Origin: Acidobacteriota bacterium
GTDB taxonomy: Bacteria > Acidobacteriota > UBA6911
Assembly (NCBI GenBank): GCA_963664705.1
Contig: OY761556.1
Coordinates: 4,384,001-4,448,000, forward strand
Length of the DNA: 64,000 bases
Reading direction: 5' to 3'
In this document: one piece after another, positions 1 through 64,000 of the stretch
Layout: every line of letters begins with the position of its first letter
How positions within the stretch are numbered: the stretch's first letter is position 1
Position numbers and translations under genes: made by a program
Notes under the pieces: generated by a model
What the model was told of the DNA's origin: nothing
Database searches by the model: none
Seen by the model: the letters and a program-made list of their open reading frames with translations, nothing else

Positions 1-137
1 TGCTCAACCCCACTGAGGAAAATAACGGGATGGCAGAGCTGATTATAGGCAAACAGCGAAACGGACCGATCGGTACCATTCAGCTCGCATTCAGTAAACA
101 GTTTACCAAGTTTGACAACCTGTACCAGGAACAGTAG
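1..137 (+). CDS. dnaB: Replicative DNA helicase DnaB, C-terminal fragment (5' partial)
   Basis: Frame from nt 3 reads ...MAELIIGKQRNGPIGTIQLAFSKQFTKFDNLYQEQ*, the DnaB C-terminal KQRNGP motif. Not in the ORF track. Confidence 0.92.
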   Translation, partial: LNPTEENNGMAELIIGKQRNGPIGTIQLAFSKQFTKFDNLYQEQ

Positions 138-177
138 TCAGTCGCCAGTCACCAGCCTTCAGTGCTAAAATCTCGCC

Positions 178-927
178 ATGAAGATAGCCACTTGGAATGT
201 GAATGGAATCCGCGCCCGGCAGAGCCAGGTACTGGAATGGATCGGTGCCGATCAACCGGACATTATTTGCCTGCAGGAAATAAAGGCTACCCCCGAGCAG
301 GTTCCGGAACCCCTGAGCCAAATCGAAAACTATTGGTGCCATTGGCACGGCGAGCGTGCCTATTCGGGCATTGGATTTTACGTGCGCAAAGAAATCTGCC
401 CGAGTCCACCCACGTTTGAACACCCGGATTTTGATTTCGAAACCCGAATCACCACCCTCCGTCTCGGCAACCTTATAGTAGCCTCGGTATATGTCCCAAA
501 CGGCGGGAAAGACTTCGCAGCCAAAATGCGATTCCTCGAAGCCATGGAACGCTATACGATGGATTGCCTCACCAGGGGGCTGGATCTGATACTCTGCGGC
601 GATATGAATGTGACGCGCACCGACCAGGATGTGCATCCGAAAGAGCGCAAGCTCAATGTCATAGGTCAGAGGCCGGATGAACGCGAACTGTTTGAGCGGG
701 TGATTACCAGTGGAGCCATGGTAGACGTCGGCCGCGCAATGGATCCCAATAACGATCAGCTCTTTACCTGGTGGCCCCCCTGGCGCGGAATGCGCCAGAA
801 GAACATCGGCTGGCGACTGGATTACATTCTCGCCAGCCAACCCGTGGCAGCCCGAATGTCCCAGTGCGTCGTGCTGACACAAACCGGAACGAGCGATCAT
901 GCGCCGGTTATGGCTGTAGTGGATTGA
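178..927 (+). CDS. xth: Exodeoxyribonuclease III (AP endonuclease)
   Basis: MKIATWNVNGIRAR, LQEIK, YVPNG, GDMN, GWRLDY and SDHAPV motifs. Confidence 0.95.
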   Translation: MKIATWNVNGIRARQSQVLEWIGADQPDIICLQEIKATPEQVPEPLSQIENYWCHWHGERAYSGIGFYVRKEICPSPPTFEHPDFDFETRITTLRLGNLIVASVYVPNGGKDFAAKMRFLEAMERYTMDCLTRGLDLILCGDMNVTRTDQDVHPKERKLNVIGQRPDERELFERVITSGAMVDVGRAMDPNNDQLFTWWPPWRGMRQKNIGWRLDYILASQPVAARMSQCVVLTQTGTSDHAPVMAVVD

Positions 928-965
928 GGATTTCGGATTCCAGATTCCGGATTTCAGATTTCAGA
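928..965. repeat. Degenerate heptamer tandem repeat (GATTTCG GATTCCA GATTCCG GATTTCA GATTTCA)
   Basis: Five 7-bp units fill the xth-hydrolase spacer. Confidence 0.75.
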
Positions 966-972
966 GTAATTC

Positions 973-1590
973 ATGCCCACTTTTTTTATTGATGCCGGAT
1001 CCGTGCAATTAGAATCGATCCTTCGGGAGCCTGCATCAGAACCGCGGGGAGCGGTTGTGGTATGCCATCCCCATCCGGTCCATGGCGGAACCATGGATAA
1101 TCGCGTGGTATACCGGGCCGCCAAAGCGGCCGCCCGGCAGGGCTATGCCGCGCTGCGATTCAATTTCAGGGGAGCCGGAAAAAGCACCGGTCAGTTTGAC
1201 CAGGGGATGGGCGAAAGAGAAGACGCGACTGCCGCGCTGCGTTGGATTGAGGAACGCTACCCGGGACTCAATCTGATTATGGTAGGCTATTCATTTGGCG
1301 CCTGGGTTGGCCTGGACGTCGGAAATACGGCGCCAAGCGTGAAGGCGCTGATAGGCGTTGGCATTCCCCTGAACATGTACGATATGGGATACCTGGCAGC
1401 CAGCGAGAAACCAGCGCTCTATATAGTCGGATCCAACGATGAATTTTGTTCCAGGGAAAATCTGGATCGGTTCGAAAGCCGGTTGCCCGTCGTGTCCTCT
1501 GTGCATAGGATTGAGGGGAGTGATCACTTCTTCAATGGGTATATTGACGTTGTGGAAAAACTGATTTCCGACTTCTTTCGGTGGCTGTGA
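973..1590 (+). CDS. Alpha/beta-fold hydrolase
   Basis: HPHPxxGGTMDN, LRFNFRG, GYSFG nucleophile elbow and DHFF. Confidence 0.9.
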   Translation: MPTFFIDAGSVQLESILREPASEPRGAVVVCHPHPVHGGTMDNRVVYRAAKAAARQGYAALRFNFRGAGKSTGQFDQGMGEREDATAALRWIEERYPGLNLIMVGYSFGAWVGLDVGNTAPSVKALIGVGIPLNMYDMGYLAASEKPALYIVGSNDEFCSRENLDRFESRLPVVSSVHRIEGSDHFFNGYIDVVEKLISDFFRWL

Positions 1591-1592
1591 AG

Positions 1593-2606
1593 ATGAAACT
1601 TCAATTGAACCGAGTCTTGGCAGTAGTCATCATTGGCCTGGCTGTATGTGGCTGTCAAAAATCCTTTGCCGCCACGGTACGCTTTGAGAAGGTGACGGAT
1701 CACTGTTATTTCATGCCGCTGAAAAGCGGAGAAAATGTCGCGGCTATCGCAACCGATGACGGAATCGTGATCGTGGATCCACCCTCGGAGCCCGATTTGT
1801 CGCAGGTTTTAGACTCCCTGAAAACCTTGAGTCCAAAACCTGTACGCTGGGTAGTCCTCACAAATCCCCGTTCGGTGCGGTCATCCGGAGCTTCTTACTT
1901 CGCCGAGCATGGAGCCCTGTTGATTGGAGGGGCGCAACTCCGCACCGTTTCGGCCACCATGGCAGGACAGGGCGATAAGGATCCGTCGGCTGCCTATCCA
2001 TGGATTGTTTTCGATCGCCAGATGCACCTCTTCCCTGCCAATCTCGAGATTAGAATCATGTCCGTTGAAGCGAAGGGAACTACGGGGGGAGATGTCATCC
2101 TTCACGTTCCCGCTGAACGTGTGATTTTTATCGGGAAATTCTACGAAGCGGCGCGATATCCGGAGATCGATGCCGAAGCTCAAGGAAATGCCTCAACCTG
2201 GACTGATGCGCTAAAGCAGATTATCGATTCCATCCCTGCCCTGAAACCGGCAATCCCACCCAAGCCGCCCATTTCGGCCAAGGTCATCATTCCACCAAAG
2301 CCGGCGCTCCAGCCGAATGCAGCTGCCCCTCCGGCGAAGATAGATTCAAGGGTGTCCGAGCCGACGGTTGAAGAGGGGATTGCGGTTATTGCGCGATTTG
2401 GAGAAGTTTCAAATCTCCAAAACATGAAAGATATGTTGTCCGCCTGTCAGAAACTTCGTACGGATATTTCCAAAGTCGCCAAATCGGGGCGGTCCTGCGA
2501 AAACTTTCTTGATTCGTCGAGGGCGGATCTGTACCGCGTCTATGGCAACTTCAATTCCTATGCCGCGCGGCTGTGCGAAGGAACCACGGCATTAGCCGAA
2601 AAATAA
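1593..2606 (+). CDS. Exported/lipoprotein metallo-beta-lactamase-fold protein with degenerate metal site
   Basis: Hydrophobic N-terminus with a VCGC lipobox-like segment. MBL pattern (NVAAIATDDGIVIVD...KPVRWVVLT, GTTGGD) is present, but HxHxDH is replaced by NPRSVR. Confidence 0.65.
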   Translation: MKLQLNRVLAVVIIGLAVCGCQKSFAATVRFEKVTDHCYFMPLKSGENVAAIATDDGIVIVDPPSEPDLSQVLDSLKTLSPKPVRWVVLTNPRSVRSSGASYFAEHGALLIGGAQLRTVSATMAGQGDKDPSAAYPWIVFDRQMHLFPANLEIRIMSVEAKGTTGGDVILHVPAERVIFIGKFYEAARYPEIDAEAQGNASTWTDALKQIIDSIPALKPAIPPKPPISAKVIIPPKPALQPNAAAPPAKIDSRVSEPTVEEGIAVIARFGEVSNLQNMKDMLSACQKLRTDISKVAKSGRSCENFLDSSRADLYRVYGNFNSYAARLCEGTTALAEK

Positions 2607-2649
2607 ACCTGGAATCTGAGAACCTACAGCCCGAAAACGAGATTGCAAG

Positions 2650-3390
2650 CTACGCCTTGCGCTCCTTCAGGCTTAATGGAACTTCCAAACCGTGCGCATG
2701 CATAAGCGGCTCGTTTGCCAACATTGGACGGGTCGGCCCATCAGCCCATATCCTGCCCTGATCCATCAAGACCGTTCTGGAACACACCTCAAGTACAAGC
2801 TCCAGATCATGAGTTGCAATAATCTGCGTGGCTTCGAGACCGGAAATAACCTCGATCAGATGACGACGGTTTCGAGGATCCAGGTTGCTTGTCGGTTCAT
2901 CCATCCCGAGAATGGCCGGCTCCATGGCCAAAACGGTAGCAAGCGAGACGCGCCGACGTTCGCCAAGGCTCAAATGATGGGATGATCGGGACCGAAAGGA
3001 CTGATCGAGCCCGGCATCGCGCAATGCTTTCTCAACACGCTGAGGAATTTGAGCCTCCGGCACCGAAAGGTTCAGTGGACCGAAAGCAATATCCTCGAGA
3101 ACCGTGGGACAGAAAAGCTGATCGTTCGGATCCTGAAATAAAAGACCCACCTGCTTCCGGACCTGCTGCAGGTTAGATTGTTCCAGACCGGTGCCCATGA
3201 TTTTGACGCCGCCGGTACCCGTGAGAACGCCGTTCAGATGCAAAAGCAGTGTCGATTTGCCGGCTCCGCTCGGACCAACGATCGCTATTCTCTCTCCACA
3301 GGCGACATCCAGATCAATTCCGTCCAGTGCTTTGGTACCGTCCGGGTAGATATAGGTCAGCCTCGTCAATCGAACCGCATATTCGGTCAT
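2650..3390 (-). CDS. cbiO: ECF transporter ATPase (CbiO/NikO)
   Basis: GPSGAGKST, FQDPNDQLF, LSLGE, DEPT and THD motifs. Confidence 0.92.
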   Translation of the reverse strand: MTEYAVRLTRLTYIYPDGTKALDGIDLDVACGERIAIVGPSGAGKSTLLLHLNGVLTGTGGVKIMGTGLEQSNLQQVRKQVGLLFQDPNDQLFCPTVLEDIAFGPLNLSVPEAQIPQRVEKALRDAGLDQSFRSRSSHHLSLGERRRVSLATVLAMEPAILGMDEPTSNLDPRNRRHLIEVISGLEATQIIATHDLELVLEVCSRTVLMDQGRIWADGPTRPMLANEPLMHAHGLEVPLSLKERKA

Positions 3391-3420
3391 ATTATTCTTC
3401 CATCCGCAGCAACCTGCGCT

Positions 3421-4131
3421 TCATCCATGAAAAATAACGGTAAGACTGATAAACAGGGCCACGCCGGAAACAAATGCAAGGTCATGCCAGGAAAATTTCC
3501 TTGGAGACACTACGGGGAAATCGCCGTTGTATCCGCGTGACAGCATCGCGCCATGCATTCGTTCCGCTCTTTCGAATGAGCGTATCAACAGGGTTCCAAG
3601 CATCGAACTGAGAATTTTCAGCTCCTGGAAAAATGGCGCACGCATGACGCGTCGGCAATCCCGTGCCTGCTTCATTCGCATCGCCTCTTCCGTGAGCACA
3701 AATAGATACCTGTAAAGAAAGCTCAGATTCATTACAAGAATTTGGGGGCATCCCAGTTTTCTCAAAGCACGCAACAGTTCAATAAACCGAGTGGTATTGG
3801 TTAAAAGAATCAGGAGAAGCAGACAGAGAATCGCCCTGACGAAAAGGATCCAGACTCCCATATACCCTTTCCATGGCGCGGCCAGGCTGGCAAGTACGAT
3901 AAAGGGCAGAATCAGCAGGACACGCCCAAGAATGTAATTGAGCGGTACCTGGGAGATTCCCATAAGGATTGCAGTGGCAAAGAAATAGCCGATGAAAAGC
4001 GACCCCTTACCGGCGGGGATGCACAACACCGCAATAATCAGGGACGTAAAAGCCAAAAGCTTGGTGCGCGCCTCCAGAACGTGCAGCGGAGATTCGAGAG
4101 AGGCATAGCGGTCGATAAAATTATGCCTCAT
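3421..4131 (-). CDS. cbiQ: ECF transporter T component (CbiQ/NikQ)
   Basis: SPLH..EARTKL, YRYLFVL and RSFERAERMHGAMLSRGY motifs. Confidence 0.9.
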   Translation of the reverse strand: MRHNFIDRYASLESPLHVLEARTKLLAFTSLIIAVLCIPAGKGSLFIGYFFATAILMGISQVPLNYILGRVLLILPFIVLASLAAPWKGYMGVWILFVRAILCLLLLILLTNTTRFIELLRALRKLGCPQILVMNLSFLYRYLFVLTEEAMRMKQARDCRRVMRAPFFQELKILSSMLGTLLIRSFERAERMHGAMLSRGYNGDFPVVSPRKFSWHDLAFVSGVALFISLTVIFHG

Positions 4132-5033
4132 GACCGATGGCTCCTGCGATGACTCAGAAAACTGACCAGTACTCCGGCGGAAATCAACACCACGAATATT
4201 CCAGTCCGCAGCAGATAATCCGTATACCGGCCGGAGGAAAACAGATTGGCCGGCTCCGGGTTTTCCGCTGCCGCCGGAGCCAGAACCAACAATTTTTCCA
4301 ATGGATCCGGCAGTGCAGAACTCCCCGCAAGCACAAGAATCAATGCAGGGATGGCTACAAAGACCACGGCTCCCACCCAGTCGATAAGCCCAAAACGGCC
4401 GGCCCCATCGATTTTCATCAGATCAGGTCGCACTTTGATCAGAAAACTCAGAACCCCGGCCGTCAGCATTCCTTCGATAATCCCGACCACCAGGTGATAG
4501 CCGGTCATGGTGGTCAGGCCGATTCGCAGCGGAATGGCTCCGGACAAACCCAATTGAAGTGCACAGCACGCCGCCGAGATAATCGTGGACAGCCAGCCGG
4601 ACAGGAACCCGGACAGAAGAAGTCGTTTTCCTTGTGCAGCGCCTCCGCTCAAAAGCCTGAAAATGGCATATCCGCTGAAAGAAGTGACAGCCCCGATGTT
4701 GAAAACATTGGCACCCAGCGCCACCAGTCCTCCATCCTGCAGGAAGAGGGCCTGGGCAATGATCACGGTCGCCATGGTCAGGAAACCCGTCATTGGGCCG
4801 AGGAGTATGGCAAGAAGGGCTCCTCCAATCAGGTGCCCCGAGGTTCCACCCAGCACGGGAAAGTTCAACATCTGCGCAGCAAACACAAATGCAGCGAGTA
4901 CACCCATGACGGGGACCATACGGCCGGACAGGTCTACTTTTGCGCGGCGCGCCGCGCAAAGTATTCCCGCAGCGGATATGACATCCATCGATACCGCTAT
5001 CCGGTTGGTCAGAAAGCCATCTGGTATATGCAC
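4128..5033 (-). CDS. cbiM: ECF S component NikM/CbiM fused to a PDGLE-like (NikN) C-terminus; probably nickel uptake
   Basis: MHIPDGFL N-terminus, QMLNFPV, GTSGH and QDGG motifs, plus a C-terminal PDPLE segment. Confidence 0.88.
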   Translation of the reverse strand: MHIPDGFLTNRIAVSMDVISAAGILCAARRAKVDLSGRMVPVMGVLAAFVFAAQMLNFPVLGGTSGHLIGGALLAILLGPMTGFLTMATVIIAQALFLQDGGLVALGANVFNIGAVTSFSGYAIFRLLSGGAAQGKRLLLSGFLSGWLSTIISAACCALQLGLSGAIPLRIGLTTMTGYHLVVGIIEGMLTAGVLSFLIKVRPDLMKIDGAGRFGLIDWVGAVVFVAIPALILVLAGSSALPDPLEKLLVLAPAAAENPEPANLFSSGRYTDYLLRTGIFVVLISAGVLVSFLSHRRSHRS

Positions 5034-5160
5034 CGGGAAATTTTAGACTAATCAGGCTTAAAAACATAGAGTTAGCGCCTCCCATGGCCATTATTTGAGC
5101 ATAACGATCCTGCTCTCTGGTGTACTATGGATGGTTGAAATCCTGTGACGCGAGGCGTTT

Positions 5161-6399
5161 ATGATTTTCTTCACCGAACTCGAAAACCTTCCGACCCACG
5201 ATGCTAAAGGGGAGTATCTGGGACACCTCGTGGATCTGGCTATCAACCCCAGCCAAAACTCGTTCCAGGTTGCCTATTTCCATGTGATGACGCCCCAAAA
5301 GAAGCTCATGTGTATTTCGCGCGACCAGATTTCCACCATTTCGGTTCGAGCGGCACAAACCAGTGTCCCGGCTATAGAAATAGAAAGTTCGGCTCCAGAC
5401 GAGGGACTGATCTGCATCAAAAAGGACGTTCTCGATCAACAGATCATCGATGTAAACGATCAGAAGGTCGTCCGGGTCATTGATGTGGATTTCGACATCC
5501 AGCCAAGCGATAAACACACGGAACTGCGCATCCTGGCTGTCAATGTCGGAGCTGCCGCGGCGGTGCGTCGCCTGTTGCAGGGATTCATGGCCAAGCATCG
5601 CATCCGCACCATCACATCTGTTCTGCCGACCAAGACGATTCCATGGGAATTTGTAAATCTGATCGAGCCCGACCCCGCAAGGCGCGTAAAACTCCGAATC
5701 TCTTACGACCGGCTGGAAAAGCTGCATCCAGCGGATTTGGCCGATATTCTCGAAGAACTGAGCCGCGATGAGCAGCGATCCGTAATCGAATCGCTGGATG
5801 ACGAGATCGCGGCGGAAGCCGTTTCGGAAATTCCTACGCGCATGCAGGTCGCTTTGTTGAACAGTCTGTCGGCAGGAAAAGCTGCCGACATCGTCGAGGA
5901 AATGGCGCCGGATGAAGCGGCCGACGTATTGCAGGAACTCCCGCCGGAAACCTCAGCCGAGGTTCTGGCGAACATGGAAGCGGAGGAAGCCAACGAGGTC
6001 CGCGAACTGCTCGGATTCGAGGAGAATACGGCGGGTGGCTTCATGACCACGGAGTTCATCGTCCTGCTCGAAAATGCAACGGTGGAAGCCGCCGTTGAAG
6101 CCCTGCGCAATTTCAGCGGTCCGCTAGAAAGCATTCACTCCGTTTACCTGGTCTCGACCGGTCTGGTCCTTACAAGTGTGGTTCCACTGGCCCGACTGCT
6201 CGTTGCGGACCGGGATGCTCCGCTCAATTCGCTGATTACCGAGTCTGTGATCTCGGTACCATTTCATGCCGATGAGAAGACCGTCATTAACATGTTTCAC
6301 AAATACAATTTGCTGGGTCTGCCGGTGGTGGATGATAATGGCCGCCTTCTCGGGGTCGTAACCGCTGACGACGTCTTGGAGCTGGTCATCAACGAATAA
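5161..6399 (+). CDS. MgtE intracellular-domain protein (PRC barrels + MgtE_N + CBS pair, no membrane domain)
   Basis: LHPADLADILEEL, MAPDEAAD, TAGGFMTTE and LPVVD...GVVTADD motifs; no hydrophobic C-terminus. Confidence 0.88.
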   Translation: MIFFTELENLPTHDAKGEYLGHLVDLAINPSQNSFQVAYFHVMTPQKKLMCISRDQISTISVRAAQTSVPAIEIESSAPDEGLICIKKDVLDQQIIDVNDQKVVRVIDVDFDIQPSDKHTELRILAVNVGAAAAVRRLLQGFMAKHRIRTITSVLPTKTIPWEFVNLIEPDPARRVKLRISYDRLEKLHPADLADILEELSRDEQRSVIESLDDEIAAEAVSEIPTRMQVALLNSLSAGKAADIVEEMAPDEAADVLQELPPETSAEVLANMEAEEANEVRELLGFEENTAGGFMTTEFIVLLENATVEAAVEALRNFSGPLESIHSVYLVSTGLVLTSVVPLARLLVADRDAPLNSLITESVISVPFHADEKTVINMFHKYNLLGLPVVDDNGRLLGVVTADDVLELVINE

Positions 6400-6477
6400 A
6401 TTGCCAGCACGATTTGCCAAACAGGGTGCAATTTTTCCGCTATATTGAGTTGTGTCATTCGTAATACGTAATTTGAT

Positions 6478-7740
6478 ATGAATTGGAAACGGTTTCGGCG
6501 GTGGAAAGCCAGCTTTATCATCTTCCTGAGCGTCCTTGGGCCAGGCATTATCACGGCCAACGTGGATAACGATGCCGGAGGCATCTTTACCTATTCCGTA
6601 GCCGGAGCCCGATTTGGCTATTCACTTTTGTGGACTTTGATCCCTATCACGGTGGCATTGATCGTGGTGCAGGAAATGGTCGCCCGCATGGGAGTGGTCA
6701 CGGGCAAGGGGCTGGCAGACCTCATCCGGGAAGAATATGGATTCCGAACAACATTCCTGCTCATGGCACTTCTGCTCCTGACCAATTGGGGCAATACCAT
6801 TTCTGAATTCGCCGGTCTGGCATCGGGCATGTCGGTATTTCACGTCAGCCGCTTCATATCCGTCCCCCTGGGAGCCATCCTGGTATGGCTGCTTGTGGTC
6901 CGAGGCACTTCCCAACTCGTAGAAAAAGTCTTCCTGGCCGCCTGCTTTTTTTACGTTTCGTATCTGATTTCCGGTTTTCTTGCCAAGCCTGATTGGAAGA
7001 TGGCGGCGATGGGGACTCTCGTCCCAAGCATGAAGTTCAGTACCGGCGACCTTTATATGATCATCGGCCTTGTCGGAACTACCATCGCCCCGTGGATGCA
7101 ATTCTATCTTCAAGCCGCTGTGGTTGAAAAAGGGATCAAGCTCGAAAATTATCGACAGTCGCGCTGGGATGTTATTCTCGGCTGCATCATCGTGGACATT
7201 GTTGCATTTTTCATCATTGTTGCCTGTGCGGCAACCATCTATATCAGCGGCCATCAGCGGATAGACAATGCGGCAGACGCCGCTCTCGCACTAAAACCTT
7301 TGGCTGGAAAAGCCGCGAGCGCGCTGTTCGCAATCGGGTTGTGCAATGCCTCCCTATTCGCCGCCAGCATCCTTCCGCTGGCAACGGCTTACACGGTCTG
7401 CGAAGGACTGGGATTCGAATCGGGAATTGACAAACGTCCCCACGAAGCTCCCGCTTTTTATTCCCTCTATACGGGCCTGATCATTCTTGGCGCGCTGGCG
7501 GTGCTTCTCCTGAGTGAGAGCAAGCAGGTACCTATCATCCTGTTTTCCCAGGTTGCCAACGGCATTCTTCTGCCCTTCGTTCTCATTTTCATGCTGAGGC
7601 TTTGCAACCGCGAAGATCTGATGGGTGCACATAAAAACACGCGCACATTCAATGTTATCGCCTGGATTACATGCGCTGTGATCATCCTCCTTACTGCATT
7701 ACTGGTTATCACATCCTTCATGCCCAAGTATCTTCCTTAG
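6478..7740 (+). CDS. NRAMP-family divalent metal transporter (DNDAGG type, Mg-transporter-like)
   Basis: GPGIITANVDNDAGG and GTTIAPWMQFY motifs; about 11 TM segments. Confidence 0.9.
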   Translation: MNWKRFRRWKASFIIFLSVLGPGIITANVDNDAGGIFTYSVAGARFGYSLLWTLIPITVALIVVQEMVARMGVVTGKGLADLIREEYGFRTTFLLMALLLLTNWGNTISEFAGLASGMSVFHVSRFISVPLGAILVWLLVVRGTSQLVEKVFLAACFFYVSYLISGFLAKPDWKMAAMGTLVPSMKFSTGDLYMIIGLVGTTIAPWMQFYLQAAVVEKGIKLENYRQSRWDVILGCIIVDIVAFFIIVACAATIYISGHQRIDNAADAALALKPLAGKAASALFAIGLCNASLFAASILPLATAYTVCEGLGFESGIDKRPHEAPAFYSLYTGLIILGALAVLLLSESKQVPIILFSQVANGILLPFVLIFMLRLCNREDLMGAHKNTRTFNVIAWITCAVIILLTALLVITSFMPKYLP

Positions 7741-7804
7741 GAGTCTCCCGTCTCCTGACTTCTGTGTTAAAATTGACGGCTAAATCATCAAAGAGGAGCA
7801 TGCA

Positions 7805-8992
7805 ATGACCGTCGCCAATGTGATTCAGCAGCAACTTGAGCGCTCATCCTGGATTCGTAAGATGTTCGAAGAGGGCATTCGACTGAAGGCAGAACGGGGG
7901 GCAGAAAATGTTTTTGATTTTTCGCTCGGCAACCCGGCAGAAGATCCTCCTAAAGGTGTGATGTCCACGTTCCGCCGCTTGGCGGAGAAAAATGCTCCTG
8001 GATCCCACGGATATATGCCGAACTCCGGCTACCCTGCCACGCGCAGAGCGGTTGCGCAGCGCTTGCAGAGAGACACGGGCCTCGAGTATACCGAGAATCA
8101 TGTGATGATGACGGTGGGTTGCGCGGGCGCCATGAACGCGGCCCTCAAGGCTCTTTTGGATCCCGGGGATGAGGTCATCGTCCTGATGCCATTCTTTCCT
8201 GATTATCAGTTTTACATTACCAATCATGGTGGCCGAATGGTTTCGGTGGAAACCGATGAAGATTTCTCCATTGACGTTGCCGCGATCGAGGCAAAAATAA
8301 CACCTCGCACCAAGGCCATCATTCTGAACTCACCCAACAATCCAAGCGGAGTCATCTATTCCGAGTCGGTACTGCAAAAGCTGGAATCTCTGCTCCAGCG
8401 CGCCGGGCACACCATTGTGGTGATCAGCGATGAACCCTATAAATCCATCGTTTACGATGGCGGCAAGTGCCCCGAAATAGCGTCTACCATTTCGAACTGC
8501 ATTATTACAACTTCGTGGTCGAAGACCTGGGCCGTAGCCGGCGAGCGCATTGGGTATTTGGCTATTTCGCCCAAGATCCCTGGCGCGGATGCTTTGGCAA
8601 ACGCCTGCAACTTTACCAATCGTATCCTCGGATACATCAATGCGCCGGCGATCTGGCAGTTGGTTGTGGCGGAGGCGCCGGAAGAAATCACCGATCTCGC
8701 AGCATACCAGGAAAAGCGGGACCTCATGTGCGATGGTCTTGCCAAGCTTGGCTATGCAGTGCAAAAACCCCAGGGAGCCTTTTATGTCTTTTTAAAAACT
8801 CCCCTAAAGGATGATCTGGCCTTTTCGCGTATTCTGCAGGAACAGGGCGTTCTCGCAGTGCCGGGTGCCGGATTCGGCCGTGGAGGTTATGTGCGCCTGT
8901 CGCTGACGGTACCAAGAGATACGATTGTTCGCTCCCTGCCGGCATTCGGAAGGGCACTCGAAAAGGTGCCGTCGCTGTCTGCAACAAAGTAG
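7805..8992 (+). CDS. PLP-dependent class I/II aminotransferase (aspartate aminotransferase-like)
   Basis: NSPNNPSG, SDEPY, SWSKT...GERIG and PQGAFY motifs. Confidence 0.92.
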   Translation: MTVANVIQQQLERSSWIRKMFEEGIRLKAERGAENVFDFSLGNPAEDPPKGVMSTFRRLAEKNAPGSHGYMPNSGYPATRRAVAQRLQRDTGLEYTENHVMMTVGCAGAMNAALKALLDPGDEVIVLMPFFPDYQFYITNHGGRMVSVETDEDFSIDVAAIEAKITPRTKAIILNSPNNPSGVIYSESVLQKLESLLQRAGHTIVVISDEPYKSIVYDGGKCPEIASTISNCIITTSWSKTWAVAGERIGYLAISPKIPGADALANACNFTNRILGYINAPAIWQLVVAEAPEEITDLAAYQEKRDLMCDGLAKLGYAVQKPQGAFYVFLKTPLKDDLAFSRILQEQGVLAVPGAGFGRGGYVRLSLTVPRDTIVRSLPAFGRALEKVPSLSATK

Positions 8993-9108
8993 AGATGTTT
9001 TTCGTCGGTTTTGCCGATCCAGTCTAGATGGCCTGAAGAATACAGGGATAGCCTTATAAGTTGAAGTATTGGCAGGCTTTTGTCGTATAATTCAAGCTTA
9101 ATGGGAGG

Positions 9109-9987
9109 TTGCGCTTGAAGATAGACGATCTGAACGAAATTCCGCCATGGGAATGGCCGGAAGAAGCGGCGGCTCTCGTGGTCGATACGCTGGCGGATCG
9201 AAGCGCTCCGGCCGCGAGCCGACTGCTGGCCACAGAACTGGCAGGCAATCTGGTTATTTTGAATGAAGATATTGCGAATGCGCTTTTGGAGATGATCCAA
9301 TCATCCGAAGAGGCTCCCGAATTGCGCGCTCAGGCTGCCATCTCTTTGGGGCCCGGCCTGGAAGAAGCGGACCTCGCGGACTATGACGACCCGGATGACA
9401 CGGCTGCATTCTCCACGGAATTTGTTCAGAAAATTCAGCGCACATTCAGGGCTTTATATTCGGATGTCAAAATCGACAAAAGTGTACGACGCTCGGTGCT
9501 TGAATCATCCGTGAGAAACCCCCAGGACTGGCATTCCGCCGCCATCAAAAAAGCCTATGCCGGCAATGACATGGATTGGCGGCTGACGGCTGTCTTCTGC
9601 ATGCGGTTTGTTCAGGGATTTAAGGAACAGATCTTGGAGTCGCTGAAAAGTGCCGACTCCAACATCCATTTCAATGCGATCGAGGCTGCGGGCAACTGGG
9701 AATTGGATGAAGCATGGCCCCACGTCGCAAAATTGATCACATCCTCCAAAACGGAAAAGCCGATTCTCATTGCCGCCATCATGGCGGCAGCCTGCATTCG
9801 TCCTCACGAAACGGATATAATTGAACCTCTGGTCGATTCCTATGATGAGGATATCTCCGAAGCGGCCATGGATGCTCTGACGGAAGCCGGCATGGCGGAA
9901 GATTGGGAATCCGATCTGGAGGATGAAAATTTTGCGGATGCCTTTGATATTGAAGATGATGAAGGCGATGATAAGGGCAAAAAATAA
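9109..9987 (+). CDS. HEAT-repeat-like protein with acidic tail
   Basis: Repeated helical units (LRAQAAISLG, WRLTAVFCM, IHFNAIEAAG, ISEAAMDAL) and a D/E-rich C-terminus. Confidence 0.6.
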   Translation: MRLKIDDLNEIPPWEWPEEAAALVVDTLADRSAPAASRLLATELAGNLVILNEDIANALLEMIQSSEEAPELRAQAAISLGPGLEEADLADYDDPDDTAAFSTEFVQKIQRTFRALYSDVKIDKSVRRSVLESSVRNPQDWHSAAIKKAYAGNDMDWRLTAVFCMRFVQGFKEQILESLKSADSNIHFNAIEAAGNWELDEAWPHVAKLITSSKTEKPILIAAIMAAACIRPHETDIIEPLVDSYDEDISEAAMDALTEAGMAEDWESDLEDENFADAFDIEDDEGDDKGKK

Positions 9988-10081
9988 CTAGCAACTTTAT
10001 AGGACTGTTCTCATCCGGACTAATGTAACAGTAATTGAACTTAGTCGTTTGACGTATACCCAACTATATAAGGAGTTGTCG

Positions 10082-10387
10082 ATGAAGACTGTTTCCGTTG
10101 TATTAGCTTTAGTTCTGCTTGCTGCCGGCTCGCTGACCCTCTGGGCCGCCGAAGACGGTGCCGCCCTCTACAAAGGCAAATGCGCCATGTGCCATGGCGA
10201 AAAGGGAGAAGGCAAGGCTGCCATGAATATGCCCGCGGTAAAGGGAACGAAGATGACTGCCGAACAGATCGTAACCTATCTGACCAAAGGCGAAGCAGGA
10301 AAAAAAGCTCCCCACGCCAATCCAATCAATGGTTTCAATGAAGCACAGGCAAAAGCGGTTGCAGATTGCGTGAAAGCCCTGAAATAA
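10082..10387 (+). CDS. Monoheme class I cytochrome c (c553-like)
   Basis: Signal peptide, DGAALY..KCAMCHG motif and an AAGGAG RBS. Confidence 0.9.
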   Translation: MKTVSVVLALVLLAAGSLTLWAAEDGAALYKGKCAMCHGEKGEGKAAMNMPAVKGTKMTAEQIVTYLTKGEAGKKAPHANPINGFNEAQAKAVADCVKALK

Positions 10388-10439
10388 GCTGTCATAGATA
10401 CAAAATAAAAGGGGCTGGTCTCCGAAAATCCTGAAAAAA

Positions 10440-11201
10440 TCAGGGCGTCGCGGTGACAGCCCCTTTACTACATACGGGACATTCGGGGTTTTTGCTGATT
10501 TTGAATTCCCGAAATGTCATGTCATACCCGCAGAAGCACAGTAGCCTGCCTGTCAGCAAACCCTCCAGACCCAGGAGCACCTTAATCGTCTCAATTGCCT
10601 GAATGCATGCAATCAGCCCGGGCACGGGGCCAAGAATTCCCGGCGGCGTCGGGTTCGAATCGGCTGGACTTTCCGGAAACACGCATTCCAGGCAGGCAGT
10701 CTTGCCCGGAATAATTGTAGTGGCCAGGCCATCCAACTGATGGACGCCGCCGTAAACATATGGAATTCCCTTTGCAACGGCCACGGCATTCAGAAATCTC
10801 CGGGTCCGCATATTGTCCATGGCATCGACAATCACAGAACAGCCGTCGACAAGTTCAGCACAATTCTGCCCGGTTATTTCCGCCTGTATTGCATCGATGG
10901 TCGGGTATGGATTCAGATTCCTCAGTTTTCGTGATCCCGATACTGATTTCCATTCATCGATATCACTGGTCCAATGAATGATCTGCCGGTTAAGGTTGCT
11001 ATAGTCAACTTTATCCTTGTCTACAATTCTTAAAAAACCGACTCCGGCCGCCGTCAGGTAATAGGAAGAAATGGAGCCCAGCCCGCCAATCCCGGCGATG
11101 AAGACTCTGGATGCTTTCAGCTTGCGCTGGCCTTCTTCTCCGACCTCAGGAATGATGATCTGCCGGTTGTATCGCTGCAGTTCTTCGGCCGTGAATTCCA
11201 T
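10440..11201 (-). CDS. moeB: MoeB/ThiF/HesA family adenylyltransferase
   Basis: RYNRQ, GIGGLGS, SNLNRQ, CLEC and CPVC motifs. Confidence 0.88.
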   Translation of the reverse strand: MEFTAEELQRYNRQIIIPEVGEEGQRKLKASRVFIAGIGGLGSISSYYLTAAGVGFLRIVDKDKVDYSNLNRQIIHWTSDIDEWKSVSGSRKLRNLNPYPTIDAIQAEITGQNCAELVDGCSVIVDAMDNMRTRRFLNAVAVAKGIPYVYGGVHQLDGLATTIIPGKTACLECVFPESPADSNPTPPGILGPVPGLIACIQAIETIKVLLGLEGLLTGRLLCFCGYDMTFREFKISKNPECPVCSKGAVTATP

Positions 11202-11287
11202 ATACCTCTCTTCCGGATTGGATGCCGCGTGCAAAGATCCGGGGGAAAGATCTCGAATCTTTGCACTGAACATCGGCTTGAAGAAGG

Positions 11288-11743
11288 CTACCAGACTTCA
11301 GGGAAAGCCATGTTTGTGTAGATATCCTCCAACCGGCTTTTGTGGCCCTTTTCCATCTTGGCCAGTTCCAGGAATACTTTCTTTTCTTCTGGATCTACAG
11401 CAATCTGGGACAGCTTGGTATACATCTGCATGGCATCCAGTTCTTTTCGGATAGCAAGAGTGATGCCATCGATCGGTTTTAAGTCAATCGTCAAGGGAGG
11501 AATTTCCAAAGTCTCCGCAAGCTTGTAATCCACAGTCTCATCGATACTCAGATCACTCAATCCCTTGTTCAGAATCCCTTCGAGAAATTCCTTGTGCCCC
11601 GTTTCATCGCCTGCAAGTTCAGAAAAAATACTCTTCAAATTGGGATCCTGGACCTTCTCAGAGACTTCACGATAATAGCCGTACGCCTCGATTTCGCCGT
11701 CAATGGCATGGGCGATAATGGCTTTGAATGTTTCAGGCTTCAT
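11288..11743 (-). CDS. Ferritin-like/rubrerythrin-domain protein
   Basis: Two ExxH-type helices (EIEA..YY, DETGH, ELDA..MY, EKGH). Confidence 0.85.
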   Translation of the reverse strand: MKPETFKAIIAHAIDGEIEAYGYYREVSEKVQDPNLKSIFSELAGDETGHKEFLEGILNKGLSDLSIDETVDYKLAETLEIPPLTIDLKPIDGITLAIRKELDAMQMYTKLSQIAVDPEEKKVFLELAKMEKGHKSRLEDIYTNMAFPEVW

Positions 11744-11826
11744 GCTGGCTCTCCTCTTTAATAATCGCCTCAATCATATCCGGTATCCCGTCCCGGTAAA
11801 ATAACTTCTTGCAGCCAAAGAAGGAT

Positions 11827-11859
11827 CCTGGACACCCACTGTAAACCTGGACACCCACT
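11827..11859 (+). repeat. Left-end REP-like motif CCTGGACACCCACT, two tandem copies
   Basis: Copies at 11827-11840 and 11846-11859, immediately upstream of the RAYT gene. Confidence 0.85.
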
Positions 11860-11925
11860 ATTTTTGAATATTTCTTCGCTCAATTCCCATGGTTCGCCAT
11901 TAGTAACTATGCAAGGAGGCAAACC

Positions 11926-12969
11926 ATGGGATTGGCAAGAAACAACTATGTCATCGAAGGGGAGGAAGGTGTTTATCACTGCATCAGCCGATGCGTCCGC
12001 AGAGCTTATCTTTGCGGATATGACCCGCTTAGCGGCCGGGACTTCTCCCATCGCAAAAAATGGATTCTCGATCGTTTGAAACATCTTGCCGGCATCTTCG
12101 CCATCGACGTATGCGCTTACGCCATCATGGAAAACCACGTGCATTCCATCTTGCGCACTCGACCCGACATTCTTCGCTCCTGGTCTGATTCCGATGTCGC
12201 CGCTCGCTGGCTTGAGCTCTGCCCCAGGAAACCTCGCATCTGCAAACAACCCATTCCTTCTCTAGATAAACAGATCCAGGCATTAATCGATTGTCCGGAA
12301 CGTATTGCTGTTCTGCGCAAGCGGTTGGGCAGCTTGAGCTGGTTCATGTCCAAATTCAATGAATTCATCGCGCGCAAGGCCAACAAGGAGGATATCGTCA
12401 AGGGCCGCTTCTGGGAATCCCGCTTCAAATGCCAGGCACTCCTGGATGGCCCCGCTATCACAGCCTGCATGGTCTATGTTGATTTGAATCTGGTCCGGGC
12501 CGGTATTGCTTCTACTCCCGAAGACAGCGACTTCGCCAGCATCCAGGAGCGTCTCCGCGCCTGGCATCGCCAATCCTTGTCCCAGCAACCAGCCTCTCAA
12601 CCCAGTGATTCGGACCCGGCTTTCGATCATTCTCCACTTGAAACTGCTTCCGACAGCTGGCTGGCTCCGATTCAGTCCACCCCCGGCCGACGGGGCATCC
12701 TCGACATATCCGCAGCCGAATATTTTGATCTGGTCGACCGATCGGGACGCATGATTCGCTCTGATAAGCCCGGGTTCATCGACGCCCGCCTTGCCCCGAT
12801 CCTGAATCGCATCGGAGCTGTTCCCAAGGAATGGAGGGAAACCATATCTCATTTTGGTTCCACATTCCTGCTGGCCGCTGGCAGCCTGACCCACATGCGT
12901 GAATTCGCAGACCGGCTCAACCGGCATTGGTTCAAAGGCTTGTCGACCGCTCGATCCGTTTTCGCATAG
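11926..12969 (+). mobile_element. REP-associated tyrosine transposase (RAYT; HUH Y1, IS200 superfamily)
   Basis: YHCISRCVRRAYLCG, YAIMENHVH (HUH), GRFWESRFK and YVDLN motifs. Confidence 0.9.
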
Positions 12970-13170
12970 TCCGGAGTATTCTGGACTCAGCGCATTTTCG
13001 GGATTAATCCAATGTCCGCCTGCCTACCCGCGTAAAATACTCTCGAATAGCTCATCAACTACGAAGAACATCACAATTCTTCTTATGGTATTCTCCAACA
13101 GCTCGCATCGAAAGTCGGAGCTTTTCTACCGGGATCTTTCCCGAAACTCCTCGCTCGGTTTTCCGAACAG

Positions 13171-13300
13171 ATCATAGGTGTCCAGGTTCTGAGGTTCTCC
13201 AAAATGGTGGGTGTCCAGGTTCTCCCCCCCCGAACTCCCCCCCCGAACAAATCATGGGTGGCCAGATCTTCCGTCTTCCCGTGGGTGTCCAGGTCTTCCC
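13171..13300 (-). repeat. Right-end REP-like motifs GGTGTCCAGGT x4 (one degenerate), inverted relative to the left end, with a duplicated poly-C unit
   Basis: Copies near 13177, 13210, 13257 (GGTGGCCAGAT) and 13284; CTCCCCCCCCGAAC occurs twice. Confidence 0.8.
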
Positions 13301-13453
13301 CAGGTTTTCCCCGAATAGACAACCTCCGACCTATTTGCTAATGTTGGATTTCCATTGTGGAAACGGTTGATCACGACGATGAAGAAATGGTAGTCGTTTT
13401 ACGTGGCATAATGAAAGGCGGGCCTGAACCTCGTATATGCGATCGGCGGAAAA

Positions 13454-15367
13454 ATGACAGAGCCAACCCGAATCAACCACGATGTCAGCATCGTAACCGA
13501 GGACGATCTCTACCTCTTTAACGAGGGATCGCACTTTCGTCTATATGATAAGCTGGGCGCGCACCTTTTAAGTGTCGGAGGCGAGCCAGGAACCTATTGC
13601 GCTGTTTGGGCGCCCAATGCCGAGCAGGTCTCCGTAATAGGCGATTTTAACGGCTGGGATTGTGACAGCCACCCATTGCGGCCTCGCGGCAACTCCGGCC
13701 TTTGGGAAGGATTCCTCCCTGGAATCGGCAAGGGAACCCAGTATAAGTATCGCATCGCCACCCGGTATTTCGGGTACGTCGTCGACAAAGCCGATCCGTT
13801 CGCCTTTTATTCTCAACTATCGCCGGATACGGCTTCGATTGTATGGGACCTCGAATACGAATGGCAGGATGCCAAATGGATGGCGGAAAGGCGCGCAAGC
13901 CAATCCTTCCGCTCCCCAATGTCAATTTATGAGATTCATGTCGGATCCTGGCGACGCATTCCGGAAGAAAACAACCGCCCGCTCACGTACCGCGAAATGG
14001 CCCCGCAGCTTGCCGAATACATCCATCAAACGGGGTTCACGCATGTCGAGATCCTGCCAATCATGGAGCACCCGTTTTACGGCTCCTGGGGATATCAGGT
14101 CACCGGCTTCTTCGCACCGACCAGCCGGTACGGAACGCCGCAGGATTTTATGTATTTCGTCGACTACCTGCACCGGCAAGGAATCGGCGTAATTCTGGAC
14201 TGGGTACCTTCCCATTTCCCAAACGATGAACATGGCCTCAGCTTTTTTGACGGGACCCATCTATTCGAACATGCCGACCCTAAAAAAGGAATGCACCCCG
14301 ACTGGAATACGTGCATCTTCAACTACGGTCGTAATGAGATCCGAAGTTTTCTGATCAGCAGCGGGCTGTTTTGGCTGAATAAATACCACATCGACGGACT
14401 GCGCATGGATGCGGTCGCTTCCATGCTCTACCTCGATTATTCACGCAAGGACGGAGAATGGATTCCCAACCAGTATGGCGGTCGGGAAAACCTGGAGGCG
14501 GTCGACTTTATCCGCCGGTTTAATCAGGAAGCCTATAGGGCGCATCCTGACATCCAGGTGATCGCTGAGGAATCCACGGCATGGCCCATGGCTACAAAGC
14601 CACCATATGTCGGCGGGCTTGGGTTTGGATATAAGTGGGATATGGGCTGGATGCACGATACGCTTCGCTACATGAGCCAGGATCCGGTGTATCGCAAATA
14701 CCACCACAACGAACTGACCTTCCGATCCCTGTACTCGTTTTCCGAAAATTTCGTCCTTCCTCTATCCCATGACGAAGTGGTACACGGGAAAGCGTCCCTT
14801 TTGTCAAAAATGCCCGGCGACTACTGGCAGCGCTTCGCCAACCTCCGCCTTCTTCTGGGCTATATGTATGCCCAGCCAGGGAAAAAGATGCTATTCATGG
14901 GCGGCGAGATAGGACAATGGCGCGAGTGGGACCACAATGGAAGTTTGGATTGGAATCTGCTTCAATACGGCCCTCACCTGGGACTGCAACAATGGGTGCA
15001 GGATATCAACAGGTTGTACCGCTCCGAGCCAGCACTTCAACTGGATGCGGATCCGGCAGGATTTGAATGGATCGATGGCAACGATGCAGACAATAGCATC
15101 ATCTCCTTCCTGCGAAAATCAACTTCCGGGAGCTCCATTCTGGTGATCTGCAACTTCACGCCAGTCCCAAGGAATAACTACCGCGTGGGTGTGCCCGCAG
15201 GTGGCTCCTGGCATGAACTGCTCAACAGCGATGGGAAAGAATACTGGGGCAGCGGCATGGGAAATTCCAGCCGCGTAATGTCCGAAAAGGTGCCGCTGCA
15301 CGGCCGGGATCATTCACTGAACCTGATCGTCCCGCCGCTATCCATTGAATTCCTCAAACTGGAATAA
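13454..15367 (+). CDS. glgB: 1,4-alpha-glucan branching enzyme
   Basis: VWAPNA, YEIHVGSW, SWGYQ, DWVPSHFP, RMDAVASMLY, AEEST and LSHDEVVHGK motifs. Confidence 0.97.
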   Translation: MTEPTRINHDVSIVTEDDLYLFNEGSHFRLYDKLGAHLLSVGGEPGTYCAVWAPNAEQVSVIGDFNGWDCDSHPLRPRGNSGLWEGFLPGIGKGTQYKYRIATRYFGYVVDKADPFAFYSQLSPDTASIVWDLEYEWQDAKWMAERRASQSFRSPMSIYEIHVGSWRRIPEENNRPLTYREMAPQLAEYIHQTGFTHVEILPIMEHPFYGSWGYQVTGFFAPTSRYGTPQDFMYFVDYLHRQGIGVILDWVPSHFPNDEHGLSFFDGTHLFEHADPKKGMHPDWNTCIFNYGRNEIRSFLISSGLFWLNKYHIDGLRMDAVASMLYLDYSRKDGEWIPNQYGGRENLEAVDFIRRFNQEAYRAHPDIQVIAEESTAWPMATKPPYVGGLGFGYKWDMGWMHDTLRYMSQDPVYRKYHHNELTFRSLYSFSENFVLPLSHDEVVHGKASLLSKMPGDYWQRFANLRLLLGYMYAQPGKKMLFMGGEIGQWREWDHNGSLDWNLLQYGPHLGLQQWVQDINRLYRSEPALQLDADPAGFEWIDGNDADNSIISFLRKSTSGSSILVICNFTPVPRNNYRVGVPAGGSWHELLNSDGKEYWGSGMGNSSRVMSEKVPLHGRDHSLNLIVPPLSIEFLKLE

Positions 15368-15493
15368 TCCGCAAGGATCGGGCGGTTTCCTTCCTGCACA
15401 GGCATGCCTCTAGTCTTCGTTCCGGAGTGGAGAACATCGAAACATCCCGATTTTTGCTAAGCTAGTTTCCCCCCAATACTTAACGTAAGCCAG

Positions 15494-15844
15494 CTATTTC
15501 TTCTCAACAGGATAGCCCGCCTGAATCCAGGCATCAAATCCGCCCAACAATGGATGGACATCCCGGAACCCAAGTGTCGCCAGCATTTCCGCCACACGGG
15601 CGCTCGAAGCTTCATTGGGTCAGGTACAATAGGGAATCATCATCCGGTCGCGAGGAATTCCAACCACGTGCGTGCGCACCTCATCGGCGGGCATGCGAAC
15701 TGCCCGGGGAAGTTTTACTTTAGATCCCTCCCACGCTTGCGGATTGCGGGAATCGATAAAGAGAATCGGTTCTCCCCGCTCATACCGCCTGAAAGCATCA
15801 TCCGCCGTTATTCTCGCTATTTCGGATGGCATTGGATTTCTCAT
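15494..15844 (-). CDS. Selenocysteine-containing rhodanese-domain sulfurtransferase (CxU), 116 aa with TGA readthrough at 15620-15622
   Basis: ...IDSR...RMMIPYCT-TGA-PNEASSARVAEMLATLGFRDVHPLLGGFDAWIQAGYPVEKK-TAG. The rhodanese C-terminal half continues in frame for 41 codons; AGGAG RBS before the ATG at 15844. Confidence 0.85.
15582..15605 (-). promoter_or_regulatory. Candidate SECIS of the rhodanese gene
   Basis: CGCC-CGTGT-GGCG stem-loop beginning 17 nt 3' of the UGA, with GU in the loop. Confidence 0.5.
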
Positions 15845-15954
15845 AAGCGTTGCTCCTAGAAAACTCAAAACCAAAACCACTGCTATCGATGCAATTGGCG
15901 AGCCACATTTTCCAGGAGACAGGAGCCGAGAGACCGGGGGATCAACTTGGGGAC

Positions 15955-15984
15955 GGGGGCATCCCTCGGATGCCCCCAATTTTT
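15955..15984. terminator. Perfect 10-bp hairpin (GGGGGCATCC-CTC-GGATGCCCCC) between fdhF and the rhodanese gene
   Basis: Inverted repeat followed by AATTTTT on the + strand only. Confidence 0.55.
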
Positions 15985-15991
15985 CTGCAGT

Positions 15992-18130
15992 TTAGATGCC
16001 GTTCATTTGGGCTTTAATCTTGCTGTATTCTTCCTGCACATAGCGCTCGGCCCATTCCTGATTTTCCGCCCTCTGGACGGCTACCGCGCAATACTTATAT
16101 TCCGGAGTCTTGGAAATCGGGTCGACATGGTGAATGGTCAGCTCATTGCAAGCGCCCACCCACCACTGGTATGTCATATACACCGCACCGGCATTAACAC
16201 GCTCGGTAACAGAGGCGCGGCTCATCACTTTGCCGCGTCGCGAGGATACCCAGACCAGTTCCTGATCCTCGATCCCCAACTTCTCTGCATCCGTGTTATG
16301 AATTTGGATATATCCCGGCTCATCGGCCAGGACCTGCAGCGCCGCACAATTCCCCGTCATTGTACGGCAGGAATAATGTCCGACTTCCCGGGCAGTCGAC
16401 AGAATGAGCGGATACTGGCTGTCGGGCTGTTCCAGGGGGGCCCGCCACTCGGCCGCAAACAACTGGCCCTTGCCGCTTGGCGTATTGAAACGGCTGTCCT
16501 TGTACAGGTAAGGAGTCCCGGGATGATCCTCCGTCGGGCATGGCCATTGAATCGTGCCGAGTTTCTCGAGGCGTTCGTAGGTAACTCCCGCGAACGAGGG
16601 GCATAGCGCCCGCATTTCTTCCCAGATTTCGTTGGTGTTGTTGTACTTCATGGGATAGCCCATGGCGCTCGCAAGCAGGGAGATGATGTCCCAATCCGGT
16701 TTGACATCCCCCTTCGGTTCGATCGCCTTGTGGAACCGCTGGAAACCTCTATCGGCCGTCGAATAGGTCCCTTCATGCTCTCCCCACGAAGTCGCCGGCA
16801 GGATCACATCGGCGAACATGGCGGTCTTGTTCATGAAGATATCCTGGACAATCACCAGTTCCAGATTCTGAAGCGCTTCCCGGACACCAGCGGCATCCGG
16901 ATCCGTCTGGACAAGGTCTTCACCGAAGATGTAGTAAGCCTTCAGCTTTCCTTCCTTCACCAGGTGAGGAACCTCAGTCAGCATATAGCCGACTTTCCCC
17001 GGCAACTGCGGAACACCCCAGGCTTTTTCGAACTTGGCGCGGATCTTCTCATCCGTGACCGATTGATAACCGGGGAACACGTTCGGCAGTGCGCCGTGGT
17101 CGCAGGAACCCTGAACATTATTCTGTCCCCGCACTGGCCCGATTCCGACTCCCGGCCGGCCGAAATTGCCGGTCAACAGCGCAAGTCCGGAGAGCCCCTT
17201 GACGACGTCCACCGCCTGCCCGTAATGAGTCACACCCATCCCATACAGAATAAATGCATTCGGGGCCGCGGCGTAAATCCGCATCGCCTTCCGGACCATA
17301 TCCGCCGGAATCCCCGTGATCGACTCCGTATATTCGGGCGTGTACTTCTCAACAAGGGCTTTGTACGCTTCAAATCCTTCGGTGTGCTTGGCCACGTAAT
17401 CCTTGTTGTAAAGCCCTTCCTGGATAAGCACATTCGCGAACGCATTCACCAGGGCCATGTTGGAACCGTTGCGGATCGGCAGCCACAGATCGGCAATGCG
17501 AGCCGACTCTGTCATGCGCGGATCCACGACGATAACCTTGGCGCCCTTCTGCTTTGCATTCACAATGCGACGGGCGACAATCGGATGCGAGTCCGCCGCG
17601 TTGTACCCGAAAATGAAGACACAATTTGTTTCTTCTATTTCCGGAATTGAGTTGGACATTGCCCCATTTCCCAAAGTTGCGGCCAGACCGGCCACGGATG
17701 GGGCATGTCAAACCCGCGCGCAGTGATCGATATTGTTCGTACCGATCACCGCGCGGGCAAATTTTTGCATTACATAGTTGGCTTCATTCCCCGGACCTCT
17801 GGCAGAGCCGGTAAGCATGATCGAATCCGATCCATACTTGTGCTTGATCTCTTGCAGTTTCCCAGCCGTAAATTCGATCGCTTCGTACCAGGATACCTCT
17901 TCAAACTTTGCCTCCCGGCTCCTTCGGAGAAGCGGTTTCTTCAGCCTGGGGGTGAGGCGCTGGGTATCGTTGAGAAAGTCCCAGCCATAGTAGCCCTTCA
18001 GGCAAAGCTCACTCTGGTTGGTGCGCCCCGGTGCGGGCTCCGCGCCCAGGATGGTGCCGTTCTCAACCACCAGGTTGAGCATGCAACCGGCTCCACAGTA
18101 GGGGCATACAGTCAGTATTTTTTCTGCCAT
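15992..18130 (-). CDS. fdhF: Selenocysteine formate dehydrogenase H catalytic subunit (712 aa; Sec TGA at 17708-17710)
   Basis: ORFs 17708-18130 and 15992-17695 are in frame and join as DHCARV-U-HAPSVAGL. N-terminal CPYCGAGC...C, RGQNNVQG and molybdopterin-binding C-terminal domain. Confidence 0.95.
17679..17695 (-). promoter_or_regulatory. SECIS element of fdhF
   Basis: GTGGCC-GGTCT-GGCCGC hairpin 12 nt after the UGA; same position and GGUC loop as the E. coli fdhF SECIS. Confidence 0.88.
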
Positions 18131-18167
18131 TCCGACTCCTGACTACTTGATTCTGATTACTTGCTTT

Positions 18168-18698
18168 TTACATTTGAGCAACTGCCGCCTGCTCACGTTT
18201 CTTCTGCAGCTTATCCGAAAGCACTTTTGCGTCGATGGTATACACGGCTTTGGTGGGGCACACTTCGATACACGATGGCCCCTCGGGACGGTGAATACAA
18301 AGATCGCATTTGTACGCTTCCACGGCGGGCGTCGCACTCGGGGCAGGCTGGCGTTCGCTAAGAACGGCTTCCCGAACCACAATCTCCATCGATCCATACG
18401 GGCAGGCGATGACGCAGCTCTTGCAGCCGATACAGCGCGATTGAACAACCTGGACAGAGTTGTGGCTGTGAATGAGGGCACCCGTGGGGCAAACCTTCGC
18501 GCAAGGAGCATCCTCACACTGCCGGCATTGTACCGGGGTACTCACTCTTGAAGTTTTAATAAGCTTGAGCCGGGGCGTAAAACGCGCGGCGGCCAGTTTT
18601 TTCAATGCATCCGGCGCGGAATGGGCAAGCACACAGGCCACCTCGCACGTGCGGCACGCAATGCACTTCACCGGATCCGCAATCACCAGTATGTTCAT
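18168..18698 (-). CDS. hydN: 4x[4Fe-4S] electron-transfer subunit (HydN/HycB-like)
   Basis: CIACRTCEVAC, CRQCEDAPCAKVCP, CIGCKSCVIACP and KCDLC...CIEVCP motifs. Confidence 0.85.
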   Translation of the reverse strand: MNILVIADPVKCIACRTCEVACVLAHSAPDALKKLAAARFTPRLKLIKTSRVSTPVQCRQCEDAPCAKVCPTGALIHSHNSVQVVQSRCIGCKSCVIACPYGSMEIVVREAVLSERQPAPSATPAVEAYKCDLCIHRPEGPSCIEVCPTKAVYTIDAKVLSDKLQKKREQAAVAQM

Positions 18699-18751
18699 CA
18701 GTTCACCTGCTTTTTCTTGGCCCCGGGCATGATAAATCCCGGGCGTGAATC

Positions 18752-19234
18752 CTATAGCGGCGGCAGTATGCCCCGCAACAAATCCGCCAGCGCCTGAACA
18801 GACTGCTCGACTTCAGGGCACATCGGTTCACCAAACCCGATGCTGGCCGGCTGAATCCCGATGGCAAACAACTCGGCGCGGCTGTTCTGCTTGATGTATC
18901 GAAAGAACAAATCCACCGTCATCTGATGCGTGGAAACACTGCAACCGGCAATATCATCCATCTCGAGGATGGCGACATCGCCCGGAGCCGCATTGAAATT
19001 GGCGGCATCCAGAAAAACGATCGTGTCGGCGTTCGCGTCCAGGATCCGGCCAAAATAGCTTTCGGGCACCTCTCCGACATCCAGCAGCGCCGCATTCACT
19101 TTCCCCTCCAGAAGGTCGATGAGCGCGGGGCCGGCAGCATCATCTCCGCGAAGAGTATTGCCTGCGCCGATCAGAAGCACGCGGCCTTTTAGTCTCGACC
19201 GCAGTTCCGCATCAATTCCAGGCTGCGCATCCAT
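18752..19234 (-). CDS. hycI: Hydrogenase 3/4 maturation endopeptidase
   Basis: GAGNTLRGDDAAG, PE, FLDAA, STH and GIQP motifs. Confidence 0.88.
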   Translation of the reverse strand: MDAQPGIDAELRSRLKGRVLLIGAGNTLRGDDAAGPALIDLLEGKVNAALLDVGEVPESYFGRILDANADTIVFLDAANFNAAPGDVAILEMDDIAGCSVSTHQMTVDLFFRYIKQNSRAELFAIGIQPASIGFGEPMCPEVEQSVQALADLLRGILPPL

Positions 19235-19242
19235 TCGGTCGT

Positions 19243-19770
19243 TTATTTCAGCACCAGTTCTTCAGAAACGCCGGTCTTGGGAGCCGCATCCACAACCGTA
19301 CCCTCGCCCGCAGGCTGACGATACTGATAGGGCTGAGCTTTTCCCTTCACCAATCCCATGGCAACCGCTGCTCCCCAAAGAATGGCTTCCGGCCTGGGTG
19401 GGCAACCGGGTATGTAGAAATCGACCGGGATAACCTTATCGCAACCGCCGAGAGTGTGATAGGAATCGAACCATACTCCACCGCCCACAGCGCAGGATCC
19501 ACAGGCAATCACAATTTTGGGATTCGGAACGGAGTCATACAGCAGGCGCAAACGCGATTCCGCATTGCGGGCCACCGGCCCGGACACAAGCAGAACATCG
19601 GCATGACGCGGCGACCCTATCAGCCTCAAGCCAAATCGTTCAGCATCATAGTAGGGCGTAAAGGCGTTGATCTCCTCGATGTCGCATCCGTTGCAACCGC
19701 CGGCATTCGCGTGATACACCCACAGCGAACGCTTGAAATATTTTTCCAGGAGCCATTTATAGAGTGACAT
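19243..19770 (-). CDS. hyfI: Group 4 [NiFe]-hydrogenase small subunit (HyfI/HycG, NuoB-like)
   Basis: GGCNGCDIE, SPRHAD, GSCAVGGG and IPGCPPRPE motifs. Confidence 0.9.
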   Translation of the reverse strand: MSLYKWLLEKYFKRSLWVYHANAGGCNGCDIEEINAFTPYYDAERFGLRLIGSPRHADVLLVSGPVARNAESRLRLLYDSVPNPKIVIACGSCAVGGGVWFDSYHTLGGCDKVIPVDFYIPGCPPRPEAILWGAAVAMGLVKGKAQPYQYRQPAGEGTVVDAAPKTGVSEELVLK

Positions 19771-19773
19771 CGC

Positions 19774-21375
19774 TTAACCTCCCGCCACCTGACCGAGCAG
19801 AGCTTTGACGGACAAATCGATGATGTGATTCAAAAACCCGAAGTTAATTCCCGTGAGAACAACCAGCGCCGTCATGACGACGATAACCGCAGTCATGGCA
19901 AACGGGATGCGGCGCGGCGCGGCATCGGCTACCGGGAGCGAAGCTCCATCCACGGCCCTTGCTCCGACAGAAGCTCCGGCAAGTGCCAGCGCAGGCTGTA
20001 CCGCCGCTTCATGGTCATGCGCATGAGCGCCATGATCTTTTTGCATGAACACCATGGCACCGGCACGGATCAATACCGCCAGCGTCAGCAGGCTGGTAAA
20101 CAGAGCAATGCCCAATGGCCACCATAGATGAGCCTGGCCTGCTGCCATGTACAAGGCAAATTTGCTCCAGAAACCGTTCAGCGGCGGCATGCCGCCGATC
20201 CCAAGCGCGCCGATAAAAAAGCAGACCGTCATCAATCGGCTGTGCTTCCGTGTACCCAGTTCCTTCATGTCCGTTGTGCCAAAAGAATATGTCAGCGCAC
20301 CGCACAGGAAGAACAGCATGGCTTTATTGATCCCATGATTGAGCAGATGATAAATCGCGCCATAAAACCCGAGGTAGGATCCGATTCCAAAACCGAAAAT
20401 GATGTACCCGATCTGGCTGACGCTGCTGTAGGCCAGCATGCGTTTCAGATCGGTTTGCTGATAGGCAACAATAATTCCAACCAGCATTGAGATCGCACCC
20501 AGAATGACACCGAACAGTCCCAGGGCACTGTGACCCGGATAGAAAATGGTGACAATTCGGGCAACGGCGTAAATCGCGACCTTGCTGGCAACGCCCGAGA
20601 GAAGCGCCGTAACCGGGATTGGAGATTGTGAGTAGGTATCCGGCAGCCATGCATGAAATGGAACCAGTCCGGCCTTGGAGCCGAATCCGATGATGATCAG
20701 AACGCCGCCGATCAAAACCGCTGTCGTCGGAAGCTGCGTGGCAACCTTGGCGATCTCGGAGATCAACATGGCGTTATGCCCGCCCACAAGCGGAACGGCC
20801 GCTGCGTAAATAACGACGCAGCCCAACAGTCCGATCGTGATGCCGACAGAACAGAGCAGCAGATACTTGTACCCGGCTTCCAGGGATTCCGGTTTCCAGT
20901 AGTAGCTCACCAGTACTGCGGAAGCCAGCGTCGTCGCTTCCACGAGCACATACATCAGAATGAGGTTGTTGTTGACGGTAGCGGCGGTCATGGTACTGAC
21001 AAACACCATACTCCAGGCGAAGTATACCGGCAGCCGCTCAATGGCAATCTTGCCTTCCTTGACCTGGTAGCGCAGGTAGGGGTAGGCGAATATGGTTGTC
21101 ACCCATCCCACGAAAGAGATGATCAACGCCACGAAACCGGCCAGCGGGTCAGCAAGCAGCTGATGACCCAGTGCATTCAACCGGGCTCCATAGTAGAGCT
21201 TGAATACCATCTCTACGGCAATGCCAAAGGTCACGGTCGATCCAACCAGTGCCACTCTTCCGGCCGACGCGGGGAACTTCTTTCCGAGCGCATATTCAGC
21301 CAGCGCTGCAACCGCCGGAACAACGAATAACCAGACTAAAAGCGTCGATTCTATCAACTGGACGTCCCCTTTCAT
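19774..21375 (-). CDS. hyfF: Antiporter-like membrane subunit (HyfF/NuoM-MrpD family)
   Basis: VEATTLAS, EAGYKY, KAGLVPFHAWLPD and DLKRMLAYSS motifs. ATGA overlap with the hyfE stop; an alternative TTG start lies at 21357. Confidence 0.82.
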   Translation of the reverse strand: MKGDVQLIESTLLVWLFVVPAVAALAEYALGKKFPASAGRVALVGSTVTFGIAVEMVFKLYYGARLNALGHQLLADPLAGFVALIISFVGWVTTIFAYPYLRYQVKEGKIAIERLPVYFAWSMVFVSTMTAATVNNNLILMYVLVEATTLASAVLVSYYWKPESLEAGYKYLLLCSVGITIGLLGCVVIYAAAVPLVGGHNAMLISEIAKVATQLPTTAVLIGGVLIIIGFGSKAGLVPFHAWLPDTYSQSPIPVTALLSGVASKVAIYAVARIVTIFYPGHSALGLFGVILGAISMLVGIIVAYQQTDLKRMLAYSSVSQIGYIIFGFGIGSYLGFYGAIYHLLNHGINKAMLFFLCGALTYSFGTTDMKELGTRKHSRLMTVCFFIGALGIGGMPPLNGFWSKFALYMAAGQAHLWWPLGIALFTSLLTLAVLIRAGAMVFMQKDHGAHAHDHEAAVQPALALAGASVGARAVDGASLPVADAAPRRIPFAMTAVIVVMTALVVLTGINFGFLNHIIDLSVKALLGQVAGG

Positions 21376-22046
21376 CCGCGAAGACGCGCAATATTCGATG
21401 TGTCGAGGGAACCGGCCGACCGATAAACCCCGTTGACGATATAAAGAAGCATCAGGACGGAAACCACGACGTCCGTGACTACGCCAATCAAAGCCGTTTC
21501 CGGAATTGAAGGTGCCAGGCTGATCAGCCCCATGTGTACGCCGTTTTCCAACAGGCAAAGGCCGATCACGATCTTAAAGGCATCTCGCCTGGTCAGCAGC
21601 GAGTAGAAACCGATCATCAATACAGCCGCGGCAACGGCGGAATTCATTCGGAAAGGCTCTCCCGCCAGCTCCTTGACAATGATCAGATCCGCATGGTGAT
21701 TGAATGCCCAGGTGAAGGCGAGCAACGCCGCAAGAATTCCGAGAACCTGCGAAGGCAGGATATTCAGCAGCGGCGGAGTTTCCTTGGAATGCACTCGAAT
21801 CACATACCGGCGCAGCAGCCACGGAACAATGATTCCCTTGCTGACAAGCGCCGTGCCGCTCCAGTAGTACAGTGCCGGGTTGTTCAGCGAAAAGGCATAC
21901 AAGGCAAAAATCAACGCAATCAGCACCGACTGGACCTGATAGGTGTGGATGGCTTCCGGCAACATACGCCATTCCACCGCAAGCAGCGAGGTCACAATCA
22001 TAAGCAGGCTGATGTACATGATCGCATAGCTAATCATGTTTGACAC
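21372..22046 (-). CDS. hyfE: Hydrogenase-4 membrane subunit E (NuoK-like)
   Basis: YQVQS, KGIIVP, IGLCLLENG and C-terminal LRG motifs. Confidence 0.85.
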   Translation of the reverse strand: MSNMISYAIMYISLLMIVTSLLAVEWRMLPEAIHTYQVQSVLIALIFALYAFSLNNPALYYWSGTALVSKGIIVPWLLRRYVIRVHSKETPPLLNILPSQVLGILAALLAFTWAFNHHADLIIVKELAGEPFRMNSAVAAAVLMIGFYSLLTRRDAFKIVIGLCLLENGVHMGLISLAPSIPETALIGVVTDVVVSVLMLLYIVNGVYRSAGSLDTSNIARLRG

Positions 22047-22557
22047 TCCTGTCGAGAGCTACTCCGGTCTTCTCCAGCCGGCAGTCCGGGCATAGTTGGA
22101 ACCAATCCGGAATGTTCATCTTTTCCTGCACCCAGGGTGGCGAAAACTCATCGGCCATCTTGGCCAACATACGTTTGGTGATAAACGGATTACCGCATGT
22201 GCTGCAGGGCACCAGTTCCAGGTCCACGGAAACCGTCAGATCCGCGCGGTTGGCGGTGGCATCTTCGAAATCATCGGTGCACTTCGCAGCCTCGACCGGG
22301 CAGATCTCCTGGCAGCGCGCACAATATGTACAACGCGAATAATCCATCGAAACGCACCGCGTCGTTCCCTGGTCCGTGACCTTGATCAGTCGCGGCGGAC
22401 AAACTTCAGCGCACGCACCGCATCCGATGCATTTGGTGCCATCGATATTCGGACGCCCGCGAAAACGCTGCGGTGCCTTCATCGGCTTCAACGGGTAGGG
22501 CAGCGTCACTTTGCCGGCCCGCAGGCAAATCATTACTTCTTTCAGAAGAGGTATCAT
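22030..22557 (-). CDS. hyfH: 2x[4Fe-4S] subunit (HyfH/HycF, NuoI-like)
   Basis: TLPYP...FRGRP, CIGCGACAEVCP, CTYCARCQEICP, then C-terminal CxxC...CPDC. Confidence 0.85.
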   Translation of the reverse strand: MIPLLKEVMICLRAGKVTLPYPLKPMKAPQRFRGRPNIDGTKCIGCGACAEVCPPRLIKVTDQGTTRCVSMDYSRCTYCARCQEICPVEAAKCTDDFEDATANRADLTVSVDLELVPCSTCGNPFITKRMLAKMADEFSPPWVQEKMNIPDWFQLCPDCRLEKTGVALDRSVKHD

Positions 22558-22572
22558 CGGTGTTCCTGAGTT

Positions 22573-23475
22573 CTATAGCCCCATCACGGCCAGGACCAGT
22601 CCTGTCACCGCAACGGCAATCACAATGCCAAAATAACGGATCGCCTGGTTGATCTTGAGGCGCGCGAAAACCTGCGCTACGACTTCAACCAGAATAGCCA
22701 TGATGAGAATTTTCACCAGCGTGATGACGACATCCAAAACCAAGGAGCCCGTCTTGGGCCAGGGGAAGTACATCCCTACCATCAGCGCCATCAGCACGAT
22801 TTGCTTGGAATACATCGACCACTTGAACAGTGCCAGCTTCCGTCCGGAATATTCAATCAGCGGCCCTTCCATGAGTTCCTGTTCGGCTTCCGCCAGGTCA
22901 AACGGCACTTTACCGACCTCAGGCTGAAGAATCAGGAAAAAGGCGATCGCCCCGATAATCAGCGAAATGTCCGGCGGACTCATCACATACCGGTCAATGC
23001 AGTTTGACAGCATGAGCGACTGAGCCTTAATGGACATCGAGATCATCGTTACCGCGAGAACCGGCTCAACCACCATCAGCAGCATTATTTCGCGGTTTGC
23101 GCCGACATAGGCATACGGGCTGCCCGACGCCATGCCCCCAAGGCACAAGGCAATGGGAGCAATGGCCAGGATATATATCAGCACAAGCATGTCGCCCGCA
23201 AAACCCAGCGGAATGATGCCGCCCATCGGCATGAACAACGCCGCCATCAGAGTGGAAGCAAGACAAACGAAAGGCGCGGCATTGAAGATAAAACCATTCA
23301 CACCCTGCTGGTCTTCCTTCACCATGAGCTTGGCAAGGTCGTAATAGGGCTGCATCAGCGGCGGACCTTGCCGCGAGTGAATGCGAGCCCTGACCTTTCG
23401 CAAAATACCGTCCACAAACGGAGCGGCAACCAGAACTATCAAGATATTGAACACGCCGATAGCAACGTGGGTCAC
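22573..23475 (-). CDS. hyfC: Membrane subunit HyfC/HycD (NuoH-like)
   Basis: RARIHSRQGPP..QPYYDLAKL and PFDLAEAEQELMEGPLIEYSG motifs; GTGA overlap with hyfG. Confidence 0.88.
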   Translation of the reverse strand: MTHVAIGVFNILIVLVAAPFVDGILRKVRARIHSRQGPPLMQPYYDLAKLMVKEDQQGVNGFIFNAAPFVCLASTLMAALFMPMGGIIPLGFAGDMLVLIYILAIAPIALCLGGMASGSPYAYVGANREIMLLMVVEPVLAVTMISMSIKAQSLMLSNCIDRYVMSPPDISLIIGAIAFFLILQPEVGKVPFDLAEAEQELMEGPLIEYSGRKLALFKWSMYSKQIVLMALMVGMYFPWPKTGSLVLDVVITLVKILIMAILVEVVAQVFARLKINQAIRYFGIVIAVAVTGLVLAVMGL

Positions 23476-25166
23476 GAGCGTCTCCCTTGCCCGGAATTCC
23501 GTTGACTCATCGCCAACAACTCCTGTTTCGAATAAACCCGGACTTTTTTGGTTCGGGTATCCACGGTAACTACACGCTCCGTACACGAGAAGCACGGATC
23601 AATGCTCCCGACAATAATCGGGAAATCCGCCACTGTCATTTTATCCAGCATATTTGGAATCGATTGGAGCTGTGGATACGTCGACGCCCGAACGCGCCAG
23701 CGATACGGCCGGTTGTCCGGGCCGGTAATGACATAGTGACAGCATTCCCCTCGGGGCGCCTCACATGCCGCAATCCCTTCCTTCCAGGGTGGAATAGGAC
23801 CGACTTCCGCCATCAGGTCGCCCGGAGGCATTTTGTTAATCATCTGCTTGATGAGATCGATGGCAGTAAAGGTCTCTTCTGCACGAACCAGCGTTCGCGC
23901 CCAGATGTCGCATCCTTCATAAACGGCAGGCTTGAAATTCAACTCAGGATACGCAAGATACGGACGGTCTTTCCTGGCATCGATGGCCACACCCGAGGCG
24001 CGGGCCACGGGACCAACCACGCATATCCTTCGTGCATCCTCTTTGCTCAGAGTGCCGACCTTTTCCAGGCGCATCTTCAAGGAATTGTCTTCGACTGCGG
24101 CGGCGACAAGTTCCTTGGTTTCCTTTTCGATCTGCTCGAGAGTCTTGAGTATCTTGTCGCCGGTCTCGCGGTCGATATCGCGCCGCACACCGCCGACCAG
24201 GTTCATTCCATAGGTCTTCCGATTACCCGTAATCTGCTCGGTAAGCCACATTACAGGTTCACGGATGCGCCACGCCTGCATCAATACGGTCTCAAAACCA
24301 AGATAATGAGCAGCCAGCCCCAGCCAAAGCAGATGGCTATGAACGCGCTCCAGTTCCAGCATGATCGCCCGTATATATTTGGCTCGTGGCGGGATCTCGA
24401 TTCCCGCCGCTGATTCCACAGCCATACAGTACGTGGCACTATGCACGAATCCGCAAATGCCGCAAATCCGCTCGGCAATAAATGGAACCTGGTTGTATTC
24501 CATTACGGTCTCGGTCAGCTTCTCGATTCCGCGATGGGCAAAGAATCCCCGATAATCGGAACCGACGATCTGCTCCCCTTCAACATACAGGCGGAAATAC
24601 GCCGGTTCTTCCAGTGTCGGGAAAAACGGGCCTATGCTCAGAATGGTTGCGTTCTTTTCATGCTCTTTGGGCTCGCGCATCGGAGGCTTGATTTCGGTGA
24701 CGCGCGGCGGCCTGAAGTTGTAAGGAACATCTTTGCGCAGCGGGAACACATCTTCCGGCCAGTCATCCGAAACGATCAGACGGCGCGGGTCCGGGTGTCC
24801 ATCCGGCACGATACCCATCATGTCACGCATTTCCCTCTCATGCCAATCGGCACCGGGAATGATATTCGTCAAGGATGGGATGTGCGGATCACCAGGATCC
24901 ACGATTTCCTTCACAGCCAGAAGGACATTGTCCTGATCCAGCGAAAAGATGTACGTAACTTCATAGGTGCCGTTGATTGGACTCTTGTCGGTCCCGGAAG
25001 CCAATACAAGACGGGCCTTTTCCGCATTGAAGAGATAGTCGGCGACCTCCGGCATCTTTTCACGTTTGACAGTCAGGAACAGTCGCGTAGGATCAGGCTG
25101 AGAACTGGAAACCAGCGCACCAGGGCATTTCTCATTAATTGCTGCAGTCAAATCTTGGGAATTCAT
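23472..25166 (-). CDS. hyfG: Group 4 [NiFe]-hydrogenase large subunit (HyfG/HycE; NuoC-NuoD-like fusion)
   Basis: L1 ERICGICGFVH and L2 DPCFSCTER motifs, with a cleavable C-terminal extension. Confidence 0.93.
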   Translation of the reverse strand: MNSQDLTAAINEKCPGALVSSSQPDPTRLFLTVKREKMPEVADYLFNAEKARLVLASGTDKSPINGTYEVTYIFSLDQDNVLLAVKEIVDPGDPHIPSLTNIIPGADWHEREMRDMMGIVPDGHPDPRRLIVSDDWPEDVFPLRKDVPYNFRPPRVTEIKPPMREPKEHEKNATILSIGPFFPTLEEPAYFRLYVEGEQIVGSDYRGFFAHRGIEKLTETVMEYNQVPFIAERICGICGFVHSATYCMAVESAAGIEIPPRAKYIRAIMLELERVHSHLLWLGLAAHYLGFETVLMQAWRIREPVMWLTEQITGNRKTYGMNLVGGVRRDIDRETGDKILKTLEQIEKETKELVAAAVEDNSLKMRLEKVGTLSKEDARRICVVGPVARASGVAIDARKDRPYLAYPELNFKPAVYEGCDIWARTLVRAEETFTAIDLIKQMINKMPPGDLMAEVGPIPPWKEGIAACEAPRGECCHYVITGPDNRPYRWRVRASTYPQLQSIPNMLDKMTVADFPIIVGSIDPCFSCTERVVTVDTRTKKVRVYSKQELLAMSQRNSGQGRRS

Positions 25167-27194
25167 CTATTTCCCTCCCACCCACCAGAAAACGAAGACG
25201 ATCGAAAGGACGAGCCCGATTACCTGCCAAAGCAGATAGAGCTGTGGCACGCCATTGTGAATCCTGCTAAAGGTCCTGCCAATGCGAACAAAGGCTGAAC
25301 CTATTGGGAAGTAAAGCCAGCGATCGAAGTCCAGACTGCGAGCCAATGGCTGTGGGGGGGAAATCTTGGGCCATTTTGGCTTCCAATAAACCGGGTGAAT
25401 CAGATTGCGGAACGGTTTGTAAAAACTGCTCGCGCGATATCTCACCGCTTCATCGGTAACCACCTCGCCGCAATTCCAGATTGAAGCCGGCCGGCTTTCG
25501 ACTTGGACACTCCGATAAATGGCATATGTCACGGCAGCGCACAACAGGAGAGCCAGGAAGATGACTACCGGGCTGACCGCCGTTGTCGTCACACCGCCAA
25601 GACCAAGGGTAATGCCTTTCCAGGGCAAAGCACCGAGAGATCCCTGGACCAGTGATGCATTGGCCATTCCCATCGCGGGCTGCAGCACTCCTATCAGGAG
25701 CGAAACGATAGCGGCGGGAAAGATCCCCAGCAGGAGGCACGCGGCGGCCAGAAGGAACTGCACGATCTCCATCGATTTCGGAGAACCCACAGGGCTGGTT
25801 TTGAACCGCTCAGGCAACGTGCCGAGATAGGCCGTACCCAGGTACTTGATGAAATACGCCAGAGTGACCGTACTCATAAAGATTGCAATGACAGCGTACA
25901 GCGTGTAGACAGAAGCCGGTTTCCCAAGAATGGCGCTCTGATAAATAAGCCATTTGCTGACGAATCCGTTGAGCGGCGGGATCCCTGCAATCGACAGGGC
26001 TCCAATGACAGCACATCCTGCCGTCAGCGGCATCAGTTTTGTCAATCCACCCATTCGATCCAGGTTCCGGGTTCCAGTTTTGAAAATAAGAGAACCGGAA
26101 TTAAAGAAGAGCAGTGATTTGAAACAGGCATGATTCACGATGTGATAGAGGCAGCCTACCAGGGCAATCACTCCAAAGATCGGATGATCCTTCATGAACA
26201 CAAGCCCGAGGCCCAGTCCGAGCAGAATGTATCCGATCTGCCCGATACTGCTTTGTGCAAGCAACCGCTTGCAATCATGCTCGCCCAGCGCACGCAAAGT
26301 GCCGACGGCCATCGACAGAACGCCGAATCCTGCAATGACACTGCCCCATATCATGGAGGCCGATGAAATCGGCAGCATCCACAGGAAAATGCGGAGCAGT
26401 CCATATACGCCCAGCTTGATCATGATGCCGGACAGGAGGGCGCTGACACTTGCCGGAGCCGCCGGGTGCGCGGCCGGCAGCCAGATTCCAAGCGGATACA
26501 TCCCGGCCTTGGTTGAGAATGCAATAAAGAACAGGAACAACAGCATGTGGAGCCCAAATGGACTCGATTGAGCCAGCGATTGAAAGAGCTGCGGCAACTC
26601 GGCAAATCCAAAAGAACCCGCCCGCTGCGACAGAAACATCACGGCGATCATCAGTCCGGCCGATGTCAGGTGCGTCATGAAAAAGTAAATGAAGCCGGCC
26701 GAAAGATTTTCTTTGTTGTCGTTCTCGAAAATAACCAGGAAATAGGACGCAAGCGTCATGACTTCCCAGAAAACCAGGAACCAGAACCAGTCCGACACCG
26801 ATACAACCGCCAACATGCCGGCCATAAATATCGGAAAGGGAAAGTAATACCGGCGCAGCCCTTCATGACGATAGTGGTCCAGGTATCCGATGCCGTAGAG
26901 AGCGGACCCGGTGACCAATATGGAAATCATGGCCAGAAAGATGGCGCTCAATCCGTCAATTTGAAAATTCAGCTGCGCCGTCAGGCCGAGGACCCTCACG
27001 CTCCCGAATCCGAACGCAATTGGTCCGGCAATCAGCGCCTTTGCGGAGATCCATAACATCGCCGCACCCGCGAGAGCGACTCCCGCAAAATTGATACCGC
27101 CGGCCAGATTCCTTCTGTCCGCGGTCAGCAGCGTGAATATGGACGTGGCAACCAGTACAACCATTGCACCGGCAAATAATTCCATTGCAGTCAT
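25167..27194 (-). CDS. hyfB: Antiporter-like subunit HyfB/HycC
   Basis: WEVMTLASY, KAG..P...WLPAAHPAAP, NHACFKSLLF and PPLNGFVSKW motifs. Confidence 0.88.
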   Translation of the reverse strand: MTAMELFAGAMVVLVATSIFTLLTADRRNLAGGINFAGVALAGAAMLWISAKALIAGPIAFGFGSVRVLGLTAQLNFQIDGLSAIFLAMISILVTGSALYGIGYLDHYRHEGLRRYYFPFPIFMAGMLAVVSVSDWFWFLVFWEVMTLASYFLVIFENDNKENLSAGFIYFFMTHLTSAGLMIAVMFLSQRAGSFGFAELPQLFQSLAQSSPFGLHMLLFLFFIAFSTKAGMYPLGIWLPAAHPAAPASVSALLSGIMIKLGVYGLLRIFLWMLPISSASMIWGSVIAGFGVLSMAVGTLRALGEHDCKRLLAQSSIGQIGYILLGLGLGLVFMKDHPIFGVIALVGCLYHIVNHACFKSLLFFNSGSLIFKTGTRNLDRMGGLTKLMPLTAGCAVIGALSIAGIPPLNGFVSKWLIYQSAILGKPASVYTLYAVIAIFMSTVTLAYFIKYLGTAYLGTLPERFKTSPVGSPKSMEIVQFLLAAACLLLGIFPAAIVSLLIGVLQPAMGMANASLVQGSLGALPWKGITLGLGGVTTTAVSPVVIFLALLLCAAVTYAIYRSVQVESRPASIWNCGEVVTDEAVRYRASSFYKPFRNLIHPVYWKPKWPKISPPQPLARSLDFDRWLYFPIGSAFVRIGRTFSRIHNGVPQLYLLWQVIGLVLSIVFVFWWVGGK

Positions 27195-28576
27195 CGTCCC
27201 AACCCCCCGGCCAGCCGATCAATGATTGGCAAGGCAAACACGGTCGAAACCAGGATCAAGCCCATAAGTAGCAACAGGGGTATCGCCATGGTAGCCGGCG
27301 GATCCTGTGCCGCTTCTGCCGCCGGAGTGACGGCGCCAAAGACAATCTTATGCACCACGTGAATAAACCACGCAAACCCGGCCACACTCTCCGCCAACGC
27401 GAGCAACCCGAGCGTCCACCCCCAACTGGAGTGAAGCTGGAATGCTCCTGAAACGATAAAGAACTTACTCCAAAACATGTTGAAAGGAGGGACTCCGCTG
27501 ATTGCAAGCGCGCCGAGCACAAAAGCCAGCGAGGTCAACGGCATCTTCTTTCCCAAACCACTCAACGAGGAAATCTTGCGCGTGCCGGTCGTGAACGAAA
27601 TCGCGCCGACAGCCAGGAACAACAAACTCTTGGTAAAAGAATGACCGACCAGGTGAAGCAATCCGCCGCGCAGGCCGAGATTGGATCCTAGCGCACCAAT
27701 GGACAGCCCGAGAAACATATATCCAAGGTTGGCGATGGTCGAATAGGCAAGCAGCCGTTTCAGGTCATCCTGGAAGAAATAGAGGAAGACGCTAGTCAAC
27801 ATGGTCACGATAGCGATACATCCGAGCAGCAGCGCCACTTTAGGAGGAAAGACCGCCACGCTGACAAGGATTCTGGAAACCAGGTAGACTCCCGCTTTCA
27901 CCATAGCGGCGGCGTGCAGGTATGCGCTCGCCGGAGTCGGCGCGGCCATCGCGGTGGGAAGCCACGTGAAGAATGGGAACTGTGCGGCCTTGGCCATCCC
28001 GGCGATAACCAGGAAGACAATAGCGGTCGTCTTCAATGCCGGCGAAAGCTCATTGATCGCGGAAAAGGCAAAAGACCCGGTATTGATATGGATTAAGATG
28101 ATGGCCGCTTCCAGGAACAATCCCATCGCATGAGTGATCAGCAACGCCTTGTAAGCGGACCGCAGCGCATCCCCATCGCGGTAGAACGCAATCAATCCCC
28201 AGGAACACAATGTCGTCAATTCCCAGAAAATGAAAAGCTGGAAGAAATTGGGCGAAATGACTACGCCGATCATGGCCGCAATGAAAAGCAGCATAAAGAA
28301 GTAATATCGGCCCCGCCCCTGGTCAGACGGATGTTCCCGGTTCCGGGAGCTGATGTAACGCCCGGAATAGAGGACGATTAGAAATCCGCCGATCGTGATC
28401 ACCAGCAGCATCAGGGAAGTCAGCCCGTCAATTCGGACTCCAAACAAAGCTTCCTTGCTTGCCAGCCATGGCAGCGTCCCAAAGTCGCGCGTCCACACGC
28501 CGCCATAGTTTCGTATCACGATGGCGAGCGATCCGATCATTGCTGCCGCAGTCAATAATAAGGGCAACAAAAACAA
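27191..28576 (-). CDS. hyfD: Antiporter-like subunit HyfD (NuoL N-half-like)
   Basis: KAAQFPFFTWLPTAMAAPTPASAYLHAAAMVKAG and DDLKRLLAYST motifs. Confidence 0.87.
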   Translation of the reverse strand: MFLLPLLLTAAAMIGSLAIVIRNYGGVWTRDFGTLPWLASKEALFGVRIDGLTSLMLLVITIGGFLIVLYSGRYISSRNREHPSDQGRGRYYFFMLLFIAAMIGVVISPNFFQLFIFWELTTLCSWGLIAFYRDGDALRSAYKALLITHAMGLFLEAAIILIHINTGSFAFSAINELSPALKTTAIVFLVIAGMAKAAQFPFFTWLPTAMAAPTPASAYLHAAAMVKAGVYLVSRILVSVAVFPPKVALLLGCIAIVTMLTSVFLYFFQDDLKRLLAYSTIANLGYMFLGLSIGALGSNLGLRGGLLHLVGHSFTKSLLFLAVGAISFTTGTRKISSLSGLGKKMPLTSLAFVLGALAISGVPPFNMFWSKFFIVSGAFQLHSSWGWTLGLLALAESVAGFAWFIHVVHKIVFGAVTPAAEAAQDPPATMAIPLLLLMGLILVSTVFALPIIDRLAGGLGR

Positions 28577-28617
28577 TTCTTCACCCCCTGTGAAATCCTA
28601 AAGCAGAATTTCAGGCA

Positions 28618-29916
28618 CTACCGTCCAAGCGGACGGATTCGTTGTGCTACCTGCAGAACATCCTGCTGGGAGAACTCAATTCCCGTAGCCGAGGTCAAAA
28701 GCTCGGCAATAACATCGAACTCAATACCGGCGCCGAGGAATGGACATAAACCTGCCGAATCCAGAATACTCAGCAAATCGCTGCAATTTTCGTCCTGACC
28801 ATCCGCACCGGGAATCCTCGGATAAATCGCAAAGCCTGCCGCCATGCAGGGGCCACGTTCAATGAGTGACGTCCCGTTTCCATTCGGCGTCAGAACCGAT
28901 CCTTCACCGGAAGCCAGCTTGCGCGCTGACTCCAGCGCGTTTCCGTTGGCTCCGATCAATGCCGATTTCGCGGCCGCATAGTCCAATCCCAGATCCACAA
29001 AAGATCTGTATTCCTTCAAGCTTTCGCCGAGTTCTCCCGGTGTACTTCCGGCAAGAAGCGGCAGCAACCCCGTTCCATCGTTCAAAACAAAGGACGAGAA
29101 TGAGGTAGCGCAACCAAAACAGCCACGGGTTCTCGCAGGCTTGAGATCAACATTGGTTGAATCCCATGCAATGCTGTCCGCCATTAAAACCGAATCATGT
29201 TCTCGCGTCCCCTTGACCGCAATCGCCCTGGTTTTCATAAAGGAACGCAATTCATTCGCGGCTTTCAGGAAGCGCTGATAATCCGCAAGCCGGAATCCTT
29301 CCGTTCCGCTCACCACAACGGCCTTAAGGTTCTTGGAACCCATGACTGCGGCCACGCCATTCTTCCCGGCGGCGGAAAAGCTGTCGCCCACAATCACGGA
29401 ACCCCCGACCCCTTTTTCGCCGGCAGGGCCAAGGCACGAAACGACAGCGCCGTTGCGGGTCTCTTTGAGCAGGCATTCGGTGGTTTCGGAAACCGTTTTT
29501 CCGGTCAGATGTGCCGCGGAGCGCAGTTCGCCTTTGCCATTATCGATCCAGAGATAAACAGGCGCATTCGAACGCCCTTCGACAATGAGGCCGTCGAAAC
29601 CGGAGAATTTGAGTTCGGAGCCCCACTTGCCGCTGATGCTCACGGCACCCAAGGCTTCGGCTGTGGGTATTCGCGTGACCACGGTATAGCGGCCGCCGTT
29701 GGGCGCCAATGTGCCGGTCAGAGGGCCGGTAGTAAAGACCAGGTGGTTTCCCGCATCCAGCGGCTCAATGGAAGCCGGTACTTCTTTCTCGTGCAGGTAG
29801 AAACCAAGGCCTCGGCCGCCCAGGTAATCCTTGGCGGTCTCCGGAGCCAGAAGCTCCTTTGTAATGGAACCGTTGCTTAAATTTACGCGCAATAATCGTC
29901 CACGCCAGCCGAACAT
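28618..29916 (-). CDS. Aldehyde:ferredoxin oxidoreductase-like protein, shortened (432 aa) and degenerate
   Basis: MFGWRGRLLRVNLS, YLGGRGL, GPLTGT, GPAGE, VMGSKNLKA, LGLD and DSAGLC motifs; TGATG overlap with the upstream gene. Confidence 0.82.
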   Translation of the reverse strand: MFGWRGRLLRVNLSNGSITKELLAPETAKDYLGGRGLGFYLHEKEVPASIEPLDAGNHLVFTTGPLTGTLAPNGGRYTVVTRIPTAEALGAVSISGKWGSELKFSGFDGLIVEGRSNAPVYLWIDNGKGELRSAAHLTGKTVSETTECLLKETRNGAVVSCLGPAGEKGVGGSVIVGDSFSAAGKNGVAAVMGSKNLKAVVVSGTEGFRLADYQRFLKAANELRSFMKTRAIAVKGTREHDSVLMADSIAWDSTNVDLKPARTRGCFGCATSFSSFVLNDGTGLLPLLAGSTPGELGESLKEYRSFVDLGLDYAAAKSALIGANGNALESARKLASGEGSVLTPNGNGTSLIERGPCMAAGFAIYPRIPGADGQDENCSDLLSILDSAGLCPFLGAGIEFDVIAELLTSATGIEFSQQDVLQVAQRIRPLGR

Positions 29917-30395
29917 CAGCGTCTCGCTCCCGGGGCAATTGCTTTCAGTTTTATGGCGGACAACCGCCGCTTCGTCACATTCACAGTACTCCGCTCGCCA
30001 TACGTTATGGCGCCGGAAGGACAAACAGTGGCACACTGGGGATCCCCGTTGCAGAGGTCGCATTTGAGGATCTTGTTACCGCATGAATCAAAGAAATTGC
30101 CGCCAAACGGGCAAATCTGAATGCACATTCTGCATTTGATGCACTTGGATTGATTGACCAGCCGCGCGCCCGTCTTTTTGTCTTCGGTAATGGCTTTTGC
30201 AGGGCAAATAGCCATACATCCGGCTTCCTCGCACTGCATGCACATGATTGCCGCAGAATGGGTATTTTCATCCCAGGTCTTTACTTCCAGCCTGGCCCTC
30301 GCGGGGTTGAATTCCTCTTCATGGAACAGGGAGCAGGCCAACTCGCAAGAATGGCAGTTGGTGCAGTGTTCCGGAGCTATCATTATTACGCCCAT
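29916..30395 (-). CDS. 4x[4Fe-4S] ferredoxin subunit (AOR-associated type)
   Basis: CTNCHSCELAC, CMQCEEAGCMAICP, CIKCRMCIQICP and KCDLC..DPQCATVCP motifs. Confidence 0.88.
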   Translation of the reverse strand: MGVIMIAPEHCTNCHSCELACSLFHEEEFNPARARLEVKTWDENTHSAAIMCMQCEEAGCMAICPAKAITEDKKTGARLVNQSKCIKCRMCIQICPFGGNFFDSCGNKILKCDLCNGDPQCATVCPSGAITYGERSTVNVTKRRLSAIKLKAIAPGARR

Positions 30396-30442
30396 CTCGT
30401 ATGCCCCACAGCGGCGCTTGGATTCTGCCACGCCGCGATCCC

Positions 30443-31816
30443 TTATTTACTCAGCCTTCGTTCCTCATACTGCGTCAGGAGTGCCCGGTTCGATTTATCT
30501 CCGGCACCCTTGCCAAAGCTTTCCTGGTAAACTCTTTGAACGGCATCGCTTTGAGTCAAGCGTCCGCTTCCCTTCCCTTCCGGGTACAACTTGCCGCGCT
30601 CATTATAGGTAGCGGTTCTATCTTGAGGCAGAAGTACCTTCGGCTGTCCTCCACCGCTCAGGCATCCCATTGGGCATGCGAGCAGTTCCATGAAGGCAAC
30701 ATCGTGGGTACCCTTTTTCATCGCTTCAAAGAAAGGAACGGCCGCCGTCAGCCCGGTAATGGCAACCGCTTTAATATTGTAGCTGCCGATTTGCACGGAG
30801 GCGGTGCGAACGCCTTCGGTTTCGGTATCGGAAAACTTGACTTCGGCGGCCCCTTCCGATTTGGAAAGAAGCTCCTGCCCGGCACGAATGACAGATGCCG
30901 CGATATCGCCTGGATTGCAGTACACGCTTGAAGCCTCCGGAATCGACGGGAGGTCCGAATCAAATGCCGCCTCCGCAATATTGCTCAGATCGATTCCGGC
31001 ATCCTTAATAAGGTAAGCCAGTTCGCGCGTTGTCAGCACCGCATCCACGTGCCGGACTCCTCCAGCACTCAATTCCGGCCGGTCGGCTTCGAATTTCCTC
31101 GAGGTGCAGGGCCCGACAGATACACTGAATATATCCGCAGGATCGACTTTCAATGCTGCCGCCACCTGTGATTTCAGCAATGCCCCCATAACCATGTTGG
31201 GCGATTTGCATGTGGTGAGGTAATGAAGCAGCTCAGGATGAAATTGCTCAATGAACTTTACCGCAGCCGGGCAAGAGGAGTTGATAACCGGCAGGATTCC
31301 TCCAGCCTGAAGCCGATGGACCAGTTCGTGGGATTGCTCGATAACCGCGATCGCGGCACCCAGCGAAAAGTCATATACCTTCCGGAACCCGATCTTCTTC
31401 AAAGCCGCCACCACACGCCCGGAAGCAATGCTTCCCGGCGCAAGGCCGAAATCCTCGGCCAGCGGACCGCACACGGCAGGGCCGCACTGCGCCAGCGCCA
31501 CGCACTTTGGATCCGCCAGGGCCTTTTTAATTTCCACCATGCGGCAATTATCGTAGGCGGCAAACAGGGGCTCCACGAAACCTTGGGGTAGCGCACGCTG
31601 TTCAATGCGTATCGCGCGAGGCGTCGCGCGTTCCTCAAACACCGTGTCATATCCGTTGCAAACTTGAACGCAGCGCCCGCATGCTACACATCGCTCTTCA
31701 TTAACGGTGTGGGGCTTGTGCCGTTCGCCGCTGATTGCCTCAGACGGGCACGCGGATACACAGTTGCCGCATCCTGTGCACAATTCCTGATCAATTCGGC
31801 TAAATCCCTCAGTCAC
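30443..31816 (-). CDS. [FeFe]-hydrogenase-like protein (FDH-linked group A4/HDCR HydA2 type) with altered H-cluster motifs
   Basis: Two N-terminal CxxCxxCxxxC motifs, EPLFAAY, P1 NSSCPAA, P2 VGPCTSRKFE and P3 ELLACPMGCLSGGGQP. Confidence 0.88.
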   Translation of the reverse strand: MTEGFSRIDQELCTGCGNCVSACPSEAISGERHKPHTVNEERCVACGRCVQVCNGYDTVFEERATPRAIRIEQRALPQGFVEPLFAAYDNCRMVEIKKALADPKCVALAQCGPAVCGPLAEDFGLAPGSIASGRVVAALKKIGFRKVYDFSLGAAIAVIEQSHELVHRLQAGGILPVINSSCPAAVKFIEQFHPELLHYLTTCKSPNMVMGALLKSQVAAALKVDPADIFSVSVGPCTSRKFEADRPELSAGGVRHVDAVLTTRELAYLIKDAGIDLSNIAEAAFDSDLPSIPEASSVYCNPGDIAASVIRAGQELLSKSEGAAEVKFSDTETEGVRTASVQIGSYNIKAVAITGLTAAVPFFEAMKKGTHDVAFMELLACPMGCLSGGGQPKVLLPQDRTATYNERGKLYPEGKGSGRLTQSDAVQRVYQESFGKGAGDKSNRALLTQYEERRLSK

Positions 31817-31836
31817 CCGCGACTCCTTTTCGAACG

Positions 31837-32430
31837 TTAAACCCCTAAATTGACTCCCGACTGCAACAGCAGATCAAGAGCCGCCTCGGTATTTTTCCGG
31901 CTCTTTTCCTTGGCCGGGTTCACCAGAGCCAGCGCCTTCTCCGGACAGGTTTCAACGCAAGCAGGCCCATTGGATCGATGAATGCACAAATCACAATTGC
32001 TCGCCCGGTGAAACCGACGGGTCTTCCATTCTTCCGGCGTTGGCTTATCCCCGGGGAAAATGGGCATGGTCCCGGCAGGCAACGGAACAAACTCGATCGC
32101 ACCGAACGGACATGCCATCAGGCAAAGCTTGCACCCGACACACCGCGTGGTATCCACAACGGTCCGACCGTTGACCCTCGAAATGGCGGACATCTGGCAG
32201 ACGTTGCGGCAGGGAGCATCCACGCAGTGATGGCATTGCACCGGCGCCGAGAGGTCGTCCGTAACCATGACGAAAAGCCTCGGGATAAAAACGCCGGCCG
32301 CTGCGCCGGCTGTATTCGCCTTTGATTCGGCATGCACCACAGCGCATGCCACTTCACAGGTGCGGCATCCGATGCACTTTTCAGCATCACTCTGAACGAA
32401 AGGGCTGAACTGTTCCGTGCTCAATTTCAC
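31837..32430 (-). CDS. 4x[4Fe-4S] electron-transfer subunit (HycB/HyfA-like)
   Basis: CIGCRTCEVAC, CHHCVDAPCRNVC, CVGCKLCLMACP and CDLC...CVETCP motifs. Confidence 0.88.
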   Translation of the reverse strand: MKLSTEQFSPFVQSDAEKCIGCRTCEVACAVVHAESKANTAGAAAGVFIPRLFVMVTDDLSAPVQCHHCVDAPCRNVCQMSAISRVNGRTVVDTTRCVGCKLCLMACPFGAIEFVPLPAGTMPIFPGDKPTPEEWKTRRFHRASNCDLCIHRSNGPACVETCPEKALALVNPAKEKSRKNTEAALDLLLQSGVNLGV

Positions 32431-32817
32431 ACTCCATGACAGGGATGGCCATCCGTAATCTTGCTATGCCGGTGCTTCTGCGGAATTTAATAGAATATCC
32501 TGCGGATTCACACGGTTGTCTGCGGCGGCTTCAACCCATATCTTATACACATACTACGTTTGCAGCGGCGCAATCTGACGAGCCGAGCCCTCTGGCATTC
32601 TCGTAAGGATAACTATGCCGCTGATCTGAACCAACGACGAGCGCAGGGATACTATCATAAGGAATACTTCTAAAGATAGTTAAAACTCATTATCAAAATG
32701 ACAGGCAGAAAGCCCCTGAATCCGAGTGGAGCGCTCCGGATTTCAGCCTTGCAACCCTGTGATCTACAACCTTATATCTGTCATACTAAGAGCTCCCCCC
32801 TAAGCCGGGAGAGATCC

Positions 32818-35265
32818 ATGGGGCTCAAAGAATATCAGCGGAAACGAGATTTCACCCGCACGCCCGAACCCAAGGGAAGTGATCCGCAAAAACCAGGCAA
32901 TGACTATCTCATCCAGAAGCACGCAGCACGACAACTTCACTATGACTTCAGGCTGGAACTGGATGGTGTTCTGCTCAGTTGGGCGGTTCCGAAAGGGCCC
33001 AGCCTGGACCCTGGAGAACGAAGACTGGCCGTTCACGTTGAAGACCATCCCCTTGAATATGGCACATTTGAAGGCACCATCCCCGCGGGCGAATATGGCG
33101 GTGGGACTGTTCTGCTCTGGGACCGAGGCACCTGGGAGCCGGAAGGGGATCCACATGAAGGACTGCGCCGCGGCGACTTCAAATTCCAGCTTCACGGCGA
33201 AAAACTGCGCGGCCGATGGGTTCTGGTTCGCATGGGGAAGCAATCGGCACGGGAAAACGCAAAGGAAAACTGGCTCCTGATAAAACACTCCGATTCGGAG
33301 GCATCGCCGCTCGCTGAAAGAGACATCCTTCTGGAAAGGCCCGAAAGCGTGGTCAGCGGACGCGGAATGGATCAGATTGCTTCAGCCCAGGGCGCGGAAT
33401 GGAAAAACGGAGGGGCGGTTCCTCCCCATCAACCACAGCCCGTTCCAGGAGCCCGGAAAGCCGAGTTGCCCTTAAAGGTGCGGCCTCAGCTGGCCACTCT
33501 CGTTTCGAGAATCCCAGAAGGAGACAACTGGCTGCACGAAATCAAGTTCGATGGATACCGTGCACTGTGCCGGATTGAAAATGGTCAGGCTTCCTTCTTC
33601 ACCCGCGAGGGGCACAACTGGACGGACAAATTCGGCCGGCTCCCCGAGGAAGCCGCAAGACTCCCCGTCCAAAGCGCCATTCTGGACGGTGAAGTGGTTG
33701 TGCTCCTTCCGAATGGCTCGACCAGTTTCCAGGCTCTGCAGGCTTCACTCGGGAAAGGGGGCGGCGCGCTTGTTTTCTTTGCTTTCGATCTTCTTTATCT
33801 GAACGGGTTCGACCTCCGGGATAGCCCCCTCGCCCCAAGAAAGGAGGCATTGGCTGCCATTCTGCAAGGCCGCTCGGAGGCAATACGCTTCAGCGATCAT
33901 ATTCTGGGCAGCGGCAAAGAGCTCTTTGAAAGAGCTGCCGAATATTCCTTGGAAGGCATTATTTCCAAACGAGCCGACCGTCCATATGTTTCCGGCCGCT
34001 CGACGGATTGGTTGAAGATAAAGTGCCTCAACAGCCAGGAATTCCTGGTGGGTGGATTCACCAATCCATCAGGAACTCGACAGGGGTTCGGAGCCCTGCT
34101 GGTGGGGACTCTGGATGACGGAATCCTCATCTATCGTGGCAAGGTTGGCACCGGCTATTCCGACAAGGCACTGGCGGAATTGAGGCTGCGGCTGGATAGC
34201 TTACTGCGGCCGGAATCCCCTTTCTCAAACATGCCGAAGGAAATATCCCCGCGCGGCGTTCACTGGGTAAATCCAGAACTGACCATCCAGGTTAAGTTTG
34301 CGGCGTGGACTCGCGACGGCCTTCTCCGGCATCCTTCCTTTCTGGGATTGCGCGAAGATAAAGATCCCCAAGACGTGCACTTCGAAAACAAGCCGGTTGC
34401 CCCGATAGTTCGCCGAGGAATCGGGGCCAACAAACAAAACCATGAGGTTGCCGGAGTCAAGATCACCAATCCGGACAAGGTACTATATCCGGAAGCCGGA
34501 ATAACAAAGATTGAGTTGGCCCGCTATTACGAAGCCATCGCCGAATGGGCAATGCCGCGCATTGCTCAAAGGCCGCTCATGCTTCTGCGCAGCCCGGAGG
34601 GTATCGGGAAAAAGGGCTTTTATCAGAAGCACGCCTCCGACTCAGTGCCGGACAGTATTCTTCGCATACGGCTGAATGAACAGGGAGACGAGGAAGCCGG
34701 GATTGCCATCAACTCGGTGGCCGGGCTCATCTCGCTGGCCCAGATGGACACGCTGGAAATCCACGCGTGGGGATGCCGGATTGACCAAATGGACAATCCG
34801 GATTTGATGATCCTCGATTTGGACCCGGATCCGGCCGTACCATGGAAGCAGGTCGTGGCAGCTGCACACGAAATCAGGGCCCTCCTTCAAAGCATTGGAT
34901 TGACTCCATTTGTCAAGACAACGGGAGGGAAAGGCCTGCATATCGAAACTCCCTGGATTCGAAAAGCCACCTGGGATGAAATGAAAACCTTCTCGAAACA
35001 GATCGCCGAAACGCTGTCGAAAGAATACCCGGATCGATATATAGCGGTCATGTCCAAGGTTCGAAGACAAGGGAAGATATTTGTGGACTACCTGCGAAAT
35101 GGTCGTGGAGCCACGGCTATTTGCCCCTTTTCAACGCGCGCTCGTCCCGGAGCACCGGTAGCCATGCCGATTGAGTGGGATGAACTCACTCCGGATCTTC
35201 GTCCCGACCAATTCACTATTCGCAACCTGCCAAAATTTACCAATGGGATCAAACCCGGGAAGTGA
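32818..35265 (+). CDS. ligD: NHEJ DNA ligase D (phosphoesterase-ligase-polymerase)
   Basis: YQRKRDF..TPEP, QKHAARQLHYDFRLE, EIKFDGYR, WLKIK, DLDP, KTTGGKGLH and DYLRN motifs. Confidence 0.95.
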   Translation: MGLKEYQRKRDFTRTPEPKGSDPQKPGNDYLIQKHAARQLHYDFRLELDGVLLSWAVPKGPSLDPGERRLAVHVEDHPLEYGTFEGTIPAGEYGGGTVLLWDRGTWEPEGDPHEGLRRGDFKFQLHGEKLRGRWVLVRMGKQSARENAKENWLLIKHSDSEASPLAERDILLERPESVVSGRGMDQIASAQGAEWKNGGAVPPHQPQPVPGARKAELPLKVRPQLATLVSRIPEGDNWLHEIKFDGYRALCRIENGQASFFTREGHNWTDKFGRLPEEAARLPVQSAILDGEVVVLLPNGSTSFQALQASLGKGGGALVFFAFDLLYLNGFDLRDSPLAPRKEALAAILQGRSEAIRFSDHILGSGKELFERAAEYSLEGIISKRADRPYVSGRSTDWLKIKCLNSQEFLVGGFTNPSGTRQGFGALLVGTLDDGILIYRGKVGTGYSDKALAELRLRLDSLLRPESPFSNMPKEISPRGVHWVNPELTIQVKFAAWTRDGLLRHPSFLGLREDKDPQDVHFENKPVAPIVRRGIGANKQNHEVAGVKITNPDKVLYPEAGITKIELARYYEAIAEWAMPRIAQRPLMLLRSPEGIGKKGFYQKHASDSVPDSILRIRLNEQGDEEAGIAINSVAGLISLAQMDTLEIHAWGCRIDQMDNPDLMILDLDPDPAVPWKQVVAAAHEIRALLQSIGLTPFVKTTGGKGLHIETPWIRKATWDEMKTFSKQIAETLSKEYPDRYIAVMSKVRRQGKIFVDYLRNGRGATAICPFSTRARPGAPVAMPIEWDELTPDLRPDQFTIRNLPKFTNGIKPGK

Positions 35266-35305
35266 AAAAATGCGGATTCTTTAAGGATGTTGTTCGCACT
35301 GTCCG

Positions 35306-36067
35306 ATGGAAATCCCTATGGAAGCGAACACGAAAGTGACAGCGTTCAATTGCCCAAATTGCGGGGCTGCGGTTGCACCGGACAGTCCCTCATGCAGTTA
35401 TTGTAAATCCACGGTTGCGGCTCGCGTGTGTCCTGCCTGTTTTGGTGCGGTTGCGATCGGGATGCGGCATTGCCCTCACTGTGGGGCGGAAGCCATCGGT
35501 TCAATATCGGCCAAGGCTGGCCCGCAGCATTGCCCGCGCTGTGATGCGAGCCTGCGGGAGCAAAACGTGGGGAAAAGTGCCATCAGCATCTGCACTCAAT
35601 GCGGGGGTCTCTGGGTTGGAAAGAATGTCTTCCAGGAAATCTGCACGCGTGAGGAAGAACAGGAAGCGGTCCTGTCATTCAAGCAGGAACCCATTGCAAC
35701 GGTTCCGCAAACCTCCGCGCGAAGACCACAGCGCGCCTACATCCCCTGCCCCGAATGCGGGAAATTGATGAATCACAAAAACTTCTCCGGTTCCGGCACT
35801 ATCCTGGACTGGTGCCGGGATCACGGCAGTTGGTTCGATCGGAATGAATTGCAACAGATTGTTGGGTTTATTCGCGAAGGGGGCCTACGGAAAGCGCGGC
35901 AGCGCGAACAGCTCAAAATCAAGGAACAGGAAGACCAGTTGCGGCAAAGGGAATTCGCACTCGCTACGATGGAGCGGCGACTGGACCCCGGAAGCGACGT
36001 AAGGATGACCCTCTCGGGAAACGGCGATTCGCTTCTGGAATTTGTCGCAAAAATGTTTCTCAAATAG
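35306..36067 (+). CDS. Multi-zinc-ribbon protein (double zinc ribbon + TFIIB-type zinc fingers)
   Basis: Eight CxxC/CxxH pairs, including CTQCGGLW and WCRDHGSWFDRNEL. Confidence 0.75.
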   Translation: MEIPMEANTKVTAFNCPNCGAAVAPDSPSCSYCKSTVAARVCPACFGAVAIGMRHCPHCGAEAIGSISAKAGPQHCPRCDASLREQNVGKSAISICTQCGGLWVGKNVFQEICTREEEQEAVLSFKQEPIATVPQTSARRPQRAYIPCPECGKLMNHKNFSGSGTILDWCRDHGSWFDRNELQQIVGFIREGGLRKARQREQLKIKEQEDQLRQREFALATMERRLDPGSDVRMTLSGNGDSLLEFVAKMFLK

Positions 36068-36260
36068 GTCTTTACCAATATTTTAGTAGATAACCGCATC
36101 CCGGAATTACCAATCAGGCAAGGTCTATTTACTTAAGTACCGCTAACAGTTAGCCGGGAACTGCCGATAACAGTGTACGGATTGGTCGATGACATCGGAA
36201 TACCGCCAACCTTATTTGCATCGCGTATAGGTACCCCAATAGAGGAGGAGCGTTGTAAAC

Positions 36261-36869
36261 ATGAGTGAAAAAAACCAGAACGGTTTTACGCTGATTGAAG
36301 TAATTGTTGCGATAGCCGTGGTCGCAATCCTCGCAGGCATCATAACTCCGAGTGTGATCAAGCATCTGGATGATTCCAAACGTGCCCGGGCTCAAAACGA
36401 TTGCCTGGTCATTGGCTCATCCATCGCGAGTTTCTATAAGGATCTGGGCCGAATGCCCACCGCCAACGGATCCGGGACTGCAGCGGTTGTGTTGCTGGTC
36501 AGTCAAGGAAACGTTCCCACTCTCGGAACAGGCGTAACGATATGGAACCGCGCCACAACTAACGGCACCTGTGACCTTTTGTCCAATCACCTCTCAGCCA
36601 ACACACCCAAAAGCCAAAGCGCCTGGACCTATCCGGCTCCGCCTACAGAGCTTTCGTGGCGGGGACCTTATGCATCGTCGTTTCCCTCAGATCCGTGGGG
36701 AAACCGCTATGCCGTCAACATAGGCAACTGGAGCGCCGCCTATCCAGCGGTTTGGGTACTCTCGGCTGGGCCGGATGGCATTGTGCAGACGGCATTTAGC
36801 CCTGCAGCGCCTGCGGTAGGCACAACATTGGCCCCAAGTGGCGACGATATCGTCTACAGGCTTCGGTAG
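36261..36869 (+). CDS. Prepilin/major pseudopilin (GspG-like)
   Basis: Class III signal NG|FTLIEVIVAIAVVAIL; WRGPY, DPWGN and SAGPDG motifs. Confidence 0.88.
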   Translation: MSEKNQNGFTLIEVIVAIAVVAILAGIITPSVIKHLDDSKRARAQNDCLVIGSSIASFYKDLGRMPTANGSGTAAVVLLVSQGNVPTLGTGVTIWNRATTNGTCDLLSNHLSANTPKSQSAWTYPAPPTELSWRGPYASSFPSDPWGNRYAVNIGNWSAAYPAVWVLSAGPDGIVQTAFSPAAPAVGTTLAPSGDDIVYRLR

Positions 36870-36944
36870 GTGATTGCAATCCAACTGATTCCTATATCCA
36901 GAGCGCGGACGGAAAAACTCTTTCAGTCCGGAGCTTAACAGGCT

Positions 36945-38642
36945 ATGGCTGAGGCACAGATTTCCACCGAATCAAGAAAGGGACTGCTGGGAGAGCAGTT
37001 GCTCGCCACCGGTGTTGTGACCGAGGCTCAACTTACAATTGCGCTTCAGCAACAGAGACGGACGGGCGAACTGCTCGGCGAAATATTGCGCAAGCTGGGG
37101 TTCCTGTCATCGGACGGCTTGTCCCTGGCGTTGGCTCACCAGTTTGGAGCAGAACACGTTGATCTGGATCATCTGGATCCTAGTGCCCAGTGCATCGCCA
37201 TGGTCCCGGAGAAGATGGCTCGCGAGCGCCATGTAGTTCCGGTGCGATTGCAAAGCGGTGTACTCACCGTGGCGATGGCCAACATCTATGATGTCGTAAC
37301 CATTTCAGAGATTGAAAGCAGCAACAACATCACGGTCCACGCTGTCTCCTCCTCCATGGATTCCATGCAGCGTGCCGTTGTCAGAATTTACGAACATGCC
37401 AGCTCCATGGAACAGCTCATCGACGACTGCATTGCGCGGGCAGCCGCAGATATCGGCGAGTCGTCCGAAGCGGCGCAGGATGCTCAGGACGCGCCCATCA
37501 TCCGCTTAGTTGAATTGATGCTGATTCGCTGTATCCGGCAAGAGGCCACCGATCTGCACATTGAGCCGGAGCAACAGCTTGTGCGAACGCGCATCCGGGT
37601 CGACGGCGTTTTGCAGTTGGGCAATGCTCTACCAAGATCCATTTTCCCCGCCGTGGTGGCACGTTTGAAGATCATGGCGGGTGCAAATATCGCGGAATCA
37701 CGTCAGCCTCAGGACGGGCGCATCAGCTACGTTCTTGACAGGCGAACCGTGGACATACGCGCCTCCTTTTTCCCAACCATATTCGGGGAAAATGTAGTCC
37801 TTCGATTTCTGGACCGATCCAAATTGATTGTCGGACTATCCCAGCTGGGCCTCAGCGATTCCAATTTCACTGACTTATGCCAGGCTTTATCGCACCCCTA
37901 TGGAATGATCCTGGTCACGGGCCCGACGGGATCCGGCAAGACAACCACTCTATATTCCGCGCTAAATTTCATGAACTCGCTGGAAAAAAACATCATGACC
38001 GTCGAGGATCCAGTCGAGTACGAAATCCCTCTGATACGCCAATCCCAGGTAAACCTGAAGGCCGGATTAACCTTCGCCACCGCTTTGCGTTCCTTTCTGC
38101 GCCAGGACCCCGATGTCATCCTGGTCGGAGAAATTCGCGACAGTGAAACAGCCGAGTTGAGCGTGCATGCGGCTCTGACAGGGCATATGCTGCTCTCCAC
38201 TCTGCATACCAATAATGCCTCGGGCGCCATCCCCCGTCTCGTCGAAATGGGGCAATCGCCTCACAGCCTTGCATCTTCATTAATACTTGTAGTTGCCCAG
38301 CGTCTGTTCAGGCGCATTTGTCCGGCATGCCGTGAACCCTATGCGCCGGAACCACGTAAGCTCGAGATGCTTGGACTGCCGCCCAATCATGACTACTACC
38401 ATGGGGCAGGCTGCCCAAAATGCAATTTCAGCGGCTATAAGGGCCGCGGCGGATTGTATGAAATACTGAAGGTGACGCCTGAGATCCAGAACCTGATCCT
38501 ATCCAAGGCTCCGCATCAGGAAGTTGCGCGGCAGGCCCGGTTGCAGGGCATGCGGACGCTGTCAGAAGATGCGATTGACAAGGTCTTGGCCGGCGTTACC
38601 GATGTCGAGGAATCCATACGCGTAACGTTTGAGGGATTCTAA
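36945..38642 (+). CDS. gspE: GspE/PilB/MshE assembly ATPase with N-terminal MshEN-like domain
   Basis: DLHIEP, PQDGR, GPTGSGKTTT, EDPVEY, LRQDPD, TGH..LSTLHTN and two CxxC motifs. Confidence 0.92.
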   Translation: MAEAQISTESRKGLLGEQLLATGVVTEAQLTIALQQQRRTGELLGEILRKLGFLSSDGLSLALAHQFGAEHVDLDHLDPSAQCIAMVPEKMARERHVVPVRLQSGVLTVAMANIYDVVTISEIESSNNITVHAVSSSMDSMQRAVVRIYEHASSMEQLIDDCIARAAADIGESSEAAQDAQDAPIIRLVELMLIRCIRQEATDLHIEPEQQLVRTRIRVDGVLQLGNALPRSIFPAVVARLKIMAGANIAESRQPQDGRISYVLDRRTVDIRASFFPTIFGENVVLRFLDRSKLIVGLSQLGLSDSNFTDLCQALSHPYGMILVTGPTGSGKTTTLYSALNFMNSLEKNIMTVEDPVEYEIPLIRQSQVNLKAGLTFATALRSFLRQDPDVILVGEIRDSETAELSVHAALTGHMLLSTLHTNNASGAIPRLVEMGQSPHSLASSLILVVAQRLFRRICPACREPYAPEPRKLEMLGLPPNHDYYHGAGCPKCNFSGYKGRGGLYEILKVTPEIQNLILSKAPHQEVARQARLQGMRTLSEDAIDKVLAGVTDVEESIRVTFEGF

Positions 38643-38643
38643 A

Positions 38644-39846
38644 ATGCCGGTATTCCAATACGTGGCACGCAATGAAAGCGGCAGGGACCGATCCGGCGTG
38701 CTGCTCGCCCCGAATGAAGACGTTCTTTACGAAACGCTGCGGAAGCAGGGGCTTTTTCTGATGCAGAGCCGCATGCGCGGCCGGCACATGCTGAAACCGG
38801 ATCGAGTCAAGATCTCTTCCAAACAGCTGTTGGCTTTCACGATCCATATTTCCACATATCAACAGTCCGGAATTCCTCTGATGCAGACGCTGCAGGCGTT
38901 GTCGCGCGAATCCTCCGGCGTCCAGTTTCAGTCCATGATCGAAGGACTGATTAACCGCATATCCGGAGGGTCGTCCTTTTCCGAGGCTTTGTCGCAGTAT
39001 CCGCGCATCTTTGACAGACACTACATCCAGATGGTGACCACCGGTGAGGCCGCAGGACAATTGGATGCCCGCATGGAAGAACTGGTCGGCCACCTTGAAT
39101 GGCAGCAGGAGATTCGCTCGCAGGTCAGGCAAAGCAGCACCTATCCGGTCATTATTATCTCCATGCTTCTAGGCATCGTGACGCTCCTGATGACCTTTAC
39201 GCTGCCCAGGTTTGTGAAGCTGCTCGTGCAATTCAATGTACCGCTGCCGACGCCAACCCGCATGGTCATCGTTGCCTCTAATCTATTTTCACAATACTGG
39301 TATCTCCTCCCTTTGCTGGCAGCCGCCCCTTTTGCACTCATTTTCGGCCTCAAACGCACTCAAAGCGGACGCCTCCTGCTGGATAAGGCCAAATTGCACT
39401 TGCCGCTCCTGGGCCCGCTCAATCGCAAAATTGCCATGTCCCGTTTTGCGCATATATACAGTTGCCTCTATGCCGCCGGCATCGAAACTCTTTCCGCCTT
39501 GAGCATTGTCGAAGGGTTGGTAGGAAATCTGGTAATCGGCAAGGCGATCGCGCGCGTGCGGCAAGGAGTTTCAGCCGGGAAGTCCATATCCCAGCAGTTA
39601 TCCGAAGACGGCGAGTTTCCGCCATTTCTGGTGCACATGATGAGCGCCGGAGAAGAAAGCGGAAATCTGGACGCTACCTTGCGAAAAGTATCCCAATACT
39701 ACGATCGTGAGATACCCGCCGCCATCAAACGGGCTTTTTCCGTGCTTGAGCCATTGGTTCTAGTGGTCATGGGAGCACTGGTTGCATTTATCGCTTTATC
39801 TATTCTGCTGCCGATATATCAATTCGGGGCATCTATTAACAAATAA
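38644..39846 (+). CDS. gspF: GspF/PilC platform protein
   Basis: SGIPL, GEAAGQL, YP, P.PT, GEESGNL and EP motifs. Confidence 0.9.
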   Translation: MPVFQYVARNESGRDRSGVLLAPNEDVLYETLRKQGLFLMQSRMRGRHMLKPDRVKISSKQLLAFTIHISTYQQSGIPLMQTLQALSRESSGVQFQSMIEGLINRISGGSSFSEALSQYPRIFDRHYIQMVTTGEAAGQLDARMEELVGHLEWQQEIRSQVRQSSTYPVIIISMLLGIVTLLMTFTLPRFVKLLVQFNVPLPTPTRMVIVASNLFSQYWYLLPLLAAAPFALIFGLKRTQSGRLLLDKAKLHLPLLGPLNRKIAMSRFAHIYSCLYAAGIETLSALSIVEGLVGNLVIGKAIARVRQGVSAGKSISQQLSEDGEFPPFLVHMMSAGEESGNLDATLRKVSQYYDREIPAAIKRAFSVLEPLVLVVMGALVAFIALSILLPIYQFGASINK

Positions 39847-39851
39847 GCTCT

Positions 39852-40640
39852 ATGAGAAACAGGGATCAGGCACAGGGTTTTACGCTGATTGAAGTGATCA
39901 TCGTCATCGCAATCCTCGCGATCGTCGCCGGTGCAATGGCTCCCCTGGCGGTGCGAATGATCGACAGCACTCGCGAAGATACAACCGTAAAGCGACAGCA
40001 ACTGATCTATCGAGCGATTGTGGGAGATCCCTCGGCACCGGGAGCAGGCTTCCTGAGCGATATTGGAAGGGTCCCCGACGCCGCTCTGATGGAACTGGCG
40101 ACCAGCGGGGCATTACCGCTTTATGCGCTCGATCCTTGCGGTGTCGGTGCCGGCTGGCGCGGCCCCTACATCCTGGAGGGAGTAGATTCCAACGGCAGGC
40201 CTCTCGATGGATGGGGTAAGCCAATGGATTTTTCGGGTGGCCAGATTCGCAGCGGAGGACAGGACCAGGATCTGAACACGGCAGCCGACAATATCGTTTA
40301 CCCGTCAACGCCAATAACAGTAAACAATGTTACCTCAGGAATGAATCTGGGTGTACTTGCGCTGTCCACGGATGTCTCTCCGCCCGTATTCGCCCATGCC
40401 GGCGGACAGATCACTGTCTATTATGCTCAGGACGGAGTTATGCAGTCTCAATCCCTGGCCTCAGGATCCGGGACCTATAGCTACCCGTCCGCTGGTGATC
40501 CGGCATTGCCCCAGGGAATCCATGCGGTCACCATCAAGGCCGATCCCGATGGAGCCGGACCTCAGCCCGCGCTGACGCGTACCATAACGATATATTGCCC
40601 CGGAGGATCCACTGTTCATCAAACTGTTGCACTACGATGA
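39852..40640 (+). CDS. Second prepilin/pseudopilin
   Basis: QG|FTLIEVIIVIAILAIVAG; WRGPY and DGWG motifs. Confidence 0.85.
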   Translation: MRNRDQAQGFTLIEVIIVIAILAIVAGAMAPLAVRMIDSTREDTTVKRQQLIYRAIVGDPSAPGAGFLSDIGRVPDAALMELATSGALPLYALDPCGVGAGWRGPYILEGVDSNGRPLDGWGKPMDFSGGQIRSGGQDQDLNTAADNIVYPSTPITVNNVTSGMNLGVLALSTDVSPPVFAHAGGQITVYYAQDGVMQSQSLASGSGTYSYPSAGDPALPQGIHAVTIKADPDGAGPQPALTRTITIYCPGGSTVHQTVALR

Positions 40641-42184
40641 CCGGATTTGAGATGAAAAATTTATTCATTCCCTTGCGTCGATTGCGGAGAACTCAGCCTT
40701 TTCTCATTCTTGAGATACGAACCCTCAGTGTGCGCTTGCACAAAGTGGAGTCCACACGCAATCCGATCCGTGTTCATCTGCTGAATGAGTGCATCCTGAC
40801 ACCCAACGATGCTCCGATGTTGGCGGATAAGATCCGGGATATTTTGGGTACGGCCTCAGAAATCCGCGATATTGCAATTGTCATGAATTCCCCGGTACTC
40901 AGACATCAGATCCTGGGGATCCCCATCATGAGCGCGACAGAGCGGCAAAAGGTTGTACCGCTTGAAATGAAGCACTCTTTTGACGCATGGGAAACCGCGG
41001 GGACCTTCTCCTTTTGGTCAGCGGGCAAGATCAAAAATGATGAATTGGCCAAGGAATACGTTCTTTGCGGCGAACTGCCGCGCATGGCAGCCGACGAACT
41101 CATCGCAGCCATTTCCCGGCAGAACTATAATGTAATCGGATTTACCTCTCATGCCCAGATGGTTTGCCACCTGCTCAAAGACTGCAGCACGGAAGATAAC
41201 CACAACGTTGCCCTGCTGGAAGTCAATGAGCATGAAGGAAGCGTAACGCTTTTCCATTCAAACATCTGGACCATGGACAGGCACTTCCTGATCGGCCGCT
41301 CCGGCGAATCGGAATCGGGAATATCGGCCGGGTTGGAAATAGAAAAACTCCGCCTCGAGGTGGGCAGAGCGCTTCAGTATTTTAAGCAACAGGTTCGCAG
41401 CGAAAATATCGGCCAGATATTTCTGTTCGGAACCACGCAGGAAGCCGGATTCATCAAGAGCCAGCTGGAGTCCTATTTCCAGATTCCGGTCATTCCGATA
41501 GCCAAGGAGAAAACAGGCGCGGAAGCCGAGTCGGCAGAATCTATCCTGGTTGATATCCCTCATGTCACGGCCCGGAATACTCAATTCGAAAAATATATCA
41601 ATTTCCTGCCGGCACAATGGGGAATGGAGAGGCAGAAAAGGGCCAAGACTGCCGCTCTGGCCTGTGCCGCCGTCCTGCTTTATTCCGTCATAGGAGGCGT
41701 CACGTATCTGCTCCAAAAAGAAGTGGCGATCATCGACCAGGCAGAGAAAACACAATCGCCCCTGTTGACGAATGCGGATCAGGGCTCTGAACAAGCAAAG
41801 CAAATCCAGTCCAGCCGCACCTTCGCGCTGGCAACAGAGCAGTCCTATAACTGGTCCTCCGGGAGGCATAAAACGATTGCCGAACTCATTCGCGAAATGG
41901 CCTCGGCCGCTCCCTCCGAAATGAACATCAGCGAGTTGGAGATAAGCGAAAAAGGAAGCTCCTGGCAGGTGAAGCTAAAGGCCGAGATCCGATCCTCCAA
42001 CGGTTCCCGATCCCAACAGCTGTTTCTGCGGTTCCAGGATCAAATGCAGCGGTTCCCCAAATTGAGACAACTTGCATGGAGTGGAGTGCAGCTGACCGAC
42101 TCCACTACCGTGGACGAAACGATCGCAGAGAATCTTCTTACCTTTTCCATGCAGGGAACCCTGTCGTCCGTTTCACAGCAATAG
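40637..42184 (+). CDS. PilM/PilN (GspL-like) fused assembly protein
   Basis: Actin-like cytoplasmic part (EVGRALQYF), INFLP motif, one TM helix and a periplasmic domain; operon position. Confidence 0.65.
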   Translation: MTGFEMKNLFIPLRRLRRTQPFLILEIRTLSVRLHKVESTRNPIRVHLLNECILTPNDAPMLADKIRDILGTASEIRDIAIVMNSPVLRHQILGIPIMSATERQKVVPLEMKHSFDAWETAGTFSFWSAGKIKNDELAKEYVLCGELPRMAADELIAAISRQNYNVIGFTSHAQMVCHLLKDCSTEDNHNVALLEVNEHEGSVTLFHSNIWTMDRHFLIGRSGESESGISAGLEIEKLRLEVGRALQYFKQQVRSENIGQIFLFGTTQEAGFIKSQLESYFQIPVIPIAKEKTGAEAESAESILVDIPHVTARNTQFEKYINFLPAQWGMERQKRAKTAALACAAVLLYSVIGGVTYLLQKEVAIIDQAEKTQSPLLTNADQGSEQAKQIQSSRTFALATEQSYNWSSGRHKTIAELIREMASAAPSEMNISELEISEKGSSWQVKLKAEIRSSNGSRSQQLFLRFQDQMQRFPKLRQLAWSGVQLTDSTTVDETIAENLLTFSMQGTLSSVSQQ

Positions 42185-42328
42185 GTTCCGAATCAGGCAT
42201 TTTGCAGCCCTTGAGGCGCCGCGGAAAAAACCAACTAATATAAAGTCCGGTTACCGGGAAGTCGATAAACCAATAGGAATTTATCGGTTGCAGGCGATTG
42301 CAGCGTTTGTGCATCAGGAGTAAAGCAA

Positions 42329-42937
42329 ATGAAAAGTCCATGGCAGCTCGGACTGTTGGCTCTGGCTCTCACAAGTGTCTCGGCCTATGACATCTATTTT
42401 TTTAAAAACAGAACACAGGCCCCGATACAAAACGAGAGTGTTTCGCAGCCCGGCTCTGAAGGTGCCGCGATACTCCCAGGACAGGATGCGGCAGCACCTG
42501 ACAGCCCAGATCCGATCCCGCCCATCTCCAGAGAAAACCTGGACCGGCTAGCCATGGAATCCTTTAAGCCGAATGAAGGACCGGAAGAAGATTCCACAAG
42601 CCATTGGCCTTCCCGAGACCCGTTCACAACCACAAAGATTGCTCCACCTCAGGTTTCATCGGTCATTGAAAATCCAGTAGTAAGGATTGAAGTTCCTAAG
42701 CCGGCACCTCCCGCCGAACCGCAATGCGTTTTCACAGGCGCATTGATACAGGGGGGAGATAAGCTGGCATTGATCAACGGAGAACCACTCTCGATCGGAG
42801 CCCAGTTGGGGGATTGGCGTTTGGTCGATATCACGCCGGACCATGTAATCCTCAAAGCAGGAAATGAGAGCCGCACGATACCCTTAAGAGGAGCAACCGC
42901 ATCCGCCGAGTCTGCACCCCGGAAGGATTCGCTGTGA
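42329..42937 (+). CDS. Pilus/T2SS accessory protein (PilP/MshK/GspC-like)
   Basis: RDPF motif, Pro-rich linker and ALING...G..L..I...V beta domain. Confidence 0.6.
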   Translation: MKSPWQLGLLALALTSVSAYDIYFFKNRTQAPIQNESVSQPGSEGAAILPGQDAAAPDSPDPIPPISRENLDRLAMESFKPNEGPEEDSTSHWPSRDPFTTTKIAPPQVSSVIENPVVRIEVPKPAPPAEPQCVFTGALIQGGDKLALINGEPLSIGAQLGDWRLVDITPDHVILKAGNESRTIPLRGATASAESAPRKDSL

Positions 42938-43617
42938 TTCCAGCAATTTTCAGTGCCAAAAAGCGTCGGCTCAGCATGCTTCTGATCTTTGTCATCGGTC
43001 CGACGATCATTCATTTGACCATTGTCAATCCACTCCTGGACCGAATGTCTGCCTATCAGGATCGAATTCAGGCCAAGAAAGCCGGCGTAGCACTGGTCTC
43101 AAATGCCCCGGCACCGGCCTCAGATCAGGAGTGGGCCCAACTTGAGGAGATTAAGGACAGCGAGCTTTCTCGCCTGAAAAAGGTGGACAGCCGCAAATCA
43201 CTGCTGCAGTTCAGTGGAGCACTGGCGGACGCACTCGCTTCCGATGCTCAATCCTATGGACTAAAGGTCACTGGCGTGGACATCGATAACGCGCTGATCA
43301 AGGCCACTTATGTCCCTTCAGAAGATCAGGCGATGGAAAGACTGGCATCCTTGCCCGGCGTACAATGGCCCGAGTTGAAGGATCCGCTGGCAATTCCCAT
43401 GCGGCATCTGCCCTCGCTAGATATCCAGATGACCGTCGTTTCCGAATATTCAAAGGTTTTTTCTTTTATTGAAGCATTGCCTGAGTTTCCTGTGCCGGTT
43501 GTGCTTACAAATCTTGGGACCGTGGATGGCCCCCAGGCCAAGGCTTTTCGTTTGAAATTCCGCGGCTATTACTATTCCCCAGGCCAGGTACCCGTGGAGT
43601 TACAGGCAAGCAACTAA
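42934..43617 (+). CDS. PilO/MshJ/GspM-like protein
   Basis: One N-terminal TM helix, coiled coil and EYSKVFSFIEAL; operon position. Confidence 0.55.
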   Translation: MIPAIFSAKKRRLSMLLIFVIGPTIIHLTIVNPLLDRMSAYQDRIQAKKAGVALVSNAPAPASDQEWAQLEEIKDSELSRLKKVDSRKSLLQFSGALADALASDAQSYGLKVTGVDIDNALIKATYVPSEDQAMERLASLPGVQWPELKDPLAIPMRHLPSLDIQMTVVSEYSKVFSFIEALPEFPVPVVLTNLGTVDGPQAKAFRLKFRGYYYSPGQVPVELQASN

Positions 43618-43702
43618 TACCCGATATTGCGGCGCAACGGCATACCACGCCGCCCAAACAGCTTTGATCTCATTAGCACCGAGCAGGGAGAAAAAGGAAT
43701 TC

Positions 43703-45451
43703 ATGCCAATAAAAACGAGCTCGAATTCGCACAAAATACTTCGATATTCGGCATATATCGGGTTGCTTGGACTTATGCTGCTGGCGGTGCAGCCTCAAAG
43801 CAAAGCTGTACAGCTGCTGGTATTGTCCTCCGAAACAGCCAAGCCCCCTTCGGGACCGGGCGACCCCAAATCCCGTTTCTCCCTGACATTCAAAGATGCT
43901 CATTTGCGTGAATTGCTTCTGCTTCTCACCAAGAACAGCAACTATAGCCTGGTAATGGAACCCGGTATCGATACAACTATCCCCGCGATGGATTTGAAAA
44001 ATGTGACTCTCGAGGAGGCGCTCCAGTCCATCCTGCCGGACCTTGGTCTCGAGTATCGATTTGACAGAGGCTTTTTGAGGATTACTCGCCCAGGAATGCA
44101 AACCCGTCTTTTCTATCTGAACTATATTGCCGCATCGCGCAGTGGAAAGCGCGATATGAATATGTCCTCGCGCTCGCAAACCGGCGGCGGGAATGGCGGC
44201 ACGGGCAGCTCGTCAAGCACCTCTGCTTCCTCCGGCGGGAACAACCAATCCGGCAATTCGGGCGGGAGCACCTCGGAAAATAAGAGCTCCATCATTACCG
44301 CCAATACGTCCGAGGTTTGGACCGACCTTCGTCTGGGACTGGAGAGCATTCTCTTCCCCAGCGGCGCGGAAAAAGAACCGGATCGAACCAATAACGAAGC
44401 TGCCGTTCCCTACGCAACAGCAATGCGGGATCCGGAGGGCCGTCGCCTTCTTATCAACCCCCAGGCCGGACTGGTCATGATTCATGCAGAACCTTCCTCG
44501 CTCAACGAAGCGGCACAATATATCGAAGCCGTGGAAGGATCGATTCAACGCCAGGTGCTGATAGAGGCAAAGGTGGTTGAAGTCACACTCTCCAAGGATC
44601 ATCAGTTGGGCGTCAACTGGGCCTCCATTCTCAATCCCACTTCAGGTTTCACCGGATTGCTTTCCTCTTCACTGGGTGTCACCTCACCATCAGCCTCGCT
44701 ATCGACCGGTTCTGTTTTGAACCAGAGCGTAAATGCCTCGCTGGGGCAGGCCCAGTACTCTATCAGCAACGGCAAGGTTGGCATGGTCATAGACGCGCTG
44801 TCCAGACAGGGACAGTTGCGCGTGCTGTCAAGTCCTCGTATTTCAACGCTCAACAATCAGAAGGCCGTTATCAGAGTCGTGCGCGAAGAGGTTTTCTTTA
44901 CCCAGTCGTCCATCGTTTCCCAGAGCATTGGCCCGACCGTAACTACGGAAAACATAGAAAATTTGATCGTTCCGATCGGGGTTGTGCTGGACATTATCCC
45001 CCAAATCTCCGCCGACGGTGAGATTACCCTGAGCATCAATCCCAGCATCAGCGAATTGGTAGAGGTCCGCAAATTTTCCAGCAGCCAGGGAGACTCGGTT
45101 TCCACTCAACCCGTAATCGACCGTCGAGACCTCGACACGGTGGCCAAGGTTCATAGCGGCGAAACCGTCCTGATTGCAGGAATCATGCGTGAACGAAAAG
45201 CCGAGGATCTTCGAGGAGTTCCATGGCTGATGCATCTGCCATTTGTGGGGAATGCATTTCGCCGAACCGAACAAAGCACAAGCCAGACAGAATTGGTCAT
45301 ATTTATCACGCCCACTCTCCTGACCGGAAAAACCATGGCCGACATAACCCAGCAGGAAAAGGAGCGCTTCCAGGAACTGGAACGGCCTTTTAAACTGGGA
45401 ACAGCCAACTCCATAAAAGAAGGATTGAAGGGAGAAATAGGCATTCGCTAA
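43703..45451 (+). CDS. Secretin (MshL/GspD type) with Ser/Gly-rich loop
   Basis: STN-like N-domain, LNYI + S/G-rich loop, QVLIEAKVVEV, LSSPRISTLNNQKA and ELVIFITP motifs. Confidence 0.92.
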   Translation: MPIKTSSNSHKILRYSAYIGLLGLMLLAVQPQSKAVQLLVLSSETAKPPSGPGDPKSRFSLTFKDAHLRELLLLLTKNSNYSLVMEPGIDTTIPAMDLKNVTLEEALQSILPDLGLEYRFDRGFLRITRPGMQTRLFYLNYIAASRSGKRDMNMSSRSQTGGGNGGTGSSSSTSASSGGNNQSGNSGGSTSENKSSIITANTSEVWTDLRLGLESILFPSGAEKEPDRTNNEAAVPYATAMRDPEGRRLLINPQAGLVMIHAEPSSLNEAAQYIEAVEGSIQRQVLIEAKVVEVTLSKDHQLGVNWASILNPTSGFTGLLSSSLGVTSPSASLSTGSVLNQSVNASLGQAQYSISNGKVGMVIDALSRQGQLRVLSSPRISTLNNQKAVIRVVREEVFFTQSSIVSQSIGPTVTTENIENLIVPIGVVLDIIPQISADGEITLSINPSISELVEVRKFSSSQGDSVSTQPVIDRRDLDTVAKVHSGETVLIAGIMRERKAEDLRGVPWLMHLPFVGNAFRRTEQSTSQTELVIFITPTLLTGKTMADITQQEKERFQELERPFKLGTANSIKEGLKGEIGIR

Positions 45452-45489
45452 GCCCCTGAAATAGAGGCGTGGCCCGATTCCAGGCAAGC

Positions 45490-45512
45490 GGTCAGGGAAT
45501 TTTTCCCTGACC
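45490..45512. terminator. Hairpin after the secretin gene (GGTCAGGGAA-TTT-TTCCCTGACC)
   Basis: Perfect 10-bp stem 38 nt past the stop codon; no clear U-tract. Confidence 0.5.
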
Positions 45513-45835
45513 AATCACTAAACGCCTGCAACGCATTACTCCATCCAGGCCAACCCAACACAAATACTCATAGGACCGGAACCTGTTCTCGAACAGATCT
45601 CCGACCCTTGTTGCACGAATACCATGCGGTAGGGGCGAAGAGCCGGGAATAGGGGGAATCATGTGGTGCAAACTCCTATAAATACTTATATTTACTCTTA
45701 TCCCGTCCCTGGTGCTTGCTTAGGTCCGAAACAGACTTTTTGTAATCCCCATTTCCACTTTCAATAGCCGTAGGACTTAAAACCTCGCCCCGGACCACCA
45801 AATGACCCGGACCAAAAAAATGCAAATAACGCAGC

Positions 45836-45851
45836 TGGCACGACAATTGCT
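45836..45851 (+). promoter_or_regulatory. Sigma-54 (-24/-12) promoter
   Basis: TGGCACGACAATTGCT matches TGGCACG-N4-TTGCW; 78 nt upstream of the PEGA gene. Confidence 0.75.
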
Positions 45852-45929
45852 ATTTTCCTGATCGAGTGTTGTTGTCACCAAAAGTGGAAAAGGGAGTCTA
45901 TTCCACTGACAGGCGATTGGGAGGTTCTT

Positions 45930-46481
45930 ATGGACCGCAAACGAGTTTGTTATAGCTGCGGAACCGAATATCCGGACAGCATTCGGTTTTGTCCAAAGGA
46001 CAGTGCAGATCTCGAATACGCGCCTCTGACCTTGGATGACATTTCCAATGGGACCGGTCGGCACATGAATCGAATCGGGAAAATCCTGATTCGCGGGGTT
46101 CTGGCAATCCTCCTGATTGCATCCGGATTTGTGCTCAATTCCGTGGTCCGCAGCCTCGTTCCGGATACCTTCGAGCGCGGAGACCTGACTGTCAGGACAA
46201 CGCCATCCGGCGCCAGGGTGTACCTTGACGGTTCCCAGGTAGGTGTCTCGCCGGTGCGTCTTGCAGACATACCAACCGGCGTTCATGAGGTCAGAGCCGT
46301 GTTTCCCGGATACCTGGATGGTCAGGCCAGCGTTGAGATTCTGCCCAGTGCCAACCAGAAGGTGGACTGGGATTTATCTCCGTTGCCCTCTTATCGCCAA
46401 GGGATCGACAAGAAAAAATTCATCGCCAGATCCACTCCTGCTGCTTATGGCGACACCGTGCTGATCGCACAGATGCGCTAA
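45930..46481 (+). CDS. Zinc-ribbon / TM / PEGA-domain protein
   Basis: CYSC..FCPKD, one TM helix and LTVRTTPSGARVYLDG..VG.SP...G.HEV (PEGA). Confidence 0.82.
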   Translation: MDRKRVCYSCGTEYPDSIRFCPKDSADLEYAPLTLDDISNGTGRHMNRIGKILIRGVLAILLIASGFVLNSVVRSLVPDTFERGDLTVRTTPSGARVYLDGSQVGVSPVRLADIPTGVHEVRAVFPGYLDGQASVEILPSANQKVDWDLSPLPSYRQGIDKKKFIARSTPAAYGDTVLIAQMR

Positions 46482-46510
46482 CAGTCTAATAACTTGGGAC
46501 TCAGGATATT

Positions 46511-47590
46511 TTAACTCCACCAGCCTTTGGATTTAAAATAGAGGACCATCGCAACCGAGAGAACTGCCATCAGCACTATGGAGTAGGGGTATCCAAGCAT
46601 CCACTTTAATTCCGGCATATGCTCAAAGTTCATCCCATAGATCCCGGCAATGAGAGTTGGCGGCAGGAAAATTGCTGAAATAACCGTCAACACCTTCATT
46701 GTTTCGTTGGTACGGTTGCTGATGCTGGACAGATACACCTCCATCAGCCCCGACGTTACATCCCGATAATTTTCCAGCAGATCAATGATCTGCACAACGT
46801 GATCGTAGCAATCGCGCAGATAAACCCTTTCTTCTTCGTCAATAAGCGGAATGGGTTCGCGATGCAGAATATTCATCGTCTCTCGAAGGGGCCAGGCGGC
46901 GCGGCGCAGTGCCAGAAGCCCGTGCCTCATTTCGTGGATTTGCTCGAAAAACTTGCCAGTCGGCTGGGAGACAATGGCGTCCTCGAGTTCTTCGAGTTTT
47001 TCGCCATATCGTTCCAGTACAGGGAAATATCCGTCAATGGCAGCATCGACCAGGGCATAGGTCAGATGATCGGGCCCCGCGGTTCTCGATCGGCCCTTCC
47101 CCTCCCTGATTCTATCCAGTACGGGATCGAAGTATTTGCCCGGCTGCTCCTGGAAGCTGAGTACGAAATTCTTCCCTAGAAAAATGCTGATCTGCTCGGA
47201 GCCAAACCCCTCCTCTTGCCGGACAGCCCGGAGGACTATATAACAGTGGTTATTATATTGTTCTACCTTTGGCCGCTGATGGACGTTGAGTACATCCTCC
47301 AGCGCAAGCCGATGAATGCCGAAAAGCTCGCCTAGCTGGGTGACTATGGAAAGGTCGCCCAGTCCCGTCACTCGGACCCAGGTAACAGGATATTTACTGA
47401 GAAATTCGGGTATCGCCTGGACATTGTCGATATCCTTTTCGACCACCCTTTCCTGCCCATACGCCATCACATGCATGATCGGCCTGGGAGAATTGGGATC
47501 TACAATGAGCGTACCCGGGGCACTGCCAGGTGAAGCCCTGCGGGAAAATGCGGAGCTGCGAATCCGTTTCCTATTGGTCTTGCGCGACAT
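46511..47590 (-). CDS. corA: Mg/Co transporter CorA
   Basis: HRLALED, QRPKVE, YLRDCYDH and YGMNF..MPEL motifs. Confidence 0.95.
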   Translation of the reverse strand: MSRKTNRKRIRSSAFSRRASPGSAPGTLIVDPNSPRPIMHVMAYGQERVVEKDIDNVQAIPEFLSKYPVTWVRVTGLGDLSIVTQLGELFGIHRLALEDVLNVHQRPKVEQYNNHCYIVLRAVRQEEGFGSEQISIFLGKNFVLSFQEQPGKYFDPVLDRIREGKGRSRTAGPDHLTYALVDAAIDGYFPVLERYGEKLEELEDAIVSQPTGKFFEQIHEMRHGLLALRRAAWPLRETMNILHREPIPLIDEEERVYLRDCYDHVVQIIDLLENYRDVTSGLMEVYLSSISNRTNETMKVLTVISAIFLPPTLIAGIYGMNFEHMPELKWMLGYPYSIVLMAVLSVAMVLYFKSKGWWS

Positions 47591-47669
47591 GACTCTGCCT
47601 CCAGGTGCTTCTGACCTGAAGAAACGCTAAACCGGCCGCGATGCTGACAGCGGCAATCCTGCCATGGGT

Positions 47670-49667
47670 TCAGCGAGACCCCAGATCTACGCGAAAATGA
47701 AAATCGACCGGGAACCAGGTATCCGGATCGGGCGCATCAGAGTCGCGAATTCCGACAATGCGGTAGTTCCCATTCCGGCTCAACTGGCCCAGATGAATCC
47801 GGTTGGGTTCCGCCAAAGCCCATCGGCGAAGAATCGGCATAGGCTCCCCGTCAATTTCAAAAAATAAGTCTACAAACCTGGCCTTCAACCCATCGATTTC
47901 CCCATCAAAGTATTTGCCCACAACACGGCCGGTCATTCCCACCACGCCGGCTTGGCCGAATTTCGGACGGTAGAGGAGATCCGGCACCGGCTTCGCCGTT
48001 GTCCGAACCGGATTTCCGGCCATCCCGCACAGGAACCCACGATTCTCCCTTTTGTCGCGAGACTCGATTTCGTAACAGGATCGGGTGTCGATGTTCAATC
48101 CGTATGCCATCGTATCCAGGCGAGCCAGCCCGATCTCCTGGGCATTGCGAAGGAAAAGCAGCCGGTGAACTCCGTCATAACCGGAAAGCATCCGCTCTAT
48201 TTTCGCGTCCACCCATGGAATCTTGCCGGGGGCGGAAAAAGTAGAAGACACCCGAACAAAGCGTGTCGTGGCAGGAAACGAGGGCACGATGTAAGAAACC
48301 GGCTCGTACCCGGACATCAGAATAACGCATTTATCGAGGTCCTCAATATCGGGGACCTTCAGCTTTAGCAGGTCATCTGCAAATTCGCTGCGCCCAAAAT
48401 GGATCGGCAGTGCAACTCCGATTGTAATGACCAGGACGGCACCGGCAAATACCAGGATTCCGATTTCTCTCCGGACAAGATAGCGAACAGCCACAATCAG
48501 GAATATGGGAGCCAGAAGCTCCAATACCGCGAGGTATCGATAGATCGAGGATAGACGAATCCAGCTGACATAGGAAATTACATAAAATATGGATAGGAAA
48601 GCCAGTACCCGGCCGTCCGCTGAGAACGGAGGACTCGAAGGAACGGACGACCCGGTAACGCCCGGGGCGCGATGACGAAAATTCGACAGACACCATCTGC
48701 CGGCAAGGATAATCAGGAGGGTGTAGCATAGTGCCAGCCGCACGTCTCTGAACTCAACCTCGCTGACCAGCGTATTCTTCCGGACAAAAAAGAAGGGATA
48801 GAGAATGAGCTGCTGCCAGTTCCGCGGCAAAAAGCGGTCGTCAAGGAAGTTGCTGTCACTGAAATATTGGGAATGAAAGAGCTTGTTGAGATAAGGGAAT
48901 ACCGGATTCTGATAGGAAAGATACAGTTGAGTTCCCCAAAATCCATACGTCGCTAAGAAGCCGATGAGCGACCCACCTGCAGCGGCGAAACAAACTCTCC
49001 CGCAGCCCCGGGATTTTACAAAAACCAATGGCAGAGCCAGCAGGAATCCCAGAAGGTAAATTGCGGATGTCGATTTCAGCCCAAAGGCCGCTCCCACCAG
49101 GGAACCCGCGATGGCAAAGGTTGTCACAATCCCTTTGCCGGATATCTCTCCTGTTTTCAGATGAGGCGCAATCAGCAGCAATCCCGCCAGGACCGGAATG
49201 CTGATGATATTGTCGCCATAGGTGGCGCCAAGCTCAGTCGTTGAGGTGATTCCGTAGTAACCGGCACCGGCGCACATAAGGCCAAGAGCATAACGATAGA
49301 GCAGCTTCGACTCCGAAAAAAGAATCTGGATAATCCTGAATACAAAGTAGAAATTCAGCCCCTGGACAGCTCCCAGCAATGCCGCAGCCCACCTGGCAGA
49401 CAGGTGTGCCAAAGTCCAATAGGAAAGCACATGGATGAGCGGATTGTGAAAGCTTTGAATCTGGGCGGGAGCCAAATCATATCCAAACGGCTTATGTAAA
49501 AGGGCAAACCCGGAGTAAAAATGATAGTTGAAGAGATCGAAGCCGGCATCCTGTCCGGCGAGAATAGCCAGACATGCCGAGCCCACCATTGACAGGCAGA
49601 GAATCGTCCAGTGACGGCCCTTCTGCCATCCTTTATTGTCGTTCATCCGTTTACCCTGGCGTTTCAT
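47670..49667 (-). CDS. Polytopic membrane protein, probable GT-C superfamily glycosyltransferase
   Basis: DLFNYH...DLAPAQIQSFHNP loop, GLK, NPVFPY, YRY motifs and about 12 TM segments. Confidence 0.6.
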   Translation of the reverse strand: MKRQGKRMNDNKGWQKGRHWTILCLSMVGSACLAILAGQDAGFDLFNYHFYSGFALLHKPFGYDLAPAQIQSFHNPLIHVLSYWTLAHLSARWAAALLGAVQGLNFYFVFRIIQILFSESKLLYRYALGLMCAGAGYYGITSTTELGATYGDNIISIPVLAGLLLIAPHLKTGEISGKGIVTTFAIAGSLVGAAFGLKSTSAIYLLGFLLALPLVFVKSRGCGRVCFAAAGGSLIGFLATYGFWGTQLYLSYQNPVFPYLNKLFHSQYFSDSNFLDDRFLPRNWQQLILYPFFFVRKNTLVSEVEFRDVRLALCYTLLIILAGRWCLSNFRHRAPGVTGSSVPSSPPFSADGRVLAFLSIFYVISYVSWIRLSSIYRYLAVLELLAPIFLIVAVRYLVRREIGILVFAGAVLVITIGVALPIHFGRSEFADDLLKLKVPDIEDLDKCVILMSGYEPVSYIVPSFPATTRFVRVSSTFSAPGKIPWVDAKIERMLSGYDGVHRLLFLRNAQEIGLARLDTMAYGLNIDTRSCYEIESRDKRENRGFLCGMAGNPVRTTAKPVPDLLYRPKFGQAGVVGMTGRVVGKYFDGEIDGLKARFVDLFFEIDGEPMPILRRWALAEPNRIHLGQLSRNGNYRIVGIRDSDAPDPDTWFPVDFHFRVDLGSR

Positions 49668-49796
49668 CTGCCATTATGACGTAGCAGTATGTGCGGACGT
49701 AACTAATTTTGCATATTGTCGGCACCGGCAAAGATTCAGCATCGGGGTATGCCCCCCCAAAGTGAGATTTAGGAGAAGAAGTGGGAAGTGCCGATT

Positions 49797-50324
49797 TTAT
49801 GGATAGGTGACTCGTAGCCCGTCGACCCGGGCAAACTCAGTCAGATGATGCGGCTTCACGCTTGTTGCGCTGAAAATGTCGCAGACCTTTACTCCGCGCG
49901 CGACAAGGGCGTCTCCAATAAGCGATCGATGGCAGCGCCATGGAACGGCTTCGGCGCACATGATCACGGTTCTTTTCTCCTTTGACAGTTCGACAAGCGC
50001 CATCAGGGCCCTGGCAAACTCAGGCGTCTGCATATAATCCGCAAAACCGCGGAACGATGGATTATGCCATCCGGCATTGAGAGAATGCTTCAGCGGATGC
50101 CGTAATCCGCCCAGGTCCTTCATGTGCCGATATTCCATGCCCCCCCCGCGCAGAGCCTGGGCCAGCGTATCCTGCCCGAATTGCGGGTTGTGCCGTGAGC
50201 GTGGAACTGAGCGGATATCTATAAGTTGCCGAATCTCATAATGCTGCAGCAGGCCCAGGAAATCCTCGATACTGCGCGTTGAATGACCAATGGTGTATAG
50301 TGCCCCCGCCTCCGCTCCTGCCAC
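49797..50324 (-). CDS. DUF488 family protein (start uncertain)
   Basis: YTIGHS, DIRSVPRSR..PQF, LGG.R and MCAEAVPWRCHRSLI motifs. Confidence 0.88.
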   Translation of the reverse strand: MAGAEAGALYTIGHSTRSIEDFLGLLQHYEIRQLIDIRSVPRSRHNPQFGQDTLAQALRGGGMEYRHMKDLGGLRHPLKHSLNAGWHNPSFRGFADYMQTPEFARALMALVELSKEKRTVIMCAEAVPWRCHRSLIGDALVARGVKVCDIFSATSVKPHHLTEFARVDGLRVTYP

Positions 50325-50897
50325 AAAAATACAATAGCAAAATCTGGCACACTTCGTGAAATTTGCGGCAGATTTGCAGCTCCCTGCTGCCACAAATGGC
50401 TCGAATTTCACGAAGCAGTTCGCTTAATCTTAAACGCATCCGATACAACGGAATCGAACGAAGCGGATTTTGACGGGGTTATCACTAAAAAATATTTTTC
50501 GAAAATCCGTGGTTTGTGTGTCCCGTCACAAAAAAAGCGTGGCTGCAAATAGGCGCTCTCTTTCGATTTACAATTTTGTCACTCAAATGTCTCAGACCTT
50601 CCCCATATCCATGGACATAAGTCACCCCTAATCCACTCGTAAAATACTCTAACACTTGGACCTTGGCTACCCGATGAGAAGAATTGCGCAGGATTGCAGG
50701 CATTCCGGTGGCTTGTCTCCCTCCGGACACAGGATGTCTCGCGTGCGGTTGTATTTTCGGTCTTAAAGCAACCGTTGATCTAGTACTTTGTTTGTTCCAT
50801 GCCTATTCCTCCCGCCTGCAAGTAATAAGTCAGCGTTCGTTCAGGCTACGCAATTGATTGTCGCGTAGCGGAGAAAAGAAAAGGAGCAAAACTGACT

Positions 50898-51209
50898 ATG
50901 TCGGGTTACACCCTTGAACAAAATGGAACTCAGTGCCTGGTGAAACTGGACGGGGATCTTACGGCACCGATTGTCCCTGATCTGCAGACGGATCTAAAAA
51001 AGCAGCTGGATCAAGGCGCTTCCGAATTTGCTTTCGATCTGGAAAAAGCCGTCATGCTTGATTCCACTGGAATCGGTCTTCTCATTGCTGCACGCAACAG
51101 CATTTCATCCAAGGGCGGAACGCTGCGCGTGCTTTCAGTTTCCCAGGATATTTTCAGATTGCTCCAGAACATGCGTCTGGTTTCGCGGCTCAATGTGAGC
51201 GGGCGCTAG
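50898..51209 (+). CDS. STAS-domain anti-sigma-factor antagonist
   Basis: GDL, DLEK...LDSTGIGLL motifs. Confidence 0.88.
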   Translation: MSGYTLEQNGTQCLVKLDGDLTAPIVPDLQTDLKKQLDQGASEFAFDLEKAVMLDSTGIGLLIAARNSISSKGGTLRVLSVSQDIFRLLQNMRLVSRLNVSGR

Positions 51210-51225
51210 CCAGGGGGAGGAACAC

Positions 51226-54200
51226 ATGGACGAACTCGTAAATGAGTTCATAAACGAGGCACGAGAGCATCTCGCCACTGTCGAGCAGGATCTCCTGACA
51301 ATCGAAGAGAGCGGAGCCGATATTGACGAAGAGCTGGTCAACAAGGTCTTCCGCGCAGCGCATTCCATCAAAGGGGGCGCGGGCTTTTTCGGTTTCGAGA
51401 AGGTCAAAGAACTCGCACACAAAGCGGAAACGGTTTTGGATATGCTGCGTTCGAAAAAAATCGTGCCGAACGCGGAGGTCACCAATATCCTGCTGGCCGC
51501 TTTTGACAGACTTCGGGATATGATCAACAATCCCGGGGATCAGGAAAACACCGACATCGGCGATCTGGTGCTGAGTTTGACGGGCCTGGTTTCTTCCTAC
51601 CTTCCTCCACAGGAAAAGGGAAAACTGAGTCAGACGGTCACGCTGCAATCAGAATCCAACACCGTGACGGCGGATGTGCCGCAGGTTGATTTCGAGAGAG
51701 TGCAGCGGGCGGGCCAATACGTCTACGCCGTTCCCTTTGATCTGATTCATGATGTTGAGCGGAAGGGCCGCAACATTCTTCAAGTCTTCCAGGATCTGGA
51801 GGAATTCGGTGAAGTGCTGGATTGCAGTTTTGAACTAACGGGCTCGCTGGATGAACCCATCGGGAACCAGCTTCCGCTAAGGCTTCTATTCGCCACGGGA
51901 GTGGACCCGGTCAACATACACAATATCTTCGAACTCCCGGCGAACCAGATCCAGGTGCTTTCCAGTCCGACAAAATCAAAGCCGCCCGTCCAGGAAGCAG
52001 AACCCGTTGCGGTAGAAGCTCCGGTCGAAGTGCAAACAGCCGCCCCGACTCCGGTTCAGGAAGTACATGAAGCGACGCACCCCGCCGCGCCCACACCGTC
52101 ACCGGCAAGATCTTCCCGACAGGACAGCTCGGCAGCCTCTCATGCGGACGAAACTCTCAGGGTTAATGTAGGAGTGCTTGATACTCTCATGAACCTGGCG
52201 GGCGAACTCGTCCTCAGCAGAAACCAGTTGCGCGCAGCCATTTCCCAGAACAACGTTCAGGCCCTGACCATGGCGGATCAGCGGCTTAACCTGGTTACGT
52301 CCGAATTGCAGGACGCGATCATGCGCACGCGGCTCCAGCCCATCGGAAATGTGTTCGGCAAGTTCCCCCGTGTTGTCCGTGATATGGCCGCTTCGCTGGG
52401 AAAGGAAATCGAGGTCGACATTCTCGGGAAAGATGTTGCACTCGACCGCAGCCTGATCGAAGGCCTTTCAGATCCGTTGACCCACATGGTCCGCAATTCT
52501 GTGGACCACGGAGTGGAATCGCCGGATGACCGCGCTCACGCAGGCAAAAGCCGCGTAGGTAAAATCCGAATTGAGGCACGGCATGAGGCCGGCCAGGTGG
52601 TAGTGGAAATCGCCGATGACGGCAAAGGCATTGATGCCCGCAAGATTGCGGAAGCCGCTCTTGCCAAGGGTTTGGTCACACAGGAACGACTGCGCGGGAT
52701 GTCCGACCAGGACAAGATTGCCCTGATCTTCCTTCCCGGGCTATCGACTGCAACCAAGGTCTCCGACATTTCGGGCCGCGGCGTAGGCATGGATGTCGTC
52801 AAGACAAACCTGGACCGCCTCAGCGGGCAAGTGGAAATCAAGTCCGAGGTCGGAAAGGGCACCCTCTTCCGCATCAAGCTGCCGCTTACTCTTGCCATCA
52901 TTCCATCGCTGATCGTTGCAGTGGGCCGGGAACGTTTTGCCATTCCGCAGATCAACGTGGAAGAACTCCTGCGCATTCGTCCGGAAGAAATCAAACGGCG
53001 AATTGAAGTGGTCGGAGGAGCGGAAGTGCTCCTTCTCCGAGATGAGATCATTCCGCTAGTTCGTTTTGACCGCATGCTGGGAATAACCCTGGGATATGTG
53101 GATCCCAAGACAAAGCAAACAGAGATCGACCGTCGGCTCAGACTGGCGGATCGCCGATCGGCACACCATCCCAACCCGCAAGTTGAGGAGGAAACCCCCT
53201 TCGGCGATGCGTCGGTCATCAAGAACTTTGAGGAAGAGCGCATGGCAGAACGGAGAGAAAGCTCTCAGAGTGCGCTCGAGATCGTGGTCGTTCATTCCGG
53301 ACAGCTGCGTTACGGATTGGTCGTCAATTCATTCCATAACACCGAAGAAATTGTCGTCAAACCTCTGGGGCGCGATTTGAAAGCGCTCCGCGAATATGCG
53401 GGTGCGACGATCCTGGGAGATGGAACCGTCGCCCTCATTCTGGATCTCGCCGGTCTTGCGGAAAAGGCCGAATTGGCCAGTGTTTCCACATCCGCGCGCG
53501 CGCTTGAAAAGGCAAAAGAAGTGGAAAGAAGCAAAACAGGGGAGAGCCTGCAGCAATTGTTTATATTCCACAATGCTCCGGACGAAGTATGCGCCGTGCC
53601 GCTCGATTCGGTTCTGCGGCTGGAACGTATTACTCCGGAACAGGTGGAGAATCAAGGAAACCGCCGATCCATGCGGTATCGGGGAACCTCCCTGCCTCTG
53701 GTCACGCTTTCGGACACCGCCCAGGTCAAACAGCTTGGAGATAGAAGAGACCTGGCCGTTATTGTCTCCCGTGTATTCGGGCGCGAAGTCGGCCTTCTCG
53801 GCGCGATGCCTCTCGATGTAATTGAGACCAAGTCCGTGGTCGATACCGTGACGCACCGTCAGGCAGGCATCTGCGGCTCCCTGATCATTCGTGACAATAC
53901 AACCCTCATCGCCGATATCACGGAACTGGTCGAGTCTGTCTACCCTGAATGGCGAACCCTGGTGGAACAGGAACCCAAACAGGTTGCCTCCCAGATGGGC
54001 AAGGATTGCATTCTCCTGGCAGAGGACTCCGACTTTTTCAGGGCACAGGTCAAAAAATATCTCGAGGACGATGGCTTCATTGTATTGGACGCGCCGGACG
54101 GGGAAGCCGCGTGGGAACTCCTAAACCAAAACCTCGAAATTGTGCAGGCCGTAGTTACGGATATAGAGATGCCGCGTCTGACAGGCATCGGTCTCGCCAA

Positions 54201-54393
54201 GAGAATCCGGGCAGATGCACGCACCGCTCACTTACCCATTATTGCGTTGTCTTCCCTGGCCGCCGAAGAGGACATGGCAAAGGGACGAGAAGCCGGTGTC
54301 AATGAATACCAGGTAAAACTCGATCGGGACAGGCTGCTGGTGGGTGTCAATACGCTGCTATCGCGGCAGAAGGAAACAGCTGCCGGGTTTTAA
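51226..54393 (+). CDS. cheA: Hybrid CheA (HPt-P2-dimer-HATPase-CheW-CheW-REC)
   Basis: FRAAHSIKG, PLTHMVRNSVDHG, DDGKG, SGRGVGMDVV, LPLTLAI and C-terminal AEDS..TDIEMP. Confidence 0.95.
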   Translation: MDELVNEFINEAREHLATVEQDLLTIEESGADIDEELVNKVFRAAHSIKGGAGFFGFEKVKELAHKAETVLDMLRSKKIVPNAEVTNILLAAFDRLRDMINNPGDQENTDIGDLVLSLTGLVSSYLPPQEKGKLSQTVTLQSESNTVTADVPQVDFERVQRAGQYVYAVPFDLIHDVERKGRNILQVFQDLEEFGEVLDCSFELTGSLDEPIGNQLPLRLLFATGVDPVNIHNIFELPANQIQVLSSPTKSKPPVQEAEPVAVEAPVEVQTAAPTPVQEVHEATHPAAPTPSPARSSRQDSSAASHADETLRVNVGVLDTLMNLAGELVLSRNQLRAAISQNNVQALTMADQRLNLVTSELQDAIMRTRLQPIGNVFGKFPRVVRDMAASLGKEIEVDILGKDVALDRSLIEGLSDPLTHMVRNSVDHGVESPDDRAHAGKSRVGKIRIEARHEAGQVVVEIADDGKGIDARKIAEAALAKGLVTQERLRGMSDQDKIALIFLPGLSTATKVSDISGRGVGMDVVKTNLDRLSGQVEIKSEVGKGTLFRIKLPLTLAIIPSLIVAVGRERFAIPQINVEELLRIRPEEIKRRIEVVGGAEVLLLRDEIIPLVRFDRMLGITLGYVDPKTKQTEIDRRLRLADRRSAHHPNPQVEEETPFGDASVIKNFEEERMAERRESSQSALEIVVVHSGQLRYGLVVNSFHNTEEIVVKPLGRDLKALREYAGATILGDGTVALILDLAGLAEKAELASVSTSARALEKAKEVERSKTGESLQQLFIFHNAPDEVCAVPLDSVLRLERITPEQVENQGNRRSMRYRGTSLPLVTLSDTAQVKQLGDRRDLAVIVSRVFGREVGLLGAMPLDVIETKSVVDTVTHRQAGICGSLIIRDNTTLIADITELVESVYPEWRTLVEQEPKQVASQMGKDCILLAEDSDFFRAQVKKYLEDDGFIVLDAPDGEAAWELLNQNLEIVQAVVTDIEMPRLTGIGLAKRIRADARTAHLPIIALSSLAAEEDMAKGREAGVNEYQVKLDRDRLLVGVNTLLSRQKETAAGF

Positions 54394-54472
54394 AACAGAC
54401 ACGGCAGAACTTTGAATGGCTAGAGAATTGCAATCAACAAATTCGGAAAGCAAGTAAGAAAGAAGAAAGACC

Positions 54473-56149
54473 ATGATCAATATTTCAAATATGAGGCTGT
54501 CCAGACGTCTCACCGTTGCATTCGGTTCTGTTTCGCTCCTTTGCCTGGTAGTAGCCGCCGCGGGATGGTGGGGCCTGTCGCAGGCTAATGATGGAATGAG
54601 TACTCTCGATGCCGAGGTCAAGAAACAAACTCTGGCCAGGGATGTCGATGCCAGCCTGGACATGCTGTTCCTTAGCGTCTATGACGTGGCCACGACCAAG
54701 GATAAGGTTCAGAAGGAAAAGGATAAAGCCGTTGTTGAGGAATTTCGCGCCAAATATCGCAAAGATATGGGGGACCTGAAAGCCCTGGCCACCACTGAAG
54801 AAGGAAAACGCATGCTGGCGGCCATTGAAGATGCGATCGCGGCTTCGAAAGAGACAAACAACCGAGTCATGGATCTCTCTATGAAGGGCAAGGAAACTGA
54901 GGCCGTCGCCATATTTTCCTCAGAAGGTCGGAAACACCGGGAGAACAAGGAAACAGCCATAAATGCCTTTTTGGACTGGCGAACGAAACGCATGAAGGAA
55001 GCATCCGAAAATATGGATGCCAGCATCGTCAAGGCTCAGGGAGCACTTATCTTTGTATCTCTCGCAGCATTGGCATTATCCGTTTTGTTCGGAGTGATCA
55101 TTACGCGCAGTATCAGTCACCCGATTGCTGCGGGCGTTGGAGTCCTGGATAAAGTATCCCAGGGCGATCTGACCCAGGAGATTGCGCAGGATTTGTGTTC
55201 GCGCAAGGACGAAGCCGGAGATCTCGCCAGAGCGCTCCAGAAAATGCTGGAAAGCGTGCGGCGCCTCGTAAAGGACATAGGGTCAGGCGTGCAGACTCTG
55301 GCATCATCCGCCACTGAGCTGTCGGCTATCTCCTCCGAGACCGCCACGAACGTCAAATCCATGTCCGAGCGGGCAGCCGCGGTTGCGGCCGCTGCTGAGG
55401 AATCCAGCTCTAACACGACATCGGTAGCGGCGGGGATGGAAGAAGCTTCCACGAATCTGGCGTCCGTTGCCACTGCCACGGAACAGATGAGCGCCACGGT
55501 TGCCGAAATCTCCGCGAATGCGGAAAAGGCGAGAGGCATCAGTGCCCAGGCAACGGAGCAGGCGCAGATGATTTCCTCGATGATGCAGCAGCTTGGCCAG
55601 GCCGCGCACGAAATCGGCAAGGTGACCGAGACCATCAACGACATTTCCTCGCAGACCAATCTGCTTGCTCTCAACGCCACCATCGAGGCGGCCAGGGCTG
55701 GCGCGGCCGGCAAGGGGTTTGCGGTGGTCGCCAATGAAATCAAGGAACTGGCACGTCAGACCGCGGCAGCCACGGAAGATATCAAAACGAAGATCAGCGG
55801 AGTGCAGTCCTCCACCGGAAGCGCCATTTCCGATATTGAAAAAATCACGAGTGTCACGAACGAAATGGGCAGTCTTGTCGCCGGCATCGCCGCAGCCATC
55901 GAGGAACAAGCCACGGTGACCAAAGACGTAGCGCAGAATATCGCGCAGGCTTCCAGCGGCGTACGGGACGCGAATGAGAACGTCTCACAGACGGCCTCCG
56001 TATCGAAAAGCATTGCCCAGGATGTGGCAACTGTTAATGCCTCTGTCGTGGAAGTCCGAAATGGTGGGGAGCAGGTGCAGGCAAGTGCCATGGACCTCTC
56101 CGTTCTTGCAGAGAGGCTCAAACAACAGGTGGAGTATTTTAGAATTTAA
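54473..56149 (+). CDS. Methyl-accepting chemotaxis protein (4HB sensor)
   Basis: Two TM helices, HAMP and [17 protein letters not shown]...GFAVVA motif. Confidence 0.95.
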
Positions 56150-56220
56150 CCCGGTCAACGACATTGTAGGCATGCTCGCTTCAGCGGTGTCTTTGCACTA
56201 AACATGCTTTTGGAGAGCCC

Positions 56221-58278
56221 ATGAGTCTTCGGCTGAAACTGCTGCTTCCAATCGGAGTGGCACTGTTTTGTGTATTGATCATAGCAGGCTGGCTGGTTAT
56301 CAAAGATGAGACCTCCCAAATTGAGCAGAGTCACCGCGAACATTTGGCAACGCTGGCATTAACATCACGCTCCATGCTTCACAGCAAAGCAGAGAGCTTT
56401 ATGGCCTCCAGGGGCTATAAGTTCTATCGGTTTACGCCGGGACAATACGATAAATCGACAACCGCAGGAAAATTCGCGGAATCAGCATTCGATGCCTTCA
56501 AGGCAGACTCCAAGCAGGAGACTCTGGAGCAGATCGTCAAAGAGGGCGGGACGCGAACCATGTACATCTTTGTGCCTGCTACCATAGAAGACGAATGCTC
56601 CGTCTGCCATTCCGACAAGGGACTGAACTTCTTTGCGGACAAGAAAAAAGGAGACATGGTTGCGGTATTTGGAGTGTCGGCGCCGCTGACGAAAGTGGAA
56701 GAGACTCAATCCTCAATTACGTTGGCTACAGCCGGCGGTGGAATTGTCTTCCTGGTTGGCCTGAGCCTGCTCATGGGCTTCATCGTTACCAGGAATGTCA
56801 GTCGACCGCTGAACCATGTCACAGATCGGTTGAAGGACATTTCGGAAGGGGATGGAGATCTGACGAAGAACCTTCAGGTTCATTCGGAAGATGAAATCGG
56901 GCAGCTGGCAAGACACTTCAACAGCTTTGTGGAAAAACAGCGGACGCTGATCAAGCAGATTCACGATGATACCTCCGTTGTGGCATCTGCCTCCGTCGGA
57001 CTCTCCGGCATTGCTCACGATATGATGACCGCAGCCAAGGAAATGTCAAAACTGGCCGAAACCGCGTCCCTGGGCGCAAATCAATCCAGCGAGAATACCG
57101 TTTCGGTCGCCGCCAGCATGGAGCAAGCCTCAACCAATCTTGCATCGGTGGCAACCGCAACCGAGCAAATGAGCGCTACGGTCGCGGACATTGCGGCGCA
57201 TTCGGATAAAGCCCGCAACATCAGCGGTCAGGCAACCGAACAAGCCCAAACCGTTGCATCCATGATGCAGCAACTGGGTCAGGCAGCCCGCGAAATCGGC
57301 AAGGTGACCGAGACGATCACCAACATTTCTTCGCAAACCAATCTGCTCGCACTGAATGCAACCATTGAAGCGGCGAGAGCAGGAGAAGCGGGAAAAGGCT
57401 TTGCGGTGGTCGCCAATGAGATCAAAGAACTGGCCCGCCAAACGGCGTCCGCAACCGATGACATCAAGGCGCGGATTTCCGGCGTGCAGGTTTCTACAGA
57501 CAATGCGATGGCGGACATTGAAAAAATTGGCGGAGTCGTTCAGGAAATGGGCGACATCGTCTCCAATATAGCCGCGGCCATTGAGGAGCAGGCAACCGTT
57601 ACACGCGATGTGGCTGGAAATATTGCGCAGGCATCCACCGGGGTAAGAGATGCCAACGAACGTGTTTCGGAAACAGCCGTGGCTTCCAAAGCCGTTGCCA
57701 ACGACGTTGCCGGAATCGGGCAATCGGCCAGGGAAACGCAGCAGGCAAGTGAGCGAATTCAGGCCAGGGCAATGGAGCTTCAACAACTGTCGGAAAAACT
57801 CAACAACGGAGTCATGAAATTCAAGGTAGAGGACGGAACGCGGCCATCGCAATCCAGATCTGCCTCGGAGCCCGTCGCAGCAGATGTGCTGATTCCCTGG
57901 CGCAACGAACTGTCGGTCGGCGTTTTGAACATGGATTCCCAGCACAAACAACTCATCGGGCTCATCAATAGTCTGTACGCGGCGCTGAAGCGCGGTGAAG
58001 GATCCGCTGCAACGGGAAACATCCTCAGGGAACTTGTGCAATATACGAAGTACCACTTCACGGCTGAAGAGAAGCTGATGGAACAAGCCCATTATGCAGG
58101 CCTGGCATCCCAGCAGGAAGCTCACAAGAAATTTGTTTCCAAAACCATGGAAGCACAGCAGCGCTGGGCTTCCGGTGACTCCACGGTAACGAAAGAAGTG
58201 ATGGACCTGCTTATGAACTGGCTGCCTCAGCACATAATGAAGATGGACAAGCAATATACGTCAGTCCTCAAAAACTGA
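56221..58278 (+). CDS. MCP with periplasmic CxxCH heme-c domain and C-terminal bacteriohemerythrin
   Basis: ECSVCH between the TM helices; MCP core; W...LSVG...MDSQH, HFTAEE.LM, H..F and WL..HI...D motifs. Confidence 0.92.
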
Positions 58279-58296
58279 CGCAGCTGGCCCGGGAGA

Positions 58297-58797
58297 ATGC
58301 TCATGGAAAAAGATGTAAACGGACACATTGACGACGCTCTGCTTGTGATTACTTTCCTGTTGGGGGATGCCGCGTTCGGCATCAGTGCCTCCCACGTTCA
58401 GGAAGTGGCACGAATAGGAGACATTACTCCGGTGCATCATGCATCGGCCGAGGTGGTTGGAATTCGCAATCTCCGCGGGCGTATCGTAACAGTAATAGAC
58501 CTGCGCACGCGTCTGAGTTTGGGCAGCGTTGATTCCGGCCCCGACAATCGAATTCTGATTGTCGAATCAATGGGGGAACCGGTTGGGTTGCTGGTGGATT
58601 GCATTACCGATACCATTTCCATTCAACCGGGACAATTGCAGGCACCGCCCTCCAATGTGCCGGGATATCAGGGAAGGAATCTGCTTGGCGTCTGCTATAG
58701 CGGCGAACGTTTGATCGCTCTACTGGACCCGGCTACAGTCCTGTTGCCGGAAAGCACAGCTCTTAGGACAATGGCCGGCAGTGAGGCGAGACAGTGA
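58297..58797 (+). CDS. cheW: CheW
   Basis: ITPV, GIRNLRGRIVTVIDLR and GLLVD motifs. Confidence 0.93.
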   Translation: MLMEKDVNGHIDDALLVITFLLGDAAFGISASHVQEVARIGDITPVHHASAEVVGIRNLRGRIVTVIDLRTRLSLGSVDSGPDNRILIVESMGEPVGLLVDCITDTISIQPGQLQAPPSNVPGYQGRNLLGVCYSGERLIALLDPATVLLPESTALRTMAGSEARQ

Positions 58798-59930
58798 AAT
58801 TGAGAGTTCTTGTTGTTGATGATTCGGTTTTGTTCCGGCGTGCCATTTCCCAGGCTCTAGCATCGATCCCGGATGTGGAAGTTGTCGGTAGTGTTGGTAC
58901 AGGCAAGCTTGCCCTGCAGCGGATTCAGGAACTCCAGCCAGACCTGGTCACTCTTGACTTGGAAATGCCGGAGATGGATGGGTTGGCGGTGCTCGACTCA
59001 CTCCGCCAGATGAAGCATGACACAATCGTGATTGTCGTCAGTGCGATTACCAAGCAGGGTGCGAAGGTAACGATGCGTGCCCTGGAAAAAGGGGCCTTTG
59101 ATTTCATCACCAAGCCGGATGCCGGCAATGCTGAAAAAAGTCAGGCGGCCCTGGTCTCGGAACTGACCCCCAGGATTCGAGCGCTGGCGAGTCGGCTGTC
59201 CGTTCGCAAGATCATTCGTGCGGGCTCAAAAACAGCGGCACCGGCAGCCACACAGGAAGCCAGGCCGGCCGGCGCGGCTGTCTCTTCTCCAACTTCGTCA
59301 CCTGCACTCGACAACATTTCACTGCGAATGAATCGCATTTCAAATGCCGCAAAACCGGAGATGGTGCTTATTGGCGTTTCCACCGGTGGCCCCGCGGCAC
59401 TGGCGCGGCTTCTTCCGGATATCCCCCGGGATATTGGCGTACCCATTTTCCTGGTACAGCACATGCCACCCATATTCACTCAATCGCTGGCCGAAAACCT
59501 GTCGACCAAGTGCAATATCAGCGTGCGCGAAGCATCTCACGGCGAAGTGGCAACCAACAATACTGCCTACATCGCTCCAGGCGGGAAGCAAATGAGGATT
59601 GCTCCGGGACCCGACGGCCGCAAGGTTATACAGATCAGTGACGATCCGCCGGAAAACAACTGTAAACCTTCGGTGGATTATCTGTTCCGATCTGCCTCGC
59701 TCAGTTTCCCGGGACGATCCATGGCTGTAATCCTCACGGGGATGGGCAGTGATGGAACGATCGGTCTGAAATTGCTTAAGAGGCATGGGTGCTTTGTAAT
59801 TGCCCAGAATGAAGCTAGCAGTGTGGTGTATGGCATGCCCAAGGCGGCAGTGGACGCAAAAGTAGTTGACGAAGTCCTGTCGCTGGAAGCGATCGCCCCT
59901 CGTATCACCGCTGTAGTCAGGGGATATTAA
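58794..59930 (+). CDS. cheB: CheB methylesterase with REC domain
   Basis: DDS, DLEMP, GVSTGGP, QHMP, PSVD and LTGMGSDG motifs. Confidence 0.95.
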   Translation: MKLRVLVVDDSVLFRRAISQALASIPDVEVVGSVGTGKLALQRIQELQPDLVTLDLEMPEMDGLAVLDSLRQMKHDTIVIVVSAITKQGAKVTMRALEKGAFDFITKPDAGNAEKSQAALVSELTPRIRALASRLSVRKIIRAGSKTAAPAATQEARPAGAAVSSPTSSPALDNISLRMNRISNAAKPEMVLIGVSTGGPAALARLLPDIPRDIGVPIFLVQHMPPIFTQSLAENLSTKCNISVREASHGEVATNNTAYIAPGGKQMRIAPGPDGRKVIQISDDPPENNCKPSVDYLFRSASLSFPGRSMAVILTGMGSDGTIGLKLLKRHGCFVIAQNEASSVVYGMPKAAVDAKVVDEVLSLEAIAPRITAVVRGY

Positions 59931-59931
59931 G

Positions 59932-60777
59932 ATGAGCCCAGTCGCTGTAACTCGAGAAGAATACGGAGTATGGACCAAGTATGTATATGAAATCAGCGGC
60001 ATACATCTGGACCAGACCAAAACCTATCTCCTGGAAACGCGCCTGGGCAGTCTTCTGCAGGAAACCGGCTCAGCCACCTTTACCGAGCTGTTTTACAAGA
60101 TAAAGATAGATGCCACCAACAAGTTGCGTCGTAAGGTCATTGATTCAATCACGACCAATGAAACATCCTTCTTCAGAGATACCGCTCCTTTTGAGCTTTT
60201 GCAGCATAAGATCCTTCCAGAACTGATCGACAAGAGGAACAAAGCGGCGCTCCGCCCCATTCCTATCCGCATCTGGAGTGCAGCCTGTTCCACCGGTCAG
60301 GAAGTCTATAGCACCGCGATTGTGATAAAGGAAACCTTGGGGGATATGCGCAACTATGATGTTCGCATTCTAGGCACGGATATCAGCGACAAGGTTGTTG
60401 CCCAGGCCAGCTACGGACAATTCAGCCGCCTCGAAATGGACCGGGGGATTTCGGCCGACAAAACCGCCCGTCATTTTGTCAAAGCCGGGGATATATGGAA
60501 AATCCGCGATGAGATCCGGGCAATGGCTACATTCAAATCAATAAACCTGCTTTCGCCTTTTGCCTTTCCAACAAAATTCGATATTGTCTTTTGCCGCAAT
60601 GTGGCGATCTATTTCACGGAATCCGACAAGATACGGCTGTTCCGCAACATAGGAAAATGTCTGGCCGATGACGGCTGCCTGATCATCGGGTCCACGGAAT
60701 CGATTTCTGGGCTATGCCCGGAATATGAACCGAAACGACATCTGCGTTCGGTCTACTATCAGCTCAAAAAACCATAA
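59932..60777 (+). CDS. cheR: CheR methyltransferase
   Basis: TTNETSFFRD, WSAACSTGQEVYS and FCRNVAIYF motifs. Confidence 0.95.
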   Translation: MSPVAVTREEYGVWTKYVYEISGIHLDQTKTYLLETRLGSLLQETGSATFTELFYKIKIDATNKLRRKVIDSITTNETSFFRDTAPFELLQHKILPELIDKRNKAALRPIPIRIWSAACSTGQEVYSTAIVIKETLGDMRNYDVRILGTDISDKVVAQASYGQFSRLEMDRGISADKTARHFVKAGDIWKIRDEIRAMATFKSINLLSPFAFPTKFDIVFCRNVAIYFTESDKIRLFRNIGKCLADDGCLIIGSTESISGLCPEYEPKRHLRSVYYQLKKP

Positions 60778-60830
60778 TCCAACTGAGAGAGCCGGCTCTT
60801 CCGACAAGATGCCGCGATTTCACGGATTGG

Positions 60831-61379
60831 TTACAGACGATAATCCGAGAGTAGCTTTTCCATGCGTGTCAGCCTCTCTATCGCATCTCTATTCGCGGAA
60901 GGTTCGAGGCTTTGACGCAGCTCTTCCGCTCCCTTTCGCACAGCAGCAAGATCAATGCGAAGCGTTTCCAGAGCGCTCCCCATGGATCTTGATATCTCCT
61001 GAAGCTGATCATGCTCGCGCAGTTGAGCGGCCGGTCTCAGGTTGCGCCCGGCAATTTCCTCGAGAATAGCGTTGAAACGGTACAACGGCCCCGCGATCTT
61101 GTGAGAAGAGTAAAGAACAAACAGACTCATGATCAGGGAGGAAGCCAGGATCGTAAAAAGGGTCAGGATCAGGATGATTGGCAGCAGCATCTCCTGAAGC
61201 GTTTTATAGGTAACATGCGCTGAAAGGAAATTGGCATTGATTTCGCTCCCCACCAGCAGATAAAGGCAAAATCCGAAAAAAGTCAGCATTCCTGCGTTGA
61301 CGATGAGGTACATGCCAATGTGGCGAAGCTGAAAATTTCGATTGATCAGTAGAATCTTCCTTCGTTCGCGCTCGCTCAT
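60831..61379 (-). CDS. Small 2-TM HAMP-domain (truncated MCP-like) protein
   Basis: RR..LIN..FQ, two TM helices, SHKIAGPLYR and LRE.D motifs. Confidence 0.7.
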   Translation of the reverse strand: MSERERRKILLINRNFQLRHIGMYLIVNAGMLTFFGFCLYLLVGSEINANFLSAHVTYKTLQEMLLPIILILTLFTILASSLIMSLFVLYSSHKIAGPLYRFNAILEEIAGRNLRPAAQLREHDQLQEISRSMGSALETLRIDLAAVRKGAEELRQSLEPSANRDAIERLTRMEKLLSDYRL

Positions 61380-61386
61380 TTTGACC

Positions 61387-61845
61387 TCAGTGGCAGCTGC
61401 GACAGAGTTGCCCTTTGTTATTTCGCATGATCAGATAATAGGTTTTATAAATCAGCTGCTTGCGGAACATGCTGTCGAAAAGGCTCTCGCTCCGCCAGGC
61501 TTTTGAATCCTCCGCTGGGCTTTGCAGGTTATGGCAACTCCGGCAGGTGATCTGTCTTTTCGCGGTCAGGACTATTCCCTTTGGCAGAGACACCTCTACG
61601 ACATGGCCGGTTGGATGGTGCTGTCGCTCAATGCTGTGGCAGCCATAGCAGTATCGTCGGCACTCGTTATTACTTCCAATTTGCCAGCCATAAGCATCTC
61701 CCGGACTGTGACATTTTTGACAATCCTGCACTGTCCGGATGGGATGCGGTTTCGCGGTAGACGCCGGCGGCCCTGCAAAGAGAAGGGTGCTAAACCAAAA
61801 AAATCCGGCCAGTTTTCTGATTTGCGATGGCTGGAGCGAAATCAC
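61387..61845 (-). CDS. Tetraheme cytochrome c (doubled-CXXCH-like)
   Basis: Signal peptide; CQKCH, CYGCH, CRSCH and terminal LCRSCH; HHP. Confidence 0.85.
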   Translation of the reverse strand: MISLQPSQIRKLAGFFWFSTLLFAGPPASTAKPHPIRTVQDCQKCHSPGDAYGWQIGSNNECRRYCYGCHSIERQHHPTGHVVEVSLPKGIVLTAKRQITCRSCHNLQSPAEDSKAWRSESLFDSMFRKQLIYKTYYLIMRNNKGQLCRSCH

Positions 61846-61865
61846 GCCGAATTTTCCTCGTATGC

Positions 61866-63035
61866 CTAAAACAAAAAGACAAGCTGCAGAAGAAGTGCGG
61901 AGCGCGGGACCCCTTCATTGGAAAGGGCTTCGTCGCCAGCCCATGGAAATCGCTGGTATTCCGACTTCAGAATTACAAGGTCCGAGAAGGTGAGGTGAAC
62001 ACCGGCACCGAGCCGCGTCAGAGACTCCGAAGGGCATATTGGGTCAGATCCATCGGCCGTCCCAATCGATGCCTCGGCGATCCTGGTGAACCGCTCATAC
62101 CGCCCGTGTACCTTTAGCGGGAACTTGCCAATTCTCATCAGATCCTCAGCTACGGATAGACTAAATCCGCCTCTCTGTATCCTGGATCTGTCCACATCTG
62201 AAAAACTATCCCGAGCAACATACTCCATCTGAACATTGAATCGGCCAAGGCCCGCGCCAAGGTCCAAGGCTGCAATCCGGTTCTCCGGGAGCCCGAGACG
62301 GTCCGTATCGTATAAAAAGGAAAAACCTATCTCGAGTAGAGGGTCCCTGGAGCCTCCCATGGCATAGGGCGTGCTGAACGGCGTCAGACCAATCCTTCCC
62401 CCAACAGCCTTCCCGCCGCCAAACCCGCGCAATACATATCCGGTGTAATTGAACGAAGCGTGCGTAGCGACAACGCGCAGTCCATAATCGTTATAGCCAC
62501 CATCCATCACCAGTTCGGTGGTTAAGGGAGGCGCGACTGTGACACGGTCCTTCGATGCAAAATATTTCCAGTCCCCACCCAACGGGATATCAAATCTGCC
62601 CGCCTGTATGTGGAATCCCTTTTCCGCAAATATCCTGCCTCGCGATGAGATCATCCCACCGAAGAAGTGGTAATCCAAAAACCCAACGCTCAAGCGCGTT
62701 CCGGATTCCCGGTTGTATACCACCGCCCCTGCAGCTTCGACGTTTTTACCGATGGACTTGGCAAAATCGAATTCCAGATCGCCTATTTGGGATGCGGCCG
62801 ATCCACCCGAAGGAATACTGGCGCCTACATCCCAAAAGCCCAACATACTGCCGCCTCGACTGGCTCGATCAAATCCGGCCTTGGTCCACGACACCGCTCG
62901 GCCAACCCAACCGCCGCCTGGGTCCGGCTCGGAAATCCCCAGGATCTGATCCGGAGTTGTTTGTGCACAGGCAGCCGCCGGAAAAGCCCAGCCTGCAATA
63001 ATGCCTGCAACAATAAATGTTACTCTCACCAACAT
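61866..63035 (-). CDS. Outer-membrane beta-barrel porin-like protein
   Basis: Signal peptide, QAGRFDIP.G, alternating beta strands, LKSEYQ and C-terminal Phe. Confidence 0.72.
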   Translation of the reverse strand: MLVRVTFIVAGIIAGWAFPAAACAQTTPDQILGISEPDPGGGWVGRAVSWTKAGFDRASRGGSMLGFWDVGASIPSGGSAASQIGDLEFDFAKSIGKNVEAAGAVVYNRESGTRLSVGFLDYHFFGGMISSRGRIFAEKGFHIQAGRFDIPLGGDWKYFASKDRVTVAPPLTTELVMDGGYNDYGLRVVATHASFNYTGYVLRGFGGGKAVGGRIGLTPFSTPYAMGGSRDPLLEIGFSFLYDTDRLGLPENRIAALDLGAGLGRFNVQMEYVARDSFSDVDRSRIQRGGFSLSVAEDLMRIGKFPLKVHGRYERFTRIAEASIGTADGSDPICPSESLTRLGAGVHLTFSDLVILKSEYQRFPWAGDEALSNEGVPRSALLLQLVFLF

Positions 63036-63236
63036 ATAACTATCCCCGAAGCAGTCCCCTCGACCGCCCGGATACACTAAGAACCTTCTCACCGGTTCAT
63101 TTATTATCGGCTTAGTAAATTCCCGACTTTAGGATCACTGCGGCCGGACAAATGGAGAGCCCGCATGAACTGGGTGCGTCGCCGTCCCGACGGCATCAGC
63201 ATCGTGGCTGTAGATACGCCCTTGCCGACGGGCCCC

Positions 63237-63546
63237 GGCTTCATTCCAGCCAAGCCGACGCATGTTGTAGACGATTGGAACGCTTATTGTTCCCAAATGT
63301 TCCCAAATTTGAGGATAGCGCAATTAGTGGAGGGTTCGTAAATTGGGGATGATTAGTGGAATGATTAGTGGACACCCATGCATTGGGGACAAAAATCATG
63401 GGTGTCCTGAATTGTTCGGCGAAACGCCGGCGCTCGGGCTTCATTGCAGGCCAATCCGACGCATGTTGTAGACGATGGGAATGCTTATTGTTCCCAAATG
63501 GTCCCAAATTTGAGGGTAGCGCAATTAGTGGAGGGTTCGTAAATTG
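63237..63546 (+). repeat. ~110-bp imperfect direct repeat (63237-63345, 63437-63546); probable integrase 3'-end/arm-site remnants next to tRNA-Cys
   Basis: Both copies contain CCGACGCATGTTGTAGACGAT...TTGTTCCCAAATG(T/G)TCCCAAATTTGAGG...GCAATTAGTGGAGGGTTCGTAAATTG. Confidence 0.85.
63370..63407. repeat. Stand-alone REP-like inverted repeat GGACACCCATG-N16-CATGGGTGTCC
   Basis: Same GGACACCCA core as the RAYT flanks at 11.8 and 13.2 kb. Confidence 0.75.
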
Positions 63547-63566
63547 AAGGTGCTAAAGGAGTTTTC

Positions 63567-63642
63567 TGGAGGCGCCGAACGGACTCGAACCGTTGCATAA
63601 AGGTTTTGCAGACCTCCCCCTTAGCCACTTGGGTACGGCGCC
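63567..63642 (-). tRNA. tRNA-Cys (GCA)
   Basis: GGCGCCG-TA-CCCAAGTGGCTAAGGG-G-GAGGT CTGCAAA ACCTT-TATG-CAACGGTTCGAGTCCGTT-CGGCGCC-TCCA; CCA is encoded. Confidence 0.96.
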
Positions 63643-63773
63643 ATTACAGAATCGTCTATTGTATTCCATACATCGTATGCACGCAAGCATCTGCTTCGGA
63701 AATTCGCGAAACCAGGCAGCGGGCTAACAAATTCGCGGATTTCTACAGGAATCCTATTTCTTTCTGGGCCTGC

Positions 63774-64000
63774 CTAATAGCTATGCTCAGAGATTTTTAC
63801 TTTTCCTCGAAAAGCCCAGTAAATCGCGGCCGTATACGCCAATACGAACGGCATCCCGATCAAAGCAATAATTGCCATGATGCCCAAAGTTTTGCGAGAA
63901 GACGCCGCATTGAAAACAGTAATGTCATATTGCGGGGAAATGCTCGAAACCACCAGGTTTGGATACAACGTAAAGCTGAACAGGAACACCAGCGCGACGA
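63774..64000 (-). CDS. cydB: Cytochrome bd oxidase subunit II, C-terminal part (5' partial)
   Basis: LYPNLVVSS...ITVFNAASS.KTL..M......P.VLAYT..IYW.FRGKV motif. Confidence 0.9.
   Translation of the reverse strand, partial: VALVFLFSFTLYPNLVVSSISPQYDITVFNAASSRKTLGIMAIIALIGMPFVLAYTAAIYWAFRGKVKISEHSY

Follow-up and report, generated by a model that had tools for sequence, protein, structure and literature searches.

The open reading frame at 30443..31816, on the minus strand of the 64,000-nucleotide stretch of Acidobacteriota DNA analysed here (the window), encodes a protein resembling the [FeFe]-hydrogenase subunit HydA2, with all its [4Fe-4S] cysteines but with several residues of the di-iron pocket replaced. 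The question is whether such a protein still handles H2 or has become something else. The preliminary description proposed a "pseudo-hydrogenase". This proposal stands on the substitutions shared among homologs and on a dN/dS well below 1, but its argument from hydEFG does not hold for this genome, and four of the changes it listed also occur in TmHydS, which binds [2Fe]H. As read from the genes, the protein (hereafter pseudo-HydA2) is probably a non-catalytic subunit with three [4Fe-4S] clusters and no di-iron centre, which would play a structural and electron-holding role in a membrane-bound formate hydrogenlyase.

Sequence, fold and lineage of pseudo-HydA2

30443..31816, minus strand: HydA2-derived probable pseudo-hydrogenase, 457 aa, with a 2x[4Fe-4S] domain, an H-domain, four cubane cysteines and a remodelled 2Fe pocket

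The minus-strand frame is open over 457 codons without a break. Across it, not one letter differs in contigs from runs X2 and X3, which come from a single sample (possibly the assembly's source), and this identity, together with a pattern common to 72 homologs, rules out a sequencing artefact as the cause of the motif changes. Two Fer4 motifs and PF02906 are the only Pfam families matched, with no PAS or other output domain and no C-terminal Fe-S domain among them. The protein's score against the group A model TIGR02512 is 295 bits, under the cut-off of 406. HydA2 of the T. kivui HDCR is the closest solved protein by sequence (7qv7_D, E 7e-124) and the top Foldseek match (TM 0.87) of the AlphaFold model (pLDDT 88.7), which bears out the earlier assignment to HydA2-like proteins of group A4. 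The two proteins share their architecture, a length of about 460 aa, their fold and a position in the A4 tree; pseudo-HydA2 differs in having replaced the 2Fe pocket and the proton-transfer cysteine.

The P1 motif reads INSSCPAAV, in which S181 replaces the proton-transfer cysteine (C299) and C182 is kept. P2 is SVGPCTSRKFE, and P3 is ELLACPMGC, with L379 at the place of M497. AAIA stands for ADLT, and VYCNPGDI for IFGxTGGV. Direct alignment with residues 347-366 of CpI pairs G235 with M353, C237 with C355, and R240 with K358, which rules out a register error in P2; the other CpI numbers, transferred by motif, are presumed equivalents. The catalytic motif residues of group A4 (C299, M353, K358, and M497) are missing, their places being taken by S181, G235, R240, and L379, and the cubane cysteines 182/237/381/385 and all eight F-cluster cysteines are present. 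Every motif change listed in the preliminary description was confirmed by reading and by alignment with CpI and HydA2, as were the full-length frame, the four [4Fe-4S]H cysteines and both F-clusters.

A homolog search scored 7997 proteins, of which 1125 reach E <= 1e-50. The best 120 of these 1125, used for the motif counts, split into 73 degenerate proteins (query included) and 47 intact ones. The split is recovered with support of 100 in a tree from which the motif columns are removed, so the clade is not an artefact of those columns. A 70-row tree including 13 other group A proteins (quick search, midpoint root, no bootstrap) unites the 29 degenerate rows selected for it on a single branch of length 0.7, nested inside A4 (SH-aLRT 100). 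The homologs do share the substitutions, as the preliminary description had asked, and the loss of the motifs is confirmed as a clade-wide trait and not a one-off mutant. The protein descends from group A4 and fails its catalytic motifs, which makes it a probable pseudo-HydA2, encoded in an extended formate hydrogenlyase operon.

Each of the four cubane cysteines is kept in 73/73 members of the clade. C299 is found in 0/73, against 47/47 of the intact A4 enzymes, and is replaced by S or A (70/3). K358 remains in 1/73 (R in 61, H in 11) against 47/47, M353 in 1/73 (otherwise G, A or V) against 46/47, D273 in 0/73 against 47/47, and A230 in 0/72 (replaced by G, D or Q) against 46/47. G422 is kept in 5/73 (D in 64) and E279 in 35/73, both being present in 47/47 intact enzymes. 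The C-terminal RKSH segment is gone from the degenerate clade. All six other PF02906 proteins of the same genome keep K358, as do 139 of the 148 representatives aligned in a wider profile search, where three of the nine exceptions carry the degenerate-clade motifs. The other six (P0207, P0215, P0243, P0265, P0298, and P0323) are group A-like proteins with motifs unlike those of the clade, and have probably lost K358 separately.

Intact A4 enzymes have 208 positions with conservation of 90% or more; in the degenerate clade, 88 of these remain at that level, and at 38 the residue has been replaced almost throughout. Against this background it is hardly credible that the protein is an ordinary A4 hydrogenase with full activity in an [FeFe]/[NiFe] hybrid complex, although the fold and cluster cysteines are intact and active hybrids are described in archaea (PMC11216029); prototypical enzymes are reported to be inactivated or severely impaired when their C299 equivalent is substituted (PMC10055695).

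The sensory enzymes TmHydS (group C) and TamHydS (group D) offer a closer comparison, as they too have lost C299, M353, and M497. TmHydS carries Ala, Gly, Tyr and Ser at C299, M353, F417, and M497 (A131, G177, Y223, and S267), yet is described as binding [2Fe]H and being slowly active (PMC10055695), and TamHydS is described as similar in this respect (PMC8163306). Pseudo-HydA2 parallels these residues with S181, G235, Y299, and L379, the tyrosine at F417 being found in 62/73 clade members. Since TmHydS has the same four changes and still binds [2Fe]H (PMC10055695), they do not by themselves prove a dead site, and they weigh against the preferred reading, as does the presence of hydEFG in this genome (see below). 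The protein might be a slow HydS-like enzyme or an H2 sensor, which would accept [2Fe]H where maturases exist and tune or gate electron flow; the equivalents of S323, P324, E282, and R286 (S205, P206, E164, and R168), largely retained in the clade, fit this idea. We regard it as the chief alternative, though an unlikely one. Sensory enzymes keep the residues that hydrogen-bond the cofactor, according to PMC10055695, yet K358, which contacts the distal CN (PMC10147833), is lost in 72/73 clade members. Unlike TmHydS and TamHydS, pseudo-HydA2 lies within group A4 and has neither a PAS nor a C-terminal Fe-S domain, and the conserved gene order includes no regulator in the 8 genome loci and 31 metagenome loci described below. 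Discriminating weight lies with the losses of K358, D273, A230, G422, and the C-terminal RKSH segment.

The same genome encodes three HydS-type H-domain proteins (G000:C1:144028-144708, 1740925-1741605, and 1610169-1610852); by reading, one carries a chemoreceptor tail, and the other two, located next to group A enzymes, are fusions with histidine-kinase domains.

New residues are fixed in the pocket of the clade: I178 and N443 in 73/73, D440 and R/H240 in 72/73, S181 in 70/73, N179 in 67/73, D304 in 64/73, and C300 in 62/73. This is more than simple decay predicts and counts against the preferred reading. It would suit a repurposed pocket, holding another ligand or metal, or a labile cluster used to assemble the Fe-S subunits of the operon in a Nar1-like manner, and loss of the RKSH segment could expose the cubane. 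Such a role seems improbable, since C300 also occurs in 6/47 intact A4 enzymes, and fixation may reflect shared ancestry and packing. Nar1/IOP1, to which the preliminary description compared the protein, has a hydrogenase fold without H2 catalysis; it serves Fe-S assembly in eukaryotes and has no link to HDCR or Hyf. It is named hydrogenase-related in PMC4967309.

The operon and its AOR-like and polyferredoxin subunits

The pseudo-HydA2 gene is the second of 15 co-oriented genes running from 32430 to 15992, in the order hycB4-like, pseudo-hydA2, aorA-like, short AOR, hyfD, B, G, C, H, E, F, I, protease, hydN, and fdhF. Besides pseudo-HydA2, the features are:

31837..32430, minus strand: HycB4-like 4x[4Fe-4S] subunit, first operon gene; best PDB match 7qv7_B (E 2e-43)
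29916..30395, minus strand: AorA/WorS-like 4x[4Fe-4S] subunit with a C-terminal segment; best PDB matches 8c0z_C (E 1.5e-32) and 9mqx_E
28618..29916, minus strand: shortened AOR-like protein, probable pseudo-enzyme; 432 aa against about 600, catalytic motifs replaced
27191..28576, minus strand: HyfD (antiporter-like); NF005097 at 551 bits, over cut-off
25167..27194, minus strand: HyfB-like (antiporter-like); best match NF005086, below cut-off
23472..25166, minus strand: group 4 [NiFe]-hydrogenase large subunit (HyfG/HycE type); ERICGICGFVH and DPCFSCTER intact
19243..23595 (ORF limits, several true starts lying downstream of the listed ORF starts), minus strand: HyfC-, HyfH-, HyfE-, HyfF-, and HyfI-like genes; best Pfam/NCBIfam matches, most under equivalog cut-offs
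18752..19234, minus strand: hydrogenase maturation protease (HycI-like); TIGR00072 over cut-off
18168..18698, minus strand: HydN/HycB3-like 4x[4Fe-4S] subunit, from family matches
15992..18130, minus strand: FdhF-type formate dehydrogenase; codon 141 is an in-frame TGA (CARV*H), taken to encode selenocysteine

The operon displays the features of Hyf: group 4 [NiFe] large-subunit motifs, a small subunit, three antiporter-like subunits and FdhF. The large-subunit motifs are intact in 13/13 aligned loci, in agreement with the earlier view that a [NiFe] module performs the H2 chemistry, and hypD is encoded elsewhere in the genome, outside the operon. A hairpin lies after the in-frame TGA of fdhF, the TGA is also found in 5/5 relatives read, and a tRNA-SeC is predicted in the genome. 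ARAGORN makes three such calls (G000:C1:1625651, 3078215, and 6559014), of which one, short at 72 bases, may be spurious. A promoter scan stays at chance level (11 against 11.2).

A scan of genomes yields at least 79 loci, of which 60 (L017-L076) were examined, those left out (L077-L095) being mostly weak or partial matches. Eight of the 60 bear the degenerate motifs; all eight are titled Acidobacteriota and have the same gene order. Among 32 metagenome loci, some of them near-copies, 31 are clade members, and the same neighbours surround the gene in 31/31 as far as the contigs reach. The run onward to hydN and fdhF was read in five relatives. Intact A4 genes lie mostly in HDCR-type clusters, but four of them (L021, L023, L037, and L050, with TSCCP and PCxxK) adjoin a group 4 [NiFe] operon. 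This arrangement is a possible living model of the ancestral state; in the quick tree these four enzymes are not resolved as sister of the degenerate clade.

Variations on this order are observed in some loci. In L148, a gene for a formate/nitrite transporter (PF01226, 10883-11917) separates pseudo-hydA2 from the aorA-like gene, and a similar 1-kb gap occupies that place in L035, L137, L140, and L142-L146. A CO dehydrogenase (PF03063) cluster faces the operon end in two maturase-less genomes (L181:6079-11345 and L183:760-6515); it also encodes a pterin-binding protein and a ParA/CooC-type ATPase. At L181:3093-4145 (G404), hydN runs in frame into fdhF, which is either a real fusion or an assembly error.

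Two known systems meet in this operon. With the T. kivui HDCR, composed of FdhF-HycB3-HycB4-HydA2 (7QV7; PMC6288185, PMC13397495), it has in common the linkage to HycB4-, HycB3/HydN-, and FdhF-like genes; it departs from HDCR through the insertion of an AorAB-like pair and a membrane [NiFe] Hyf module. With formate hydrogenlyase-2 (Hyf) it shares a Sec-FdhF, HydN, three antiporter-like subunits, intact [NiFe] motifs and a maturation protease, but possesses four extra genes at its front, encoding the HycB4-like, pseudo-HydA2, AorA-like and shortened AOR proteins. An fdhF/hyf operon has been noted in a peat Acidobacterium, in accounts where no mention of these four genes was found (bioRxiv 10.1101/197269; PMC9599518). 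The archaeal group F/G hybrids also unite [FeFe]-type and [NiFe] catalytic genes in one conserved cluster; they are presented as active and pair with group 3 [NiFe] enzymes, group F being fused to the small subunit (PMC11216029), in contrast to the unfused membrane group 4 partner found here.

A second degenerate enzyme, absent from the preliminary description, is encoded two genes downstream of pseudo-HydA2. The 432-residue product of 28618-29916 matches WorL and AOR best, and is about 170 aa shorter than AorB. Compared with one full-length AOR (L075), it lacks the Glu of GPEYET, the His of GGCH, the Arg of AAGRSG and the third Cys of CxxCxxxC; the Glu and His are the proposed catalytic residues of AOR (PMC10413684). 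C266, C269, C357, and C391 are invariant in 26/26 short AOR sequences. From these features the protein is a probable pseudo-enzyme. Its shortness alone is not unique to this operon, because AOR-like clusters of 424-461 aa are found elsewhere too. The genome holds 16 further AOR-family tblastn matches at E <= 1e-15, an unusually large number of tungsten-type oxidoreductase paralogs.

The two genes following pseudo-hydA2 match AorA/WorS and AorB/WorL best, subunits of the nanowires AorABC (8C0Z) and WorABCSL (9MQX), and a conserved C-terminal segment, which would correspond to the one that drives filament formation in those systems, is retained. The AorB-like protein has lost the proposed catalytic Glu/His, and neither AorC nor WorABC is encoded in the operon. 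Such C-terminal helices drive filament formation in HDCR, AOR, and WOR, as described in PMC10413684 and PMC12318220. In the HycB4-like subunit, the C-terminal segment KSRKNTEAAL aligns with KARNKEAAL of HycB4, and E182, A183, A184, and L187 are invariant in 23/23. In the AorA-like subunit, 16 cysteines, R143, and K151 are invariant in 27/27, and the C-terminal segment aligns with that of AorA. The 7QV7 chains comprise six HydA2 and six HycB4 for two HycB3, which suggests that HydA2 and HycB4 repeat together in HDCR.

A more daring reading, which we offer tentatively and by analogy, is that the operon might encode a chimeric, catalytically blank protein nanowire. Its core would consist of the HycB4 and AorA subunits of two known filament-forming enzymes with their polymerising tails, the stripped HydA2 and AorB decorations would persist as an Fe-S sheath and electron store, and the wire would link Sec-FdhF to the membrane [NiFe] hydrogenase; the long-puzzling R. 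rubrum HydA (see below) would be one such sheath subunit.

Selection, distribution and maturases

The pseudo-HydA2 gene is under purifying, somewhat relaxed selection. IQ-TREE GY puts omega at 0.151 across 27 genes of the clade, against 0.098 across 50 genes of intact A4 enzymes; codon alignments leave out L019, the neighbouring genes of which are frameshifted, and near-identical rows. For other operon genes, omega is 0.176 (short AOR), 0.096 and 0.078 (the two polyferredoxins), 0.059 (hyfG), and 0.062 (hyfD). Nei-Gojobori values range from 0.11 to 0.31 in 39 pairs with unsaturated dS (0.05-1.2), and a fit meant to fix omega at 1, the omega value of which is absent from the program output, is 1717 log units worse. 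The dN/dS below 1 that the preliminary description had set as a check was thus observed.

That the gene is a slowly decaying relic riding with a useful hyf operon could be argued from an omega two to three times that of hyfG and hyfD, which rises to 0.2-0.3 in one sub-branch, and from its patchy occurrence: at E <= 1e-100 it is matched in 0/400 sampled genomes of the phylum, and it is present in 6/50 other genomes of the order. This reading is very improbable. Omega is far below 1, the frame is intact at 44-85% identity with the exception of one split copy among 31 metagenome loci, and 57 columns are invariant among 50 sequences. Where HyfG is at least 81% identical, in eight genomes, seven also hold the pseudo-HydA2 gene; the eighth, G421, shows no match to it and is uninformative, its contig ending upstream of hyfB. 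Loci being related, counts across clade members are not independent.

The preliminary description relied on the lack of hydEFG in the window and called for a genome-wide search. The window indeed contains none, but hydF, hydG, and two hydE-family genes, all over TIGRFAM cut-offs, are encoded elsewhere in the genome, so that the organism cannot be said to lack maturases and the argument fails for it. They coexist there with three group A enzymes with intact P2/P3 motifs, two of which have TSCSP, like A. woodii HydA1. The argument does hold for 4/8 relatives, in which neither an intact group A enzyme nor any of hydE, hydF and hydG was found; in three of these four, pseudo-HydA2 is the only PF02906 match. 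These four genomes are MAGs, with a completeness figure for one (97%). The other 4/8 have hydF and hydE, a point in favour of a HydS-like enzyme, along with an intact group A enzyme in every case; hydG is whole in two, in two pieces in one, and not found in one. Maturases track the intact enzymes rather than the pseudo-HydA2 gene, since intact group A enzymes occur only in relatives with maturases. Their absence is weak evidence by itself, because active [FeFe] enzymes come from organisms without them: only 5/130 archaeal genomes with [FeFe] genes have a full set, and yet enzymes from such genomes are active after artificial maturation, according to PMC11216029.

Proposed function and R. rubrum HydA

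Established facts are the clade-wide replacement of the pocket, the retention of 12 cluster cysteines, purifying selection, the fixed gene order and the persistence of the gene without maturases. A non-catalytic subunit of a formate hydrogenlyase would accommodate them as follows. Sec-FdhF would oxidise formate, and electrons would pass by way of HydN and both polyferredoxins (HycB4-like and AorA-like), then through HyfH/HyfI to the [NiFe] site of HyfG, where H2 would be made. Pseudo-HydA2 would keep the docking that HydA2 has in HDCR, here on the HycB4-like subunit, and would stabilise and buffer the Fe-S chain between Sec-FdhF and the membrane [NiFe] hydrogenase. As its cluster chain would end blind without [2Fe]H, a clamp combined with an electron reservoir or a ferredoxin entry point is a better candidate than a through-relay. 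The likely history starts with the union of an HDCR and a Hyf module, after which the H2 chemistry passed to the [NiFe] site.

R. rubrum HydA (ABC21115.1) belongs to the degenerate clade, in which it forms a long branch with 45% identity. It has the same kind of substitutions as pseudo-HydA2 (NSSCP, ACLSHKAE), and its other matches at E <= 1e-100, 58 proteins, are all members of the clade. We take ABC21115.1 to be Rru_A0310, the gene of two reports that bear against inactivity: by its title, a study by Kim et al. in 2008 reportedly credited the Fe-only hydrogenase of R. rubrum with H2 production, and RrHydA is said to have been matured in E. coli with foreign HydEFG in 2013. The latter would favour a slow HydS-like enzyme. 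R. rubrum is described as lacking maturases, and its HydA as probably inactive or of a different role, in PMC4967309, in the available text of which no mention of its pocket residues was found. Rru_A0314, A0320, and A0321 are annotated as NADH dehydrogenases (PMC11268599), and the published supplements searched yielded nothing on Rru_A0309-0314; PMC13063691 and PMC4334135 likewise offered no pertinent information. A plasmid search returned eight records at 27-40% identity.

No description of the degenerate clade, the operon or the four-gene module was found in the literature searched, outside of which lie most subscription journals; Table S2j of bioRxiv 10.1101/197269 may list the genes. If the preferred reading is right, this is a bacterial [FeFe]-hydrogenase kept under selection after loss of its catalytic site, within a formate hydrogenlyase. 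It would also explain R. rubrum HydA in a way open to testing, since that host is cultured and tractable, and the clade provides a natural test of the second-sphere residues, K358 foremost, needed for [2Fe]H retention. Gene surveys may count its members as H2 producers, because sources name them iron-only hydrogenase or HndD. Two stripped enzymes of two nanowire systems in one operon would, if the assignment of both is right, part wire function from the catalysts.

Two further features of the window may be mentioned. A chemoreceptor with a C-terminal hemerythrin domain is encoded at 56221-58278, within a che cluster. At 2650-5033, 11 kb from the operon, lies what we take, by reading, to be a CbiM/Q/O-type cobalt or nickel transporter.
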